A stretch of 59,518 bases of DNA from a virus (lineage: Duplodnaviria > Caudoviricetes), in the IMG/VR virus record IMGVR_UViG_3300048672_000363, positions 1 through 59,518 of that record; one strand, given 5' to 3'. Positions 1 to 59,518 of the stretch are shown one piece after another. The position numbers were made by a program, and so were the translations under genes. Position 1 is the first letter of the stretch; each line of letters starts with the position of its first letter. Below the pieces are notes generated by a model. The model did not search any database. It worked only from the letters and a program-made list of their open reading frames with translations, and was not told where the DNA came from.

Positions 1-1179
1 AGCGTCAGCTTTGCCAATCGCAAGGGCGGTATTGACCGCGTCCTGCATTGATGCGTAATTGCGCTTACCTTTGATTGCCGAGCCGAAGTCTGGGCGTGGC
101 GTTGGGATTTTGATAGGCTTGGTTTCAGATTCAAGTGCGGAGATGTGGTCATTCCACTCGACCGCTGCGGCATTGATCATGGCTTCTTTTTTGGCTAAGT
201 CGTTGGCTTTGCAGTCTTTTTCAATTTGCAATGCGTGTTTATTAGCCAATTCGGCGATGTAATCCAGCTTTTTCGCCATTTCGCCAAGCGACATCACCGC
301 GCCATCGTCAGATGGTTGGTTAATCATTTGCTCTTTTGCCGCAATCGCATCTTTGGCAAACTTGCGCATCGACTTCGCGTAAACGGACGCATCGGCAAAA
401 TCCGCATCAGTTACATAAAGCACCTTGCTTGCGCTCTCAATTTGCCGTTTGAGTGCCATTTCCGCTCGGTCAATGTCAGTTCGGATAATTCCGCCAGTCT
501 TTGCAGAAATGAAAATCGCAGGCAAGTCTTCGATTGGAGTGCCTTCTGGCTTTTCCGCAATCACTTCCAGCTCGCCCGACTTCATTTTGCGCTGGTATTC
601 CGCAACGTCTTTTTCAAACTGCGCCCAGCCGTTGATGATGCGATTAAACCAGTCAGCGTCAGGATAGACCTTCATCGAAGCCATATTTTCTTCCGTGCCG
701 TCAGAGACAGTGAAGATGCAGTATTCAGCACCGCTGATCAACAATCCTTGTTGCACTTGCGGGTAGTGATTTTCAGGCAAGATGCCATTTTGCACGGACT
801 GAAAAAGAGATTTGTTGAATTGTTTATGCTCCCATGCAAAGCGTTCATCGTCAGTAATTCCATCAAACGATGCGGACAATAACTTTTCAAATTCTGGTCT
901 AACATCTCGCCCAACGATAGGATAAAGTGCTTCACCGCCAAACTCGCGCACCTCAACAATAGGGCGCGCCATTGCTTCGGCTTCGTGCCCTTTCTCAAAA
1001 ATGCGCATGGTAGAATTACTGAATTCTGGCTGAATGCCTGTTGCATAACGCTTAATCAGATCATCGCGCTTGGTGTATGGGCTAATCCCAAGCATCGCCG
1101 CCGCTTCGGATGCGTTGTAGCAATTTGCGCGGTGCGCGTGCCATTCATTACTTCCCTGTGTCAAAAATACCTTTTTCAT
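1..1179 (-). CDS. YqaJ/lambda-exonuclease family recombination nuclease, N-terminal part (runs off the window start)
   Basis: Absent from the ORF track because it has no stop in the window. ATG at 1179 reads MKKVFLTQGSNEWHAHRANCYNASEAAAMLGISPY, the YqaJ QGSxEW..R..ASE motif. It lies next to a RecT-like gene. Confidence 0.88.
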   Translation of the reverse strand, partial: MKKVFLTQGSNEWHAHRANCYNASEAAAMLGISPYTKRDDLIKRYATGIQPEFSNSTMRIFEKGHEAEAMARPIVEVREFGGEALYPIVGRDVRPEFEKLLSASFDGITDDERFAWEHKQFNKSLFQSVQNGILPENHYPQVQQGLLISGAEYCIFTVSDGTEENMASMKVYPDADWFNRIINGWAQFEKDVAEYQRKMKSGELEVIAEKPEGTPIEDLPAIFISAKTGGIIRTDIDRAEMALKRQIESASKVLYVTDADFADASVYAKSMRKFAKDAIAAKEQMINQPSDDGAVMSLGEMAKKLDYIAELANKHALQIEKDCKANDLAKKEAMINAAAVEWNDHISALESETKPIKIPTPRPDFGSAIKGKRNYASMQDAVNTALAIGKADA

Positions 1180-1985
1180 TTCACTTCTCCCCATGCTTTT
1201 ATTTCGTCGATTTGCGCAGCCGTCAAAACGTAGCGCAGGCTTTGTTTTTGGATGATTTCTTGAGGTGTAGCTTCTTCGTTTTCAACCATAACCTTCCATT
1301 TAGGCGCGTTTCGGTCAAAAAACTCTTGCGGCATTTCTGTAAGTGAAAATTTCTTTTCTGGAGTCACATCGCGCACATTGTGTGTGGCTGCCTTTGCTTG
1401 TGTCACAACTCCATCCTCGTCAACGTCGTAAACGTCGTGCATTTCTTCTGCCGTGGACAAGCCCATGCCAAGCTCAGGAGCGTATGCGCGCTGCCAAAAT
1501 GCCGCTGCGCGATAAGTGAACATGATGTCAGGCATCGTTTTCCACTTTGACCCATTTTTATTATGCCAACCTTCAGCACGAACCATATCCCATGTCACCC
1601 AAACACCATCAAGACGTTCGCCTGTGTCACGCTCAATCGCCCATGCGCGGCAACCATACTCGCCACTCACTTTGTCACATTTTGCCCATTCGTAGCGTAA
1701 AGAAGAATAACGACCACATGAATTTACTGTTGCAATCAAAAACTTGCTTGACCACCCTGGGTTGCCATGCACGATGTACAAATTCTGCATGACCATGAGA
1801 GGTGATGCGCCGATGCGCTGCGCCATATCAATTGCAATCATGCAATCCGCAACCTTGCCTTGATACTGCTTAGGCACTAAATCTGTCGATGAAAATGCCT
1901 TGGCTACGCGCTGAATCAGCTCGAACGATTGTGCGTCAAAGAATCCAGCAACGGCATTGCTTGGCACTGTAATTTCTGTACTCAT
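1176..1985 (-). CDS. RecT-like ssDNA annealing protein
   Basis: LVPKQYQG..DCMIAIDMAQRIG..PLMVMQNLYIVHGNPGWSS and SKWKTMPDIM..YRAAAF motifs; AGGAG RBS before ATG at 1985; paired with YqaJ. Confidence 0.8.
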   Translation of the reverse strand: MSTEITVPSNAVAGFFDAQSFELIQRVAKAFSSTDLVPKQYQGKVADCMIAIDMAQRIGASPLMVMQNLYIVHGNPGWSSKFLIATVNSCGRYSSLRYEWAKCDKVSGEYGCRAWAIERDTGERLDGVWVTWDMVRAEGWHNKNGSKWKTMPDIMFTYRAAAFWQRAYAPELGMGLSTAEEMHDVYDVDEDGVVTQAKAATHNVRDVTPEKKFSLTEMPQEFFDRNAPKWKVMVENEEATPQEIIQKQSLRYVLTAAQIDEIKAWGEVK

Positions 1986-2045
1986 TTTTTCTCCTTTATT
2001 GCGCCACAGCCTCAATATGGGCGGTGCAACGCCTTCCTATTTAAA

Positions 2046-2285
2046 TTAAGCAAGCAATTCGGCAAGCAATTGGTCATCGCTTAGATTGCAAACCGATTTT
2101 TTTGCCTTTCGTACCACATAACCAGCCTTGCGAAGCTGCAACAACACATTGTTAAGGTGTATTGTCAAAACCCTCGCATTCCCGCCGCCTTGTTCAGCAA
2201 TAACTCGCCAAGCGTCTTCACCATCCTTGGTCTCCGGCAGAAAGTTGGTGAAGATGCCGTCGGTGCGGTAGGTTAGGTCTGGCAT
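2046..2285 (-). CDS. hypothetical early protein
   Basis: 79-aa ORF with GAGG RBS, first gene after the leftward promoter. Confidence 0.7.
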   Translation of the reverse strand: MPDLTYRTDGIFTNFLPETKDGEDAWRVIAEQGGGNARVLTIHLNNVLLQLRKAGYVVRKAKKSVCNLSDDQLLAELLA

Positions 2286-2324
2286 CTTGCTTTCCTCTTT
2301 CAGTGTTTGGTTGGTATGTTGCGC

Positions 2325-2352
2325 ATTATATACAAGTGAAAATAAAAGTAAA
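2325..2352 (-). promoter_or_regulatory. sigma70-like leftward promoter
   Basis: TTTACT-N16-TATAAT on the - strand in an AT-rich divergent intergenic region. Confidence 0.55.
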
Positions 2353-2372
2353 CATATTTATGTTTTATTTTA

Positions 2373-2397
2373 ATCAAACCTAGCCATCAAACCTAGC
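2373..2397. repeat. 12-bp direct repeat ATCAAACCTAGC x2, candidate operator
   Basis: Copies at 2373-2384 and 2386-2397, abutting the -35 of the rightward promoter. Confidence 0.6.
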
Positions 2398-2427
2398 TAG
2401 ACAAATTAAAACGAGGCGAGTTATAAT
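2398..2427 (+). promoter_or_regulatory. sigma70-like rightward promoter
   Basis: TAGACA-N18-TATAAT upstream of the GAGG RBS and ATG 2457. Confidence 0.55.
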
Positions 2428-2456
2428 GCACCAACTTAACCAACAAGAGGTGAAAA

Positions 2457-2939
2457 ATGGCAACACAACCACAAAAGAACTTCGCTGAGTTGCAGCGATT
2501 GCACGACTACTTTATGGGATTAAACGACCACCAAAAGGCTGACTTCGCAAAAGCAGTTGGAGCAAATTCTGCTGTAGGATTTGCGAGCAGCATCAAAAAG
2601 ATGCAGATGAGCTTTGACCGCGCTCGATTGATTGAATTACACACAAACGGGCTGTTTAGCCGTGTTGGGTTTTATGGCGATTATGCCTACGAAATGTGGG
2701 CGGACATTCCAAAGCCGTGCGCCAAGTTCCCGCCACCAAAGGACGGAACGCGAATTGATTTATTCTTCCGCGATGTTGGGCGAGTGACTAATTGCTATTG
2801 GTTTGAAGACCTATGGGAAGAGGGAGAGTGGCGCGAAGACATTAAGTGCTGGAAGAGTGATTCCAATGAGTCTTGGCAGAGCGAAGAAGAGCCTACGCAC
2901 TGGTTGCCAATTCCAACACCACCAAAGGACGCACCATGA
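2457..2939 (+). CDS. Cro-like HTH N-terminus fused to a DUF551-like C-terminal domain
   Basis: The N-terminus (DYFMGLNDHQKADFAKAVG..ARLIELHTNG) resembles Cro/YdaS. The C-terminus (PPKDGTRIDL..PTHWLPIPTPP) is DUF551-like. It is the first gene of the rightward arm. Confidence 0.55.
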   Translation: MATQPQKNFAELQRLHDYFMGLNDHQKADFAKAVGANSAVGFASSIKKMQMSFDRARLIELHTNGLFSRVGFYGDYAYEMWADIPKPCAKFPPPKDGTRIDLFFRDVGRVTNCYWFEDLWEEGEWREDIKCWKSDSNESWQSEEEPTHWLPIPTPPKDAP

Positions 2940-2991
2940 AAGGGCTAGGTATGGAGTTGTTTTGGTCGCTGTAATAGATTAAAATGCACCC

Positions 2992-3092
2992 GTGGCATTC
3001 TCCACAACGACCAGCGTTGTTGATGGCTTCAGGGTGTCACAATTTGATGTACCTCCCAAGCTTGCAGAACATCGCAGCTCAAACGGGGAGGT
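2992..3092 (+). ncRNA. two tandem structured RNA hairpin domains of unknown function
   Basis: GTGGCATTCT/AGGGTGTCAC stem with G-U pairs encloses ACAACG/CGTTGT. ACCTCCC/GGGAGGT stem encloses a further stem. The region is non-coding and follows a TAAAAT -10-like box. Confidence 0.4.
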
Positions 3093-3100
3093 CTCTATTC

Positions 3101-3126
3101 TAATTCTGTCGAATTCGACGGAATTA
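3101..3126. repeat. near-perfect 26-bp palindrome centred on GAATTC
   Basis: TAATTCTGTCGAATTCGACGGAATTA, one mismatched pair. Confidence 0.85.
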
Positions 3127-3135
3127 AAACGTATC

Positions 3136-3209
3136 GCGGGTATAGCCTAATGGTAAGGCATCTGTTTTCCAAACAGAGTATGGGGGTTCGATTCCGTTTA
3201 CCCGCTCCA
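3136..3209 (+). tRNA. tRNA-Gly(TCC) with a weak T-stem
   Basis: Acceptor GCGGGTA/TACCCGC, T discriminator plus CCA, anticodon arm TCTGT-TTTCCAA-ACAGA. The T-stem GGGGG/CCGTT has two G-U pairs and a G-G mismatch. Confidence 0.8.
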
Positions 3210-3214
3210 AATTC

Positions 3215-3238
3215 AATTAGGTGGAATTCCACCCAATT
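3215..3238. repeat. near-perfect 24-bp palindrome centred on GAATTC
   Basis: AATTAGGTGGAATTCCACCCAATT, one mismatched pair. Confidence 0.85.
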
Positions 3239-3247
3239 AAACCAAAT

Positions 3248-3340
3248 AAGCAGGTGGGCGAGTGTTGAAGCCAATGGACTAAATGCAACAAGATGCCCAT
3301 ACACGGAAGGTCATCGCGGGTTTAAATCCCGCCCTGCTTA
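3248..3340 (+). ncRNA. tRNA-like element (class II-type D-arm) with an expanded, non-canonical anticodon loop
   Basis: Acceptor AAGCAGG/CCTGCTT, T-arm GCGGG-TTTAAAT-CCCGC, D-arm GGCGAGTGTTGAAGCC. The anticodon stem ATGG/CCAT encloses ~19 nt. No encoded CCA. Confidence 0.6.
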
Positions 3341-3422
3341 CTCTAAAACGTAGTAAAATGCAGCACAAATCAGCTATCAGCCCTTGGCGGGGACGCTGTA
3401 AAAAGGTGGTCATCCGTTTTTG

Positions 3423-3519
3423 CCTTGTTTAATCTTGGCTTTACACCTGACCGAATTCGGGGCGCAAAGCTCCAACCACCTGCGGTACGCCACGGGTGTA
3501 GAGTCAAGACTAAACGAGG
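3423..3519 (+). promoter_or_regulatory. 27-bp RNA hairpin occluding the RBS of the replication initiator
   Basis: 3423-3449 pairs with 3493-3519 with four G-U pairs and one mismatch. The 3' arm ends in the GAGG SD of ATG 3527. Confidence 0.65.
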
Positions 3520-3526
3520 TATAAAA

Positions 3527-4366
3527 ATGCTATTTTGGAAGCGCGACATTGAAAAATACCATAAGAAGTACGGACGACTTTCAATGCTTGAACACGGTGC
3601 TTGCATCCTTCTAATGGACGCGTGCTACGACCGAGAAAAATTCCCAACCGAAGAAGAGGCTTACGACTGGACTTTGACGCGCAGCGAGTCAGAGCGCGAA
3701 GCGATCAAGTACGTCCTGAAAGTATGCTTTCGACTGCAAGACGGCGTTTATGTCAATGACGAAATCATTGACGCTTTCAATGTTTACAAAAGTAATTGCA
3801 GCAAAAATACTGAAGTTGCCAAATTGCGGGAGGAGAAAAAAAGGGCGGCGAGGGGAGGTTATTCGCAAACACAAACAACTCACCAACCAGCACCAGACAA
3901 CCACGAGACAGCACGCGGCGTGAACGATTCGTGGCAAAGCGTACACCAACCAGCACCAGACAACCACGAAACAGCACGTAACCAAGTAACCAATAAACCA
4001 ATAAACCAAGTAACCAATAATAAAACAAAAACACCGCGCCAAGGCGCAGCGCAAGCGTTGCTTGCTGAATACGGTGTTAATGATCAGCAAATTATTGACG
4101 ATTGGCTAAAGCTGCGAAAATCAAAGAATCTGCCTGTCACAAAGACCGCACTTGATGGGATTGCGAAACAGGCTGAGTCCGCTGGCATGAGCCTAGAAAA
4201 TGCCATCCGCATATGCTGTGAGAATGGGTGGGGAGGGTTTAAAGCGGAATGGATTGGGAAAACCGAACTGCAAAAAAACAATAATCAAGGGTGCAATTTA
4301 AGCCAAATCGGACAACGCACCCACGACGCAGCGATGGAGTTTTTGAACGAGGGGGGTGCGCTGTGA
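3527..4366 (+). CDS. DUF1376/YdaU-like replication initiator (lambda O analogue)
   Basis: N-terminal LSMLEHGACILLMDACY, a low-complexity linker carrying DNA repeats, and C-terminal DDWLKLRK..ENGWGGFKAEW. GAGG RBS before ATG 3527. Confidence 0.75.
   Translation: MLFWKRDIEKYHKKYGRLSMLEHGACILLMDACYDREKFPTEEEAYDWTLTRSESEREAIKYVLKVCFRLQDGVYVNDEIIDAFNVYKSNCSKNTEVAKLREEKKRAARGGYSQTQTTHQPAPDNHETARGVNDSWQSVHQPAPDNHETARNQVTNKPINQVTNNKTKTPRQGAAQALLAEYGVNDQQIIDDWLKLRKSKNLPVTKTALDGIAKQAESAGMSLENAIRICCENGWGGFKAEWIGKTELQKNNNQGCNLSQIGQRTHDAAMEFLNEGGAL
3881..4020. repeat. ori-like repeats inside the initiator gene
   Basis: 35-bp direct repeat (3881-3915 and 3944-3978, one mismatch) followed by five A-rich 8-mers (T/A)AACCAA(G/T). 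Confidence 0.65.
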
Positions 4367-5007
4367 TTGATTCGGACAAACATAAATTCGCCGCTGCCAT
4401 GACTGGATTATCCGAATACTATCAAAAGCCAATGTCAAAGTTTGTAATGCGGATTTACTGGGAAGGATTGCGAGAATTCGACTTTGAAGCTATAGAGCGC
4501 GCAATCATGGCGCACATAAATTCATCGGATGAATCTGGAAAGTGGATGCCGAAGGTTGCAGACCTAAAATTATACCTTGTTGGGAATAGCATAGACGCTG
4601 CCAGTGCGGCGTGGGCTAAGGTGTATAGCGCGCTCAGACTTCGCGGCACTGGGGATTCGGTGGTATTTGATGATCCAATTATTCACCGCGTAATTTCAGA
4701 CTTGGGAGGGTGGCAGATGCTTGGGACAAAAACCGAAGAAGAAATAAAATGGATTGGCAAGGTTTTTGAAACCCAATACAAAGGCTGGAGAATGCGCGGG
4801 GAGACCCCCGATTACCCACGCAAGCTGATCGGAAGTTATGAGGCTTACAACAGCGTGAAAGGGTTCGCCGTCGCTGACCCATACTTGATTGGTGACGTTG
4901 AAAAATCGCGTGCCGTGCTTATTGGCGGCAGTGATACTTGCTCGGTTGGGATGGTTAGATTGAGCATTGCCGACAAATCTCAAACACTTGCAATTGGTAT
5001 TAAATGA
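4363..5007 (+). CDS. DUF6475-like replication-associated protein (helicase-loader position)
   Basis: GTG start overlaps the initiator stop; IYWEGL..WMPKVADL and SVVFDDPIIHRVISDLGGW motifs. Confidence 0.7.
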   Translation: MIDSDKHKFAAAMTGLSEYYQKPMSKFVMRIYWEGLREFDFEAIERAIMAHINSSDESGKWMPKVADLKLYLVGNSIDAASAAWAKVYSALRLRGTGDSVVFDDPIIHRVISDLGGWQMLGTKTEEEIKWIGKVFETQYKGWRMRGETPDYPRKLIGSYEAYNSVKGFAVADPYLIGDVEKSRAVLIGGSDTCSVGMVRLSIADKSQTLAIGIK

Positions 5008-5165
5008 AAAAGACACTAAACGAAATCCGCCTAGATAACGCCCTAAACGAGCTAGACCTAGCCAAATCAAGCCAAAAGGACTACGACGAACTGATTTGCA
5101 AGCTAGAGGCTAGAATCAAAGCACTGCGACAATTGATTAAACAAGAAAAGGAGACAACACCATGA
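5004..5165 (+). CDS. small coiled-coil hypothetical protein (53 aa)
   Basis: Manually read MKKTLNEIRLDNALNELDLAKS..; overlaps both neighbouring genes. Confidence 0.55.
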   Translation: MKKTLNEIRLDNALNELDLAKSSQKDYDELICKLEARIKALRQLIKQEKETTP

Positions 5166-5635
5166 CAACAACAATTGACGAGACAATCAAATATAGAGGG
5201 CGAGATGTAAAGATAAAAAACAGCGACGCGATAAAAAAATCAATAATTGACGATCTTGACAGGATATACGCCGAGGGGCAAAGACTGGGTTTGAGTTTTG
5301 CTATAACGTACAGTAAGGCAAAACTATGCGCTCCTGTACGGAGCGGCAGGGAGTGGAGCTTTTATGGGGTCGGATCAAGCCACAATGGTGTTTTGAACCC
5401 TTGCACGGCGGGTAGTAGGTATGACCCACTTAGGCTTGGCTTGCAGATGGGAAAGGTCTTGAAAAGATACCGTGGGGCTAGACGTAGATTTGCGGATATA
5501 GTTTATTGGGAGTGGGAAAAATCTAAGCCAGAAATCGACACATCATTTTGGGGGCAAAAATCACAAAAAGAAATTGATACGGAGAATATCGACAAAATTA
5601 TTAAAGATTTTTATGCCACGGCGGTAAAAAAATGA
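5162..5635 (+). CDS. hypothetical protein
   Basis: 157-aa ORF with AGGAG RBS, operonic. Confidence 0.7.
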   Translation: MTTTIDETIKYRGRDVKIKNSDAIKKSIIDDLDRIYAEGQRLGLSFAITYSKAKLCAPVRSGREWSFYGVGSSHNGVLNPCTAGSRYDPLRLGLQMGKVLKRYRGARRRFADIVYWEWEKSKPEIDTSFWGQKSQKEIDTENIDKIIKDFYATAVKK

Positions 5636-5919
5636 CACAACCAAAAGCGGGCGCAAAAGCGGGCGTGTGGCACAAATACTTGCTAATCGGCGAATTCGCA
5701 TCTGAAGTAATTCGTGACGGTCGTGAGATTCTGCGCGCCGACCTGACCGTTCAAATTGAAGGCGAGACAGTTCGCATCGCCGACTGTTGGACTGATTGTA
5801 TGAGCGAATCATATTTAGACGAAGGAATCCTTCGCTGGAAATACTCGCACGGAGGGGTGACGCTGACAGTGCCGTTTAAAATTCTCGCGTTTATGATCCC
5901 GTTGGAGTATCAGCCGTGA
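5632..5919 (+). CDS. hypothetical protein
   Basis: 95-aa ORF, ATGA overlap with the upstream gene. Confidence 0.65.
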   Translation: MTQPKAGAKAGVWHKYLLIGEFASEVIRDGREILRADLTVQIEGETVRIADCWTDCMSESYLDEGILRWKYSHGGVTLTVPFKILAFMIPLEYQP

Positions 5920-6269
5920 CCGAAGTCAACGGGGGGACAAATAACCCCCCACTTGCCCTCAAAGCGGCGAATAACGACATAGCGCGCTGTGAGGGCGTTG
6001 GATATGAAGAAGACGGTGTAATCTCATGGCGCGAAGGTTGCGAAGACTGTGTGCGGAGAACCATGCAACCGTCAGACCCATAGGTGAGGCAATTGAACTC
6101 ATCAAGGAAAACGCGGACTTTGTGCGCGAAAGTGCTTGCGCCAAGCGCGGGATTTGATAGAATACAATTTCTGAAGTTGTGTTGTATCTGGTGGTTATGC
6201 CGCCAAAACCTAACCTGATCGGGTAAGCGTCAGGATTAACATTTAAAATCATTATCCGTGGTTTTCAAT

Positions 6270-6342
6270 GTTAGTGTAGTTCAGTCGGTAGAACGGTGGT
6301 CGCCCATGCTACGCGTCGCAGGTTCAAATCCTGCCACTAACG
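6270..6342 (+). tRNA. atypical or pseudo tRNA (nominal anticodon CCC, G instead of U33, no CCA)
   Basis: Acceptor GTTAGTG/CACTAAC, D-arm GTTC/GAAC and T-arm GCAGG-TTCAAAT-CCTGC are intact. The anticodon arm GTGGT-CGCCCAT-GCTAC is non-canonical. Confidence 0.65.
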
Positions 6343-6348
6343 ACAATT

Positions 6349-6438
6349 TGAAAGGTGGGCGAGTGGTTTATGCCAGCGGTCTTGAAAACCGTCACCCCTT
6401 CGCAGGGGTCGTGGGTTCAAATCCCACCCTTTCAGCCA
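6349..6438 (+). tRNA. tRNA-Ser(TGA)
   Basis: Acceptor TGAAAGG/CCTTTCA, anticodon arm GCGGT-CTTGAAA-ACCGT, long variable arm, T-arm GTGGG-TTCAAAT-CCCAC, G discriminator plus CCA. Confidence 0.92.
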
Positions 6439-6547
6439 AGAGTTTGAAGATGCGAGAGCATGTTTAACTCCCCAGCGGTGCAGCCGAGCATCGCAGAATG
6501 GCACGATGCGCCACGGCGTAAGAAGTGAATAATCGTGCAATCGGAAC

Positions 6548-6593
6548 AGAAAGACGCACAATCGAAAGAAAGTGCGTTTTTTTGCGTCTTTCT
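6548..6593. terminator. inverted repeat / possible terminator between the RNA cluster and the next promoter
   Basis: 11-bp arms AGAAAGACGCA..TGCGTCTTTCT. Confidence 0.4.
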
Positions 6594-6605
6594 ATCAAAA
6601 AACGC

Positions 6606-6633
6606 TTGACGGTCAATTGTTTTCTGGTAGAAT
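6606..6633 (+). promoter_or_regulatory. sigma70-like promoter with extended -10
   Basis: TTGACG-N16-TAGAAT with TG immediately upstream of the -10 (TGn). Confidence 0.65.
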
Positions 6634-6681
6634 TCAAATCGTCAGGCAAGCAACCGCAAGCCGCAAATCGGGAGAGATAGC

Positions 6682-6969
6682 ATGAAAGTAAATTTTGATG
6701 GGGTAGGTCACCTAGGATGGGTTCTTGTTGCAAAGAACAATAGAAAAGTCCGCGATGGTAGCGGATGGGGGCGCGCAGGCGTAAAGACCCTAAAAAAAGG
6801 GGATGTGCATTTTTGCACATGGCAAGGGTCGGCAGAATCTGAAAAGACCTCCAAAGGAAGGCTGAAAGAAGTCGTGACCAGAGGCGGTCAGACCGATTGG
6901 AGTAAGAATTGGGAAATTAAGCAATGCTGGTTGTCGTCATCAATCGGGCAAGATGCCCGCGAGGTTTAG
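6682..6969 (+). CDS. hypothetical protein
   Basis: 95-aa ORF with GGAG RBS just downstream of the promoter. Confidence 0.6.
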   Translation: MKVNFDGVGHLGWVLVAKNNRKVRDGSGWGRAGVKTLKKGDVHFCTWQGSAESEKTSKGRLKEVVTRGGQTDWSKNWEIKQCWLSSSIGQDAREV

Positions 6970-7021
6970 TAATTCGCAACCACTGTCAAACCCCCTGCTT
7001 GATCAATTAAGGAGCGATTGC

Positions 7022-7669
7022 ATGAAAAATACGAAATATGAATTAACAGAAACAAAAAACAAATTTGGGGAATTTCAGATTCGTGCGCTGCGCGATTTTG
7101 GAGACGTAAAGGCAGGCGATCTTGGTGGGTTCGTTGACTCACAATTGTGTTTATCGTTTGAAGAACACGACGACTCATGGGTGTACGACAATTCCCGCGT
7201 GGACAACAATTCCCGCGTGTGCAACAACTCCCGCGTGGACAACAATTCCAGCGTGTGCAACAACTCCCGCGTGGACAATTCCCGCGTGGACAATTCCCGC
7301 GTGTACAACAATTCCCGCGTGTACAACAATTCCAGCGTGGACAACAATTCCAGCGTGGACAATTCCCGCGTGAACAATTCCAGCGTGGACAATTCCCGCG
7401 TGGACAATTCCAGCGTGGACAATTCCCGCGTGAACAATTCCAGCGTGGACAATTCCCGCGTTACGAAATCAACTAAGTCGATTTCTGGGCTTTTGTGGTT
7501 AGTCACGTTTACAGATCAGAATATCCAAATTGGGTGTCAGAACCACTCCACTTCAGAGTGGGAATCGTTTTCAGATTCTGAAATTCAAAAAATGAATAGA
7601 AGTGCATTAGATTTTTGGAATGAATACAAAGAAATCATCATTTCTATGGCTAAACTGCATCAAAAATGA
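7022..7669 (+). CDS. beta-helix-type hexa/pentapeptide repeat protein
   Basis: Common phage N-terminus KYELT..IRALRDFGDVKAGDLGG, 17 (x)(N/D)NS(R/S)V repeats, and C-terminal IQIGCQNH..EW..ALDFW. AGGAG RBS before ATG 7022. Confidence 0.75.
   Translation: MKNTKYELTETKNKFGEFQIRALRDFGDVKAGDLGGFVDSQLCLSFEEHDDSWVYDNSRVDNNSRVCNNSRVDNNSSVCNNSRVDNSRVDNSRVYNNSRVYNNSSVDNNSSVDNSRVNNSSVDNSRVDNSSVDNSRVNNSSVDNSRVTKSTKSISGLLWLVTFTDQNIQIGCQNHSTSEWESFSDSEIQKMNRSALDFWNEYKEIIISMAKLHQK
7184..7462. repeat. coding tandem array of 18- and 15-bp units
   Basis: Eight 18-nt and nine 15-nt units built from (NNC)-RAC-AAY-TCC-MGC-GTG. Confidence 0.95.
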
Positions 7670-7908
7670 CCTTCGCATCTAAACTGCGCCAAGTGTGTGA
7701 AATCTACACGGCGCACCAGTCAGGTCGTGTGTTCAAAACAACCTTTGCCAAAGCGATGGGTGTTCCTATTGGCACATTAAACGACTGGTTGACTGGGCGC
7801 GTAGTCCCTCCACCGGATCGGCAATTGATATTTATCATCATGGCAACACGCCCTGACCTGTCAGAGCAAATAGAAATCGTGGCGAAAGAATGGGGGATTA
7901 AAAAGTGA
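7666..7908 (+). CDS. XRE-family HTH regulator
   Basis: KTTFAKAMGVPIGTLNDWLTGRVVP HTH signature. Confidence 0.75.
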   Translation: MTFASKLRQVCEIYTAHQSGRVFKTTFAKAMGVPIGTLNDWLTGRVVPPPDRQLIFIIMATRPDLSEQIEIVAKEWGIKK

Positions 7909-8126
7909 CACTTATAAAATGGGGAAAAGCAATAGGTCGCGTCACCACGGGTACGTTTGAATCAATTGAGTTTAAGATATACCGCGATGTAGAGAGCTAC
8001 TACATGGAAATGACCGATAGCAGACGCGTCACCCTAATAGGGTGGAGATTGGAAAGAAGAGAAGCAAAAGAGCGATGCGAAGAGGTTGCGCGTGACATTC
8101 AAGCAAAACACGGGAGTAAAAAATGA
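7905..8126 (+). CDS. hypothetical protein
   Basis: 73-aa ORF with overlapping start and stop. Confidence 0.6.
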   Translation: MTLIKWGKAIGRVTTGTFESIEFKIYRDVESYYMEMTDSRRVTLIGWRLERREAKERCEEVARDIQAKHGSKK

Positions 8127-8371
8127 GTTCTTTTGTATTAGCAAGATTGCGAGAAGACGGCGATGCAGATTTCCTCTGCGCTGTCGTTAGTGATTTTGAA
8201 GGCTTTGACTTCACCGCGCAATTAAAATCAGCGTGGGACGACGTGCGCGATTATTTTGGCGACGACCTGATCGTTGTGGAGCTTGCGAACGTGGATGACG
8301 TGATTAGTTCACTTACACTGGAGGATTGCGACGTTAAAAGTGCCGAAGAGTTCTTCAAGTACAGTTATTAA
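8123..8371 (+). CDS. acidic hypothetical protein
   Basis: 82-aa D/E-rich ORF with GGAG RBS. Confidence 0.65.
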   Translation: MSSFVLARLREDGDADFLCAVVSDFEGFDFTAQLKSAWDDVRDYFGDDLIVVELANVDDVISSLTLEDCDVKSAEEFFKYSY

Positions 8372-8426
8372 ATTATTGATTTTTAACGCAAAACGCGCTA
8401 AAATAGCGCATATTCAGGAGAGTGGC

Positions 8427-9011
8427 ATGACAACAGAAACAGAAACAAAATTTGAACCGCAATGCAAAGACGTTGCAGCAGTTTATGAGAATATCGCACG
8501 CGTTTTGCGAATGTGTGAATCCGCCTCTGTTGAAACGGGGAATGCGTGGAAGCACTCAAATCAATTCGTGGCGGATGACGAGGGTAGTTATCCTGTCGTG
8601 TATGCCGCAAAGACTTACTACGCAGCAAGCAGGCTTGAGTTCGCCGTAGGGGTCGTTGATGGTGTGCCAGTATTCCGTGGCGATACTGTTTACTACGTTT
8701 ATCGCGGCTTGCGTGGTGGAAGTGAGGAGCATTTAAACGGAAAAAAATGCACAATTACTGGATGCGGTGCTGACGGTAAAACTATTTTCGCTGAGTCCGA
8801 TGGTGGAACATTTAGTGTTGACGGTTGTGGGTTTTCGCTAACACCACCAAAGCCAAAGACAAAAACCATCATCATCAAAGACGCGCCAATTCCGTATGCT
8901 GCAATAGTGGCATTAAGTGACAATAGCGGAACAGCAGGCGTTTACCTTCTTTTTGCAAGCCATCAAGATGCTCAAAAGTTTGTTGATTTGGTTCATAAAG
9001 GCGCAGCATGA
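8427..9011 (+). CDS. hypothetical protein
   Basis: AGGAG RBS before ATG 8427 (MTTETE..). Confidence 0.65.
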   Translation: MTTETETKFEPQCKDVAAVYENIARVLRMCESASVETGNAWKHSNQFVADDEGSYPVVYAAKTYYAASRLEFAVGVVDGVPVFRGDTVYYVYRGLRGGSEEHLNGKKCTITGCGADGKTIFAESDGGTFSVDGCGFSLTPPKPKTKTIIIKDAPIPYAAIVALSDNSGTAGVYLLFASHQDAQKFVDLVHKGAA

Positions 9012-9448
9012 CGCAATCATTACCACTAGCAAGAATCGGTGATTTAGGATGCGCCATTGAGGGAGGATTCCCGCACGCTAAGAACACATCGCGCAAATTG
9101 CGCCTTGCTTGGGTAAGTCGCCATGAGCTTTACACCGCCAACGTCCAAGGCATTGACGGCGTAAACAATCGCATCGTGACGCTCGTAGGGCTAATCAAAA
9201 GCACTACCTACGGCAAGAAAGCAAAGCCTGAGCCATTCATGCACGCATGGATGGATGCAATCACTGGAACGCTATACCTACCAGATGACGGTATATGCCT
9301 ATCCAGTAAATACCGCACGCTTGACGTGTCGAGCATTGCTAAACTTGCTGGCGAAAGAGAAGATATGAAAGCCAATGAAAAAGCCGCGCTGAGGATGAAA
9401 GCCCTCACGGATTCAATTTCGCCAAAGATGGCGAATAAAGAGGCTTAG
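9008..9448 (+). CDS. hypothetical protein
   Basis: 146-aa ORF with ATGA overlap; contains WMDAITGTLY. Confidence 0.65.
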   Translation: MTQSLPLARIGDLGCAIEGGFPHAKNTSRKLRLAWVSRHELYTANVQGIDGVNNRIVTLVGLIKSTTYGKKAKPEPFMHAWMDAITGTLYLPDDGICLSSKYRTLDVSSIAKLAGEREDMKANEKAALRMKALTDSISPKMANKEA

Positions 9449-9517
9449 TGGGTCGCAAAAAAATGAGCCGACGCTTTTTTGTTTGCATAAACAACACAAA
9501 TGCGCTAAATATAGCGA

Positions 9518-10051
9518 ATGGCACGCCCAGCTAAACTAACAGAAGAGATGAAGACAGAAGCCGCCCAGCGAATTGTTGATGGCGGCATTACCTATGAGGC
9601 TTTAGCAAAAGAGCTTGGCGTGTCCAAGCCGTGCCTGATAAAGAACGTTTCTGACCGAGTGAATAAATTAAAAGCCGCAGCGAATCAAATAGTTGCGACT
9701 GCAAACGCCCTTAGTTTATTACCAGTAAATGACCGAGGGTCAGCAATCAACCTAGCACAGACATTGCTTTACATGGCTAATAACATGGCAAGCACTTCCG
9801 GCAAAATGTCTAGAGCATCCGACCGCCTTGCATCGTTAGTCGAGAAACGAGTAGATACCCTAGAAGATATTGCACAAACAGGCGCGGGAATCACAACAGA
9901 GGATATTCAGCTAACGCTTGGGTCAATCCGTATGGTAAACGAAGCAAGCCAAACGCCGCTGAAGATGATGGACTTAGCCAAAGAGTCCATTAACAACCAA
10001 AAAGAATCCGTAAATACACCCACTAGAATCGTCGTGTGCGCGCCAGAATGA
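9518..10051 (+). CDS. terS: terminase small subunit (putative)
   Basis: MARPAKLT.. N-terminal HTH, helical body, directly overlapping TerL. Confidence 0.7.
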   Translation: MARPAKLTEEMKTEAAQRIVDGGITYEALAKELGVSKPCLIKNVSDRVNKLKAAANQIVATANALSLLPVNDRGSAINLAQTLLYMANNMASTSGKMSRASDRLASLVEKRVDTLEDIAQTGAGITTEDIQLTLGSIRMVNEASQTPLKMMDLAKESINNQKESVNTPTRIVVCAPE

Positions 10052-11337
10052 GCGACTTGATAGTCCCCATACCACCTAAGCTAATCCAAGTGTTCGCCCC
10101 TGAGCGCGGCGCGGTTAGGTATCGCTGGGCGTGTGGAGGTCGAAGCAGCGGAAAAAGTTTCACGTTTGCGATGATGGCAGCGATTTGGGGTGCGTGCGAA
10201 AAGCTGAAAATCTTGGTAGGTCGCGGACACTTCATCACCATCAAAGACTCATTCTTTGCTGAACTCAAGAACGCGATAGAATCAAACGAATGGCTTGCTA
10301 GTCAGTACGACGTTGGAGAGGATTATCTGCGCGGGTACAACGGCACACAGTTTCTGTTCCGTGGGCTGAATGTCAACCCTAAGTCGATCAAGTCAATCGC
10401 TCACGTCGATTTGTGCATCTTGGAAGAAGCTGAGGCAGTATCCGAGCAGGCATGGTTAAACTTAGAGCCAACGATCCGCGCCCACAAGAGCGAGATATGG
10501 TGCATCTGGAATCCTGAGCGCGAGGATTCTCCTGTTGATATTCGCATGGTGCAAAATAAGCCGGATAATTCAGTAGGATGCGCTATGAACTACACGGACA
10601 ACCCGTGGTTCACCGATGTTATGGAAGCGCAGCGTTTGCGAGATTTGCAGATACTTGATCGCGGAACGTACAACAACATTTGGCTGGGAGAGTACCTAAA
10701 GAACACAGAGGGCGATTATTACCGCAACGAATTCACTCGCATAGACTCCGAGGGCAGAATTTGCAACGTGCCGATAATGGATAATCCCGTGTTTACTTTT
10801 TGGGATATTGGCAATAGCGATGGTACTGCGATATGGTTCATCCAAAAATTCGGGCTTGAAACGCGTTGTATAGACTACTTTGAGGCGCACTATGAGAAGC
10901 TGGGACACTATGCCGCAATTCTCAAAGAGAAGGGCTATAATTACGCGAAGCATTTTTTGCCGCACGATGCAGATTACAAGAGATTATCCGACTCAAACAA
11001 ATCCACCCGTGAAATGCTTGAGGATTTAGGCTTAAAAGACATTGAGGTATTGCCTCGCATAACTTCACTATTTCAAGGTATCGAGATTACGCGTCGCCAC
11101 TTCCCCGCGCTTTGGTTCGATAAGAACCGCTGCGCATTAGGTATCAAGCGGCTGCGAAATTACCGCAGAAGGTGGAACAAAACAGATAACCGATTTGTGG
11201 ATGAGCCGGATAAAAATAATGGCAGTTCCGAAGCTGCTGACGCGATTCGGCAATGGGCGCAAGCCGAAGATTTAGGGCTTGTTGAAATTAGAGAGCGTTC
11301 GACATACAGACCCCCACCGCAAGATTGGAGAGCTTAA
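10048..11337 (+). CDS. terL: terminase large subunit, PBSX-type
   Basis: Walker A GGRSSGKS, Walker B CILEEAE, coupling motif WNP, nuclease WDIG..D and EAADAIR. Confidence 0.95.
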   Translation: MSDLIVPIPPKLIQVFAPERGAVRYRWACGGRSSGKSFTFAMMAAIWGACEKLKILVGRGHFITIKDSFFAELKNAIESNEWLASQYDVGEDYLRGYNGTQFLFRGLNVNPKSIKSIAHVDLCILEEAEAVSEQAWLNLEPTIRAHKSEIWCIWNPEREDSPVDIRMVQNKPDNSVGCAMNYTDNPWFTDVMEAQRLRDLQILDRGTYNNIWLGEYLKNTEGDYYRNEFTRIDSEGRICNVPIMDNPVFTFWDIGNSDGTAIWFIQKFGLETRCIDYFEAHYEKLGHYAAILKEKGYNYAKHFLPHDADYKRLSDSNKSTREMLEDLGLKDIEVLPRITSLFQGIEITRRHFPALWFDKNRCALGIKRLRNYRRRWNKTDNRFVDEPDKNNGSSEAADAIRQWAQAEDLGLVEIRERSTYRPPPQDWRA

Positions 11338-11423
11338 ACGCGTTTATACAAAGCGATTTGAGCGATTAAAATAAGCTAGTCAACACCTACCCCTCGCCGA
11401 TATGGCGACATGAAAGGCTAAAA

Positions 11424-13751
11424 ATGGAAAACGAAAAAGAACAAGAAGAACATCCAGACACCGGAATGAGTGTTGATAAGTTCCGTGAAATCATCGAAAC
11501 GATCAAAGCACAGCCAAACTTTAGAGCCGCCGCCGACAAAGAGCATCGCTACTACGATGGCAAGCAACTTGATGATGATGTTGTTCGCCTTTACCAAAGC
11601 CTTGGGCGACAACCTTACATTGAAAACAACACAGCCCCAGCAATCAACCAAGCAATGTCTGTGGTGTTTACAGATGAGCGCGATTACCTAATCACCGCCG
11701 AAACGCCGGACGAAGAAGCCGAGCAACTCGCCCAAGCAATCAATCAAGAGCTACACCAAGTCGAATCAAGAACGTATGCCGACAATGCGTGCCGAGATGC
11801 CGCGCATGAAATGGGTGTGTGTGGGTTCGCGTTTGTAGAAGTGTCCCGCAACAAAGACCCGTTTGAGTACCCATACCGTGTAGAGGTTGCGCCGCGCAAT
11901 GAGATTTACTGGGATATGTTGTCAGTCGGCAAAGGCAAAGACCTTTCAAAAGCGCGTTGGATCGCCCGAAGACGCTGGTTAGATTGGCAAGATGTCGCCG
12001 CGCAGTTCCCAGATTTTCACGAGCAAATCAAAAATATGGCAGCACGCGGATCGGTGTTCGATGAATTCGAGCTACTGAGCGCGCAACTTTCAGGCGCGGG
12101 GCAAAATTCATTAAACGTACCCGTGCAAATGGAAGCTGTTGTTGGGCAGACTGGCGCGCCTTCAGCCGTAGCGTTTGCCTCACAGAATGCAATCCAGAAC
12201 GCATTTATTGGGCTGGAGCAGCAAGAATGGCGCGATGCCACTAAGTCTCGCGTGTTATTGCACGAATGCTGGTATCGAGTAAACGAAGACGTTAAGGTAA
12301 TTAAATACATTGACGGACGGGTTGAAGAGTTTGACGAAGACGATCCGCTCCACATGACCGAAGTCTCACTGTTCACCCAAGGCGATTCAAGCCTAATTTC
12401 AGAACTATCAATCACACGAACCAAGAAGATGCGGGTAAGCTACTGGCTTAATTCGCTGCGATTGCACGACGATTACAGCCCATTCCCACACAACGAATAC
12501 CCTTACGCGCCTTTCTTCGCAATTTCTGAGGATGCGACTGGCATTAAGTACGGACTTGCGCGCCCAATGATCCCAATGCAAGACGCGATTAACACCCTAA
12601 CCGCGAAGTTGATGCAAGGATTAGGCTCTGTTCGCGTCACGCGCACCGAAGGCGCGGTACGAATGACTGACGACCAAGTGCGTGAAAGTGCCGGATTAAC
12701 TAACGCGGATTTCGTGTTGGACGAACACTTCACCCGTGACGGACATATCTTTAAGCTGGAACGTGATTACGAGCTATCAAGTCAGCACTTGCAGGTGCTA
12801 AACGAATCCCGCGCAGCAATCAAAGCCGTTGCTGGTGTTTACAACAGCGAAGGGCAAAACAAGCTCCAGCAGTCAGGTTTAGCCATTGCCACACTTGCAG
12901 AACAAGGCGACAAGGCATTAGCAATCATCATGGATGCCGCTGGGCGCGGGCGTAGAGCGGTCGGCGAATTGTTGTTGTCGTTGATTATTGAGGATTTTAA
13001 GCGCAAGGAAAACGCGCAGATTGTCATTAAGGGCGACGCATTCAAGGAGAGCGCGACCATTACGATCAACGAATCGGGCATTGACGATGAAGGCGGGGAA
13101 TATCGACGCAACGACCTATCGAAAGCGCGATTGCTGTTGAGCTTGTCGGATACACCGACAAGCTCAAGCTTCAAGAATCAGCAACTAGCAGCCATGAGCG
13201 AGGCTTATAAATCATCCCCGCCAGAATATCAGCGTGCGATGTTCCCTGAAATGCTGCGCCTAATGAACATCCCGAACAAGGATGAGATTATGAAAGCCGC
13301 ACGCGATGCAAGCGCAGCCGCAACACCTGAGCAGGTGCAACAACAAATTGATTCCGCTGTATCTCAAGCATTACAAAAGGCACAGACAGAGGCGAAAATG
13401 CGCGAGCTTGACCTCAAAGCTATGCTGAACGATGCGCAAATTAAGCTTGTTAATGCGCAAGCCGTTGAGGTTGGCGTAAAAGCAAGCTATGCCGCGATGC
13501 AAGCTGGTCAAGCCGTAGCAACGATGCCACAAATTGCGCCGATTGCCGACGTTGTAATGCAGACAGCAGGCTATCAACCACCCAATCCGTTAGGTGTTGA
13601 CCCAAACTTCCCACAGCCTAGCGGTGTAGTTGCACCAGCACCGGAAGTGGCGGAGAATACCAGCCCAGTCATGCCGCCCGTAGCACCAACACCAGAATCA
13701 CCGTTGCAAGGCGCGGAGCATGGGGTTGAAACTATGAGGAGCGATGCGTAA
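11424..13751 (+). CDS. portal protein (P22-like)
   Basis: 775 aa after TerL; YYDGKQL, N..PAIN, RWIARRRW, YPYAPF, YGLARPMIPMQDAIN, SGLAI motifs and a C-terminal Q/P-rich tail. Confidence 0.88.
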   Translation: MENEKEQEEHPDTGMSVDKFREIIETIKAQPNFRAAADKEHRYYDGKQLDDDVVRLYQSLGRQPYIENNTAPAINQAMSVVFTDERDYLITAETPDEEAEQLAQAINQELHQVESRTYADNACRDAAHEMGVCGFAFVEVSRNKDPFEYPYRVEVAPRNEIYWDMLSVGKGKDLSKARWIARRRWLDWQDVAAQFPDFHEQIKNMAARGSVFDEFELLSAQLSGAGQNSLNVPVQMEAVVGQTGAPSAVAFASQNAIQNAFIGLEQQEWRDATKSRVLLHECWYRVNEDVKVIKYIDGRVEEFDEDDPLHMTEVSLFTQGDSSLISELSITRTKKMRVSYWLNSLRLHDDYSPFPHNEYPYAPFFAISEDATGIKYGLARPMIPMQDAINTLTAKLMQGLGSVRVTRTEGAVRMTDDQVRESAGLTNADFVLDEHFTRDGHIFKLERDYELSSQHLQVLNESRAAIKAVAGVYNSEGQNKLQQSGLAIATLAEQGDKALAIIMDAAGRGRRAVGELLLSLIIEDFKRKENAQIVIKGDAFKESATITINESGIDDEGGEYRRNDLSKARLLLSLSDTPTSSSFKNQQLAAMSEAYKSSPPEYQRAMFPEMLRLMNIPNKDEIMKAARDASAAATPEQVQQQIDSAVSQALQKAQTEAKMRELDLKAMLNDAQIKLVNAQAVEVGVKASYAAMQAGQAVATMPQIAPIADVVMQTAGYQPPNPLGVDPNFPQPSGVVAPAPEVAENTSPVMPPVAPTPESPLQGAEHGVETMRSDA

Positions 13752-13927
13752 TGGAAATGAACGAATACAAAATAAAGCTACAAGCGATACGGATGGACTT
13801 ATGGGTGAGGGTGTTTATGATTGATGTTCAGAAGCATGGCAATGGTTATGCGGCACGGGAAGCAGATGAGGCACTGGCGCGATTTGATGCGAATTTTGGC
13901 GAAGCAAAAACATTGACGCAAAAATAA
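13751..13927 (+). CDS. small hypothetical protein (58 aa)
   Basis: Manually read MEMNEYKIKLQAIRMDLWVRVF..ADEALARFDANF; start overlaps the portal stop. Confidence 0.5.
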   Translation: MEMNEYKIKLQAIRMDLWVRVFMIDVQKHGNGYAAREADEALARFDANFGEAKTLTQK

Positions 13928-14132
13928 AAGTATAGTAGAACGCTAAATAGTTTCACCTCGTCGCCTGAAAAGGTAAAGCCCCAACGGGAATAGATGACGA
14001 ACATCCTTAGATCGAAGTAATTTTTATTCGCTCGGTGGCTCAAAAAGCCATAGCCAAGCCCTTCGGGTGCGGCAAAAACGGAGGGCGGCGGTTGCTTAGT
14101 CGCCCAGTCTCAACCACCTTATGAGGTGCGCA

Positions 14133-14957
14133 ATGCTAGAATTAGTACTCAACCAAGACAACTACTTGGACGCGGATTACCCAGTTGAAGATTTAACCGA
14201 TGAACAGTTAATCGCTATCAGCAATGGCGAAGACGTTGTGATTAAGCGGGATGATGAACCAGTAGAAGACGCAAAGCCTGACGAAGAAGTGGCTTCAACG
14301 GAAGAGCAAGAACAACAAGAATCTGAACGTCGCGCCGAAGCAGAAACGGCTATTGCAGCAGCGACGGAAGAATTCAAGGCGACTGGTGACGACACTAAAA
14401 TCAAGGCTTTATTCGCCGATTACGCGGGCGATTACCCTGAATTCTTTTCCGAAATGGATAAGCAGTTAGCCCCTGTAATTGCAGAAATGCAAAAGCAAGC
14501 TGACGAAAACACCAAGGCACTGGCTGAATTAAAGGCTGAAAAAGCTCATGCCGAATATATGGCGCAAGTCGTCAAGGCTATTCCAGACTTCTATGAGTTA
14601 GGTTTGGTTGGCAAGGATAATCGCCCTTCTGACGCATTCACCGCATGGACGCAAGACCTGCCATACAAGCAAGTCCTCAAGTATCAGCAAGTCTTTGAGC
14701 GCGGTACTATCCAGCAAATCGCAGACATGGCGGCTGATTTTCGCGCATCAAAAGAACCTCAAAAGACTGACAAGCCGACCTTCAAGCAGGGAAAGCAAAA
14801 CCCATCCACAATTTCAGATATTGGCGCACCCGCTGGCAATCAATCGGCTGGTATTAGCCCGTTGGATATGACACCAGACCAAGCCCAAGCCTTTTACGCC
14901 AAGCAGTTCGCGGCTGGCGCGAGCTTTGCCGACCTACTGAAACGCACTGGGCTGTAG
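14133..14957 (+). CDS. scaffolding protein (putative)
   Basis: Acidic coiled-coil protein between portal and capsid; GAGG RBS before ATG 14133. Confidence 0.7.
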   Translation: MLELVLNQDNYLDADYPVEDLTDEQLIAISNGEDVVIKRDDEPVEDAKPDEEVASTEEQEQQESERRAEAETAIAAATEEFKATGDDTKIKALFADYAGDYPEFFSEMDKQLAPVIAEMQKQADENTKALAELKAEKAHAEYMAQVVKAIPDFYELGLVGKDNRPSDAFTAWTQDLPYKQVLKYQQVFERGTIQQIADMAADFRASKEPQKTDKPTFKQGKQNPSTISDIGAPAGNQSAGISPLDMTPDQAQAFYAKQFAAGASFADLLKRTGL

Positions 14958-15052
14958 GAAAAGGAGGGGCAAAATGAAGTGATCTCTCTAAATAAGCAAT
15001 AGCAAAACCACATAACGTCGTGATGACGTGATAATCCTTTAAGGAGCATAAA

Positions 15053-16384
15053 ATGGTAGCAACTTTCATACCGTGGGGCGACCCCAAGGCAATCGTCAAG
15101 CAGTCCGCAATGCTGACTGCGGCAACTCGCCAACCAACCACAGCACTTGCCCGCTTGCAAGGCGCAATGCCACAAGATGCGGATGTCCTACGCGACATGA
15201 GCAAGTATTCAACCAGCCCAAATTACCCTATCGTGCTGCACACTGACTTCACAAAAGTTGCTGGCGACACGGTGCGCGTTGACAACCTTGACCCGTTGGT
15301 TGGTTATCCGGTAATGGGCGGTCAATATATTTCCGGCACTGGCAATGCCATGACGTTTAGCACTGATTCGTTGCGAATTGAGGTATCCCGTAAGGCGATT
15401 AACCTTGGTACAGCGATGACGCAACAACGTACCATCCACCAGTTGCGAGCGATTGCGCTGGAAATGGCGAAGAGCTACTTCGTCGGCGTACAGGATCAGC
15501 GCGCATTTGTTCACATGGCTGGTGCGCGTGGCTTCCATCAAGGCGCGGAGTGGAATGTGCCTTTAGCCTCGCATCCTGAATTCGCCAACATCATGGTTAA
15601 CCCAGTCGCAGCACCTGTAAACGTGCGCCACTATGTCGCCAATGCAACAACCGGACTGGCTAAAGTTGCGCCCGTGGCAGGTGTAATGAACTTGGCTACG
15701 ACCGACGTGCTGAATACAAACGTGCTGGATGCGTTGCGTGGACTGATTGATTCTGACCACTTCACCATCCCCCCAGTTCGCTTTGACGGTGATCCGTTGG
15801 CGTATGACGACCCGCTGCGCGTGCTGCTGGTATCCCCGCAACAATACACCACGTTTATCCAGTCTGGCACTGGCACAAATGCGGTTCGTACCCTGATCGG
15901 CGCATCATTGGAACGCGCAAGCTCAATGAACAAACATCCTTTGTTTTTGGGCGGCTCGTTGCTGTGGAACGGCATCCTGATTGTGAAGATGCCTAAGGCT
16001 ATTCGCTTCTACGGTGCAGACCCTATCCAGTATTGCGCAGACCCTGCGACAGTTGTTGAATCTACCGCGACAGTTCCGGCGGCTTTCACTGCGGCTAATT
16101 TCGCAGTTGACCGCGCTATCCTGTTGGGCGGCAATGCTTTGGCTCATGCCGTCGGCAAACTGAAGCTGCAATCGACAATCGCGGAAGAGGATATTCTCGG
16201 CAAGTTATCCATCATGGTGACGGAAGAAGTGACCGACCACATGATGCGCAATGAAATCGCCGTCACCTCTTTGGACGGGTACAAGAAAATGCGTTTCTTG
16301 CAAAACATCGGCAACAATCAAAGCCGCTGGATTGAGAACTGCATCGTCATTGACACCGCCGTTCCGGTTGTAGCTGGCGTTTAA
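15053..16384 (+). CDS. major capsid protein (DUF4043/N4-gp56-like)
   Basis: 443 aa; AGDTV, MTQQRTIHQLR, HMAGARG, HPLF.G..LWNGILI and VDRAILLG motifs; strong TAAGGAG RBS. Confidence 0.88.
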   Translation: MVATFIPWGDPKAIVKQSAMLTAATRQPTTALARLQGAMPQDADVLRDMSKYSTSPNYPIVLHTDFTKVAGDTVRVDNLDPLVGYPVMGGQYISGTGNAMTFSTDSLRIEVSRKAINLGTAMTQQRTIHQLRAIALEMAKSYFVGVQDQRAFVHMAGARGFHQGAEWNVPLASHPEFANIMVNPVAAPVNVRHYVANATTGLAKVAPVAGVMNLATTDVLNTNVLDALRGLIDSDHFTIPPVRFDGDPLAYDDPLRVLLVSPQQYTTFIQSGTGTNAVRTLIGASLERASSMNKHPLFLGGSLLWNGILIVKMPKAIRFYGADPIQYCADPATVVESTATVPAAFTAANFAVDRAILLGGNALAHAVGKLKLQSTIAEEDILGKLSIMVTEEVTDHMMRNEIAVTSLDGYKKMRFLQNIGNNQSRWIENCIVIDTAVPVVAGV

Positions 16385-16433
16385 CCAAAATAGGGCGGGA
16401 TAATCTCCCGCTCTAATTGAAAGGAAAAGAATC

Positions 16434-16913
16434 ATGGCTATCGTTAATCCTATTGGTGCATTTGACCGCACCTATTCAAACAAAGCACAGGGCAATGCCG
16501 TCAACATTAACGGCGCGCTGGCGACAACACTTGGTATTGTTGCATCAAATCAAGCAACCGCCCTGCAAATTGGCGACGTTGTAAACGTGGCGGTTATCCC
16601 AGCAGGTACTCGCATCGTTGACTTTATTGCCACGGTATCGGCTGCATTTACCGCATTAACCACCTGCTCTATTGGTTATGCGGACTGCGTGCCAACCGAT
16701 CCCGCCGCTGTTGTTGCTGATCCCGCATATTTTGCCGCCGCCGGTGCGGTGCTGAATGCTGTGGGTGTGTTGCGAAAAACCACTACTACCGCCCCCGTTG
16801 TTTTGGCGCGTGACGTTTTTGTGACAGTCACACTGGCAGGCGCGGCACAAGCTGCTACAAGTCGCTTGGATATTGACATTCGTGGTCAAATCGTTGGACA
16901 TGTAAACAGCTAA
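16434..16913 (+). CDS. capsid decoration/cement protein (putative)
   Basis: Small A/V/T-rich beta protein directly after the MCP; GDVV..IPAGTRI motif. Confidence 0.6.
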   Translation: MAIVNPIGAFDRTYSNKAQGNAVNINGALATTLGIVASNQATALQIGDVVNVAVIPAGTRIVDFIATVSAAFTALTTCSIGYADCVPTDPAAVVADPAYFAAAGAVLNAVGVLRKTTTTAPVVLARDVFVTVTLAGAAQAATSRLDIDIRGQIVGHVNS

Positions 16914-16919
16914 TAAATC

Positions 16920-16945
16920 GGGGTGGGTTCGCTCACCCCTTTTTT
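16920..16945 (+). terminator. rho-independent terminator
   Basis: GGGGTGGG-TTCG-CTCACCCC followed by a T-tract. Confidence 0.85.
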
Positions 16946-16959
16946 GTATGGGGCATTCA

Positions 16960-17322
16960 ATGAAGAACGTAAAATATATTCACTACCGACCAGTGATGAC
17001 CGACAATATGTACGGTACTGGCGAATGGACTTCCAATGAAGTAAAAGAAGTGCCAGACAACATCGCAGCAAGCCTAGCGCGGCATTGTGATTGCTGGGAA
17101 ATTACCAAAGAAAAAGCAACCCAAACGGTAGAGGTTGTAAAAAAAGACACGTCAGAAGACGATGATTTAGACCAGACAGAGCAGGATTTACGCCTGATGG
17201 ACAAAGAACATTTGCTTGACTACGCAGCGCGTGAATTCCCCGCGATGAATTTCGACAAGCGAAAATCCGTTGATAACCTGCGTGAAGACGTAATCACGCA
17301 TATTCGCCGATTTAGAACATGA
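16960..17322 (+). CDS. hypothetical virion-module protein
   Basis: ~120-aa ORF between the decoration and adaptor genes. Confidence 0.65.
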   Translation: MKNVKYIHYRPVMTDNMYGTGEWTSNEVKEVPDNIAASLARHCDCWEITKEKATQTVEVVKKDTSEDDDLDQTEQDLRLMDKEHLLDYAAREFPAMNFDKRKSVDNLREDVITHIRRFRT

Positions 17323-17987
17323 CACTCTCACAGTTAATCGCGCAGTTCCGCACCGAAGTTATGGATACGGCAGCAGTTCCGTTTTGGACTGATGCCGAGG
17401 TGATGATGTGGCTTAATGAGGCGCAGGACGAGGCTTGTATCCGCAAGCGTTTAATCCGCGACCGTTCCACAACAGCAATTTGCACGATTAACATTGTGGC
17501 GGGAACACCAACTTACGCGATTGATAGCCGCATTATCTGTATTGAGCGCGCTGAAATTGTCATTGCAGGGTCGGTGGGCATGATGCCGTGGGTGCTTGTA
17601 CAGACTAGCCATGCAACTATGGATAGACTAACTCCTAATTGGCGTTGGCTTACCGTCATTCCGTCAGGGTTTATCCACAATGACACAACCATTGAGGTAT
17701 GCGGCAAGCCAAACAACAACTACACCATGACGCTTGACGTGTTTAGGTTGCCAATCGCGCCTATGGCACTGCCTACAGACGCGCCGGAGATTAGCGCAAA
17801 ACATCATCGCCACTTGGTTAAGTGGGCAAAGTACCGCGCCTATGAGAAACAGGATAGCGACACCCAAGACGTAGCAAAATCTGCGCAATTCTTGGCGCAA
17901 TTCGAGGACGTTTTCGGCAAACAAGTTGACGCAGACACTCACCGCCAAGAATATGCCAACACACCCCACCGGACGCGGACTTATTAG
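17319..17987 (+). CDS. head-tail adaptor (podoviral tail tubular A-like)
   Basis: MTLSQLIAQFR..FWTDAEV..WLNEAQDEAC..PEI..HHRHLVKWAKYRAY motifs. Confidence 0.75.
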   Translation: MTLSQLIAQFRTEVMDTAAVPFWTDAEVMMWLNEAQDEACIRKRLIRDRSTTAICTINIVAGTPTYAIDSRIICIERAEIVIAGSVGMMPWVLVQTSHATMDRLTPNWRWLTVIPSGFIHNDTTIEVCGKPNNNYTMTLDVFRLPIAPMALPTDAPEISAKHHRHLVKWAKYRAYEKQDSDTQDVAKSAQFLAQFEDVFGKQVDADTHRQEYANTPHRTRTY

Positions 17988-17989
17988 CT

Positions 17990-19207
17990 ATGCCTAAGCC
18001 ATACTACGACACGGAGAACCAGCGCGACACGTTCAACATGGAGGCTTTCGCAGGGTTGCGGAACGACACCACCCCTGAACGGTTTACCCGTGCCGATTTA
18101 TCCGTGGCGAATAATGTGGACATTGATAATACTGGGCAAATTTCACTCAGAAGCGGCTATACGTTGGTATCAGCGGGCGCGTTTCATTCGCTCTACGGCG
18201 ATCCTACGAGGCGCGTTGCGGTTGTAAATGGCGTTTTCAGTAGCATTGACGCTGCAAATGCGATTACTCCATTGAAAAGCCTGACAGATGCGGTTAGTAA
18301 AATCGGCTATTCCGTATCGGATAATCGCCTATTCTTTTCAAACGGAACGGATAGCGGCGTGCTGCAAAACGGATCGGTTAGAACTTGGGGGCTTACACCA
18401 CCTACCGCATTAGGCGCGATAGCAACAATCGGCAACCTTCCGGCTGGAAGCTATCAATTCACCATGACTTACGTTAGGAATGACGGGCAAGAATCCGGCG
18501 CGGGGCTTGGTGGCATTTTGACACTTCCATTAGGTAGTGGTTTGACATTTGCCCTCCCAGTTTCAAGCGATCCAAGCGTGACCAGCAAGAATATCTACCT
18601 AACTACGCCAAACGGCGGCGTGCTTTATTTGGCAATGTCCGTGCCGAATGCGCAAACAACAGCAAGCTATGTTGGCGATACAAAAGAACTCAACCTAGAA
18701 TTGATTACCCAGTTCATGGAAAACGCGCCAAGCGGTCAGCTATCCGTTGTTTACAAGGGTAGAATGTACGTTGCCAGCGGTTCTATGCTGTACCCAAGTC
18801 AACCATTCAACTATGAATTGTTTAACTTGCGCGAGGCGATTGCCCTAGACGGCAGAATCACAATGCTTGCGGCGATTGAAGAGGATAACAACCTGTTCAT
18901 CGGCACAGATAAGAGTGTGGGCATTGTCGTAGGCGACACGCTTGAGGAATTTAAGTATATTCCAAAGCTGAACTATGGCGCGATTGAAGGCGCATTGACG
19001 TTTGTGGACGGCTCGCTGTGGGGTGATAACTCAACGAATGCCCGTATGCTGCCAGTGTTTCTAACTACACGCGGAATTTGCGTAGCCATTCCGCAAGGTG
19101 AAATCAAGAACACGCACCGGACACGGTACAGCTTCACCACGTCAGGACAAGGCGCGGCATTGTTTAACCCAGTTTCAAACAGGCTGATTTTGTCGGCTTA
19201 TCATTAA
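17990..19207 (+). CDS. tail nozzle / DNA stabilisation-like protein
   Basis: FAGLRN..ANNVDID..G..LRSGY N-terminus, beta-rich, follows the adaptor. Confidence 0.6.
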   Translation: MPKPYYDTENQRDTFNMEAFAGLRNDTTPERFTRADLSVANNVDIDNTGQISLRSGYTLVSAGAFHSLYGDPTRRVAVVNGVFSSIDAANAITPLKSLTDAVSKIGYSVSDNRLFFSNGTDSGVLQNGSVRTWGLTPPTALGAIATIGNLPAGSYQFTMTYVRNDGQESGAGLGGILTLPLGSGLTFALPVSSDPSVTSKNIYLTTPNGGVLYLAMSVPNAQTTASYVGDTKELNLELITQFMENAPSGQLSVVYKGRMYVASGSMLYPSQPFNYELFNLREAIALDGRITMLAAIEEDNNLFIGTDKSVGIVVGDTLEEFKYIPKLNYGAIEGALTFVDGSLWGDNSTNARMLPVFLTTRGICVAIPQGEIKNTHRTRYSFTTSGQGAALFNPVSNRLILSAYH

Positions 19208-19241
19208 CTCTCGCTGAGATAGCGACACGAAAGGAAACATC

Positions 19242-20012
19242 ATGGCATTGCGATACTCTACCGCTGCGCTCAACTTCTTCGCTCAAGAAGGCTCTTTGAA
19301 GGATGCTTTCACGGGCGGACGAATCGAAATCTACACCGGAACGCAACCAGCAAGCGCGGACGCTGCCGCCACTGGAACGCTACTGTGTACAATCACCAAT
19401 AACTCACTTGCTCACACCCCCGCTGTTTTGGCGACTGGAACGGTTACGCTGACAGCGGGCGCGGCTGGTTCTGTTGATACGGTCACGGTAAACGGCGTGA
19501 ACATCTTGGGCGCAGCAGTCCCTTTCAATGCGACCTTGACGCAAACCGCCGCCGACGTTGCAACAGCAATCAATCGCACAATCTCAACCACAGATTACAA
19601 TGCAAGCTCTGCTGGTGCGGTCGTGACAATTCGAGCGCGCCGTGGCAGTGGTGTCGCTCCAAATGGCTTGGTGGTTGCGGCTACTTCCACCACAATCACT
19701 ACGTCAACTACCAACATGGCGGGCGGTGTAGTTGCGGTGAACGGACTTAATCTTGGCGTTGCATCCGCCGGAACAATTGACAAAGACCCTACTCAAGTTT
19801 GGTCTGGCGTTAATGTTGCGACTGGTGTTGCGGGCTGGTATCGCCGCTATTCATGCCTTGCGGATTCTGGCGCGCTGGATTCTGCGGCTCAATTTGTACG
19901 CGAAGACGGTGCTTACCAAACAAGCGGTGGCGAATTGAACGGCTCTACAACCTTCACAATTGGCTTACCTTCGTTCATTGGTCAATTGGCTACAACCGAA
20001 ACAACACTGTAA
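19242..20012 (+). CDS. virion structural protein
   Basis: A/T/G-rich; IEIYTGTQPASAD..GTLLC and ATGVAGWYR motifs. Confidence 0.65.
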   Translation: MALRYSTAALNFFAQEGSLKDAFTGGRIEIYTGTQPASADAAATGTLLCTITNNSLAHTPAVLATGTVTLTAGAAGSVDTVTVNGVNILGAAVPFNATLTQTAADVATAINRTISTTDYNASSAGAVVTIRARRGSGVAPNGLVVAATSTTITTSTTNMAGGVVAVNGLNLGVASAGTIDKDPTQVWSGVNVATGVAGWYRRYSCLADSGALDSAAQFVREDGAYQTSGGELNGSTTFTIGLPSFIGQLATTETTL

Positions 20013-20018
20013 TCAATC

Positions 20019-20861
20019 ATGCCGTCAACATTCCACACAGTAAACTTTACTGACGCAACCGTTAATATGCTTACGGGTGTAGTGTTGACCGCGCCTAGCC
20101 CAATTGCCTACGCTAATCCGTACAGCGGGGCGCAAACAGCAGACCCAAGCGTTGCGCCTTCCGGCTCTTTTGTGTGGGCTAATTACCTAGATAGTGTTTC
20201 ATTGTCTGGAATGTTTGCCCCCGCGTCTGCCGGAGCGGTTAATGTGACCGGAACTTGCTCGCCAGTGGTTGCGGCTAATGCCTTGGCTGTTTCAGGCATT
20301 ACAACCGTTAGGGTTTATGATGCCGCTGGCAATGCGCTTTTCGATATCCCTGCCATTGGCGTGACAAGCTCAAGCGTGTCCGTCGCAGGAGTTGGCGTTT
20401 CAATAACCGCGTTGCCTATTTCTATTGCAAAAGATACGGCAACCGCGTCATTTAGCGTAAGCACTGTAAACCAAGTACTAGACAATTGGTGCGGGACTTC
20501 TCCAACGGCGATTGAGTTTTTCGCAAGCACATTATCGGCAAGCAATCTTGATATTTACGACGGTGTAATGCCCGCAAGCGCAGATGATCCTCCAGTCGGT
20601 ACGCTGCTATGCCAAATCCCCTTGTACTCTTTTGGTGCTTCGTCAATTGGCACGGCTTACCTAGTTTCTGTAATGACTGGCACAGCTATTGCGACGGGAA
20701 CGGCTACATACTGCCGAATCTCAAAAACGATAGGCGCAAAGACGTACACGCTGCAATGCGTGGCAACTAACGGGTGGGGTGCTGGATTGATGCTTGACAA
20801 CTTATCCGTGTCAAATGGTGCGCCACTATCTTTGATTTACGCGCAATTTAGCTCGCCATGA
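20019..20861 (+). CDS. virion structural protein, paralogue of 19242-20012
   Basis: LDIYDGVMPASADDPPVGTLLC and ATGTATYCRI match the motifs of the upstream gene. Confidence 0.6.
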   Translation: MPSTFHTVNFTDATVNMLTGVVLTAPSPIAYANPYSGAQTADPSVAPSGSFVWANYLDSVSLSGMFAPASAGAVNVTGTCSPVVAANALAVSGITTVRVYDAAGNALFDIPAIGVTSSSVSVAGVGVSITALPISIAKDTATASFSVSTVNQVLDNWCGTSPTAIEFFASTLSASNLDIYDGVMPASADDPPVGTLLCQIPLYSFGASSIGTAYLVSVMTGTAIATGTATYCRISKTIGAKTYTLQCVATNGWGAGLMLDNLSVSNGAPLSLIYAQFSSP

Positions 20862-21379
20862 TTAACTTCAACCTACCTTCCGCTGGTGTTTCGGTTGCAA
20901 TTGGTAGCAACTCTCGGAGCGCGGCGACTGCAAACGGCGGCATGATGATTGCTGGTTTAAATAATCGGCAACCATTTTCAGGCTTAGGCGTTTCTATGCC
21001 TTCGGCAATTAACATCCGGCTAAGGACAAACAACCGCACAAGCGCAACGACCGAAAAGGTTGTCACTGGGGCGCAATCCCAAAAGGCAAAGCTATCAACT
21101 GGGAGTCTTTCCGTTGCATCGGTTGCGAATGGTTCAAATAGTAAACAACTAGCAACGTCTCTAGGATTCGCTATAGGCGCGGCAATCGGGCGAGGCGGAA
21201 CTCAGTACCGGCAATCAACGGGCGCGCTACATTCAAACGTGTACGCGACTGGCACTTCATACCGCAGCCAATCAACCGAAAGCGGGGCGATGTTGTTTGT
21301 CTTTTCTGGGGGAGGCACTAAGCAAAACAAGGTTGCTTTAGGCTTTGGCGGGCAGGCAAACATCATAGTCGGGGGATAA
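20858..21379 (+). CDS. G/S/A-rich virion protein (putative)
   Basis: 173-aa ORF in the structural operon. Confidence 0.55.
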   Translation: MINFNLPSAGVSVAIGSNSRSAATANGGMMIAGLNNRQPFSGLGVSMPSAINIRLRTNNRTSATTEKVVTGAQSQKAKLSTGSLSVASVANGSNSKQLATSLGFAIGAAIGRGGTQYRQSTGALHSNVYATGTSYRSQSTESGAMLFVFSGGGTKQNKVALGFGGQANIIVGG

Positions 21380-21901
21380 ATGCGCGCACTTCAATTTGTA
21401 AGAAGCTCAGGCGTGGCAATCGTAAACGCAAAGGTGTTTACGACATATTCAATGCACACGGAACGGCAAGCGTTATCCACTTACACAAACTTTCCGTTTA
21501 ATTCGTTTTGCGAGTTCAACGGTAAATTTTACGGCGCAAGCGATGCGGGACTATTTGAAATCACGGGCGCAACCGACAACAACACACCCATTGCCGCAAT
21601 CTTTACCACTGGCATTACTGATTTTGACAGCGCAAAAACGAAGCGCGTGGATCGTGTTTATTCCAATATGCGAGGCGGCGCGTTGAATGTTCGCGTGATT
21701 GCCGACGAATCATCAAGCAACAGCTACACAATTCAAGGTGGTGCGACACTGCATCCTGTTCGTGCAATACTTGGGCGCGGCGTGACTGGGCGTAATTGGC
21801 AGTTTGAGATAACCAATGTGTCCGGCTCTTCATTCACGATTCAAGGGTTAGAGGTTAAGCCGCAAATCCTAGACAGACGACTGGGCGGGCGGTATGCGTG
21901 A
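21380..21901 (+). CDS. virion/tail protein (putative)
   Basis: YTNFPFNSF..TGITDF..GRGVTGRNWQF; possibly a separated nozzle C-terminal-like domain. Confidence 0.55.
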   Translation: MRALQFVRSSGVAIVNAKVFTTYSMHTERQALSTYTNFPFNSFCEFNGKFYGASDAGLFEITGATDNNTPIAAIFTTGITDFDSAKTKRVDRVYSNMRGGALNVRVIADESSSNSYTIQGGATLHPVRAILGRGVTGRNWQFEITNVSGSSFTIQGLEVKPQILDRRLGGRYA

Positions 21902-23477
21902 TACTGGAGTAGTCCGCAAGCGAACAAATGACGCGGGCGCGCCTTACATTCCAATGGCGCGGCTTCAATTGGGCATCTTGAAAAACCTCATGGCACTGGG
22001 CGAGATTCAATCAAACTCGCGCAGCATTACGCTAGACAACGGTGTTGTCATTCACGTTTCATCCGTAATGGGGCAGGACACAATAAAAATAACCGTGCCA
22101 GAATCGTTGCAAGGTCAGGAAGAGCAGCTATTTGTAGAGGTCGGACAGCCTGACCATTTTAAACTTTACTGCGCGCTTTCAACGGATGGCTATGTAGCTT
22201 ACTCAAAGGACGGTATCGGGTGGGTTGTTGCTCCACTTCCAAAACTAACCACCAATTGGGTATCTATCGCCTCAAACGACAGCAGCATTATGGCTGTATC
22301 AAGTGACGGCTATTACGCTATGACCCGCGACGGCATGACGTGGCGCACAGGGACGATCCCACTAGCAAACATTAGAAGCGTGGCAAAGCATGGCGGCGCA
22401 TGGTTCGTTGTTGCGAATGCTGACGGTAAAGCCGCCTATCAATCGGCTAACGGCTGGACTGTGATAGATACCGCGCCAACGTCACCATTTGTTGCATCCA
22501 ATGGCGCGAGCGTAGTCGCTTCGCAATATCCGGTTGTCTGGAATACAAAGGCATTTGTCACCACTGATTACAAGCGCAGCGGATTCGTTCCTGCTTTCTC
22601 TATTGTGGATGGTGTTGTATCAGGCGCGCCTAATCCAATCGTTTATGACACCATCCCCCGCGCCGCAATGATTCGCACGGTAGATTACTACGGATGCCCT
22701 CCACTTCCATCCGTTAAAGAGTTTGTGTCTTGGACTGATTACAAGTCTATCGGGTATATCAACACCATTCATAACCAGCAATTTATCACCTCAACCGATC
22801 AATCAACCGAGGTTTTCGGCGCATTCCCAACTTATCCAGACGGCTTTGTGCCTATGTACCTTGACATTACTAGGGTTGAAAACTTCCCGCTTTCGCCGTG
22901 TGGCGTTGGCGTGACGACAATCGAATACGCCCAGCACATTGACGCTTATGGAGTTAGAGGGGTTGAATTCCTGTATAGAACGGCATCCGTAGTATCAAGA
23001 GCGGGCGGTTATTACGAGTTCCTTGGTGAGCTAATAGGCGGCACGGCGTGGCAACCAATTGAGCGCAATCACTCAAACGGCGCAAAGCTGACCGTAAATA
23101 AGGCGACGATTGCCGCGATTGTCCCGCTATCAACCGCCACATATAGCCCGCCATTTATTGATAGCTATGGATATGTCAACCAAAACGCCATAGCAACAAA
23201 GTACAAATACGCATTCTTTACTAGTGCCGATAATGGCTTAACATGGCTACAAGGCTCTGACTTAAACAACGATACTGATACAATGGCAGGGGGAAGCGTG
23301 ACCGCGATTGCCTCCAATGATGCGACATATTGCGTATTGGCAATTGACGGAAGAACCGAGGTATCTGGCGACGGGTTTAAGTGGTCTAATGGCTTGATAC
23401 TAACGGCAGGTGGTCAAGATAAATTTTGGGTATCGCTATGCGCAAGCCCTTTGATTACAAAGCAACGAGCAGTTTAA
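21894..23477 (+). CDS. beta-propeller (Asp-box/BNR) tail-associated protein
   Basis: Repeated YSKDGIGW, MTRDGMTW, TSADNGLTW and VSGDGFKW Asp-box-like motifs. Confidence 0.6.
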   Translation: MRDTGVVRKRTNDAGAPYIPMARLQLGILKNLMALGEIQSNSRSITLDNGVVIHVSSVMGQDTIKITVPESLQGQEEQLFVEVGQPDHFKLYCALSTDGYVAYSKDGIGWVVAPLPKLTTNWVSIASNDSSIMAVSSDGYYAMTRDGMTWRTGTIPLANIRSVAKHGGAWFVVANADGKAAYQSANGWTVIDTAPTSPFVASNGASVVASQYPVVWNTKAFVTTDYKRSGFVPAFSIVDGVVSGAPNPIVYDTIPRAAMIRTVDYYGCPPLPSVKEFVSWTDYKSIGYINTIHNQQFITSTDQSTEVFGAFPTYPDGFVPMYLDITRVENFPLSPCGVGVTTIEYAQHIDAYGVRGVEFLYRTASVVSRAGGYYEFLGELIGGTAWQPIERNHSNGAKLTVNKATIAAIVPLSTATYSPPFIDSYGYVNQNAIATKYKYAFFTSADNGLTWLQGSDLNNDTDTMAGGSVTAIASNDATYCVLAIDGRTEVSGDGFKWSNGLILTAGGQDKFWVSLCASPLITKQRAV

Positions 23478-23489
23478 CGGAGGCTAATC

Positions 23490-24791
23490 ATGGCTTTTGA
23501 GACAGTACCGATTTTACCAACACCGCCATTTATCAACACAACCTACACCGGATTGCCTACGCCACCAAGCGCGCCAAATAACGGCGCACGGGCATCTGTT
23601 GAAAGTAGCTTGGCGTTATCGCATGGGTACGCAAAGAACGCGGTTGATTCGGCTAATCAATTCATTGCCAGCCTAAGCGGGTTGAGTAATCAGATTGTGA
23701 GTGTTGGCGCAGTCAATACAGCACTAAACGCCCCTCCAGCTTTATCACTCGCCGCGCTTGACCAGTTAATTTCAGCACGACCCGCGCCGTTGAATTTCAC
23801 CTCGCCCGTTCCCGTACCGGACTTAGCTTTAATATCCAACATGATCGCCGCCCCCGCTGGTAATGCGGGTGTGTTTACTGAGGCGCAATTTGTCGGGTAC
23901 GCTAATCAAGCAATGACGGTGATTATGTCATGGATTAACGGGGCTTCAACAGGGTTATCCCCAACAGTAGAACAGGCACTATGGGACAGGGCGCGCAGCC
24001 GCGAGTATGTAAGCTCGCAGCGGAAGATCGGCGATATTGTCCGGCAATATGCGTCTAAGGGGTTCCCAGCCCCGCAAGGAGCAATGTTCGTCGCCATGCA
24101 ATCAGCCTTGCAAGAATCGCAGTCTGCCGTGTCGGAGGTAAATCGTGACGTTGCAATTAAGCAGGCGGAATTGGAGCAAGCTAACCGACACTTCGCGCTA
24201 GAAATGGCTGCGAAGTTTGAGCAGATTCTTTCTGACGCATGGACTGCACACATGGGCAGATTGTTGGAAGACGCTAAACGATTGCAACAGTACACCATCG
24301 ACCTATTTCAGCAGCAGGTCGCGCTAGAAGGAATGAAGACGCAGCGGTTTTCGGCGAAACTAGGCGCGGCGGTTGACGTTTACAAGGCGGATGCGGATGT
24401 TGGTATCGCAAAACTTAGGGCGGATACAGAGGTTTACACAGCGGGCGCACAGGTTTATGGTGCAAAAGCGCAAGCCATGACAGCGGAATTTAAGGCGAAC
24501 ATTGATCTAGAGATTGCCCGTGCATCGAACGCAATTGAGGCATCAAAAGCCAACGTACAAGCGATGATTCAAAAGGTCGGGCTACAGGTTGAAGCGGTAA
24601 AAGCTGGTGCAACCGTGGCGGCGCAACTCGCGGCGGCATCATTAAGCGCGGTGAATGTAAGTGCTGGTATCAGTCAATCAAGCAACGATAGCGCAAGCAT
24701 GGGGCAAAGTTGGAGCTTTGGAATTTCCAAACATGAAAGCTCTAGCGTTTCTGTTTCGCAATCTAGAAGCGATAATGCGACATTGGTATAA
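23490..24791 (+). CDS. internal virion / ejection protein (putative)
   Basis: Ala-rich helical protein (ALWDRAR..SKGFPAPQG) located before the large internal proteins. Confidence 0.55.
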   Translation: MAFETVPILPTPPFINTTYTGLPTPPSAPNNGARASVESSLALSHGYAKNAVDSANQFIASLSGLSNQIVSVGAVNTALNAPPALSLAALDQLISARPAPLNFTSPVPVPDLALISNMIAAPAGNAGVFTEAQFVGYANQAMTVIMSWINGASTGLSPTVEQALWDRARSREYVSSQRKIGDIVRQYASKGFPAPQGAMFVAMQSALQESQSAVSEVNRDVAIKQAELEQANRHFALEMAAKFEQILSDAWTAHMGRLLEDAKRLQQYTIDLFQQQVALEGMKTQRFSAKLGAAVDVYKADADVGIAKLRADTEVYTAGAQVYGAKAQAMTAEFKANIDLEIARASNAIEASKANVQAMIQKVGLQVEAVKAGATVAAQLAAASLSAVNVSAGISQSSNDSASMGQSWSFGISKHESSSVSVSQSRSDNATLV

Positions 24792-24803
24792 AGGAAAATA
24801 ATC

Positions 24804-25850
24804 ATGGCAATGCAAGAGATAGGTTTAGATATTCGTGACGCTGCAATCAAAGCAAAAGAGGCTGGTAAGCGTGGGCTAGAGGCTGTAGCGGGCGCGCCAC
24901 GAGCAGGGATGGAGACAATCAAAGGCGGGCTTAATGCGTACAAGGAGGGAGTTCACAACCTTGCGCAAGGGTTGCGAGGAATTCCGGTTGCCGCCGCGCC
25001 AATTGTCGCAGGTCAACAAGCTAATGCCGCCGCTGGGCAACAACAAATGCCCGCGCCAAAAGCCGCAAAACCCGCCGCACCACAAGTTGAAAAGCCCGCC
25101 GTTGATTTAGGCATTCCAAAAACGCAAGGCGCAAACAATGTTTACGACAACGAGCGCGCACAAGGGCTGACAAGTCGCGTGAACACTGTTTCATACGCCC
25201 CATACCTAAAAGAAGCCGCCGCAATTGACGCAAAGAAAGCCGCCGAAGATGCGACGAACCCACTGGAAGAAGGGATGAAATACCAGCAAGCGCAGCAAGC
25301 GCAGAATCTAGCCACAGCAAAAGCTGTGTATGACGCGGCACTGGCAGAGAATCCAAACGTCCCGCGCATCGCCATGATGAAATACCAAGAGGCATTGCAA
25401 GCTGGTGGTCAAAATAACATGGCAGGGTTGAATGTTGGGATGGCTGAAAAGTCAGCCGGAGAACAAGCTGCAACAGAGCGGCTAGGCTTACAAGAGGCTG
25501 GGCAGAATCAGCGCAGTGCCGCACAATTGGCGCAAGCTGGTGAGCAGCACGCTGGATTATTGGGATTGCGTAGCGCGGAACTTGAACAGCAACGGCGCGC
25601 ATGGGAAAATCAACTGCAAGGAACTGGGCGCAAGGTAATCAAGGAAGACCCAATGACTGGCGAAAAGACCGTTTCCGAGGAAATGCAGTCCAATCGTGAA
25701 ATCGCACAAAAGGCGGAGCAAAACGCAGCGCGCAAAGGTCTAGTGTCTAACCGCACAGAAAAGGCAAAAGCGGAGTATGATTCTATTTATGGAAAAGGAA
25801 GTGCGGACAAGTTCCTGAACTTCTATGATGAGCGCGTAAAAGCCCAATAA
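24804..25850 (+). CDS. internal virion / ejection protein (putative)
   Basis: A/Q-rich helical 348-aa protein with LQEAGQNQR motif, immediately before the giant gene. Confidence 0.55.
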   Translation: MAMQEIGLDIRDAAIKAKEAGKRGLEAVAGAPRAGMETIKGGLNAYKEGVHNLAQGLRGIPVAAAPIVAGQQANAAAGQQQMPAPKAAKPAAPQVEKPAVDLGIPKTQGANNVYDNERAQGLTSRVNTVSYAPYLKEAAAIDAKKAAEDATNPLEEGMKYQQAQQAQNLATAKAVYDAALAENPNVPRIAMMKYQEALQAGGQNNMAGLNVGMAEKSAGEQAATERLGLQEAGQNQRSAAQLAQAGEQHAGLLGLRSAELEQQRRAWENQLQGTGRKVIKEDPMTGEKTVSEEMQSNREIAQKAEQNAARKGLVSNRTEKAKAEYDSIYGKGSADKFLNFYDERVKAQ

Positions 25851-25869
25851 TAACCAAGATAAAACAGCC

Positions 25870-28800
25870 ATGCCTACACCAGATATTGATTCGATTATTA
25901 ACGACTTCGACAATCTAGACAAGCCACAGCAATCACCCGCGCCTGTAGTAAATGGCAAGGGACTAAAACCAAAGAGCTCAGGGCTATACGAGTTCGGAAA
26001 GCAGCTAGTTGGTGGTGCTGTTAATGCAGTCCCTGAAATGGTTAGTGCCGCTGGCATGGGTTTGACGCGCTCTGCACTTGGCGAGGACAACGAGGCGTTT
26101 AGAGCTTTTGAGAGTGGACGCATTGCAGCAAAAGAGCGAGCAAAAGAATGGGCTCCTGATTTAGAAGGTCGCGGCGAAGTATCAAAGGCGTTTATCAATG
26201 CGGCGGGTGCGATTGCCCCATCTGTTGCGCCTTTAGTGGCACTTGCCAATCCTATGGCTGCGGCTGGTGGAAGTGGCTTATTGTTTGGTGCGCAAGCATA
26301 CGAAGACGCACGAGAAAAAGCATTAGCCGCTGGGTTATCTAAGGATGAAGCGCATTCCTTGGGGATGAAAGAGGCTGCAATTCAAGGCGGCGGCGAGGCG
26401 GTTGCAAATAGATTGACCGCTGGATTATTTGGCGCGGGCAAAAACGCGGCAGCAGCAGGGATGAGGGGGTTAATCGGAAAGGCTACCGAGCAAGGCGTAG
26501 CAAAGCAATTCCTGAAGGCAGCCGCAGAAGCAGCTATTGGTGAACCACTAACAGAAATCGCGCAGGACACCGGAACAGCCGCCGTTGAGCGTTCTTATGG
26601 TCTAAAGACTGACGATTACGGGAAAATCGCATACGACAGCGGTACAACCGCGCTTGCGATGACTGCAATCCTAGCCCCGTTTGGCTTGCGATCCCACTAC
26701 AAAAACTCGGCGCAAGCAAAGTCGGTTGACACGGCGTTAAGCGACCCGACAGCGGCAACACGCGAACAGCGCGAACAAGTAGTTAATGACCTGTACAGCA
26801 AAGGAAAAGAGCAAGGCGCGAAAGATGCTGACGCTTGGTACGTAGGCGCAATGCAAGACGTTGCGGAAAACAAACCAATCCGCCGAGACGTTGTTGCCCC
26901 TGTCGTCACCCCAGAAGCCGAAGCCGCCGCAAAAGAACAAGCCGCATTAGGATTGCCTACGCTCAAAGACAATCCAGCTTATGTGTTTTCTGATGGCTCT
27001 ATCGGGACACAAGCCGACATTGATAATGAAGTTGCAAAGGCTGCACCAGCAGAGCGTGAAGCCAAACGCGCCGAAATCATGGCGGGTGGGCGGTATGTTG
27101 ACGATGCGCTTAATGTCGTACCCGAAACAATTGACTACACCAAGCCAAGCAAAGAAAAAGCAGAACTTGGATTAGCTCCAAAGGGTGCAACAATCACCCC
27201 GCAACAGGTAGATATTCCTGTAATTCCATACGTTCAAACGCCCACGTTAGACGCTGTGCGCAAAGAAAATCCGTTCGCTGGCGCAACACCGCAAACGCCT
27301 CTATCCTTGGCAGCAAGTGCCGCACACGTTAGTGGGGCAATCGAACAAGCGGCTACCGCAGCAACCACCCCGACAAGTACCCCGACAAGTACCCCGACAA
27401 GTACCCCGACAAGTACCCCGCTAGTAGGTCGTGACGCGCAAGCAGCCGCCGCATACAAAGCCCAACAAGCCGCCGACAAAGCACAAGGTAAACAGTTCGC
27501 AGCAGACTTGCAAGCAGAACAACGCCGTGCCAAAGAAAAAGCAACGGTTGAGGCAATGCGTGCCAAAGCCGCACAAGCTAAAGCAGATAGAGCCGCAGCA
27601 GCACAAACACAGGCGACCAAAGCACAACAGACTGGTCAGCTTATCGCGCAAGAATTAGCCAAGCGCAAAGCCGCGAAAGAACAACCGCAACCGCAAGGCG
27701 AATTCATTGATCGTGAAGAACCAACCACCACAAACCCACAAGACCTAATCAAGCCAAAGAAAGGCGCGGTTCAACAGCCGCAGCTTTCAGCAAGCGAAAA
27801 CGAAGTAATCGCCAAGGTTCAAACACGCGCCGACCAATTGGGCGCGCAGGTTAAGCGTGTTGGTTCAACCAAACTATTTGGTTATTTTGTCGGGAAGAAG
27901 AACAAAGGCTATTTAAACAGCACAGAAAGTGCCGTGTATGCCAAACAATTAAAGGCTAACGACGAAGCCAATAATCAACCTATCGCAACACCTGCGCCCA
28001 CCGCTACGCCTGCCGTAGTAGATGAAGAGTACAGTCAACAGACATTCGTCAATAAGACGCGCATGACTGGAAGAATGGGCGAGCCTGACACGCACTTCAT
28101 TATTGTAAAAAAAGGAACTGGAGAGGCTGTTAGTGGCGAAATTGAAAATACACCGCGCAACATAAACGCGTTAAACGCTAAGAAGTTGAATCGTGAAAAA
28201 TACGAAGCTATATCATTAGAGGAACGCCAACAGAGAATGGCGAAAGAGATTGAAAGCGGGTCAACTGCATACTACACGAAGCCACCACAGGAAGCCGCAC
28301 AAGCCGCTGAACCAGTCGCGACCGTAGCAAAGCAAGCAGAGAAAGAAGCGGAAGCCTTGCCGATCCGTGACGTAAGGATTGGCGATGAGCTGTTGCTTGA
28401 CGGTGAGACATACAAAGTAACTGGAACAATTAAAGACGGGGTGAAAGCTGAAAGAGATTCAGGCGAGTATCAAACAACAGTACGCCTTGTGCATGGCGAT
28501 GACGTAATCCGCGCAAAGATTGCCGCAGAAAATTCCGCGCCAGTAGAGCAACCAGAAGCAAAAGCAGCGAAAGAATCTGGCAATGCAAACCTTCTCGAAG
28601 CCGCAAAGGAGATGGGAAACATTGAGTTTATTGGCTTTGGCGATAAGCAAAAGAAAGCAGAAGCAACACCAGCGTCAGCAATCGAATCAATTAAGGAATC
28701 GACTGAGCTTTCAAAAATTGAAAAGCTGCAAACAATCGCCGCCGTGAACAAGGGCGAGTTATCACCTTCCGATGTGCAGGGTATTATTGGAGAACAAAAT

Positions 28801-31800
28801 GCAAGCGATACACAAGCGGAATCTGTACCCAGCGGAACTAATCAAGCTGATCGAATCGGAGAGCGCGACGGGAATAAGTCGGGCGAACACTTGGATGCTG
28901 GGCTGGGAGAAGCGCGTCAAGGAACTGATCGCAGTGGGACAGTACGCGACAGCATTCAAGAACCAAGTGGAACAGGACAGGCAAGCGGACTTGCCGAATC
29001 TGAGTCACCTAACTCCACGGGAAAAACGGGAGATGCTGGGAATGACGGAAGAGTGTCCGATGCCGAGCTAAACCACGAAATAACCGAAGAGGACAGCGTA
29101 GGTAGTGGGACAAAAGACAAGAAGTTTAACGATAACATTGAGGCTATCAAGATACTCAAAGAGTTGGATGACGAAAACCGACCCGCTACACCAGCAGAGC
29201 GTAAGTCTTTGGCGAGATATGTTGGCTTTGGCGGGTACGCTTCGGCATTCGACTCGCAAAACAAAGCATTTGCGAAGCATTACCAAACACTCAAAGGCTT
29301 GTTAAACGACGACGAGTTTAAATCAGCCCGTGCGTCCGTCAATAACGCCTACTACACCAGCAAAACCATTGTTGATGCCATGTATAAAGCGGTTAGCGGC
29401 TTTGGTTTTAATGGTGGGCGCATCCTTGAGCCTTCTTTGGGGTCTGGAAACTTCTTTGGCATGATGCCAAGCACAATGCGCAATGCGTCAAACCTGCGCG
29501 GCGTAGAGCTTGACCTGTTGACCAGTAAGATAGCAAAAGCACTTTATCCTAAAGCTAATGTGGCAGTTGCTACAGGATTTCAGGAATACCAAGTGCCAAG
29601 CGGTCATTTTGATATGGCTATCGGCAATCCGCCTTTTGGCAATGAGAGCGTCCCAACCAGAGAAAAGACCGAGTATTCAGGTTTTAGTATTCACAACTAC
29701 TTTATTTCGCGCATGATAGACAAGGTGCGCGACGGCGGGATTGTTCCTGTTATCGTATCGCATAGCTTTATGGATTCCCTTGATCCAAAAGCGCGGCAAT
29801 ACATCGCAAGCAAAGCAAACCTCATCGGCGCGGTACGCTTGCCTAGTTCAGCTTTTAAAGAAAATGCTGGTACTGAGGTAATCACTGACATTCTTTTCTT
29901 CCAAAAGACCGCCACTCCTGAAAAGAACCCATCTTGGGTGAATTCTAGCGACATCTACCTAACAGAAGCAAAGACTGGCACAGAGCAGCGCGTCACTGAA
30001 AACACATACTTTGCCAAAAACCCACAAAACATCTTGGGCGAAAAGGGCTTGGCTAACTCTCAATTCGGCTTTAAGTACAACGTAAAATCAAACGGCGACC
30101 TCAATAAACAACTAGCATCGTTTATTGAGTCATTGCCTAAAAATATCTACACGCCCATTGAGCGCACAACAAGCGAGCTGGATAGCGTAGATAACACTAT
30201 TCCTGATGGCGTAAAGCAAGGTTCGTTCTATGTGGCAGAAGATGGGACTGTAAAGCAGCGAGGCGAAGATATTGCTGGTGAGAAAACAGCAACGTTATGG
30301 ACTCCAAAAAACGAAATGGCAGCGGATCGCATGAAGGGTATGATTCGGCTTCGTGAAAAACTGCGCACGTTAATGTCTTTAGAGCAAGATGCTAACGCGA
30401 GTGAAAAGCAAATTGAGCTTCATCGCCAGTTATTGAATACCTCCTATGACAACTTCAAGAAGAAATACGGCTTTGTAAATAGCCAACTAAATCGCATCCT
30501 GTTTATGGATGATACTGAGGCGGCATTATTGCAGTCCATAGAGTTCGACTATGACAAAGGCGTTTCAAAGGCTGTTGCGGCTTCACGCGGCACAGAAGAG
30601 CGCGCACCTTCTGCCACTAAGGCGGACATCATGCAACGCCGTGTCTTATTCCCTTACGCTCAAAGAACCAAAACAACTAATGCGAAGGATGCCCTGCTTG
30701 CATCATTGGATGAAAAAGGGCGTATTGATATTGATTACATGGCTGAACTTTACAACAAGCCGAAAGATGAGATCGTCAAAGAGCTTGGTGATTTGGTTTA
30801 TTTTGACCCTGCAACTGATGACTATGTTTCCAGCGATGAGTACCTATCAGGCGATGTTAAAAGCGCATTGGAACTTGCTAAGAAGTCTGCATTAGAAAAT
30901 CCTGCATACAACCGTAATGTGAAAGCACTGGAAAAGGTTATCCCGTCTGACAAGATTCCAAGCGAGATTCATGCGCCTATTGGTGCGGGGTGGATACCAA
31001 GCAAGGTTTATAGCGACTTTGTGAAGTCACTTATTGGCGGAAATCCAAAGGTTGACTATAACCATGTATCAGCAACAGGTGGGTGGGTTAATAGTGGAAT
31101 CTTGGGCAATGCTGATTCTGCAAAAATGAACACAGACTTTGGCACTGAAAAGATAAGTGCGTTTGATATTTTCAACTTGCTTATGGATGGCAAGTCCCCT
31201 GACTTGAAAAAAACAATAGGTAGCGGACAAGACAAACGCACTGTTTCTGACGTTGAAGGAACAGAGGCGGCGCGGGACAAAGCGAATAAAATTAAGGATG
31301 CGTGGAGTACATGGCTATGGCAGGACGGCGATAGATCAACGCAGTTGTCTGACATATTTAACGAAAAGTACAACCGCATCATTAACCGAAAATATGACGG
31401 GCAACACTTGGTACTTCATGGCGCATCGCCTGTTATCAAGATGTATAAACACCAAAAGAATGCGGTGTGGCGCATCGTGCAAGATGGCAAGACGTTATTG
31501 GATCATGTTGTAGGGGCTGGTAAAACTTTTGTTATGGTTGCCTCAGTCATGGAAAACAAACGGCTAGGAAAGGCGCGTAAGCAGCTCATAGTCGTGCCTA
31601 ATCACTTGACCATGCAGATACGCAGCGACTTTGCACGTCTTTACCCATCCGCTAATGTATTGGCGGCTACTCCAGAAGATTTTAGCAAAGATAACCGCGA
31701 GCGGATGTTTGCTAAAATTGCACTGGGTGATTACGACGCTGTGATTATCGGGCATTCTTCGTTGGCTAAAATCGGATTATCTGTAGAGATTCAAGAGCAG

Positions 31801-34800
31801 ATTTATGGCGAACAGCTAGACGAAATAACCGACGCTATTGAAGCCGCTAAACGCGCCAATGGTGATCGCGGGATTGTTGGCGCAATGGAAAAGATTAAAG
31901 CCAATTTGCAAACAAAAATGACCAAGCTGATTGATAAAATTGGCGAGAGCGACAAGGTTGTGACATTCAACGAGTTAGGTATTGACGGATTGTATGTAGA
32001 TGAAATGCACGAATTCAAAAACCTATTTTTTAGAACATCCATGAACCGCGTGGCAGGTTTAGGAAATCCAGAAGGATCGGGCAAGGCATTTGACCTGTTC
32101 GCTAAAATCACATGGCTGAATAAAACCTATAATGGCAAAGCTCCGTTAGTAGCTGCCACAGGAACGCCAGTGTCAAACTCATTGGCTGAAATGTACACCA
32201 TGCAGCGGTATATGCAGTACGACCACATGAAAGCACAAGGTACGCACTTGTTTGATGATTGGGCGCGTATGTTTGGCGAGGTTGAAACGCTTTACGAGGT
32301 GTCAACTTCTGGTGTTGGATATAGGCAGTCGCAACGGTTCTCTAAGTTCAAGAACCTACCTACGCTTATGGCTGACTACAACACATTCACCGATACAGTC
32401 ACGCTTGACGACCTGAAACAAAACTCAAAAGACGAAGGCAAGATTTTCCCTGTGCCAAAGATCGAAGGTGGAAAGCCGACAAACATTGTCGCAGAACGCT
32501 CACCAGACCAAGAGAGATACTTCGGCATTCCTTTTGTGGCACGGCTTGAGGATGACAACAGCATTATCTATAAAATAAACTACGAAAATGCAAAGGTAGA
32601 GCAAAGCAAAGACGGAAAGTGGATTTTAAGCGACGGACGCACATCGTCTTCCTACGAAACAAAAGAAGAGGCTGATGTTGCGCTGGTTGAAGGTGCGCTA
32701 ACGCCTGTTGTTGAGATCGACCCGAATACATTGCTTGGTAAATTTGCAAACCTAGCCGAGCTTACAAGGCAATCAAAAGGAAAGATTAACGCCCTTTCGC
32801 TTACCAGCCTAGCAAGCAAGGCGGGTTTGGATATGCGAATTATCGACCCTGCAATGCCTGACTTTGAGGGCAGCAAGATAAATAAAGCAATAGGTCAGCT
32901 CATGCGCCTATACAAGAGGTTTGATAAGGTAAAAGGCACTCAGATTGTATTTTGTGATTCATCCGTCCCACTATCAGCGCGTAAAGCAATGGGAGCTAAA
33001 GAGCGCAGGTTGTTTGTGCGTGATGACAACGGAGATATTATCCATAAAAAAGGCACTGTAAACACAATAGAAGGCTACGAGGGCTTTCCGTTCTATCTGG
33101 TAAAGACTGGTAAAGGCGAGAGCGCGAAGATTACCGCTTATGAGCCTGTGTCTGGTTCGGTATTGTTTAGTGGCGTAGATAGAAAAAGCGTCATGGAAAC
33201 TATTGATAACTCACTGACCAATGAAAGAATGCGCGAAAGATGGCTGGACATTAGAGGTCGCCGCCCAGCAATCACCGAAGAGGAATTGGCAGAATACCGC
33301 GAAGCCAAAGAGCTTGATGTAGCAGAAGACGGAAGCAACGAAATTAGCTTGGATGACGTAGAAGCGGTATCTGGCTCTAGCCAATTCTCAGTGTATGACG
33401 ATATGCGCGACAAGCTGATTGCGCAAGGTGTACCAGAAAACGAAATCGCTTTCATTCACGATTACGATACTCCAGCCAAAAAGGACGCGCTATTTAAAAG
33501 CATGAAGCGCGGCGGTGTGCGGTTCTTATTTGGATCAACTCCAAAACTAGGCGCGGGAACTAACGTGCAAGACCTTATCGTCGGTATTCATCATATAGAT
33601 GCGCCGTGGAGACCGTCCGACTTGGAGCAGCGCGAAGGGCGCGGCATACGTCAAGGGAATAAATTAGCCTATGATGAAAACGGCAAACCTATAGCTGGCT
33701 TTGAGTTGTTTATTGGGCGTTATGCAACATCACAAACTTATGACACTCGCCGTTGGCAGTTATTGCAACACAAGGCGACTGGAATTGAGCAACTGCGCAA
33801 GTATGATGGTCAGTTGGAGATTGACGACGTAGCTGGTGAAGCATCTAACAGTGCTGATATGAAAGCCGCAACGTCAGGTAATCCGTTGATACTTGAGGAA
33901 ACGCGCCTTAATAATGAGGTTAAACGCTTAGTATCATTGCAAAAAGCACACGCTGATAGTATGCAATCAATGCACCGCCAGTTGAATAACAACAAGGCAA
34001 TGGTTGACAAGATACTACCAAGGAATGCACAAGAGCTTACTGCAAACATTGCCGCGTCTGAGAAGCACCCAAAGAAAACAGGGAAGGATATAGCGCAGTT
34101 TTCAAGCGGAAGCAGCAAAGCTAAAACACGCGAAGCGGCAGAAAAGATCATCAAAGAGTTTGCATATAAACTACGCTTAGGTTCAATAATTTCATCAAAT
34201 GTTAATTATCGCGGGGTTGATTTCATTGTTGAAAGCCATAGAACAAGTGAGATAACTATTTCTGCTGGCGAAAATACGTTTGCAGTGTATGGCTTGAAAG
34301 ATGACATATCACCTAGTGGATTTATTACCCGCCTAGATAACTACATCGAAAGTATGGGAGCGCGTCTTTCTGCCGTTAATCGTGAAATTGAAAAGGCACA
34401 AGAAGAGATTAAAAGTGTGTCTAGCAGAATCAATGCGCCGTTTGAAGAGCTTGGGACACTGGAAAGAGCTAGATCAGCACACGCATGGACACGCCGCCGA
34501 CTGTTGAAATCAACTCAGCTAGATTCAATTCCTGTTAATGAGCGTCCAGCATTTGAGAGAGAGCAAGAATCGCGCAAGGCTGAATTAAGGAAGCGTGGTT
34601 TTGGTGCGGCTATTGATGAATTAGAAAAACAGTCTTCGCACGAAGGCGTTAAGTTTAGCAAAGGCGATACATCATCAAACAACCACACAATCCAATCCGC
34701 CACGTCATCCATTGAACAATCGGTAAGCGGCATTGAAGGCGGCGCGGTTAATGCCATGCTGCAATCAGGCAAGCTAAAGGTAATCAGCCGTGCAAAGTCT

Positions 34801-37800
34801 CGCTTGATGATCGGCGCGAACCGTTCAATCAGCGACGCAATGATTAAGCAGGGCGTTAAAACTGGGATGTGGAACAGGGTTCAAGGGTTCTACAATCCAA
34901 CTGACGGCATAACCTATGTGGTATCTGAAAACATCCCAAAGAATTACACCGCCCAACAGTGGCGCGGCTTGCTTCGCCATGAGATAGCTGTTCACGCTTA
35001 CTACTTAGGCAAAGATAACGCTGAATTCGCGGGTGTGTTGCGTCAAGTCAAGTCATTGCGCAAGATTGATAGCCGCGTAAATGCCGCGTATGTGCGCGCA
35101 GAAATGGCTAAGACATCCGCCGATATGATGGATGAAGAGGCTCTAGCCTACTTGGTTCAACACAATAAAGACCTGCCACTGGTTAAGCGCGTGTTCGCAT
35201 GGTTCAAAAACGCATTGCGCGAACTTGGCTTGAAACTTCCAGTAATGCAGCGCGCCCCGTTTATGAAGTGGGCGAATAGCTTGACAGTGGATGACTTGCA
35301 ATTTATGGCGGAACAGGCGATGAGCGGCGGGCAGTTTAATCCAGATGGCGAGGTTGCATTCTCACAAGCCACTGATGAAGAGGTGCGGGAAACCGAAGTC
35401 CCAAAAGAAACACGTCCGCAAATCGCGCAACGCGTCGTACAGGACAAGATGAACCGCTTCCGCACCATCGCCGAATGGGCGAAGACGCAAGGAAAAGAAA
35501 TATCCGAAGCGGCTAATGTGTGGCTACATGAAGGCAACATGGCGGCGAAGATTGCTAACCGTCAGGAAGACTTCAATACCAAGGTACAAGAGCCGTTAAT
35601 CGCACGGATGCAAAAGGCTGGATATACCCAAGCACAGGTTGAAGAGTTCATGCTGGCACAGCATACCGCCGAGGCGAACAAACGCGCCCGTTTAATCCAC
35701 CGCGACCCAAACAAAACAGCGTTTGGAGTGACCGATGAAGAAGCCGCCGAAGTGTTAGCGGAATATGCCAAGACTGCGAACTTCAAAGAGCTTGAAAGTA
35801 TCGCGGCGGACACGCGCAAGATTACCAAGGAAACACAACGCATTCAGTTGAAATTCGGCTTGAAGTCGCAGGAAGAAATTGACGCACAGAATGCTACCTA
35901 TGAATTCTATGTGCCAGTGAAGGGCGACGGAAAGGACAACGCAAGCGGCACAGGTAAAGGATTGTCGGTCAATGCCAAGGATAAACGCCGCATGGGTCAT
36001 GGCTTGCGCGATGAGTATGTGCTAGAGAACATTTTTCGCGACCACATGAGAGCGATCTCACTTTCTGAAAAAAACGTAATCAGCGGCATCGTGGCGCAGT
36101 TCCTGAATGAAATCGGTGATGCGCGTATCGGCACAGTCGGTCAGCCCGTCAAAAAGCAAGTCTTTGTTGATGGCGCGACGCATTACATGGTGACATACCA
36201 CGGAAGCGACGTAAACGGCTTTGCTAACCTCAAGGATGCGCGGCAATACATTGAGCTGGAATCTGCGCGTTACGGTCGTGGCAAGGCTGATTTTTCAATC
36301 CAGACCACTAAGGATGCTGGGCGCGTGCGGCTGGTTGCCTCGCCCATGCTTGCAGAAAACGAGATCATCTACTACCAAGACGGTAAGGAGGTGCGCATCC
36401 AGTTGAACGACGCTACCCTAGCCCGTGCCGCGACTAACCTTGGCGTGGAACATTTAGGCTTGTTGCTGTCAGGGGCGAAGCGCGTAAACCGCTTTTTGTC
36501 CATCGCTTACACTGGCTGGAATCCTGAATTCGCACTAAAGAACCTGACACGCGACTTTATTGCTGGGGCGATTAACCTTGCGGGTGATTACGGCGTAGGT
36601 ATGACCGCCAAGATTTACGGCAACTACGGCAAGGCATTCAAGGAGCTGATTAAGCACATAGGCGATCCGTCAAAATCCGAACTGCTGACCAACTACCGCG
36701 CAGATGGCGGGAACACGGGCGGCGCATGGTTGCCAGACATCGAACGAATCAGCACCGAGTTTCAAGCCAAGTACAACGAGTTCGCGGGGTTTATGGCTAC
36801 ACATCAAAACGTGTACGAACGTGCCATTGATGAAGGCAAAAGCAAGACCGTTGCTGAATTGAAAGCATACGCGGCGGCATCGGCGGCACAGGCTAAACGA
36901 CTTCCTGTTATCGGTCACTTCCTGAAATTGATGGAAAAGGTAAACGCGGTGACGGAAAATTCACTACGCCTAGCCACATACATGACGTTGCGCGAGAATG
37001 GCTTTAGCCGTGCCGAATCTGCCAAAGCAGCCAAGCAATCCACGGTGAACTTTAACCGCAAGGGTGAGATAGGCGCACAAGCGGGTGCGTTGTATCTGTT
37101 CTTTAACCCTTCCGTTCAAGGCACAGCACGGGTATTTGAAACGCTTGCAACCTCGAAACACAAAGGACAGGCACAGGCTTTAGTCGGCATGATGGCTTTG
37201 TCCGCATTCGCACTTGCCGAGGCTATGCGCGGTGGCGACGATGACGACGAGGACAAGTGGAAAAAAATACCTGACGGCATCAAGGATAGAAATCTGGTAT
37301 TTAAGTTTGGCGATACCGAGTTTATGATCCCTATTCCTTATGGCTACGGCGTAGCGCACACCCTTGGAAATGTGTTGTCTGACGTAATGCACGGGGAGAA
37401 CAAGTGGAAAGCAAGCATCCGCATGACGGACGCTATTCTTGGCAACTTCTCGCCAGTTGGCAATCCATTTGAAGGCGGTGAAGCTACGCCAACCAACCTA
37501 ATGCCGACGCTTTCAAAAATGGCAACTGCGCCAGAAATGAACAAGAACAACTTCGGCAATCCTATTCAGCCCGACAAGTTCAACGAGTTCGCGCCCGATA
37601 GTTGGAATATGTACCGAAAGACAAAAGGCACGTTGTACGCTGACGTGGCGGCTGGAATGAACGCCATGACGGGCGGGTCGAGCTACGAAAAAGGCAAGAT
37701 TGATATTTCCCCCGAAGTGCTGCGCTTTTGGGTGGAATCATTGACGGGCGGCACAGGGCGGTTCTTTGCTGACACGTTAAGCCTTGGCAGTGTGGCATTA

Positions 37801-38193
37801 CAAGGCGGGGTGGACACGGTAGAATTAAAAGAAGTGCCTATCGCCCGTGGTTTTGTGAGAACTGAAAGCATCACAGATTCCCGTGCAGCGTTCTACAAAT
37901 CGGCAACCGAAGCCAAAGAAGCAGCGGCAGAATTCAAAGGCGCGATTAAAGCCAAAGATTTTGAAGCAGCCAAGGCTATGCGAGAAGAGCGCGGCGACCT
38001 AATCGCCCTTGCAAGCTACGCAACAAAAGTGCAAACTATGGCGCGAGCAAAACGTGATATGATTGACGCAATAAAAGCCGACGAATCATTGACATTATCG
38101 CAACAACGTGAGCGCATGAAGTTCGTTGAGGCGCAAGAGCAAGCGGCATATGATACTTTCTTAAAGGTCTTCAATGACAGAGCCTCAAAATAA
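25870..38193 (+). CDS. giant DarB-like polyvalent virion protein (N6-adenine MTase + SNF2 helicase + metallopeptidase-like motif + LPD38-like domain)
   Basis: 4107 aa. MTase motifs ILEPSLGSGNF and IGNPPF. SF2 motifs DHVVGAGKT, VDEMHEFKN, ATGTP and WRPSDLEQREGRGIRQGN. GFYNP..LLRHEIAVH peptidase-like motif. C-terminal VNFNRKG..LYLFFNPSVQG..IPIPYGYG. Confidence 0.9.
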   Translation: MPTPDIDSIINDFDNLDKPQQSPAPVVNGKGLKPKSSGLYEFGKQLVGGAVNAVPEMVSAAGMGLTRSALGEDNEAFRAFESGRIAAKERAKEWAPDLEGRGEVSKAFINAAGAIAPSVAPLVALANPMAAAGGSGLLFGAQAYEDAREKALAAGLSKDEAHSLGMKEAAIQGGGEAVANRLTAGLFGAGKNAAAAGMRGLIGKATEQGVAKQFLKAAAEAAIGEPLTEIAQDTGTAAVERSYGLKTDDYGKIAYDSGTTALAMTAILAPFGLRSHYKNSAQAKSVDTALSDPTAATREQREQVVNDLYSKGKEQGAKDADAWYVGAMQDVAENKPIRRDVVAPVVTPEAEAAAKEQAALGLPTLKDNPAYVFSDGSIGTQADIDNEVAKAAPAEREAKRAEIMAGGRYVDDALNVVPETIDYTKPSKEKAELGLAPKGATITPQQVDIPVIPYVQTPTLDAVRKENPFAGATPQTPLSLAASAAHVSGAIEQAATAATTPTSTPTSTPTSTPTSTPLVGRDAQAAAAYKAQQAADKAQGKQFAADLQAEQRRAKEKATVEAMRAKAAQAKADRAAAAQTQATKAQQTGQLIAQELAKRKAAKEQPQPQGEFIDREEPTTTNPQDLIKPKKGAVQQPQLSASENEVIAKVQTRADQLGAQVKRVGSTKLFGYFVGKKNKGYLNSTESAVYAKQLKANDEANNQPIATPAPTATPAVVDEEYSQQTFVNKTRMTGRMGEPDTHFIIVKKGTGEAVSGEIENTPRNINALNAKKLNREKYEAISLEERQQRMAKEIESGSTAYYTKPPQEAAQAAEPVATVAKQAEKEAEALPIRDVRIGDELLLDGETYKVTGTIKDGVKAERDSGEYQTTVRLVHGDDVIRAKIAAENSAPVEQPEAKAAKESGNANLLEAAKEMGNIEFIGFGDKQKKAEATPASAIESIKESTELSKIEKLQTIAAVNKGELSPSDVQGIIGEQNASDTQAESVPSGTNQADRIGERDGNKSGEHLDAGLGEARQGTDRSGTVRDSIQEPSGTGQASGLAESESPNSTGKTGDAGNDGRVSDAELNHEITEEDSVGSGTKDKKFNDNIEAIKILKELDDENRPATPAERKSLARYVGFGGYASAFDSQNKAFAKHYQTLKGLLNDDEFKSARASVNNAYYTSKTIVDAMYKAVSGFGFNGGRILEPSLGSGNFFGMMPSTMRNASNLRGVELDLLTSKIAKALYPKANVAVATGFQEYQVPSGHFDMAIGNPPFGNESVPTREKTEYSGFSIHNYFISRMIDKVRDGGIVPVIVSHSFMDSLDPKARQYIASKANLIGAVRLPSSAFKENAGTEVITDILFFQKTATPEKNPSWVNSSDIYLTEAKTGTEQRVTENTYFAKNPQNILGEKGLANSQFGFKYNVKSNGDLNKQLASFIESLPKNIYTPIERTTSELDSVDNTIPDGVKQGSFYVAEDGTVKQRGEDIAGEKTATLWTPKNEMAADRMKGMIRLREKLRTLMSLEQDANASEKQIELHRQLLNTSYDNFKKKYGFVNSQLNRILFMDDTEAALLQSIEFDYDKGVSKAVAASRGTEERAPSATKADIMQRRVLFPYAQRTKTTNAKDALLASLDEKGRIDIDYMAELYNKPKDEIVKELGDLVYFDPATDDYVSSDEYLSGDVKSALELAKKSALENPAYNRNVKALEKVIPSDKIPSEIHAPIGAGWIPSKVYSDFVKSLIGGNPKVDYNHVSATGGWVNSGILGNADSAKMNTDFGTEKISAFDIFNLLMDGKSPDLKKTIGSGQDKRTVSDVEGTEAARDKANKIKDAWSTWLWQDGDRSTQLSDIFNEKYNRIINRKYDGQHLVLHGASPVIKMYKHQKNAVWRIVQDGKTLLDHVVGAGKTFVMVASVMENKRLGKARKQLIVVPNHLTMQIRSDFARLYPSANVLAATPEDFSKDNRERMFAKIALGDYDAVIIGHSSLAKIGLSVEIQEQIYGEQLDEITDAIEAAKRANGDRGIVGAMEKIKANLQTKMTKLIDKIGESDKVVTFNELGIDGLYVDEMHEFKNLFFRTSMNRVAGLGNPEGSGKAFDLFAKITWLNKTYNGKAPLVAATGTPVSNSLAEMYTMQRYMQYDHMKAQGTHLFDDWARMFGEVETLYEVSTSGVGYRQSQRFSKFKNLPTLMADYNTFTDTVTLDDLKQNSKDEGKIFPVPKIEGGKPTNIVAERSPDQERYFGIPFVARLEDDNSIIYKINYENAKVEQSKDGKWILSDGRTSSSYETKEEADVALVEGALTPVVEIDPNTLLGKFANLAELTRQSKGKINALSLTSLASKAGLDMRIIDPAMPDFEGSKINKAIGQLMRLYKRFDKVKGTQIVFCDSSVPLSARKAMGAKERRLFVRDDNGDIIHKKGTVNTIEGYEGFPFYLVKTGKGESAKITAYEPVSGSVLFSGVDRKSVMETIDNSLTNERMRERWLDIRGRRPAITEEELAEYREAKELDVAEDGSNEISLDDVEAVSGSSQFSVYDDMRDKLIAQGVPENEIAFIHDYDTPAKKDALFKSMKRGGVRFLFGSTPKLGAGTNVQDLIVGIHHIDAPWRPSDLEQREGRGIRQGNKLAYDENGKPIAGFELFIGRYATSQTYDTRRWQLLQHKATGIEQLRKYDGQLEIDDVAGEASNSADMKAATSGNPLILEETRLNNEVKRLVSLQKAHADSMQSMHRQLNNNKAMVDKILPRNAQELTANIAASEKHPKKTGKDIAQFSSGSSKAKTREAAEKIIKEFAYKLRLGSIISSNVNYRGVDFIVESHRTSEITISAGENTFAVYGLKDDISPSGFITRLDNYIESMGARLSAVNREIEKAQEEIKSVSSRINAPFEELGTLERARSAHAWTRRRLLKSTQLDSIPVNERPAFEREQESRKAELRKRGFGAAIDELEKQSSHEGVKFSKGDTSSNNHTIQSATSSIEQSVSGIEGGAVNAMLQSGKLKVISRAKSRLMIGANRSISDAMIKQGVKTGMWNRVQGFYNPTDGITYVVSENIPKNYTAQQWRGLLRHEIAVHAYYLGKDNAEFAGVLRQVKSLRKIDSRVNAAYVRAEMAKTSADMMDEEALAYLVQHNKDLPLVKRVFAWFKNALRELGLKLPVMQRAPFMKWANSLTVDDLQFMAEQAMSGGQFNPDGEVAFSQATDEEVRETEVPKETRPQIAQRVVQDKMNRFRTIAEWAKTQGKEISEAANVWLHEGNMAAKIANRQEDFNTKVQEPLIARMQKAGYTQAQVEEFMLAQHTAEANKRARLIHRDPNKTAFGVTDEEAAEVLAEYAKTANFKELESIAADTRKITKETQRIQLKFGLKSQEEIDAQNATYEFYVPVKGDGKDNASGTGKGLSVNAKDKRRMGHGLRDEYVLENIFRDHMRAISLSEKNVISGIVAQFLNEIGDARIGTVGQPVKKQVFVDGATHYMVTYHGSDVNGFANLKDARQYIELESARYGRGKADFSIQTTKDAGRVRLVASPMLAENEIIYYQDGKEVRIQLNDATLARAATNLGVEHLGLLLSGAKRVNRFLSIAYTGWNPEFALKNLTRDFIAGAINLAGDYGVGMTAKIYGNYGKAFKELIKHIGDPSKSELLTNYRADGGNTGGAWLPDIERISTEFQAKYNEFAGFMATHQNVYERAIDEGKSKTVAELKAYAAASAAQAKRLPVIGHFLKLMEKVNAVTENSLRLATYMTLRENGFSRAESAKAAKQSTVNFNRKGEIGAQAGALYLFFNPSVQGTARVFETLATSKHKGQAQALVGMMALSAFALAEAMRGGDDDDEDKWKKIPDGIKDRNLVFKFGDTEFMIPIPYGYGVAHTLGNVLSDVMHGENKWKASIRMTDAILGNFSPVGNPFEGGEATPTNLMPTLSKMATAPEMNKNNFGNPIQPDKFNEFAPDSWNMYRKTKGTLYADVAAGMNAMTGGSSYEKGKIDISPEVLRFWVESLTGGTGRFFADTLSLGSVALQGGVDTVELKEVPIARGFVRTESITDSRAAFYKSATEAKEAAAEFKGAIKAKDFEAAKAMREERGDLIALASYATKVQTMARAKRDMIDAIKADESLTLSQQRERMKFVEAQEQAAYDTFLKVFNDRASK
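27367..27420. repeat. perfect 12-bp tandem repeat ACCCCGACAAGT x4.5 (TPTS)
   Basis: Directly visible; in frame within the linker of the giant protein. Confidence 0.95.
28799..29071 (+). CDS. candidate overprinted 90-aa gene nested in the +1 frame of the giant gene
   Basis: GGAG SD 7 nt before ATG 28799. The product MQAIHKRNLYPAEL..ANTWMLGWEKRVKELIAVGQY..HLTPREKREMLG is globular-looking, while the host frame here is a low-complexity linker. Confidence 0.6.
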   Translation: MQAIHKRNLYPAELIKLIESESATGISRANTWMLGWEKRVKELIAVGQYATAFKNQVEQDRQADLPNLSHLTPREKREMLGMTEECPMPS

Positions 38194-38482
38194 AAGCATA
38201 GATGACAAGTGCGATTACTTGCTAAATAACAGAGCGGCATTTGACGCGTTTTTTGAAGCCAGTTGGAAAAAAACCATAGATGATATTAGAAAACCTTATG
38301 GTATAATTCCATTGGATGAATTTATAACTGCATATGATGCAACGATATTTCCGCCAAGTACCGTCAATGAGTTCAATGAGCTTATGCTAAGGGTTCAACC
38401 AAGGCGCACTGGTATTTATTATGCAATCAAGAAGATGTTTAGTGCATTCTTAAAGATATTTAATGAAAGGACAAAGCAATGA
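38174..38482 (+). CDS. hypothetical protein (AT-rich)
   Basis: 102-aa ORF overlapping the end of the giant gene. Confidence 0.55.
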   Translation: MTEPQNKSIDDKCDYLLNNRAAFDAFFEASWKKTIDDIRKPYGIIPLDEFITAYDATIFPPSTVNEFNELMLRVQPRRTGIYYAIKKMFSAFLKIFNERTKQ

Positions 38483-38877
38483 CTCACTTGGAAAATCTCA
38501 CAGGAGTACAACTTGAAGAATCAGGAATGATTGCGGTTGACTTAAATCCTGACGTAAACGCGTCAGAATTCCCAAAGGTAATCGAAATCAGCGAACAGCC
38601 TGAGTTATTTTTGGTTGATACTGGCATTGCAATTGCCCGCGCTGTGACGATTGAACATGAAGACGGCAAGCGCGAAAAGGTTATGGAAGATGCCAACATG
38701 GAAGGGTTCGCGTCAAACAAATGCCCTCTTAGCTTGATCGCTGATATGCTAATGCACCGAATCCAGACCGAAGACAGTCTCTCGCAGTTATACCGTCGCG
38801 GCTTGGCGGCGCGCTTGGAATTACTGCGCATTGTAATCGAGGTGCTTGAAGACAGCGAAGACCAGCAAACCCAGTAA
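38479..38877 (+). CDS. acidic hypothetical protein
   Basis: 132-aa ORF with AAGGA RBS. Confidence 0.65.
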   Translation: MTHLENLTGVQLEESGMIAVDLNPDVNASEFPKVIEISEQPELFLVDTGIAIARAVTIEHEDGKREKVMEDANMEGFASNKCPLSLIADMLMHRIQTEDSLSQLYRRGLAARLELLRIVIEVLEDSEDQQTQ

Positions 38878-38926
38878 ACCCAAAGCGCAGCGTCGAACGA
38901 TGCAGCAATCCTTCTTGGAGTAGTAA

Positions 38927-41827
38927 ATGGCACTGATTACACGGGCAGTAACGAACGTAGGCGCACCACTTTATTCGCCAAGTGGTGCGCTTCTTGTTGG
39001 CGTAGAGGTGACGTTCACCCTTGTTAATCAGCTTGACCAGCCTGTTTCCGTGTTCGATGCCATAACTGGCGAGCGCGTGACGGGGGTAGTGAAAGTTGTC
39101 ACGGATTCCGCTGGTCAATTCACGGCTAATCTTTGGTGTAATGACCGTGGGCAAGAAATCACAAAATATATCTGCTCATACCTTGGAAGCCCGTCTTTTT
39201 CTGCATTCCTTGCTAGTGGCGCAACCGCCCTATCTTGGCAGCAATTCCAAAATCAAGGCGTTATCGTTCCCGCTGTTGGGTCGCCATTGTTTGCAACCAT
39301 TGCGCAAATGAATGATGAGGCACTCGCTAGAACCAATGCGGACGTTGCACTTGGCGCACGAATTGACGCGCTTGCTCTTGCCGCTGGAATAGGCAATCAA
39401 ACCTATTTATCAGCTACGCCACCTACTGGAATCGCCCTCGCTAACGCGGGGAATTTGTGGTTCGATACCGCAAACGGGAATAAGCCATTTAGAAGTGACG
39501 GGTTATCGTGGGTCGCTATTAGCGATACCTCTATCGCAACCGCGCAAGCCGCAGCAAATGCAGCCCAAGCAACAGCAAATGCCGCGCAGATTACGGCTAA
39601 TGCCGCCGAAGTGGCTGGTGTTGCTGCGAACATGGATGCGCAACACTTAGTAAGCCCAACCGTTAAGCACCTGACCGTAGCAGAGCTTGCCGTAGTACAA
39701 GCGACAAGCGGAACAAACACGGGCGACAATGCGCCAAATTCAAACTATGCAAGCGATTATCGTGTTGCGAATTTCATTGCGGGGACGCATTACCTCGCGC
39801 CAAACGGTAGCGCGGCACTGCTAACCAACTTCCCAATCCTAAACCAAAACACAACTGGAACGGCAGCGGGTATTACTGGCGTTTATTCCGGTTCACTTAT
39901 TGCTGGTCAAATTACGGGCGCGCTAGGGTTCACCCCTTATAGTGCATCTAACCCCAACGGGTACACCTCAAACGCCGGAACAGTGACTTCAGTATCCGCG
40001 CTGACAATCGGAACAACTGGCACAGACGTATCATCTACCGTTGCCAATGGGACGACAACGCCAGTCATTGCCTTGCAAATCCCGACGGCATCGGCAACTT
40101 CTCGCGGCGCATTGAGTGCGGCGGACTGGGTGACATTCAACAGCAAACAACCAGCCGGAACTTATGCCACTGGCACGGGTTCAGCAACTGGGGTAAATAC
40201 CGGAGACAATGCCGTTAATTCGCTCTATTCTGGGCTGGTTAGCAATGCAACACATACGGGTGACGCGACTGGTTCAGGCGCATTGACCGTGGTTGCAGTG
40301 AATGGGCAGAACTTAGCCGCGCTTGCAACTGGGCTTTTGAAAAATACAACAGGCACTGGCGTGCCTAGCATTGCTGTTGCCGGAACGGACTACCTCGCGC
40401 CGAATGGGAATGGATCAGCTTTGACCGGAATTACCTCGTCACAAGTCGGGGCTGACGCTTCAGGGGCGGCAGCAAATTCTCAAGCGTTTGCAATCCAGCG
40501 CGCTAACCACACTGGCACGCAATCAGCCGATACACTAACGGACGGCACGACAAACAAAGCGTTCACAGCCGCCGAACGAACAAAGCTATCTGGATTGCCT
40601 ACATCCGTATCCATTGTAAAAACGGCGACAATGTCAGGCAATGCAGGAGCTGTGACAATATCCACGGCGCAACATAACATCGTTGAAATCACTGGCACAA
40701 ACACCGCGCAAGGGAATATCACGGCATCGCTTGATGCGTCTGGCGTTTCTTTCTTGGTGACGTTCGACAATGTCAGTGGTTATGCCAACACAGTAAATTC
40801 CAACTCGTCATGGCTAATTCCGGTCGGGCGTAGCAATTGGTATTACAACGCGTCGCTGGCACAATTCGAGCAAGTAAGCTACACCCAACAACAGGTTGAC
40901 GCTCTGATTACCCAGATTTACACCAATTCCGCGACGTTTTCCGGTGCGGTGACGCTTTCGGGTGGGATGATGCAAGCCCCTCTAACCGTATCAAATGGAA
41001 CTCAAGGCGGCATCGCAACCTACCGTAGGTCTTGGTACGTCCCATCGTCTCCAATATATACACTTGTTGCCGTACTACCTCCTACATCTACCTCCTTGAC
41101 AGGAGATCACACAATTATTGACCTGCTTATGGCAGGGCAGTTTAGCACCGCATGGACTGCTTTAACGGTAAAGATTGCAAACAACAATTCATTTTCTGCT
41201 GAAGTTCTAACATCCGAAAGCGGGGTTAATAGCGTGACTTCTCGTGGAGGGGTTGCGGTTTACACTCAAGCTGACGGCTCGCAAAATGTATATTTATACT
41301 CAACGGGTGCGTCTGCATCGCTATCAATCTTAGCTAGTGTAAAGTCCGGTGGTATTTTTGCTGCTGCGACACTAATTCATCCATCGTCAACAACTGATAC
41401 AACTACAACACCAGCCGGAACGCTGGCATTTAGCACAGTCACGGCAACGCCTCGCCGCTTGATTTCGCCGACCTCAAACCTGAATTCAATTGTTTATGGC
41501 TATCAATCCGGTCAAGGCGGAACTGTGACGCAAGCAACGAGCAAGTCCACTGGTGTCACGCTTAATAAATTTACTGGCGACATCACGCTTAATGCCGCTT
41601 CATTGGCAGCGGGAACGGTGGTGAGCTTTGTGCTAACCAATAGCAACATCGCAGCATCATCGCTGGTGAACGTGGTACATAACTCGGCTGGCACAATGGC
41701 GGGATATACCGTAGCAGCAACACCAGCGGCTGGCAGCGCGACGATTTACGTCCGCAATAACACGGCGGGTGCGTTAGCTGAGGCGATTGTGCTGCGCTTC
41801 GCCATTACACAAGCCCAAACAGCATAA
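38927..41827 (+). CDS. tail fibre / receptor-binding protein
   Basis: 966 aa, T/S/A/G-rich, with a short coiled coil (AQAAANAAQATANAA), repeated GxNTGDNA and AGTxYLAPNG motifs and a C-terminal beta domain. Confidence 0.8.
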   Translation: MALITRAVTNVGAPLYSPSGALLVGVEVTFTLVNQLDQPVSVFDAITGERVTGVVKVVTDSAGQFTANLWCNDRGQEITKYICSYLGSPSFSAFLASGATALSWQQFQNQGVIVPAVGSPLFATIAQMNDEALARTNADVALGARIDALALAAGIGNQTYLSATPPTGIALANAGNLWFDTANGNKPFRSDGLSWVAISDTSIATAQAAANAAQATANAAQITANAAEVAGVAANMDAQHLVSPTVKHLTVAELAVVQATSGTNTGDNAPNSNYASDYRVANFIAGTHYLAPNGSAALLTNFPILNQNTTGTAAGITGVYSGSLIAGQITGALGFTPYSASNPNGYTSNAGTVTSVSALTIGTTGTDVSSTVANGTTTPVIALQIPTASATSRGALSAADWVTFNSKQPAGTYATGTGSATGVNTGDNAVNSLYSGLVSNATHTGDATGSGALTVVAVNGQNLAALATGLLKNTTGTGVPSIAVAGTDYLAPNGNGSALTGITSSQVGADASGAAANSQAFAIQRANHTGTQSADTLTDGTTNKAFTAAERTKLSGLPTSVSIVKTATMSGNAGAVTISTAQHNIVEITGTNTAQGNITASLDASGVSFLVTFDNVSGYANTVNSNSSWLIPVGRSNWYYNASLAQFEQVSYTQQQVDALITQIYTNSATFSGAVTLSGGMMQAPLTVSNGTQGGIATYRRSWYVPSSPIYTLVAVLPPTSTSLTGDHTIIDLLMAGQFSTAWTALTVKIANNNSFSAEVLTSESGVNSVTSRGGVAVYTQADGSQNVYLYSTGASASLSILASVKSGGIFAAATLIHPSSTTDTTTTPAGTLAFSTVTATPRRLISPTSNLNSIVYGYQSGQGGTVTQATSKSTGVTLNKFTGDITLNAASLAAGTVVSFVLTNSNIAASSLVNVVHNSAGTMAGYTVAATPAAGSATIYVRNNTAGALAEAIVLRFAITQAQTA

Positions 41828-41837
41828 GGAGCATAAA

Positions 41838-42092
41838 ATGCCAAGAGTCGCTATCAGGACAATCACCTACGACAAATTACTGGACGATAACCTTAATCAG
41901 GTTGGTGTGTCAGTCACGGTGTCATGGGTTGCGCAGAAGTTAGATTACAATGCGCAGCCGTGCGGCATTGAACCGATCAAAACGCATTCATACAGCAAAG
42001 ACCAAGTTGATTTATTCGCGGCAGACTGCGCAGCGTTTGGCACGCCCGATGCCGAGCGCGATTTAATCCTGTCTAGCGTGGGGTGGCGGTAA
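41838..42092 (+). CDS. small protein after the fibre (possible fibre chaperone)
   Basis: TAAGGAG RBS before ATG 41838 (MPRVAIR..). Confidence 0.6.
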   Translation: MPRVAIRTITYDKLLDDNLNQVGVSVTVSWVAQKLDYNAQPCGIEPIKTHSYSKDQVDLFAADCAAFGTPDAERDLILSSVGWR

Positions 42093-42253
42093 TGTGTGAT
42101 TACAAATTTGATGATGATGACAAAGTAGAGTGGGATTTAGTTGTCCTGTCGTTCTTTGTAATGCTTGTGGTTGCGGGTATGGCGTTCTTTGTTGGAATTG
42201 AAATCGGGAAAGAAGACGCACTGGAAAAGGCGAGGTACTCATGCTCAAAATAA
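42092..42253 (+). CDS. small single-TM membrane protein (53 aa)
   Basis: Manually read MCDYKFDDDDKVEWDLVVLSFFVMLVVAGMAFFVGIEIGK.. Confidence 0.5.
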   Translation: MCDYKFDDDDKVEWDLVVLSFFVMLVVAGMAFFVGIEIGKEDALEKARYSCSK

Positions 42254-42441
42254 AGCTCTTGTTTGCCATTGTAGGCGTTTCGCTAATCACCTACGGCGTG
42301 CTTAAATCTTACGATTGCGGACATTCAGCAGGTTGGGAAGCGCGGGACATAATCGCGGTAAAGCAATTCGCTGAAATTCAAGCGCATAATCAAGCTGAAT
42401 GCGCTGCAAAGCTGTGCGCATTCGCCAAGTGCGCGCCATGA
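42241..42441 (+). CDS. N-terminal TM protein, possible i-spanin-like
   Basis: TM segment followed by YDCGHSAGW and a short helix; GAGG RBS; lysis-region position. Confidence 0.4.
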   Translation: MLKIKLLFAIVGVSLITYGVLKSYDCGHSAGWEARDIIAVKQFAEIQAHNQAECAAKLCAFAKCAP

Positions 42442-42445
42442 AGGG

Positions 42446-42829
42446 GTGAAAATGCCGGAAAAATACACAAAATTACTCGACATTCTCTTAATGGCTGGTG
42501 CTGGGGTGCTAATTGCTCTGTCGGCATGGCTTGGGAAGGCAAAAAAGGTAAATACAAAGCCTTCGGCGCGTGAAAAATTACTCACAAGTGCATTATTCGG
42601 CATCGCCGCGTTTGCGATCATGCTTGATTATTGTAGGGATTCTGTAGGCATTCCGCTTGGTGTTGGAATGTTTGTGGCGTTTTTCAGTGGGGTTTTGATC
42701 CCAGTAGGGTTTAGGGTGATTCGATATGCAGAGGCGACACTTGAGGTCGCAATTAGCACAAAAGCTGGCGTTAAGAATGAGGACGTAATCGCCATGCTCA
42801 ATGAAAATAAACAAGACGAAAAGAGTTGA
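42446..42829 (+). CDS. holin-like protein (three hydrophobic segments, charged C-terminus)
   Basis: Three TM-like segments; N-terminus MKMPEK with GTG 42446 and ATG 42452. Confidence 0.55.
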   Translation: MKMPEKYTKLLDILLMAGAGVLIALSAWLGKAKKVNTKPSAREKLLTSALFGIAAFAIMLDYCRDSVGIPLGVGMFVAFFSGVLIPVGFRVIRYAEATLEVAISTKAGVKNEDVIAMLNENKQDEKS

Positions 42830-43293
42830 CACGGACAAGGCAAATAGACATAATTCGTTTGCGTTTCATGCGCAATCTCCTCCTCCCCCTAGCCGAAAGG
42901 CTGGTTGACCCACCAGAGCATCGGTGGGTATTTTTTTATATGCTCACAATAATTAGATTCTTCATAAATCACTTCAACGACCGCGAATTTATTGCATCGC
43001 GCCAATTCCTAGACACCGAAGCATGGCACAAGGTTCGGAATTCTGCGCGGGTAAAAAATCGTAGGCAATACGGAAAATTGACTTGTGAGGCGTGCGGTTT
43101 CAGCGATGGATCGGCATTGTGTGTTGACCATATTTTGCCTAGAAAGCACTACCCAAGACTAGCACTCTTTGGCTTCAATTTTCAAATGCTTTGCGATTAC
43201 TGCAATGAGGTGAAGGGGAGCGAATACTCTGACGACTTTAGGTCGTGGTGGAGGTATCCGCTCGCTGTGTTTATTGTTGCTATTTTACGGTAG
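42826..43293 (+). CDS. HNH endonuclease
   Basis: CEACG..LCVDHILPR..NFQMLCDYCNEVKG; true start uncertain. Confidence 0.85.
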   Translation: MTRTRQIDIIRLRFMRNLLLPLAERLVDPPEHRWVFFYMLTIIRFFINHFNDREFIASRQFLDTEAWHKVRNSARVKNRRQYGKLTCEACGFSDGSALCVDHILPRKHYPRLALFGFNFQMLCDYCNEVKGSEYSDDFRSWWRYPLAVFIVAILR

Positions 43294-43516
43294 TGGCGGT
43301 AGATGCCAATCCTAAAGGTACGCCGCTTGCTGGATATTCCGTGTATGCTTCTTCAAAGACATCTTTTGGAGACCAAGACTGATAGCCGTCTTGATATTCG
43401 ACTAAATACCCATCACCTGTTTTTTTACCACCGACATCGCGTTTAAGCAATGCTTCCGCAGCATCGCGGGTCATAGGCTTGGCTTTAATTACTTTTGTTC
43501 CGATGTATTGTTTCAT
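43280..43516 (-). CDS. conserved small phage protein (YIGTK..GYLVEYxDGYxSWSP family)
   Basis: MKQYIGTKVIKAKPMT..GDGYLVEYQDGYQSWSPKDVFEEAY; start at ATG 43516. Confidence 0.75.
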   Translation of the reverse strand: MKQYIGTKVIKAKPMTRDAAEALLKRDVGGKKTGDGYLVEYQDGYQSWSPKDVFEEAYTEYPASGVPLGLASTATTVK

Positions 43517-43627
43517 TTTTAATACCCTTTCAAAATTACCACGGAATCCGCCGTAGATACGGTGTTGCAACATGTTAAAATCACGCTTCCCCGCGACGCT
43601 TAGAGCATAGTCCTGAAATTGTATAGG

Positions 43628-43954
43628 CTATGTGCTGGATTGCTCATGTGGTCGGTGCAACTCGCGGGACTTACCCTTTTTATCATTGCTTTTCCCGAAA
43701 TAAGGCAGCCAAATTGAAGTTATACGCTTGCCTGTATATCCGCATTCTTTGCACCCACTCGCACCATGTCCGCACGCGTAAGGCATCGAACACTCACACG
43801 AACAGCCAGAACATGCGCTAGTAAATGTGCAAAGTTCAAAAATCTTCGCGCCAGAATCATGTGGAGACTCATTATCGTGAGACGCGTATTTTTTTCGCCT
43901 GTCAACTCTAGAACCATGTAGCCGCTCTGCGTCTGCAATTGATAGCTGTTTCAT
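43628..43954 (-). CDS. Cys-rich putative zinc-binding protein
   Basis: CSGCSCEC..GCKECGYTGK. Confidence 0.65.
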   Translation of the reverse strand: MKQLSIADAERLHGSRVDRRKKYASHDNESPHDSGAKIFELCTFTSACSGCSCECSMPYACGHGASGCKECGYTGKRITSIWLPYFGKSNDKKGKSRELHRPHEQSST

Positions 43955-44328
43955 TATTGAAAATCCTCATAATTTAAGTCAATACAACGCTGCAACATAT
44001 AAGCACCATGACCAGCAACAGCTTTTCGCGTGCTTCGATAACCATTGAATCCTACTTGATCCATTGATTGATCACTAAGCTTAACGATCCGCTTCTTTAG
44101 ATTCTCAACATCTTTTTGCGACATCTTAGCCTTTTTTTCAACTACAGCGTGCGCGGTAGAATCAACTTTTCTTCTTCGTTCGATAGCTTCGCGTTCTCCA
44201 ACTCTTCGCAACCCAAGCTGCTTAATAAGCGCGCTTCGCTGAAGAATCCCAAGCTTATTGAACTCCTCCATCTTCAAATGTTGCCAGTCGCAAACAAGAA
44301 ACGTGCCTTTGATTACCTCGTTATCCAT
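43954..44328 (-). CDS. hypothetical protein
   Basis: 124-aa ORF, translationally coupled. Confidence 0.6.
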   Translation of the reverse strand: MDNEVIKGTFLVCDWQHLKMEEFNKLGILQRSALIKQLGLRRVGEREAIERRRKVDSTAHAVVEKKAKMSQKDVENLKKRIVKLSDQSMDQVGFNGYRSTRKAVAGHGAYMLQRCIDLNYEDFQ

Positions 44329-44735
44329 TACTTTAACCTCGCATTCTTCTGCTTAACCTTTGAACACCAGTCCCCGTGTCTAGGGTCTTTCCGGCTCTTG
44401 CTTCCACATACAGAACAAAAGCTAGTTTCAAATGGTGGCATCGTGTCGGTTCTAGAGCGTATTTTCTCGCGGTCTGCTTTCACCGCCGCAAATAATTCAG
44501 CCGCAACCTTGCGCGCCATTGCCACATCCTCAATATCGCGCATAACAGCCGCTACGCCTTCAATAGCCGATAACGTGGCAACATGTCGCTTAATCGCCTC
44601 TTCGCGCTCTATGCGCTTCTTAGAGCGGAATTTGCGCGCACGTGCGGATGTTTGCTCGCGCACCTTGTCAATTTTTGGCGATGATGCGCGGGTGCGTTGG
44701 CGACAAATCTTATTCTTCTCTTGCATCTGGGTCAT
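44328..44735 (-). CDS. basic hypothetical protein with C-terminal CxxC/HxxxC
   Basis: 135-aa ORF, operonic. Confidence 0.55.
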   Translation of the reverse strand: MTQMQEKNKICRQRTRASSPKIDKVREQTSARARKFRSKKRIEREEAIKRHVATLSAIEGVAAVMRDIEDVAMARKVAAELFAAVKADREKIRSRTDTMPPFETSFCSVCGSKSRKDPRHGDWCSKVKQKNARLK

Positions 44736-45192
44736 ATCCTAAAAGTTCAATACACAGATTTTTTTTGTCTTCCTGATTTGATTGTTGCTTGTTAGTGCGG
44801 GATTCTCCGTCCCATTTTTCGATACCCCAGTAATTATGCCCCTCCTCAAAATACCGATGTTCAAATGGAATTTTGAACTTGTTGCAAAATGCCGAGATCA
44901 CTGGGTACGGAATAGACCAAGCCGTATCAAACAAGATAAAAGCCATGCCATCTTCAATTCCCACACTGCCGCTATACGCATTCCATTTCGTACCCCAATT
45001 TTCCGTGTTCCAATTAAGCCAATTTAACTTGAAGTCCTTTTGGTCTTCCATCGTTAAATTTCCTCGATAAATTCCACATGGAGGGGCGATAAGCAAGCTA
45101 AAATCAAATTTCCCATTTGGGCAAACCTGATCAAAAACAATATGTGAGCTTGATTGGTCAAACAAAATTTTGTGTGTTACATGGTTTGGCAT
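44710..45192 (-). CDS. DUF1281 / ferredoxin-like fold protein
   Basis: MPNHV..FDF..WNTENWGTKWNA..FDTAWS motifs. Confidence 0.8.
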   Translation of the reverse strand: MPNHVTHKILFDQSSSHIVFDQVCPNGKFDFSLLIAPPCGIYRGNLTMEDQKDFKLNWLNWNTENWGTKWNAYSGSVGIEDGMAFILFDTAWSIPYPVISAFCNKFKIPFEHRYFEEGHNYWGIEKWDGESRTNKQQSNQEDKKNLCIELLGYDPDAREE

Positions 45193-45228
45193 GTTTATCT
45201 CCTTTGTGTTGTGTTATTCAGTTCGCGC

Positions 45229-45257
45229 ATCTTACCAAAGCGACGCGTTATTGTAAA
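45229..45257 (-). promoter_or_regulatory. sigma70-like promoter
   Basis: TTTACA-N17-TAAGAT with extended TG on the - strand. Confidence 0.55.
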
Positions 45258-45288
45258 TAAGCATAACGCAAAAATTGCAAAAAAATTA

Positions 45289-45750
45289 TCAAACCTCTTT
45301 CAGCATCAATTTAATGCTTTCAGGTGTTTCGGATTTCCAATAATTGCTAATCACGACCTCAATTAGCCTGTCGAATACCGCGCTAAATTCGTCGTCGTCC
45401 ATCATGTCGAATGCAAGGCTGCGCGGTATCATCATAGGGATCATGCCGTGACCTTTCAAAAAGAAAGAAAACTCCTCGCACTCAATCATCCCCTCGCGCT
45501 GTAGTCGCTTCAATGCCTTGTGAGAGTCCATACCCTCAAAGCTTTCGATATTCTCTTTAACAAGCGTCCCTAATCGGTGAGCAAGTCCCCATAACGCGGG
45601 ATTGCGAGGGACTGTAACGTCAACTGATACAATCTGCCCAACGCTTAACTTTTTCGCTCGCAAAGCTTCAACGCCAAAGTTGTCTGCTGGGACTAATCCG
45701 CCCTTGATAACGCGCATCATAATGCGCTTGCGCTGCGATTTGATAGCCAT
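45289..45750 (-). CDS. DUF1367-like protein
   Basis: GGLVPAD..PRNPALW..IPRSLAFDMMDDDEF motifs; ATG 45750. Confidence 0.65.
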   Translation of the reverse strand: MAIKSQRKRIMMRVIKGGLVPADNFGVEALRAKKLSVGQIVSVDVTVPRNPALWGLAHRLGTLVKENIESFEGMDSHKALKRLQREGMIECEEFSFFLKGHGMIPMMIPRSLAFDMMDDDEFSAVFDRLIEVVISNYWKSETPESIKLMLKEV

Positions 45751-45902
45751 CACCCGATCCGCCCACCAACAAACCGCCTCACGCAAGCGCGGCGAATTCC
45801 TCCGAAGACGTAAACCAACACCCCGCCGTCATACTCTTCACAGGTGTATTCTTGCGGGTCGTAGTAGTGCGCTACTCCCCGCGCATCAAACACTGTAATC
45901 AT
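45750..45902 (-). CDS. small hypothetical protein (50 aa)
   Basis: Manually read MITVFDARGVAHYYDPQEY..; GGAG RBS. Confidence 0.45.
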   Translation of the reverse strand: MITVFDARGVAHYYDPQEYTCEEYDGGVLVYVFGGIRRACVRRFVGGRIG

Positions 45903-45915
45903 GCTTATCTCCCAG

Positions 45916-46989
45916 TTAGTTAATCAAACATTCTCGCCTGCGCCGTTGCTGCGCGCAGCTAAAAATCCCGCCGTGAGCATCTATGATAATGCCGTACGCA
46001 ACATTTAAAATATCTCGCGCTTGGCGAAAATCTAGTCTTCTGCGATATTTCCCATCTGATCTCAATCCTTTGAATGAGGTCATAAACACGTCTTTTGTTT
46101 CTTTTCTGCGTTCCATGAGTAGTTTGTTGCACGCTTCAATGAGTGGCTCGACTAAGTTTGAGGGTAATTCAGGTAATGAAATTCGGGTGATTGAGCGGCT
46201 ACTTTCTTTGATGTTAGTCGGCAAAATCGTTTCTCCGCGCACAAATTTAATTGATCCGCTACCTACTTTACTATCTACGCAATGCAACCCAATCAGCCCG
46301 TTAGGGTCGTTGAATTTCCAAGAATAGGTATCTTGGGCAGGCAAGATGTATTGGGCGAGCGTTTTGAATGTGCCAATTTGTCGATTTCCCCCCCAAATTT
46401 CAAAATCATCTTTTGTTGCTTTAATTTTTTCTGGCACGAACAAAGCAAGACACACAGGGACTTCTGTGTCTTCAAACATACGGCAAGTGAGGCTAACAAC
46501 GGCATAAAGCCGATTGTGGAACAAATTTTGAGTGAGGAAACTCTCAGGGATAATTGCTGCGACATATGGAGTATGGGTCAGCATTATTTCTAGAGCTTTT
46601 TTATACACATCGTCATATTGACCACCTGAATAAGGCAATTTCCGTCTTGTCGCACTATTTTTCGCCAAATAAGGTGGGTTAGTGATTGCGATCTGATAAT
46701 TCTGAGGATAGTTTTTAAACGTATCTTGGCAAGTAATTGCTATTTCTTGAAATGCGTTTGCCGTTTCTTCCATTACGGGGTCAATATCGAAGCACGCCCA
46801 ATCATTGTCATAATTTAAGTCTCGAATCATCCATACGATGTTGTTTGCACCTGCGAATGGCTCAAGTATCGTTGCATTAGGTGGTGTCGACTTGAACCAG
46901 CGAACAAACGCCTCATTTACAAAAGGGTTTGTTGTGGTGAAAAACTGACCATAAATTCTCTTGCGTGTCTCGATTGGTATAGTCTTCAT
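45916..46989 (-). CDS. amino-(N6-adenine) DNA methyltransferase
   Basis: YGQFFT, ILEPFAGAN (motif I) and ITNPPY (motif IV). Confidence 0.8.
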   Translation of the reverse strand: MKTIPIETRKRIYGQFFTTTNPFVNEAFVRWFKSTPPNATILEPFAGANNIVWMIRDLNYDNDWACFDIDPVMEETANAFQEIAITCQDTFKNYPQNYQIAITNPPYLAKNSATRRKLPYSGGQYDDVYKKALEIMLTHTPYVAAIIPESFLTQNLFHNRLYAVVSLTCRMFEDTEVPVCLALFVPEKIKATKDDFEIWGGNRQIGTFKTLAQYILPAQDTYSWKFNDPNGLIGLHCVDSKVGSGSIKFVRGETILPTNIKESSRSITRISLPELPSNLVEPLIEACNKLLMERRKETKDVFMTSFKGLRSDGKYRRRLDFRQARDILNVAYGIIIDAHGGIFSCAQQRRRRECLIN

Positions 46990-48539
46990 GGCTTGTCCTT
47001 TGAAATTTTAACCATCGCAACCTGAATGCTCACGCCTTCAAAGCTCACAGGCTCGCGCCATTCATGCGAGTACCCTTTGATTAACTGCTTACCGTGGAAG
47101 CTTGCCGGAACGATTGCGACAACGCACCCGCCCGCATTCAATAATCTGACCGCATGAGTGACGTGCAATTCTGCGCGCCCTTGGTCAAAGGGCGGGTTCA
47201 TCACAATTTTGTCGAAGCTTCCAACCTTTGCAGTTATGAAGTCGCCGCAAATAATGTCATAAAATCCGCGCCCCTTTAACACCTCGCAATGAAGCGGTGA
47301 AATTTCCACGCATTTTGTCGCGTGCTTTGGCATGAATTTAGCGATGCCACCTTGACCCGCGCTTGGTTCTAAGCACTTGTCCCCAGCTTTGATTTCAGCC
47401 CACGCTACAGCCTCTTTTGCTAGTGATTCTGGCGTAGGGTAATACTGGTGAGATTTGACGTGCGGAAGTGTGCCGTCAATTCGTAGGTGTTGTAATGCGT
47501 GAGTGAAGTCATAGTCAAAGCTGATCGAAAACCAACTGTTGAACTTCCCGCCCAAGAATTCAATAATTCGCTTGAATTCGTCCTTCACGCTCTTGTCGTC
47601 AATCGAGGAGGTCGCCCAATCAGGGCTGGCAGATGAGCGGTGCATGAATGTGAATTGACTGCGAACCACAAACGGGATTGTGTTTTCCAGATACTGGAAT
47701 TCCTTGCTTACCTTTTCGGGCTTCGTCCTAAATTCAGATGGGATTGCGTACTTGTTCGCCTTTGCAAGTTGGTTGTTAAGCAGGTACACAACTTCGGGGT
47801 GGATGCGAAAATGGATATTGCCATTAGCATAGCAACGAATCTGGAGTGCCCCGCCGTCAATTCGCACCCATTCCCCGCGCTTGTTGGCGCGAAGGTAATC
47901 AATCTGGTTGTCAACATCGAATTCGTGAAGACCATCAATGATGTTTCCGATCAGTCGACCGATTACAACGCGAAGCTCTCTGATTTGTTGTGTCGCAGAC
48001 AGCCGCGCTTCGTAGATTCCTTTTGGTTGGAATCCCCATTGGCTATTTGTCTTATGCACCTTACTAAGACTGTGGAACAGCTCATCCACGCGCTTTGTGA
48101 ATAGGTCTTCACTTCCACTAATTAGCGTTAGCAGAGTTTCCTCTACATATTCATCGAATTTCGGGCATTTGTTGTAGGATATAGCGTAATCAAAATATGC
48201 CTGCGATACTTCCGGCTCTTGCCCTGCACCTGATTCCATTGAGCTAAATTTCCGCACATTACCGACTGGAAGATAGGAGCGCATACCTGTTTGTTTCAGC
48301 GCGGCTTCCCAGTATTTAGAATCAAGGTGTTTGATAATGTCGTCTAGCTGCTTCTCGCGCTCACTCTCCGTTTTCATTATGCGCATATAGCCATTGCTCG
48401 TGACTTTTCCGATTGCCTCAAGCAATTTCTGGTTATCGCATAGCATCTTGAATGTTGCCGTTGCTGATTCAACATCTTGTTGATAAGCCTGTATCAGCCG
48501 ATCAATCAGCGGCTTTCTTTCCTGTATTTCGCTTTTCAT
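46986..48539 (-). CDS. DUF4942-like domain + C-terminal class I SAM-dependent DNA methyltransferase
   Basis: LSKVHKTN and IRCYANGNIHF in the N-terminal part; QYYPTP, LEPSAGQG and VMNPPF in the C-terminal part. Confidence 0.85.
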   Translation of the reverse strand: MKSEIQERKPLIDRLIQAYQQDVESATATFKMLCDNQKLLEAIGKVTSNGYMRIMKTESEREKQLDDIIKHLDSKYWEAALKQTGMRSYLPVGNVRKFSSMESGAGQEPEVSQAYFDYAISYNKCPKFDEYVEETLLTLISGSEDLFTKRVDELFHSLSKVHKTNSQWGFQPKGIYEARLSATQQIRELRVVIGRLIGNIIDGLHEFDVDNQIDYLRANKRGEWVRIDGGALQIRCYANGNIHFRIHPEVVYLLNNQLAKANKYAIPSEFRTKPEKVSKEFQYLENTIPFVVRSQFTFMHRSSASPDWATSSIDDKSVKDEFKRIIEFLGGKFNSWFSISFDYDFTHALQHLRIDGTLPHVKSHQYYPTPESLAKEAVAWAEIKAGDKCLEPSAGQGGIAKFMPKHATKCVEISPLHCEVLKGRGFYDIICGDFITAKVGSFDKIVMNPPFDQGRAELHVTHAVRLLNAGGCVVAIVPASFHGKQLIKGYSHEWREPVSFEGVSIQVAMVKISKDKP

Positions 48540-49024
48540 TTGTACACCCGCAAAAATCCATCAATAGGTAAAAACGCGGTTTCAAACGCTTTCATAATCG
48601 TCTTCTTTGCAACTGGTGGAGGGATTACAACCTTTGCCTTTGCTGATGCCTTGCGAACAGAAAGATGTACGTTATCCATCTTTCTAATACGCTCTATAGC
48701 TCGATACAACTCAGTTCGTTTTGTTGTTCGCAGCACCTCGTCAAAATCAAGGCACGCCTTGCGCACGGCAATCAACCCCTCGCCATCGAATCCGGCGCGC
48801 TTATGCCGTTCGTATCGCACACGAGCGCGCTCAATGGCTCTTAGTGCATCATCAAAGCTGCCGTCAGCTTTTACCACCATTCCGATTGTGAACCCTTGGG
48901 CTAGGTCTGAAATGTTTTTGAACGTACCTTTCCCGCTGCAAATGGCTACTCTAGCCATGTGCAATTTAGTGGCGAGCGTTTGATACTCGCTATTATTGAC
49001 TCGTGAGCTATTTGGCATTTTCAA
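48536..49024 (-). CDS. hypothetical protein
   Basis: 162-aa ORF, operonic overlap. Confidence 0.6.
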   Translation of the reverse strand: MKMPNSSRVNNSEYQTLATKLHMARVAICSGKGTFKNISDLAQGFTIGMVVKADGSFDDALRAIERARVRYERHKRAGFDGEGLIAVRKACLDFDEVLRTTKRTELYRAIERIRKMDNVHLSVRKASAKAKVVIPPPVAKKTIMKAFETAFLPIDGFLRVYK

Positions 49025-49382
49025 TCACCGCAAAAGTCACTTCTGCAACTCCCGCCGCTTGAGGAATTCCGAGCCGGTCAAATACCGCTGGCGTAAGGTT
49101 CGCAACGCGTTTTGTTGGCGAAATGATGAAGCCTGCAACCTCGGCGGTTGCGCATCGCTCATCTTTGATGCCGGACGTGCAAATAACAACTCGCGCCCCA
49201 ATCTTGATTCCAGACTTAACAGGGACGGTGATCGCCATCTTGTCGGGGTCGTATCCCTCTCCAGTCGTGTAAGGCGTTGCACGGTCTCCAATGCTTGCAA
49301 CTTGACCGTAGAACACTTCAGCATTTGCTGCAAACGATGCCACCAGTGCTAGTGCTGCGATTACTTTTAATACGTGTTTCAT
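49008..49382 (-). CDS. secreted RlpA-like double-psi beta-barrel protein with degenerate active site
   Basis: Signal peptide MKHVLKVIAALALVASFAANA, then GQVAS..TTGEGYDPDKM..IGARVVI..RVANLTPAVFDRLG..GVAEV, which follows the RlpA pattern. ATG 49382 with GAGG RBS. Confidence 0.6.
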   Translation of the reverse strand: MKHVLKVIAALALVASFAANAEVFYGQVASIGDRATPYTTGEGYDPDKMAITVPVKSGIKIGARVVICTSGIKDERCATAEVAGFIISPTKRVANLTPAVFDRLGIPQAAGVAEVTFAVIENAK

Positions 49383-49612
49383 TTTGCCTCTCCTTTTTTG
49401 ACTGCTTCTTTTTGCTCGCATAGCGCGGTTAATGCCTGAATGTATGCTCTTCTTACACCACCCACCTTGTAATTCACAAGATTGCTCAAATGGCTCTTTG
49501 TAATCCCAAGGTGGGCGCAGACCTCTTTGCGCTTCATTTCGTGGATCACGCACAGTCGATGAACCAAAATCGCTAAGTGTTCGTGGTCGGTTAAAATTGG
49601 CTGTTTAATCAT
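49379..49612 (-). CDS. XRE-family HTH protein
   Basis: MKRKEVCAHLGITKSHLSNLVN. Confidence 0.7.
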   Translation of the reverse strand: MIKQPILTDHEHLAILVHRLCVIHEMKRKEVCAHLGITKSHLSNLVNYKVGGVRRAYIQALTALCEQKEAVKKGEAK

Positions 49613-49830
49613 GGCAATTCACCAACGATGTCATAGGTGCTCTCTTTTCTATTAGAATCTTTCCCATATCCACGCCATGTGTTATGGCAAACGAACGCTC
49701 CAGACGCATCACGAATCACTCCAGCAACTGGGGAGTAGGCGTTGTCTGATTCTGGAAGTACATAATGCACTTCCGCATAAAACAAATCATCGCGCAGAGC
49801 GTATTTTTTACCTGCTTCAATCTTAATCAT
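49609..49830 (-). CDS. hypothetical protein
   Basis: MIKIEAGKKYALRD..YDIVGE; operonic. Confidence 0.6.
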   Translation of the reverse strand: MIKIEAGKKYALRDDLFYAEVHYVLPESDNAYSPVAGVIRDASGAFVCHNTWRGYGKDSNRKESTYDIVGELP

Positions 49831-50108
49831 GCTGCTTCCCCTTTGTGCAATTCCTGAAACTTCGCCCACTCGCGATCAACTGTGGATAAGAATTCAGGCA
49901 ATTCATTAGATAGCACATCAGATATCTCAAATGCTCGAACAGCATTTACTGTGTGCGTGATGGTGAACGAAAGCTCACCTAATTTTGGCTCCGACTGGTC
50001 AACATACATTTCGCATTCAGCCAAGCGATCAGGATATTTATTACCTGACCGGTGAACTAAAAGTTGCACGGAAACCCCTCGCCCAACTGCAAACACCTTA
50101 ATCATCAT
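49827..50108 (-). CDS. hypothetical protein
   Basis: GGAG RBS before ATG 50108. Confidence 0.55.
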   Translation of the reverse strand: MMIKVFAVGRGVSVQLLVHRSGNKYPDRLAECEMYVDQSEPKLGELSFTITHTVNAVRAFEISDVLSNELPEFLSTVDREWAKFQELHKGEAA

Positions 50109-50334
50109 TCTCTCCAAGCAGTTTTTCAATAACGTAAGCAACACCTCCGTCAAAGAACTTGTCCATTACCATGTTGTAGAACATAACTACGTCATCAGCA
50201 TCCGAGGGATCAAACTTTGAATGCCCGCTCCCATTTCGGTATTTGTTTTCATTAAAATTCTCCATCATGGAGAGCATATTTTTCAGCGCGTCAACCTCGT
50301 CTTCATCCAATACGACATCAATCTTAGTTCCCAT
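50098..50334 (-). CDS. acidic hypothetical protein
   Basis: 78 aa with GGAG RBS, downstream of a TATAAT box near 50365-50370 on the - strand. Confidence 0.65.
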   Translation of the reverse strand: MGTKIDVVLDEDEVDALKNMLSMMENFNENKYRNGSGHSKFDPSDADDVVMFYNMVMDKFFDGGVAYVIEKLLGENDD

Positions 50335-50450
50335 TTTTATCTCCCGTTTCGTTAATCATGGCGCATTATAGCCCAAAAAACGCCACCGTGTTGTACTTTT
50401 TCGCAAAAAAAAGCGCACTGTTGGGTGCGCTTGGGTGTGTTGGTTGTGAG

Positions 50451-50900
50451 CTACGGCAAAAGCAACAAATCAATCTCAAATTGTACCGACTCAATAGTGA
50501 TCGGCTGGATAATCGCCACCACCCGCTCGCCAAAATCGTCAGGTTCGGCAACCAACCCAAGTAAGCGATGATTCATGCGGTCATCGGCAACCACGACCTT
50601 GTTTAGCGCATCCTCAAGCACCTTTGGGATGTTGCCATTGTCCAGCCTGCGGATTGAGTCTGCCCATAGCGGCGACTTCTTGGCGCGCTTCTGCCAGTCT
50701 TTGGGACGCGCTGGGTAATAGATGCACGTCAGCGAATATCTGCCCTGTAGCGGCTCTTTAATCCCCGCTATGCGCGCAATATCCGCGACGTGTTTGAAAT
50801 AATCAGTCACCTTTTTGGGTTTGAAGTGAATCCCGCCAGTGGTGTGGCGTGCCGCCAAGTTGCCAGATGGTGGGCGATCAAGCGTTAGGATGATTCTCAT
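50451..50900 (-). CDS. rusA: RusA-family Holliday junction resolvase
   Basis: PPSGN..RLDNGNIPKVLEDALNKVVVADD. Confidence 0.8.
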   Translation of the reverse strand: MRIILTLDRPPSGNLAARHTTGGIHFKPKKVTDYFKHVADIARIAGIKEPLQGRYSLTCIYYPARPKDWQKRAKKSPLWADSIRRLDNGNIPKVLEDALNKVVVADDRMNHRLLGLVAEPDDFGERVVAIIQPITIESVQFEIDLLLLP

Positions 50901-51088
50901 AATGCCAGAAAATCATTGTAGTCCTGCTCAGATTTAAACTCGTTCCAGCCTGTTATAACAATTTTTTCTAGACTAGTCTCTTTTTTAATTAGAGCGTTTA
51001 GGTCTTTTAAAGCCGGAAAAATGGCGCACTTGCACGGTAAATTCCCATTCGCGCCAAGAGCTGCGTATTGAAATAAAAAGTACCTCAT
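50897..51088 (-). CDS. hypothetical protein
   Basis: 63-aa ORF with overlapping start and stop. Confidence 0.55.
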   Translation of the reverse strand: MRYFLFQYAALGANGNLPCKCAIFPALKDLNALIKKETSLEKIVITGWNEFKSEQDYNDFLAL

Positions 51089-51537
51089 AACACCCCCAAT
51101 AATTGATTTTGATAAGCAAGCAATTTCTCTTGTGTCCCGTACCGATTAGAAAACGCATCCGGCGTTTTGTGCGCCGACATTGGCGAGTTGTCGTGGTGGT
51201 ACGGGCATAGCCCGATTGAATGCTCAGGGTTTGCGCGCCTGCCAGTGCCACGGTACTTTTGCCCAAGCAAATGATGAACCACTGGCGTAGTGTGAATTCC
51301 ATCCTTCAGGCAAGCAACGCACCCAATCGCTACGATAGCCTCGTAGCGCGCCCGCACTTCCGGCGTGATTACTTGACGCGACTTGCGAACGCTCGCCTTC
51401 TTTTGCTTCTTCGCTTTCGCTTGAATGGCATTAAAGCATTCCAAGCTGCACGCTTTAGATTGCCAAGGCTTCGGGTGTGTTTCGCGGGCGGGCGGGTAGA
51501 AGTACACCCCGCAATGGCATTGTTTACGCCGCGCCAT
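51085..51537 (-). CDS. Ref/NinG-like HNH-type recombination nuclease
   Basis: N-terminal CxC..CSLEC; GCVAC..HH..IGLCPYHH..YGTQEKLL. Confidence 0.75.
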   Translation of the reverse strand: MARRKQCHCGVYFYPPARETHPKPWQSKACSLECFNAIQAKAKKQKKASVRKSRQVITPEVRARYEAIVAIGCVACLKDGIHTTPVVHHLLGQKYRGTGRRANPEHSIGLCPYHHDNSPMSAHKTPDAFSNRYGTQEKLLAYQNQLLGVL

Positions 51538-51799
51538 TTTGCTTTTCTTTGAACATGGATGGAGTCATCAAGAGTCCGCGCTCCAAAATAATTTCAATCC
51601 CGCGCATTAAGCATTCAGCGCACTCAAATCGACTGCTAGCTGAAAGCCCTAGCTTAGAGAATGGGATGGTAATTTTCCCGTGCTTTGTCGTTGCCTGAAA
51701 GCACCACTCGCCGTCTTCACCATCGGTCACTTCGTAGCCGTAGTAAAAGGCTATGCCACCGCCGCTTAGTACAGCGTAATCGCTTGCAATTGAACTCAT
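51524..51799 (-). CDS. hypothetical protein
   Basis: 91 aa with GGAGG RBS. Confidence 0.6.
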   Translation of the reverse strand: MSSIASDYAVLSGGGIAFYYGYEVTDGEDGEWCFQATTKHGKITIPFSKLGLSASSRFECAECLMRGIEIILERGLLMTPSMFKEKQNGAA

Positions 51800-52149
51800 T
51801 TCGTCACCTCCAAAATAGGCATCCAGCCAAGAAGCTCAACTTTCTTGCCTTTGTAGTGGTGCAAAATACTAAGCCCGCTATTGAATACCCACCCTTTGCC
51901 CTCGTTGTTGCAATCGGCTAGGCGAAACGGCTTGCTGCCGTTAATTTTGACGTACAAGTCAATAGACGTTCCATCCATTGGCGCGTCTGCCATGTCGCGC
52001 AATGCAGGCTCTGAATTTGCATCTCGCCACGCATCCATCATCAGCCCAGCCTCTTCCCACCAGCTAAATGACTTCATAATAAATACAATAGCATCTAACC
52101 CGCTCATCCCATTCCAGTTTTTAGAACTACTTGCTTGTTTTGGTGTCAT
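51796..52149 (-). CDS. hypothetical protein with DUF551-like C-terminus
   Basis: DAPMDGTSIDL..GWMPI. Confidence 0.55.
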   Translation of the reverse strand: MTPKQASSSKNWNGMSGLDAIVFIMKSFSWWEEAGLMMDAWRDANSEPALRDMADAPMDGTSIDLYVKINGSKPFRLADCNNEGKGWVFNSGLSILHHYKGKKVELLGWMPILEVTK

Positions 52150-52619
52150 ACACCCCCCTTGATTCTGTTAATTTCAGTAAGCGGAATCTTACCGTTCCAG
52201 TCCGCTTTGATCATGCCAGTCTTAACCCAATTGGCTAAAGTGTGGCGATGAACACCCAACTCACGCGCCGCTTCCGCCTTGCTCAAGTTGAATTCAACGC
52301 GCTTGAGCAGTTCAAATTCCAGCACAAATACCGTCGGGTTGCGGTCAGGTAGTACTATTGGATTGTAGGCGTGAGGTACAGAACATTCCTCAATAAAATC
52401 GGAGCGGGTTTTGAATCCTTCCGCCAAAACGTCAGCGTAAGAAATGTCCAGCAGCCGCTCTTTGCGAACGTCCTTGACGTGTAGGAAATAACCCTTCGCG
52501 CCAAACTCTACAACGTCGCCTTCTTCAATCCATGTGTTGTAATCCCGCCGCGTTTGCGTTTTAGCCCCGCTCAAAATCAGCGGGATGTATTGGTCTTTGA
52601 ATGGTAGAGTTTTCATCAT
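52146..52619 (-). CDS. ASCH-domain protein fused to a C-terminal HTH
   Basis: ILSGAKTQTRR..VRKERLLDIS..AEGF..NPTVFVLEFE followed by LSKAEAARELGVHRHTLANWVKTG. Confidence 0.8.
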   Translation of the reverse strand: MMKTLPFKDQYIPLILSGAKTQTRRDYNTWIEEGDVVEFGAKGYFLHVKDVRKERLLDISYADVLAEGFKTRSDFIEECSVPHAYNPIVLPDRNPTVFVLEFELLKRVEFNLSKAEAARELGVHRHTLANWVKTGMIKADWNGKIPLTEINRIKGGV

Positions 52620-52627
52620 ATTACCTT

Positions 52628-52936
52628 TCAATCTTCTACTCTGCATTGGCGGACAGCACATTTGAATGCTATAGAACGCGTGCGTCCTTTGCCCTTATAA
52701 AAGAGCAAATGAGGGGTGCATGGGAAACCTTCAATTTTTGTTCTGAGTGGATACTGTTTGTTTGAATAGTAATACCCCTTGTTTATTCCAGTGCTTTCGT
52801 GGAATAGCTTCATATTTTTCAGCACATAATTCAATGATTCATTGTGGGTGCGGATTGAGCGCGGAATTTGGTCACGCTTTATTTTGTGCCTATAGACTTT
52901 TTGGACGGTGAATTTATTGATTTTTGCCGTTTTCAT
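52628..52936 (-). CDS. basic hypothetical protein
   Basis: 102 aa with GGAG RBS, directly after a promoter. Confidence 0.55.
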   Translation of the reverse strand: MKTAKINKFTVQKVYRHKIKRDQIPRSIRTHNESLNYVLKNMKLFHESTGINKGYYYSNKQYPLRTKIEGFPCTPHLLFYKGKGRTRSIAFKCAVRQCRVED

Positions 52937-52967
52937 GTTTTTCTCCGGTTGGTTAATTTATGGGGGT

Positions 52968-52996
52968 ATCATACCACTACACTTTGGACATTACAA
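52968..52996 (-). promoter_or_regulatory. sigma70-like promoter
   Basis: TTGTAA-N17-TATGAT with extended TG on the - strand. Confidence 0.55.
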
Positions 52997-53032
52997 TAGT
53001 TATTTATACTATTTAGACAAATAAATGAAAAT

Positions 53033-53053
53033 AAAAAGGCGACCGAAGCCGCC
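53033..53053 (-). terminator. rho-independent terminator (copy 1)
   Basis: GGCGGC-TTCG-GTCGCC-TTTTT on the - strand. Confidence 0.85.
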
Positions 53054-53143
53054 TTTCTAAATCTCACGCGTTCCTGCGATTTCGCTCATTCCTCTTGCGT
53101 TCGTGCCACTGATTGCGCCGCCGCTGTGTTGCTGTTCGCTTCT

Positions 53144-53341
53144 TCATTCGCTCACCTCTTGCATCGGCGGGTACAGGAGGCTGATTAACCTCGCGGCTTC
53201 GATCAGCTCGTCATTATTGCCAGTTCGATAGGCGTTTGCCACCTGCTGAAGCCTGCCGCTCTGCTCTTTAATCACGCCTAGTCGCACATTGGCAAGTTCT
53301 TCTAGCTCTTTTGCAAGTTTTTCTAGTTCTTTGTATGTCAT
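53144..53341 (-). CDS. small coiled-coil protein
   Basis: 65 aa with GAGG RBS. Confidence 0.6.
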   Translation of the reverse strand: MTYKELEKLAKELEELANVRLGVIKEQSGRLQQVANAYRTGNNDELIEAARLISLLYPPMQEVSE

Positions 53342-53353
53342 TTTTTACCTCGT

Positions 53354-53557
53354 TTATCTCGCCTGAAATTTATCGCACGTCGTTTGCTTGGGTTTGCTCA
53401 CCTCGAATCCGCCAATAGCGCAACGCTCAAGAGGCTTATCGTACTGGTCGCACCTTGCGCACGGGCTTTGAATTGACTTTGCCGTAGTGGTGCGCGCACC
53501 TTGGCGAATTTGCTCTACCCCTTTTAGGAATGAGACTTGACTACGCCGTCTATCCAC
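53354..53557 (-). CDS. small Cys-containing protein
   Basis: CxxC..C..C pattern; start uncertain. Confidence 0.45.
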   Translation of the reverse strand: MDRRRSQVSFLKGVEQIRQGARTTTAKSIQSPCARCDQYDKPLERCAIGGFEVSKPKQTTCDKFQAR

Positions 53558-53886
53558 CGGAGTAGAAGCATTGGCACGAACAGAACGCCCAGAACAAGGA
53601 ATTTTAGGCTTAGGCGGATCGCGTCCATCGTCAACCCGACTACGAACAGAACCATGTTCGACAGGGATTCGGCGGCGCGGGCGGCTGCTGTTTTCGCTTC
53701 TGGGGCTGGACTGAAGAGAATCCAGCCCGAAATAAAAACCGCTGCGACCAATGCCGCGATAACCAAAGCCGGTGCTATCCAGTCCGCCCCTTCCGCTTTA
53801 GTCATTTTGCACACTTGAACCCCTTGTTCAATGTGGCAACTGGTGAAGCGCGTGCCAGCTTCAAATTTATGTTGTGGGCTAGACAT
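53524..53886 (-). CDS. membrane protein
   Basis: Two to three hydrophobic segments; AAGGA RBS. Confidence 0.65.
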   Translation of the reverse strand: MSSPQHKFEAGTRFTSCHIEQGVQVCKMTKAEGADWIAPALVIAALVAAVFISGWILFSPAPEAKTAAARAAESLSNMVLFVVGLTMDAIRLSLKFLVLGVLFVPMLLLRWIDGVVKSHS

Positions 53887-54025
53887 GATCCTTTCCTTTC
53901 CGGCGTTTTGGCTCGTCTTTCAACCGCGCATCATCTTTTTTCGCCATTATTAGCAGCGCGAAAAGCGCAAACATCAAAACCGCGCCACCACCAGATAACC
54001 ACAAAATCGCTTCCATGTTCCCTCC

Positions 54026-54238
54026 TTAAATTCCAGTAGATGCCATTTGTGAATTCAGCCGATTTTTCCACGCCACCACGCAAAGCCCCTTAACCTGCTC
54101 TACCGTCGCATTAGCTGGGATGTTGACCTCGTAAATCGCGCTAGGCTGTAGCTGCTGCATCATTTCAACCTCTTCTTTATCGGTTGAAATTTCACAGTCC
54201 CCGTGCGCATCGCTTACAAAAAAAACCTTAGTAGTCAT
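54026..54238 (-). CDS. hypothetical protein
   Basis: 70 aa, directly after the large membrane gene. Confidence 0.55.
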   Translation of the reverse strand: MTTKVFFVSDAHGDCEISTDKEEVEMMQQLQPSAIYEVNIPANATVEQVKGLCVVAWKNRLNSQMASTGI

Positions 54239-54244
54239 AGCAGA

Positions 54245-56128
54245 TTATCCCTTCTTCATCTTTTCGTTAAAATCATTAACCAGCATATATGCACGCAACT
54301 TGCCAAGGTTGCCAGCAGGTCTTCCAGTCGCCTTACAAACATCAATCAACTCACCCTCTTTGCGACGTGCAATGTTTCTGAGGCACATTTTAGCAAGGCG
54401 GTCAGCGTGTGGATTGCTGCACGTTCTACCGTCACCTTTAAACACGGCATCAACGTATTCTCGCGCATATTCGCGTGTCGCTTTGGCGGTTGTATCAAGT
54501 TCGCCGGACAGAATTCTACCCTCAAAATCAGCCAAAAAAGCCATGAAATTAAACTCGACTTTTTTAGTACTGCCTAAATTTTGCGCAGATTCATTTTCTC
54601 CTACTGTGGATAACTTCTGCGCGCTTTCTTGGGTGTATTGCAGTGTTTGCGGTGCTGTGTTTTCGGCTGTGTTTTGTGTTTCGCTAGTCTGGCATTTTTG
54701 TGTTTCAGGCTGTGTTTGTGGGTACGCGTACCCAGTGACATCGGAAGACACGGGCGCAGCCATAACATTTCCGCCCCCAGCCGCGCCAAGGCTAAACAAT
54801 GTACCTAAGCCCCATTTTTTCACCTTTGTTGCACGCTGCTTTGCCAAGTTATCCACAACACCCTGTTGATAAGTATGAAATAGGTTGCTAGAGGTATGCA
54901 CGCCTTCTTTAGCTTCCATATCTTCTAATGCCTTTAGCTCTGCCAGCAATCCAGCAAGCACGCGCATAAGCGAAGCGTGACCCGCCTCGAAGAAGATAGC
55001 AAAGAGCAACATGATAAGAACTGTTGCCGTGGCGGTCTTCACCCCTAAGTTTTCATGCAATGTTTGCACCGCCGGATTGGATGACCGATCAAGCAGTACA
55101 TCTTTGCGGGCGTTGGCAGAATCAAAAGCAACTTTGCTCATTTCGATATTGTGCTTATAAAATTCCGCATCAGCAGATTTCAAAGCCGCCACTTTTGCCT
55201 CCAATTCCCGAACCTTTTGATGGGCAGAACTAACTCCCCCGTATTGCGCGCCGCACTTTAGTTTTGCCGCCATCGAGGGGGAGGGGCTAAGACAAATAGA
55301 CTTAATGGATGCAATCTCGCCATTCTTTGCCGCTATTTCAGCGGCAGACGGTGACAGCGAAGTTGCTGGGGAAAACCCGATTTTGTTTAGCTCCGCGACC
55401 TCGGATTTTTTACTGTAAATAGATTCCGCTTTGCCCTGCTGGTTTGCGGATGATGTGAATACCTCGGCGACCAAAGCCAAGATGATGAACGGGATAGCTG
55501 CTTGCCATCTAAAACCTGTCTTTGAGATGTGCAGGTAATTGATATGCTTCGCGCTTGACATAGTAATAGCCAACAAAGCAACCACTACTAGGTAGAACCA
55601 TGATCCGATAGAGCCTAATCCTGAGAAAAACAGCTCTTTGAATCGCCCCGTGTCCATCATATCGCCAACATACAAGGCATAACCAAATGCGAAATAGAGC
55701 ATCTTTGTCAGCCATTTGTGGTACTCAAATGAATTCAGCACATAGCGAATATGCTTCTTCTTTAGCTCATCAATCTTATCTTGCCGAATGATACTTGCGC
55801 GGGATGCGTTGCAAAAGTCAGCGTGCGCGGCTTGAGCCTTCGCCACCTCAAGTTCAATCTTTGCGATTGCCTCAGCTTGCTCTTGGTTCATGCCTTTGAT
55901 CGCGTCGCCGGAATCGCGCACGATAATTGAAAGCTCACGCGCAGATATGTCGATCCCCAACGAAAGGGCATCCTGACGTTTAATCCGTCCGCTTGCTTCC
56001 GCATCGCGGATTTCAGCCTTGTCTTTGTCGATTAGCTTTCTGCACAATTCAGAAAGTTCCGCGCCAGTAAGCTTTGAACTTTCAATCTGCGCATGGCTTG
56101 ATTTGATTTCCTCTAGCAGCTTTTTCAT
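54245..56128 (-). CDS. large multi-TM coiled-coil membrane protein
   Basis: 627 aa: N-terminal coiled coil, three TMs, a soluble coiled region with two Cys, a fourth TM, a Q/T/E linker and a C-terminal helical domain. Confidence 0.75.
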   Translation of the reverse strand: MKKLLEEIKSSHAQIESSKLTGAELSELCRKLIDKDKAEIRDAEASGRIKRQDALSLGIDISARELSIIVRDSGDAIKGMNQEQAEAIAKIELEVAKAQAAHADFCNASRASIIRQDKIDELKKKHIRYVLNSFEYHKWLTKMLYFAFGYALYVGDMMDTGRFKELFFSGLGSIGSWFYLVVVALLAITMSSAKHINYLHISKTGFRWQAAIPFIILALVAEVFTSSANQQGKAESIYSKKSEVAELNKIGFSPATSLSPSAAEIAAKNGEIASIKSICLSPSPSMAAKLKCGAQYGGVSSAHQKVRELEAKVAALKSADAEFYKHNIEMSKVAFDSANARKDVLLDRSSNPAVQTLHENLGVKTATATVLIMLLFAIFFEAGHASLMRVLAGLLAELKALEDMEAKEGVHTSSNLFHTYQQGVVDNLAKQRATKVKKWGLGTLFSLGAAGGGNVMAAPVSSDVTGYAYPQTQPETQKCQTSETQNTAENTAPQTLQYTQESAQKLSTVGENESAQNLGSTKKVEFNFMAFLADFEGRILSGELDTTAKATREYAREYVDAVFKGDGRTCSNPHADRLAKMCLRNIARRKEGELIDVCKATGRPAGNLGKLRAYMLVNDFNEKMKKG

Positions 56129-56131
56129 TTT

Positions 56132-56392
56132 TTACACCAAAATGGATTGCAGAAACACAACGAATGCAATTACAAGGGGTACACCTCTAAGACCTATGCG
56201 CCAATAGGTGTAGGACAGACTTGTTGAAGCAAACATAAACGCAAGCATCATGCTCGTGTGGCGACCTTCGATAGTTTTATTTATCGCTATTACCCACGCT
56301 GCTGCCAGTAGTCCAAACGCAAAGAGCCGTGCCATATTTTCATGGCTTAGATTTAAGTAGGCACGACCAGCGAACAGCTTGCGCTTAATCAT
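56132..56392 (-). CDS. small membrane protein
   Basis: Three hydrophobic segments; GGAG RBS before ATG 56392. Confidence 0.6.
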   Translation of the reverse strand: MIKRKLFAGRAYLNLSHENMARLFAFGLLAAAWVIAINKTIEGRHTSMMLAFMFASTSLSYTYWRIGLRGVPLVIAFVVFLQSILV

Positions 56393-56657
56393 TTTTCTCC
56401 ACCTGTTTTTTTGCCTTCTCTCTTTTAGCCTTGTCAGCGGCGCGTGCTGCTGCGCGGTACTTTTCAGCGATTTCAATTTGCAGACGGTCAAGTTCTTCTA
56501 ACTTGTCAGCGCGCTTTGCTTGCCATAGACCGATTAGCTCGTAGAATTGCTTGCTGTTTCGCCGCATACCAGACGCGACGAAACTGTCAATCTTTCCGTT
56601 CTCATGCACGCTGGCATGAGGGGATCGTTTGAAGCTTGGGTTTAGTTTTTTAGCCAT
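56385..56657 (-). CDS. basic coiled-coil hypothetical protein
   Basis: 90 aa with GGAG RBS, first gene after an AT-rich intergenic region. Confidence 0.65.
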   Translation of the reverse strand: MAKKLNPSFKRSPHASVHENGKIDSFVASGMRRNSKQFYELIGLWQAKRADKLEELDRLQIEIAEKYRAAARAADKAKREKAKKQVEKND

Positions 56658-56748
56658 GTTATAACTCCAAAGTGTGTAAAGTCACACTGTAGTTTATTTT
56701 GTGCATAAATCATAATTAGTTCTTTCAATACAAAAGCTTAGGCGCACA

Positions 56749-56769
56749 AAAAAGGCGACCGAAGCCGCC
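56749..56769 (-). terminator. rho-independent terminator (copy 2, identical to 53033-53053)
   Basis: The same 21-nt sequence AAAAAGGCGACCGAAGCCGCC, downstream of rdgC. Confidence 0.85.
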
Positions 56770-56791
56770 CTGATTTATGGTTGTGGTTTGC

Positions 56792-57604
56792 TTACCCGAA
56801 GAGTTTGTTAATCATCTGCGCGACAGTTCCAGCGAATACGCGGAAGTCCGTCGTAAGGTCGCCTTCGGGCTTAACGCCAATTTTTAAGCTCTTGATTAAG
56901 CCTGTAGATGTCAAGGTAAATGCCGTTGGCGCGCCGTCGTCATAAATCATTCCAAGTTCCAGCACGTCACTATGCAGCAAAACCTCATCGCTCAGTCCAA
57001 ATAGGTTGAACACCTTGTACGCAGCCCGCGAAGAATCCTCTTCGGGCGACTTGATAACCACTGAATCGCCGCGATCAAAGCCGTCCGGCAATGAAGAATC
57101 GTCGAGCATATAGCTCTTTAACTTCGCTGGCAGGTCGCCACGATTCGGCAATTCCAGACCAAGCCCGTCAACCGCACCTGAAAGGAGTTCAACCACTAAA
57201 TCGGCAACGGCAGAACTTGACGTGTCAACCATCACGCGCTTGTTTGCAATGTCCATCCATACCATAACCGTCTTGATAGAGGGTAGGGTCTTAGCCAAGA
57301 ATTCCAGCTCAACTTGCTCACACATATCGCGGATCATTCGCTTGCTTGGTTCTTGCCCTTGCAAACGCTTCTGCGCCTCGCGCTTGACGGCTTTCGCATT
57401 AACCCGCCGGGTTTGGATTTCAACAGCGGCTAGTAGGTGCTTCGCGTCGATGGACAAAAGATAATTGCCCTCATCATCAGCCGGAACGAACCCGGCTGAT
57501 TGCTTTTCTGTTTTTGGACATTCAAGGCATTTTCGCTTTTCCAGTTTTGATGCGGTCACTCCGTTCGCCCCGTTTGGTGCAAAAAGAATCGTTAGGTTTT
57601 TCAT
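56792..57604 (-). CDS. rdgC: recombination-associated protein RdgC
   Basis: MKNLTI..SAGFVP..ELEFLAKT..VMVDTSSSAVAD..ELGM..FTLT..IKSLK; divergent RdgC. Confidence 0.75.
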   Translation of the reverse strand: MKNLTILFAPNGANGVTASKLEKRKCLECPKTEKQSAGFVPADDEGNYLLSIDAKHLLAAVEIQTRRVNAKAVKREAQKRLQGQEPSKRMIRDMCEQVELEFLAKTLPSIKTVMVWMDIANKRVMVDTSSSAVADLVVELLSGAVDGLGLELPNRGDLPAKLKSYMLDDSSLPDGFDRGDSVVIKSPEEDSSRAAYKVFNLFGLSDEVLLHSDVLELGMIYDDGAPTAFTLTSTGLIKSLKIGVKPEGDLTTDFRVFAGTVAQMINKLFG

Positions 57605-57668
57605 TTTCTACCCCTCTGTTATGTGCGCCGCTAGGCGCACTGGTTATTGATAGCTAAGGTTATCAAGC

Positions 57669-58130
57669 CTAATTAAAAGGAATGTCGTCGTCGAAGTCGT
57701 CAAAATTATTTTTAGGCGCAGGTGCAGGTGCAGGGCGGCTTGCTGGTGGTCGTGCCGATCCGCCGCTTGCATTTGCATAATTCTTTCCGCTGTCCGCGCC
57801 TTCACCTTGCTTGTCTTTAGGCTTTGACACGAATTCAAAGTGAATTACGTCGCCCTTTAACGTCACTCCTCCTTTGCCATCTTTGCTCCACTCTTCGTTG
57901 TGCAAATCTTTCAGCGTCACAGAAATTCGTGCGCCCTTTTGGAGATATGGGTGCAACTTTTCAGCTTGCTTTCCCCAAAACGTGGCGACGTACCACTGTG
58001 TTGGCTTATTGCCTTCGTTGTCCTTCATGCCGTAAGGAACTGCGAGGTTTACAGCCATTACTTGCATCCCGCTTTGCGTGAAGCGAAGCTCAGGGTCTTT
58101 GCCGATTGTTCCGATAATTGTGGTTGACAT
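57669..58130 (-). CDS. ssb: single-stranded DNA-binding protein
   Basis: GTIGKDPELRFTQSG OB-fold and acidic DDFDDDIPF tail. Confidence 0.95.
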   Translation of the reverse strand: MSTTIIGTIGKDPELRFTQSGMQVMAVNLAVPYGMKDNEGNKPTQWYVATFWGKQAEKLHPYLQKGARISVTLKDLHNEEWSKDGKGGVTLKGDVIHFEFVSKPKDKQGEGADSGKNYANASGGSARPPASRPAPAPAPKNNFDDFDDDIPFN

Positions 58131-58158
58131 TCTAATTACTCCTAGTTTTGTTTCAATT

Positions 58159-58198
58159 TTAAATACGGCACACGTTCAATGTGCCGTGCTGTCATCAT
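58159..58198. repeat. 40-bp direct repeat, copy downstream of the FGE gene (contains a perfect 8-bp hairpin)
   Basis: TTAAATACGGCACACGTTCAATGTGCCGTGCTGTCATCAT, 37/40 identical to 58886-58925; stem ACGGCACA/TGTGCCGT. Confidence 0.9.
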
Positions 58199-58200
58199 TG

Positions 58201-58872
58201 CTACGGGATCGTTCTGGCAAGACGGAAGCCGCCGTTTCCGTCCCGTAACGAGGGTACACCGTAGAGGCGATACGCCGCACGCATATTACATGTCCTGCTG
58301 CTCCACGAACCGCCGCGCAGCACACGCGTATTGGAGCTTTCACCCTCCCAAGCACTGCCGTCACTTGGTGCGTCTTTGTAGTCGCTGTGATAGCCGTCTT
58401 GCACCCATTCCCATACGTTGCCACTCATGTCGTGCAGTCCCCAAGCATTGGCTTGTTTTTGTCCGACAGGGTGAGTTCGATCGCCACTGTTGCCGTCATA
58501 CCACGCCACTTGGTCGATGTCGTTGCTGCCAGCATACAAGTGATTTTCGCCGCCGCGACAGGCATATTCCCATTCCGCTTCGCTGGGTAAACGATAGGTT
58601 TTGCCGCTCAGGGCATTGAGCTTTTGGATAAATTGCTGCGCCATGTCCCAACTTACCCGCTCAACGGGACAGGTGTCACCACCATCTTGGAAGTGACTGG
58701 GGTTGTCACCCATCACCGCCCGCCATTGCGCTTGCGTCACAGGATATTTGCCGAGTTCAAAAGCGGCAATTTGCACGGGATGGGCGTTTTCACCGAAATA
58801 ACCCGCACCATCACGCTCTTTCACCCATCCCATTACGAAACTACCACTCTTAACTTTTACCATTTCAATCAT
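58201..58872 (-). CDS. formylglycine-generating-enzyme-like (SUMF1 / C-type lectin fold) protein, DGR-target-like
   Basis: YPVTQAQW, PVERVSW, YRLPSEAEWEYACRGG, NAWGLHDMSGNVWEW and RVLRGGSW..R..R..GFRLAR motifs. Confidence 0.92.
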   Translation of the reverse strand: MIEMVKVKSGSFVMGWVKERDGAGYFGENAHPVQIAAFELGKYPVTQAQWRAVMGDNPSHFQDGGDTCPVERVSWDMAQQFIQKLNALSGKTYRLPSEAEWEYACRGGENHLYAGSNDIDQVAWYDGNSGDRTHPVGQKQANAWGLHDMSGNVWEWVQDGYHSDYKDAPSDGSAWEGESSNTRVLRGGSWSSRTCNMRAAYRLYGVPSLRDGNGGFRLARTIP

Positions 58873-59060
58873 TTTGCTCTCCCTGTTAAATCCGGCATAC
58901 GCTCAATGTGCCGTGCTGTCATCATCGACTTGCGCCATGCTGTGCGCTTGCGGGCTTGTAAAAATCGCTCTAGTGCCGTTTGTGGTGCTTCTGGTGGGTA
59001 TCCGTCAGGAATAAACTCGCACCCACCATTAGGCACAAATGGGAATTTATGCGCTCGCAT
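58869..59060 (-). CDS. small hypothetical protein whose 3' end is the duplicated repeat
   Basis: 63-aa ORF between the YqaJ C-terminal part and the FGE gene, overlapping both. Confidence 0.5.
   Translation of the reverse strand: MRAHKFPFVPNGGCEFIPDGYPPEAPQTALERFLQARKRTAWRKSMMTARHIERMPDLTGRAK
58886..58925. repeat. 40-bp direct repeat, copy upstream of the FGE gene
   Basis: TTAAATCCGGCATACGCTCAATGTGCCGTGCTGTCATCAT. Confidence 0.9.
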
Positions 59061-59518
59061 TTAAAGACTCGCTGAATTTACAGAACTCAACTAGTACCGC
59101 ACGAATCTTTCCTTCTTGATCTCCAAAGTTGCGCGATTTCAAGAATTCAGCGATAACCTTTTGATGCCCAATGACTGCATTTTCTGGCGATGTTTTTTGT
59201 GCGGGTGCTTCCGCCTCCGCGCCAGCTTCTTCCTTTTGCTTTTTCGCAAGTGAATCAGCTTCGGCTTTTGCTTTGGCTTGCTCCTCGGCACGAATGCGCG
59301 CCTCTTCTTGGGCTAATTTCAATTTAGCATCAGCTTCGGCTTTTGCTTTGGCTTCTGCTTCAATCCGTACCAAGTCATCTGCACGTTGCTTTTCAATCGC
59401 CGCATCCGCATCCGCAATTCGCGTTTTGATGGTCAATGTGAAATCATCCATTGTCTTTGCGATAATTTGCGCCAAGTCAGGGAAAAGATTGCTGCGACCA
59501 GCCGCGTTTTCTTTGCAC
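59047..59518 (-). CDS. C-terminal coiled-coil part of the YqaJ-family protein (enters from the window end)
   Basis: Open frame from the edge: CKENAAGRSNLFPDLAQIIAK..RIAD..EEARIRAEEQAKA, typical of the tails of long YqaJ proteins. Confidence 0.7.
   Translation of the reverse strand, partial: CKENAAGRSNLFPDLAQIIAKTMDDFTLTIKTRIADADAAIEKQRADDLVRIEAEAKAKAEADAKLKLAQEEARIRAEEQAKAKAEADSLAKKQKEEAGAEAEAPAQKTSPENAVIGHQKVIAEFLKSRNFGDQEGKIRAVLVEFCKFSESLNASA

Follow-up and report, generated by a model that had tools for sequence, protein, structure and literature searches.

Introduction

Prokaryotes and their viruses seldom have long genes that are fully nested and encoded on the same strand. A described arrangement that resembles the one reported here is that of the Rz/Rz1 spanins, a same-strand, fully embedded pair in which the inner gene is read in the +1 frame (excerpt of PMC9144972). 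The gene that surrounds the nested one is closest to those of the DarB-type dyads, in which LPD36 and a methyltransferase are joined to a SWI2/SNF2 ATPase, as outlined for P1 DarB and Bcep22 gp75 (PMC5512222). P1 DarB is packaged in the virion and protects from type I restriction (PMC9024508, PMC5512222), while Ulx, a separate 17-kDa virion protein, helps its localization (PMC9024508). Lessieviruses have no known homologues of the P1 accessory proteins; a homologue of the giant described below was found in JC1 virions (both from an excerpt of PMC9144972). TnpV (PF14198), a small protein of Tn4451-type mobilizable elements, has been postulated to help excision on the basis of homology with lambda Xis (PMC3158075), and elements carrying it use the snf2 gene of S. 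suis ICEs as an insertion site (PMC9815147).

Results and Discussion

A DarB-Type Giant and the Gene within It

The window, which is the whole stretch of 59,518 nucleotides of viral DNA analyzed, contains a gene for a giant DarB-like protein (Table 1). The giant is an NPP(Y/F) adenine methyltransferase fused to a SWI2/SNF2 ATPase, which is the combination that defines the DarB-type dyad, and it shares with P1 DarB and Bcep22 gp75 (PMC5512222) the NPPF methyltransferase, the SNF2-like ATPase, the LPD38 domain, and the position in the virion module. The conserved cap before the methyltransferase is present, although the LPD36 model itself gave no match.

Table 1. Coordinates of the giant gene, the nested gene, and associated features in the window.
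Feature	Position	Strand	Remarks
Terminase large subunit, P22-like portal, and major capsid genes	10036..16384	+	upstream of giant, same strand
DarB-like polyvalent giant, 4,107 aa	25870..38193	+	end of virion module; phrog_10089 DarB-like antirestriction
Alternative in-frame ATG further upstream	28772..28774	+	99-aa form; without SD match; not preferred
Shine-Dalgarno-like GGAG	28789..28792	+	ends 6 nt 5' of ATG 28799
Giant-frame reading of overlap, aa 977-1067	28798..29070	+	polar hydrophobe-poor linker, kept stop-free
Nested gene	28799..29071	+	+1 frame of giant; 90-aa five-helix protein (P0001), ANRWMLGW family, remote TnpV-like
N-terminal cap (LPD36 position) and N6-adenine methyltransferase	29071..30070	+	NPPF aa 1253-1256; Eco57I match aa 1234-1322
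SWI2/SNF2-like ATPase lobes	31435..33657	+	ResIII, SNF2-related, and Helicase_C matches, aa 1856-2596
LPD38 domain of giant, aa 3794-3991	37249..37842	+	E 1e-30

The nested ORF runs from ATG 28799 to TAA 29069-29071, encodes 90 aa, and lies at an offset of 2929, that is, in the +1 frame, entirely within another CDS on the same strand. Its coordinates and translation agree with the first-pass annotation in which it was noticed, and the giant's NHEITEED motif begins at 29071, where the small ORF stops, as had been said there. The proposed GGAG and ATG are likewise in place, but the spacer between them is 6 nt rather than 7, because GGAG occupies 28789-28792. This is the sole off-frame ATG ORF of at least 60 codons within the giant with a 4-nt SD match. 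The starts of homologues align with position 28799, and in most of the 32 nested homologues inspected the aligned start follows a purine-rich SD-like leader. The nested gene has a start and a ribosome-binding site of its own, and both are conserved. A sigma-70-like site at 28759-28787 was at the level of chance (2 found, 1.1 expected).

Large hydrophobic residues account for 10% of the giant frame over the overlap, compared with 27% of the whole giant and 30% of the small product, in keeping with the earlier description of a hydrophobe-poor linker. The AlphaFold model of the 90-aa product has five helices and a pLDDT of 89.6, in line with the expectation of a folded, helical protein. Proteins of the family are mostly acidic (median pI 5.4), and the product encoded in the window, with a pI of 6.7, is neutral. 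Foldseek with the P0001 model against PDB and viral structures gave nothing clear, and in a fold search with the same model the best Z was 4.9, with several sigma-2 domains at the noise level (Z 3.0-4.6). A search of PDB sequences with distant nested ORFs returned designed repeats only.

Selection on the Two Frames

Among nine close pairs, 48 amino-acid changes were counted in the small frame and 128 in the giant frame, with the same direction in 9/9, and third positions of the small frame had the excess of changes (111, against 33 and 28 at the other two), as expected from the claim that the small frame bears the constraint. At sites where T would stop the giant, T was found in 0/867, compared with 14% elsewhere, a test that is partly circular for genome loci and not for the 36 viral loci. 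Selection therefore acts on both frames, being purifying in the small one and holding the giant one open. Frame-keeping indels upstream were seen in one low-depth contig, and four DNA runs showed three overlap variants, of which two leave the small protein unchanged and one the giant, too small a number to carry weight. Giant-frame starts near the small stop occurred in only 3 of 58 loci, so that the giant must be read through the overlap; the same count led us to reject a fresh start of the methyltransferase downstream of the small stop.

An explanation without a separate protein would be that a +1 ribosomal frameshift joins the giant's N-terminus to the domain, or that the ORF is an untranslated relic, and two database records (P0159 and PBC5 orf33) do contain in-frame fusions to giant N-terminal domains. 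These two may be sequencing frameshifts, however, and the ongoing purifying selection, the aligned start codon with SD-like leaders, and upstream stops as close as 15 nt make this explanation exceedingly improbable. Taken together, the sequence comparisons indicate that the 90-codon ORF is almost certainly a real, conserved gene nested in the giant.

Occurrence of the Nested Gene

The homologues on which the first-pass annotation had made its claim depend were found: phmmer gave 42 family matches at E ≤ 1e-3 (43 listed, one being a spurious repeat protein), and a profile search gave 198 among 1,961 candidates. Searches of Pfam, PHROG, NCBIfam, and PDB sequences gave no match for the family, and the ESM Atlas search returned unnamed clusters only. 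Nesting inside the giant's frame was seen in 36/36 viral loci, 35 of them with the methyltransferase in the same ORF. When loci were picked by the methyltransferase alone, a +1 SD/ATG gene lay just before it in 67 of the 79, including Bcep22, PEp14, and VvAW1, compared with 0-7 such genes at other positions and 0/79 in the +2 frame; the region before the methyltransferase of other giants, where the first-pass annotation had proposed to look, mostly contains such genes. The arrangement holds across 36-66% enzyme identity and extends to plasmids of Proteobacteria, Campylobacter, and Ruminococcus, the nested products being linked in one chain of profile matches. Diverged tandem nested copies were present in 5 loci. 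The nested gene is not obligatory, since no nested gene was detectable in the related enzymes of P1-like D6 darB (which, unlike this giant, also lacks the upstream extension), pTi, phi-SsuZKB4, Prevotella, and L206-L209.

Homologues do occur in proteobacterial mobile elements, as had been suggested, but the plasmid copies annotated as stand-alone are nested too, with the big ORF extending upstream across them. Because no more than 26-258 codons of a plasmid giant precede the small gene, nesting does not need the fusion to a virion protein that had been put forward as its origin. The same plasmids bear on a capsid-loading factor like P1 Ulx, which is also small and encoded with darB. The late-module position, the help that Ulx gives to DarB (excerpt of PMC9024508), and the lack of known P1 accessory homologues in Lessieviruses (excerpt of PMC9144972) are consistent with such a role. 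It cannot apply to the plasmid members, which have no capsid; the nested gene is also absent from D6 darB, and no similarity to Ulx was detected by way of the PHROG and NCBIfam searches. We consider this role, which the first-pass annotation had offered, highly improbable.

Possible Kinship with TnpV and DUF1896

The nested family shares with TnpV its size and a helical W/Y-x4-P-x3-L-x3-G-x-L core, whereas TnpV lies beside a recombinase and the P0001 family is nested and has an extra N-terminal Y-P helix. P0001 scored below the TnpV Pfam cut-off (27 bits), and P0001 and 31 relatives had no TnpV match; the cut-off was passed by 4 of the 42 nested ORFs from more distant giants. Judged by this profile, some +1 genes at methyltransferase loci are true TnpV. 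A profile chain led from ANRWMLGW to the PEp14 type (P 66%, E 6e-5) and from there to TnpV-like proteins (P 96%), a transitive link, the direct ANRWMLGW-TnpV match being weak (P 7%; all reversed controls P < 1%).

The PEp14-type model, whose helices follow the order of P0001 helices 2-5, had 2APL (DUF1896/PG0816, PF08989) at the top of 48,161 chains (Z 7.0, rmsd 3.0 Å, 73 aligned; next Z 5.0), although a Z of 7 falls in the range reachable by common arrangements. The 50 best matches of the P0001 model did not include 2APL, DUF1896 Pfam left P0001 unmatched and hit one distant nested ORF at E 0.005, and no sequence-profile link between the nested family and DUF1896 was found. DUF1896 proteins, unlike the nested ones, are free-standing with a further C-terminal part. 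An integrase gene adjoined DUF1896 upstream in the three cases seen (3/3), and in a Prevotella record integrase-DUF1896 elements lie between methyltransferase and helicase halves, probably by insertion. A placement of DUF1896 directly upstream of a methylase was not borne out in the one record examined.

A recombination or mobility accessory, with the Xis-like role postulated for TnpV (excerpt of PMC3158075), would suit the integrases before DUF1896 genes and the relaxases and integrases near free copies. Phage copies, however, sit in the late virion module. The family is also all-helical and mostly acidic, unlike excisionases, which are basic winged-helix proteins, and we regard this role as highly improbable.

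Free Copies and the Role of the Small Protein

Truly free copies mostly show a fossil avoidance of -1-frame stops, and they mostly look like escapees from nested ones. In this branch, free copies appear to be derived from nested ones and not the reverse, which turns around the origin proposed earlier, namely in-frame fusion of an operon of a small gene and a methyltransferase/helicase. The tree has 16 free/nested label changes, at least 9 of them forced by supported branches, and at the nucleotide level free and nested copies resemble each other only within the small gene. No giant remnant was found downstream of free copies except at L091, which was reclassed as a broken nested locus.

The methyltransferase was present in 4 of the 47 genomes with free copies and not found in 43, many of them incomplete. 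Free copies were located near type I HsdR in 5/50 loci (a raw count) and near relaxases and integrases; translational coupling to a DEDDh-like exonuclease family was seen in 15/50 loci, and further contexts were one fusion to HAD_SAK_2, ParE neighbors, and an 11-member clade on Nitrosospira chromosomes. The gene-sized clean escapes, the label changes, the enzyme-free genomes, these neighbors, the Nitrosospira clade, and the tandem copies would all suit an autonomous mobile-element accessory acting on a host target (anti-defense or host modulation) and merely carried along in the giant's mRNA ever since a read-through event long ago. Such a role leaves unexplained the residence in methyltransferase-SNF2 genes from Proteobacteria to Bacillota and the targeting of snf2 by TnpV elements (excerpt of PMC9815147); we consider it a serious but doubtful alternative.

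Our leading, still tentative reading is that the small protein may act as a co-expressed brake on, or chaperone of, the methyltransferase-SNF2 module and that hitch-hiking elements may reuse it in trans. One stretch of DNA would give two proteins: ribosomes making the giant would cross the overlap as a floppy linker, and others on that mRNA, as the conservation suggests, would start at the internal GGAG/ATG and release the 90-aa helical protein as a product of its own. The small gene is probably the older, folded frame (TnpV/DUF1896-like) and the linker the overprinted one. As a brake or delivery chaperone, the product could keep the module inactive or in solution inside the cell that makes it, up to the packaging or transfer of the giant. 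Nesting would make the small gene and the giant inseparable, and escaped copies in mobilizable elements, defense islands, and chromosomes could act in trans on the enzymes of phages and conjugative elements that enter the cell or already share it. A partner or inhibitor of the methyltransferase-helicase, as first proposed, stands as the best single hypothesis, but "dedicated" claimed too much: in 43/47 genomes with free copies, no methyltransferase was found.

Counted for the enzyme link were the 67/79 loci, the profile chain, the acidity, the TnpV/snf2 insertion, the Prevotella record, and HsdR (5/50); counted against it were the 43/47 genomes, enzymes without a nested gene, the L005/L007 and L035/L101 comparison, the 3/3 DUF1896 genes after integrases, and the pI of 6.7. 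In that comparison, 89-90% identical methyltransferases carry 53-57% identical small proteins, which argues against tight co-evolution of the two. When the small protein was paired with giant aa 1066-1520 in a complex prediction, the score was 0.01 (mark 0.32), which speaks neither for nor against a contact.

An unlikely extension is that the TnpV/DUF1896/ANRWMLGW superfamily might be a general inhibitor of DarB-type antirestriction enzymes, encoded within the very gene that it targets, much as an entangled antitoxin would be, and lifted out repeatedly as a clean cassette by bacteria and hitch-hiking elements to disarm the antirestriction enzymes that phages and conjugative elements inject (counter-counter-defense). 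If true, this would account for the targeting of snf2 genes by TnpV elements as well.

Significance and Annotation

The arrangement matches Rz/Rz1 in strand, frame, and full embedding, and differs in that here the fold belongs to the inner gene, with a linker in the outer frame, and in that it spans phages and plasmids, with an inner gene that escapes and survives alone. It offers a measurable case of genes born from overlap in which the old second frame is still a visible fossil. The accessory factor missing for Lessievirus DarB-like proteins has a candidate in the small protein, which may also point to an overlooked regulator of anti-restriction enzymes and gives TnpV and DUF1896 a testable function.

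No description of the nesting was found in the literature searched; Gill et al. 2011 (Bcep22), the original Tn4451 papers, and supplements lay outside the search and could bear on novelty. The words "overlap" and "TnpV" are absent from the text of Iyer et al. 2017 (PMC5512222). Common to well-studied phages and conjugative plasmids, the nested gene is unannotated in phage 8P, Bcep22, PEp14, and VvAW1, as anticipated from the behavior of gene callers. The gene calls for caution in the deletion or recoding of darB-like genes. Annotations that keep the small gene truncate the N-terminus of the giant.

Nesting of the Small Gene in the Giant ORF

The 59.5-kb phage record (estimated completeness 96%) carries genes for terminase, a P22-like portal, and capsid; after them comes the giant, a 4,107-aa ORF in which the small gene is nested. 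The first-pass annotation had described the latter as an ORF ending at the start of the conserved pre-methyltransferase region, and this was borne out in the sequence; its GGAG leader was also found, although the spacer counted six bases and not seven. The homologue search proposed at that time returned 42 relatives of about 85-100 aa by phmmer, plus one spurious repeat protein, and 198 matches among 1,961 candidates by profile, with a near-invariant ANRWMLGW core and the same start position across members. No match to the family was found in Pfam, PHROG, NCBIfam, or PDB sequences. The product, P0001, was predicted to form five helices (pLDDT 89.6, pTM 0.77), consistent with the folded helical protein expected earlier, and the suspicion that gene callers miss it held for phage 8P, in which a small gene of this family is present and unannotated. 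The ORF is a gene. No description of its nesting in a DarB-like giant was found in the literature searched; embedded genes as such are familiar from Rz/Rz1, and the dyad encoded by the host gene is also established. The JC1 paper reports finding no Lessievirus homologues of P1 accessory factors (PMC9144972).

Features of the phage record and of the loci compared
Feature	Location	Description
Giant	25870-38193	PHROG "DarB-like antirestriction" match; Eco57I-type methyltransferase, SNF2-like ATPase lobes, LPD38
Small gene	28799-29071	+1 frame of giant; GGAG 6 bases before start
TPTS short tandem repeats	about 27370-27420 (+)	aa about 500-517, low-complexity N-terminal region of giant
Stand-alone DNA methyltransferase genes	45916-48539 (-)	two neighbours, one with DUF4942, separate from the giant's domain
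Tandem second copies	L019, L020, L033, L034 (about 9690-9960), L077 (2130-2410)	+1 frame, just upstream of first copy
N-terminal extensions of two plasmid giants	L002 7568-8000; L003 1323-1770	unannotated
DUF1896 elements	L217, L220 (NZ_CP072340.1 110728-132977)	integrase-integrase-DUF1896
Nitrosospira clade, free copies	L051-L055, L058-L060, L068, L075, L076	

Read-Through and Selection on the Two Frames

In viral loci with the small-protein pattern, the -1 frame (the giant's frame as seen from the small gene) was open within a long ORF in 36/36, and the methyltransferase followed about 100-160 codons downstream in 35 of the 36, the remaining locus stopping at the contig edge. The giant frame is read through the small gene. 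Simple re-initiation of the enzyme after the small gene was ruled out, because a giant-frame start lies near the small stop in just 3/58 loci.

The frame-specific comparison suggested in the first-pass annotation was made on nine disjoint close pairs, chosen by us and compared without gaps across 85 codons. Changes at small-frame positions 1, 2, and 3 numbered 33, 28, and 111, and residue changes numbered 48 in the small protein versus 128 in the giant's frame, with the same direction in 9/9 pairs, which are mutually related and not independent trials, indicating constraint in the small frame. The wider pair table was concordant, two near-identical pairs excepted. Large hydrophobics made up 10% of the giant frame over the small gene versus 27-30% elsewhere, in agreement with the hydrophobe-poor linker noted earlier. 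In 50 distinct nested copies, no -1-frame stop was seen versus 188 predicted by synonymous shuffling, and T occupied 0/867 positions where it would make such a stop versus 14% elsewhere, a test that is circular for genome loci, which were classed by their open frame, and not for viral loci. At the sequence level, the locus was shown to have a separate start for the small gene, two constrained frames, and a tight positional tie to one enzyme clade; that the small gene is a frameshift or relic is very unlikely.

The small gene, folded and widespread, would be the older of the two frames, and the linker would have been overprinted on it when an N-terminal extension came to be read across the small gene. 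Plasmid giants start just 26-258 codons upstream of it, so that the fusion of an operon to a virion protein, the origin proposed in the first-pass annotation, is not needed; a role of the product in capsid loading appears quite unlikely.

Distribution of Nested ORFs

Eighty viral loci were chosen by methyltransferase alone, and 79 were testable for a +1 ORF (ATG start, 75-140 codons, SD match, end within 400 nt before the enzyme). Such an ORF was present in 67/79, extending to other giants the inspection of the pre-methyltransferase linker advised earlier, versus 0/79 in the +2 frame and 0-7 of 55-79 loci at 23 other offsets, of which +300 overlaps the same ORF. All 17 loci with at least 50% methyltransferase identity carried the ANRWMLGW family nested, most being contigs already in the set. 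Among 42 more distant nested products, four scored above the Pfam TnpV cut-off and four more at E<0.001. Fourteen named records were examined: the nested ORF was clear in Bcep22, PEp14, VvAW1, pTet, pBN4, and a Citrobacter plasmid; in pRUMAL02, a nested TnpV lay some 1,000 codons before the enzyme; candidate nested ORFs lacking a family assignment occurred in BKO1-TP3 and pGKT3; PBC5 had the small domain fused in frame; and no nested ORF was found in D6, pTi, phi-SsuZKB4, and a Prevotella record. In PBC5 (L193) orf33 and the LPD37-type P0159, the giant's N-terminal part and the small domain share one frame, with the small domain closing the ORF; these are either genuine split giants or sequencing frameshifts.

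At five loci, a second, diverged copy lies in tandem with the first, which indicates a duplication of the overlap within the giant. Inside the giant's open frame, L159 has a 184-codon +1 ORF, a putative HNH endonuclease gene, that lies about 1,625-1,070 nt before the methyltransferase. More +1 ORFs with SD-like leaders occur upstream of the TnpV-like gene within giants (L163, L171, L180, L184, L194), and some may be second nested genes. The extensions of two plasmid giants are mutually conserved and start with QLDLF, presumably a sliding-clamp-binding motif.

Free Copies and Possible Roles

Free-standing homologues had been mentioned in the first-pass annotation; the two plasmid matches annotated as stand-alone proved to be nested, the big ORF extending upstream across both, and their database annotation had shifted its start, leaving the small gene apparently separate. 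The 70 genome loci comprised 20 nested, one broken nested, and 49 outside any giant (free copies). Free and nested copies were intermixed in a tree of 93 columns with many open forks, requiring 16 changes, at least 9 of them forced. In 47 distinct free copies, 55 -1-frame stops were counted versus 179 expected, with 20 copies fully open, and neighbouring control genes stood at 81% of expectation; T at positions where it would make a stop had an odds ratio of 0.35, versus 0.79 in controls. This avoidance was seen separately in several free-copy clades and was absent in the Oxalobacteraceae clade. Nucleotide similarity of free to nested copies ends at the gene's edges. From these comparisons of sequences, we infer that free copies probably escaped repeatedly from the nested state. 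In an 11-member Nitrosospira clade, the free gene is chromosomal with a common 35-nt leader, several copies lying near uvrC-pgsA, and is possibly domesticated.

According to two reports (PMC5512222, PMC9024508), DarB-type enzymes are believed to accompany the DNA and to protect it from type I restriction by methylation. A translocating methylase produced in bulk would need restraint or escort in the producing cell, and a small acidic helical partner from the same mRNA would be suited to this. By analogy with secretion chaperones, the product may be a brake or chaperone for the enzyme, a reading that we favour tentatively and place somewhat below an even chance. Against it stand enzyme clades lacking the small gene, the fact that small proteins and enzymes are only loosely matched to each other, and genomes with a free copy and no enzyme: a DarB-like methyltransferase was detected in 4/47 free-copy genomes (from 50 loci, three sharing genomes), one being the broken locus and many genomes being incomplete. 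An autonomous, host-directed role is possible and only slightly less likely than the brake or chaperone; an Xis-like role seems unlikely. Free copies neighbour relaxase-LPD7 genes, integrases, HAD_SAK_2, and ParE, a DEDDh-like exonuclease family (15/50), HsdR (5/50), and, as single matches, type III, type IIG-like, Hachiman, PDC-S11, and AbiLi/AriA systems, all given as raw counts. Two genomes (L206, L207 with L042, L069) have a free small gene by a relaxase and, elsewhere, a methyltransferase-helicase without a detected nested gene, and are candidates for partnership in trans.

In S. suis ICEs, snf2 serves as an integration site for TnpV-carrying elements, for a reason that the authors call unclear (PMC9815147); this targeting would be consistent with antagonism to the enzyme.

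Possible Remote Relatives

Profile comparison linked two types to the ANRWMLGW family, namely the PEp14 type (P 66%, E 6e-5) and a Campylobacter/Citrobacter/Paraburkholderia plasmid type (P 78%); the PEp14 type in turn matched a TnpV-like set (96%) and another set (97%), with all reversed profile controls <1%. TnpV and DUF1896 are catalogued families of untested function. Among 48,161 chains, the PEp14-type model ranked PG0816/DUF1896 (2APL) first (Z 7.0, rmsd 3.0, 73 aligned; next 5.0), suggesting a moderate structural link, which was not seen for the P0001 model in the structure search. We had presumed the DUF1896 link before that search. In L217 and L220, DUF1896 elements also occur upstream of the ORFs for the methyltransferase and the helicase C-terminus as well as between the two, as though they had been inserted into these genes.
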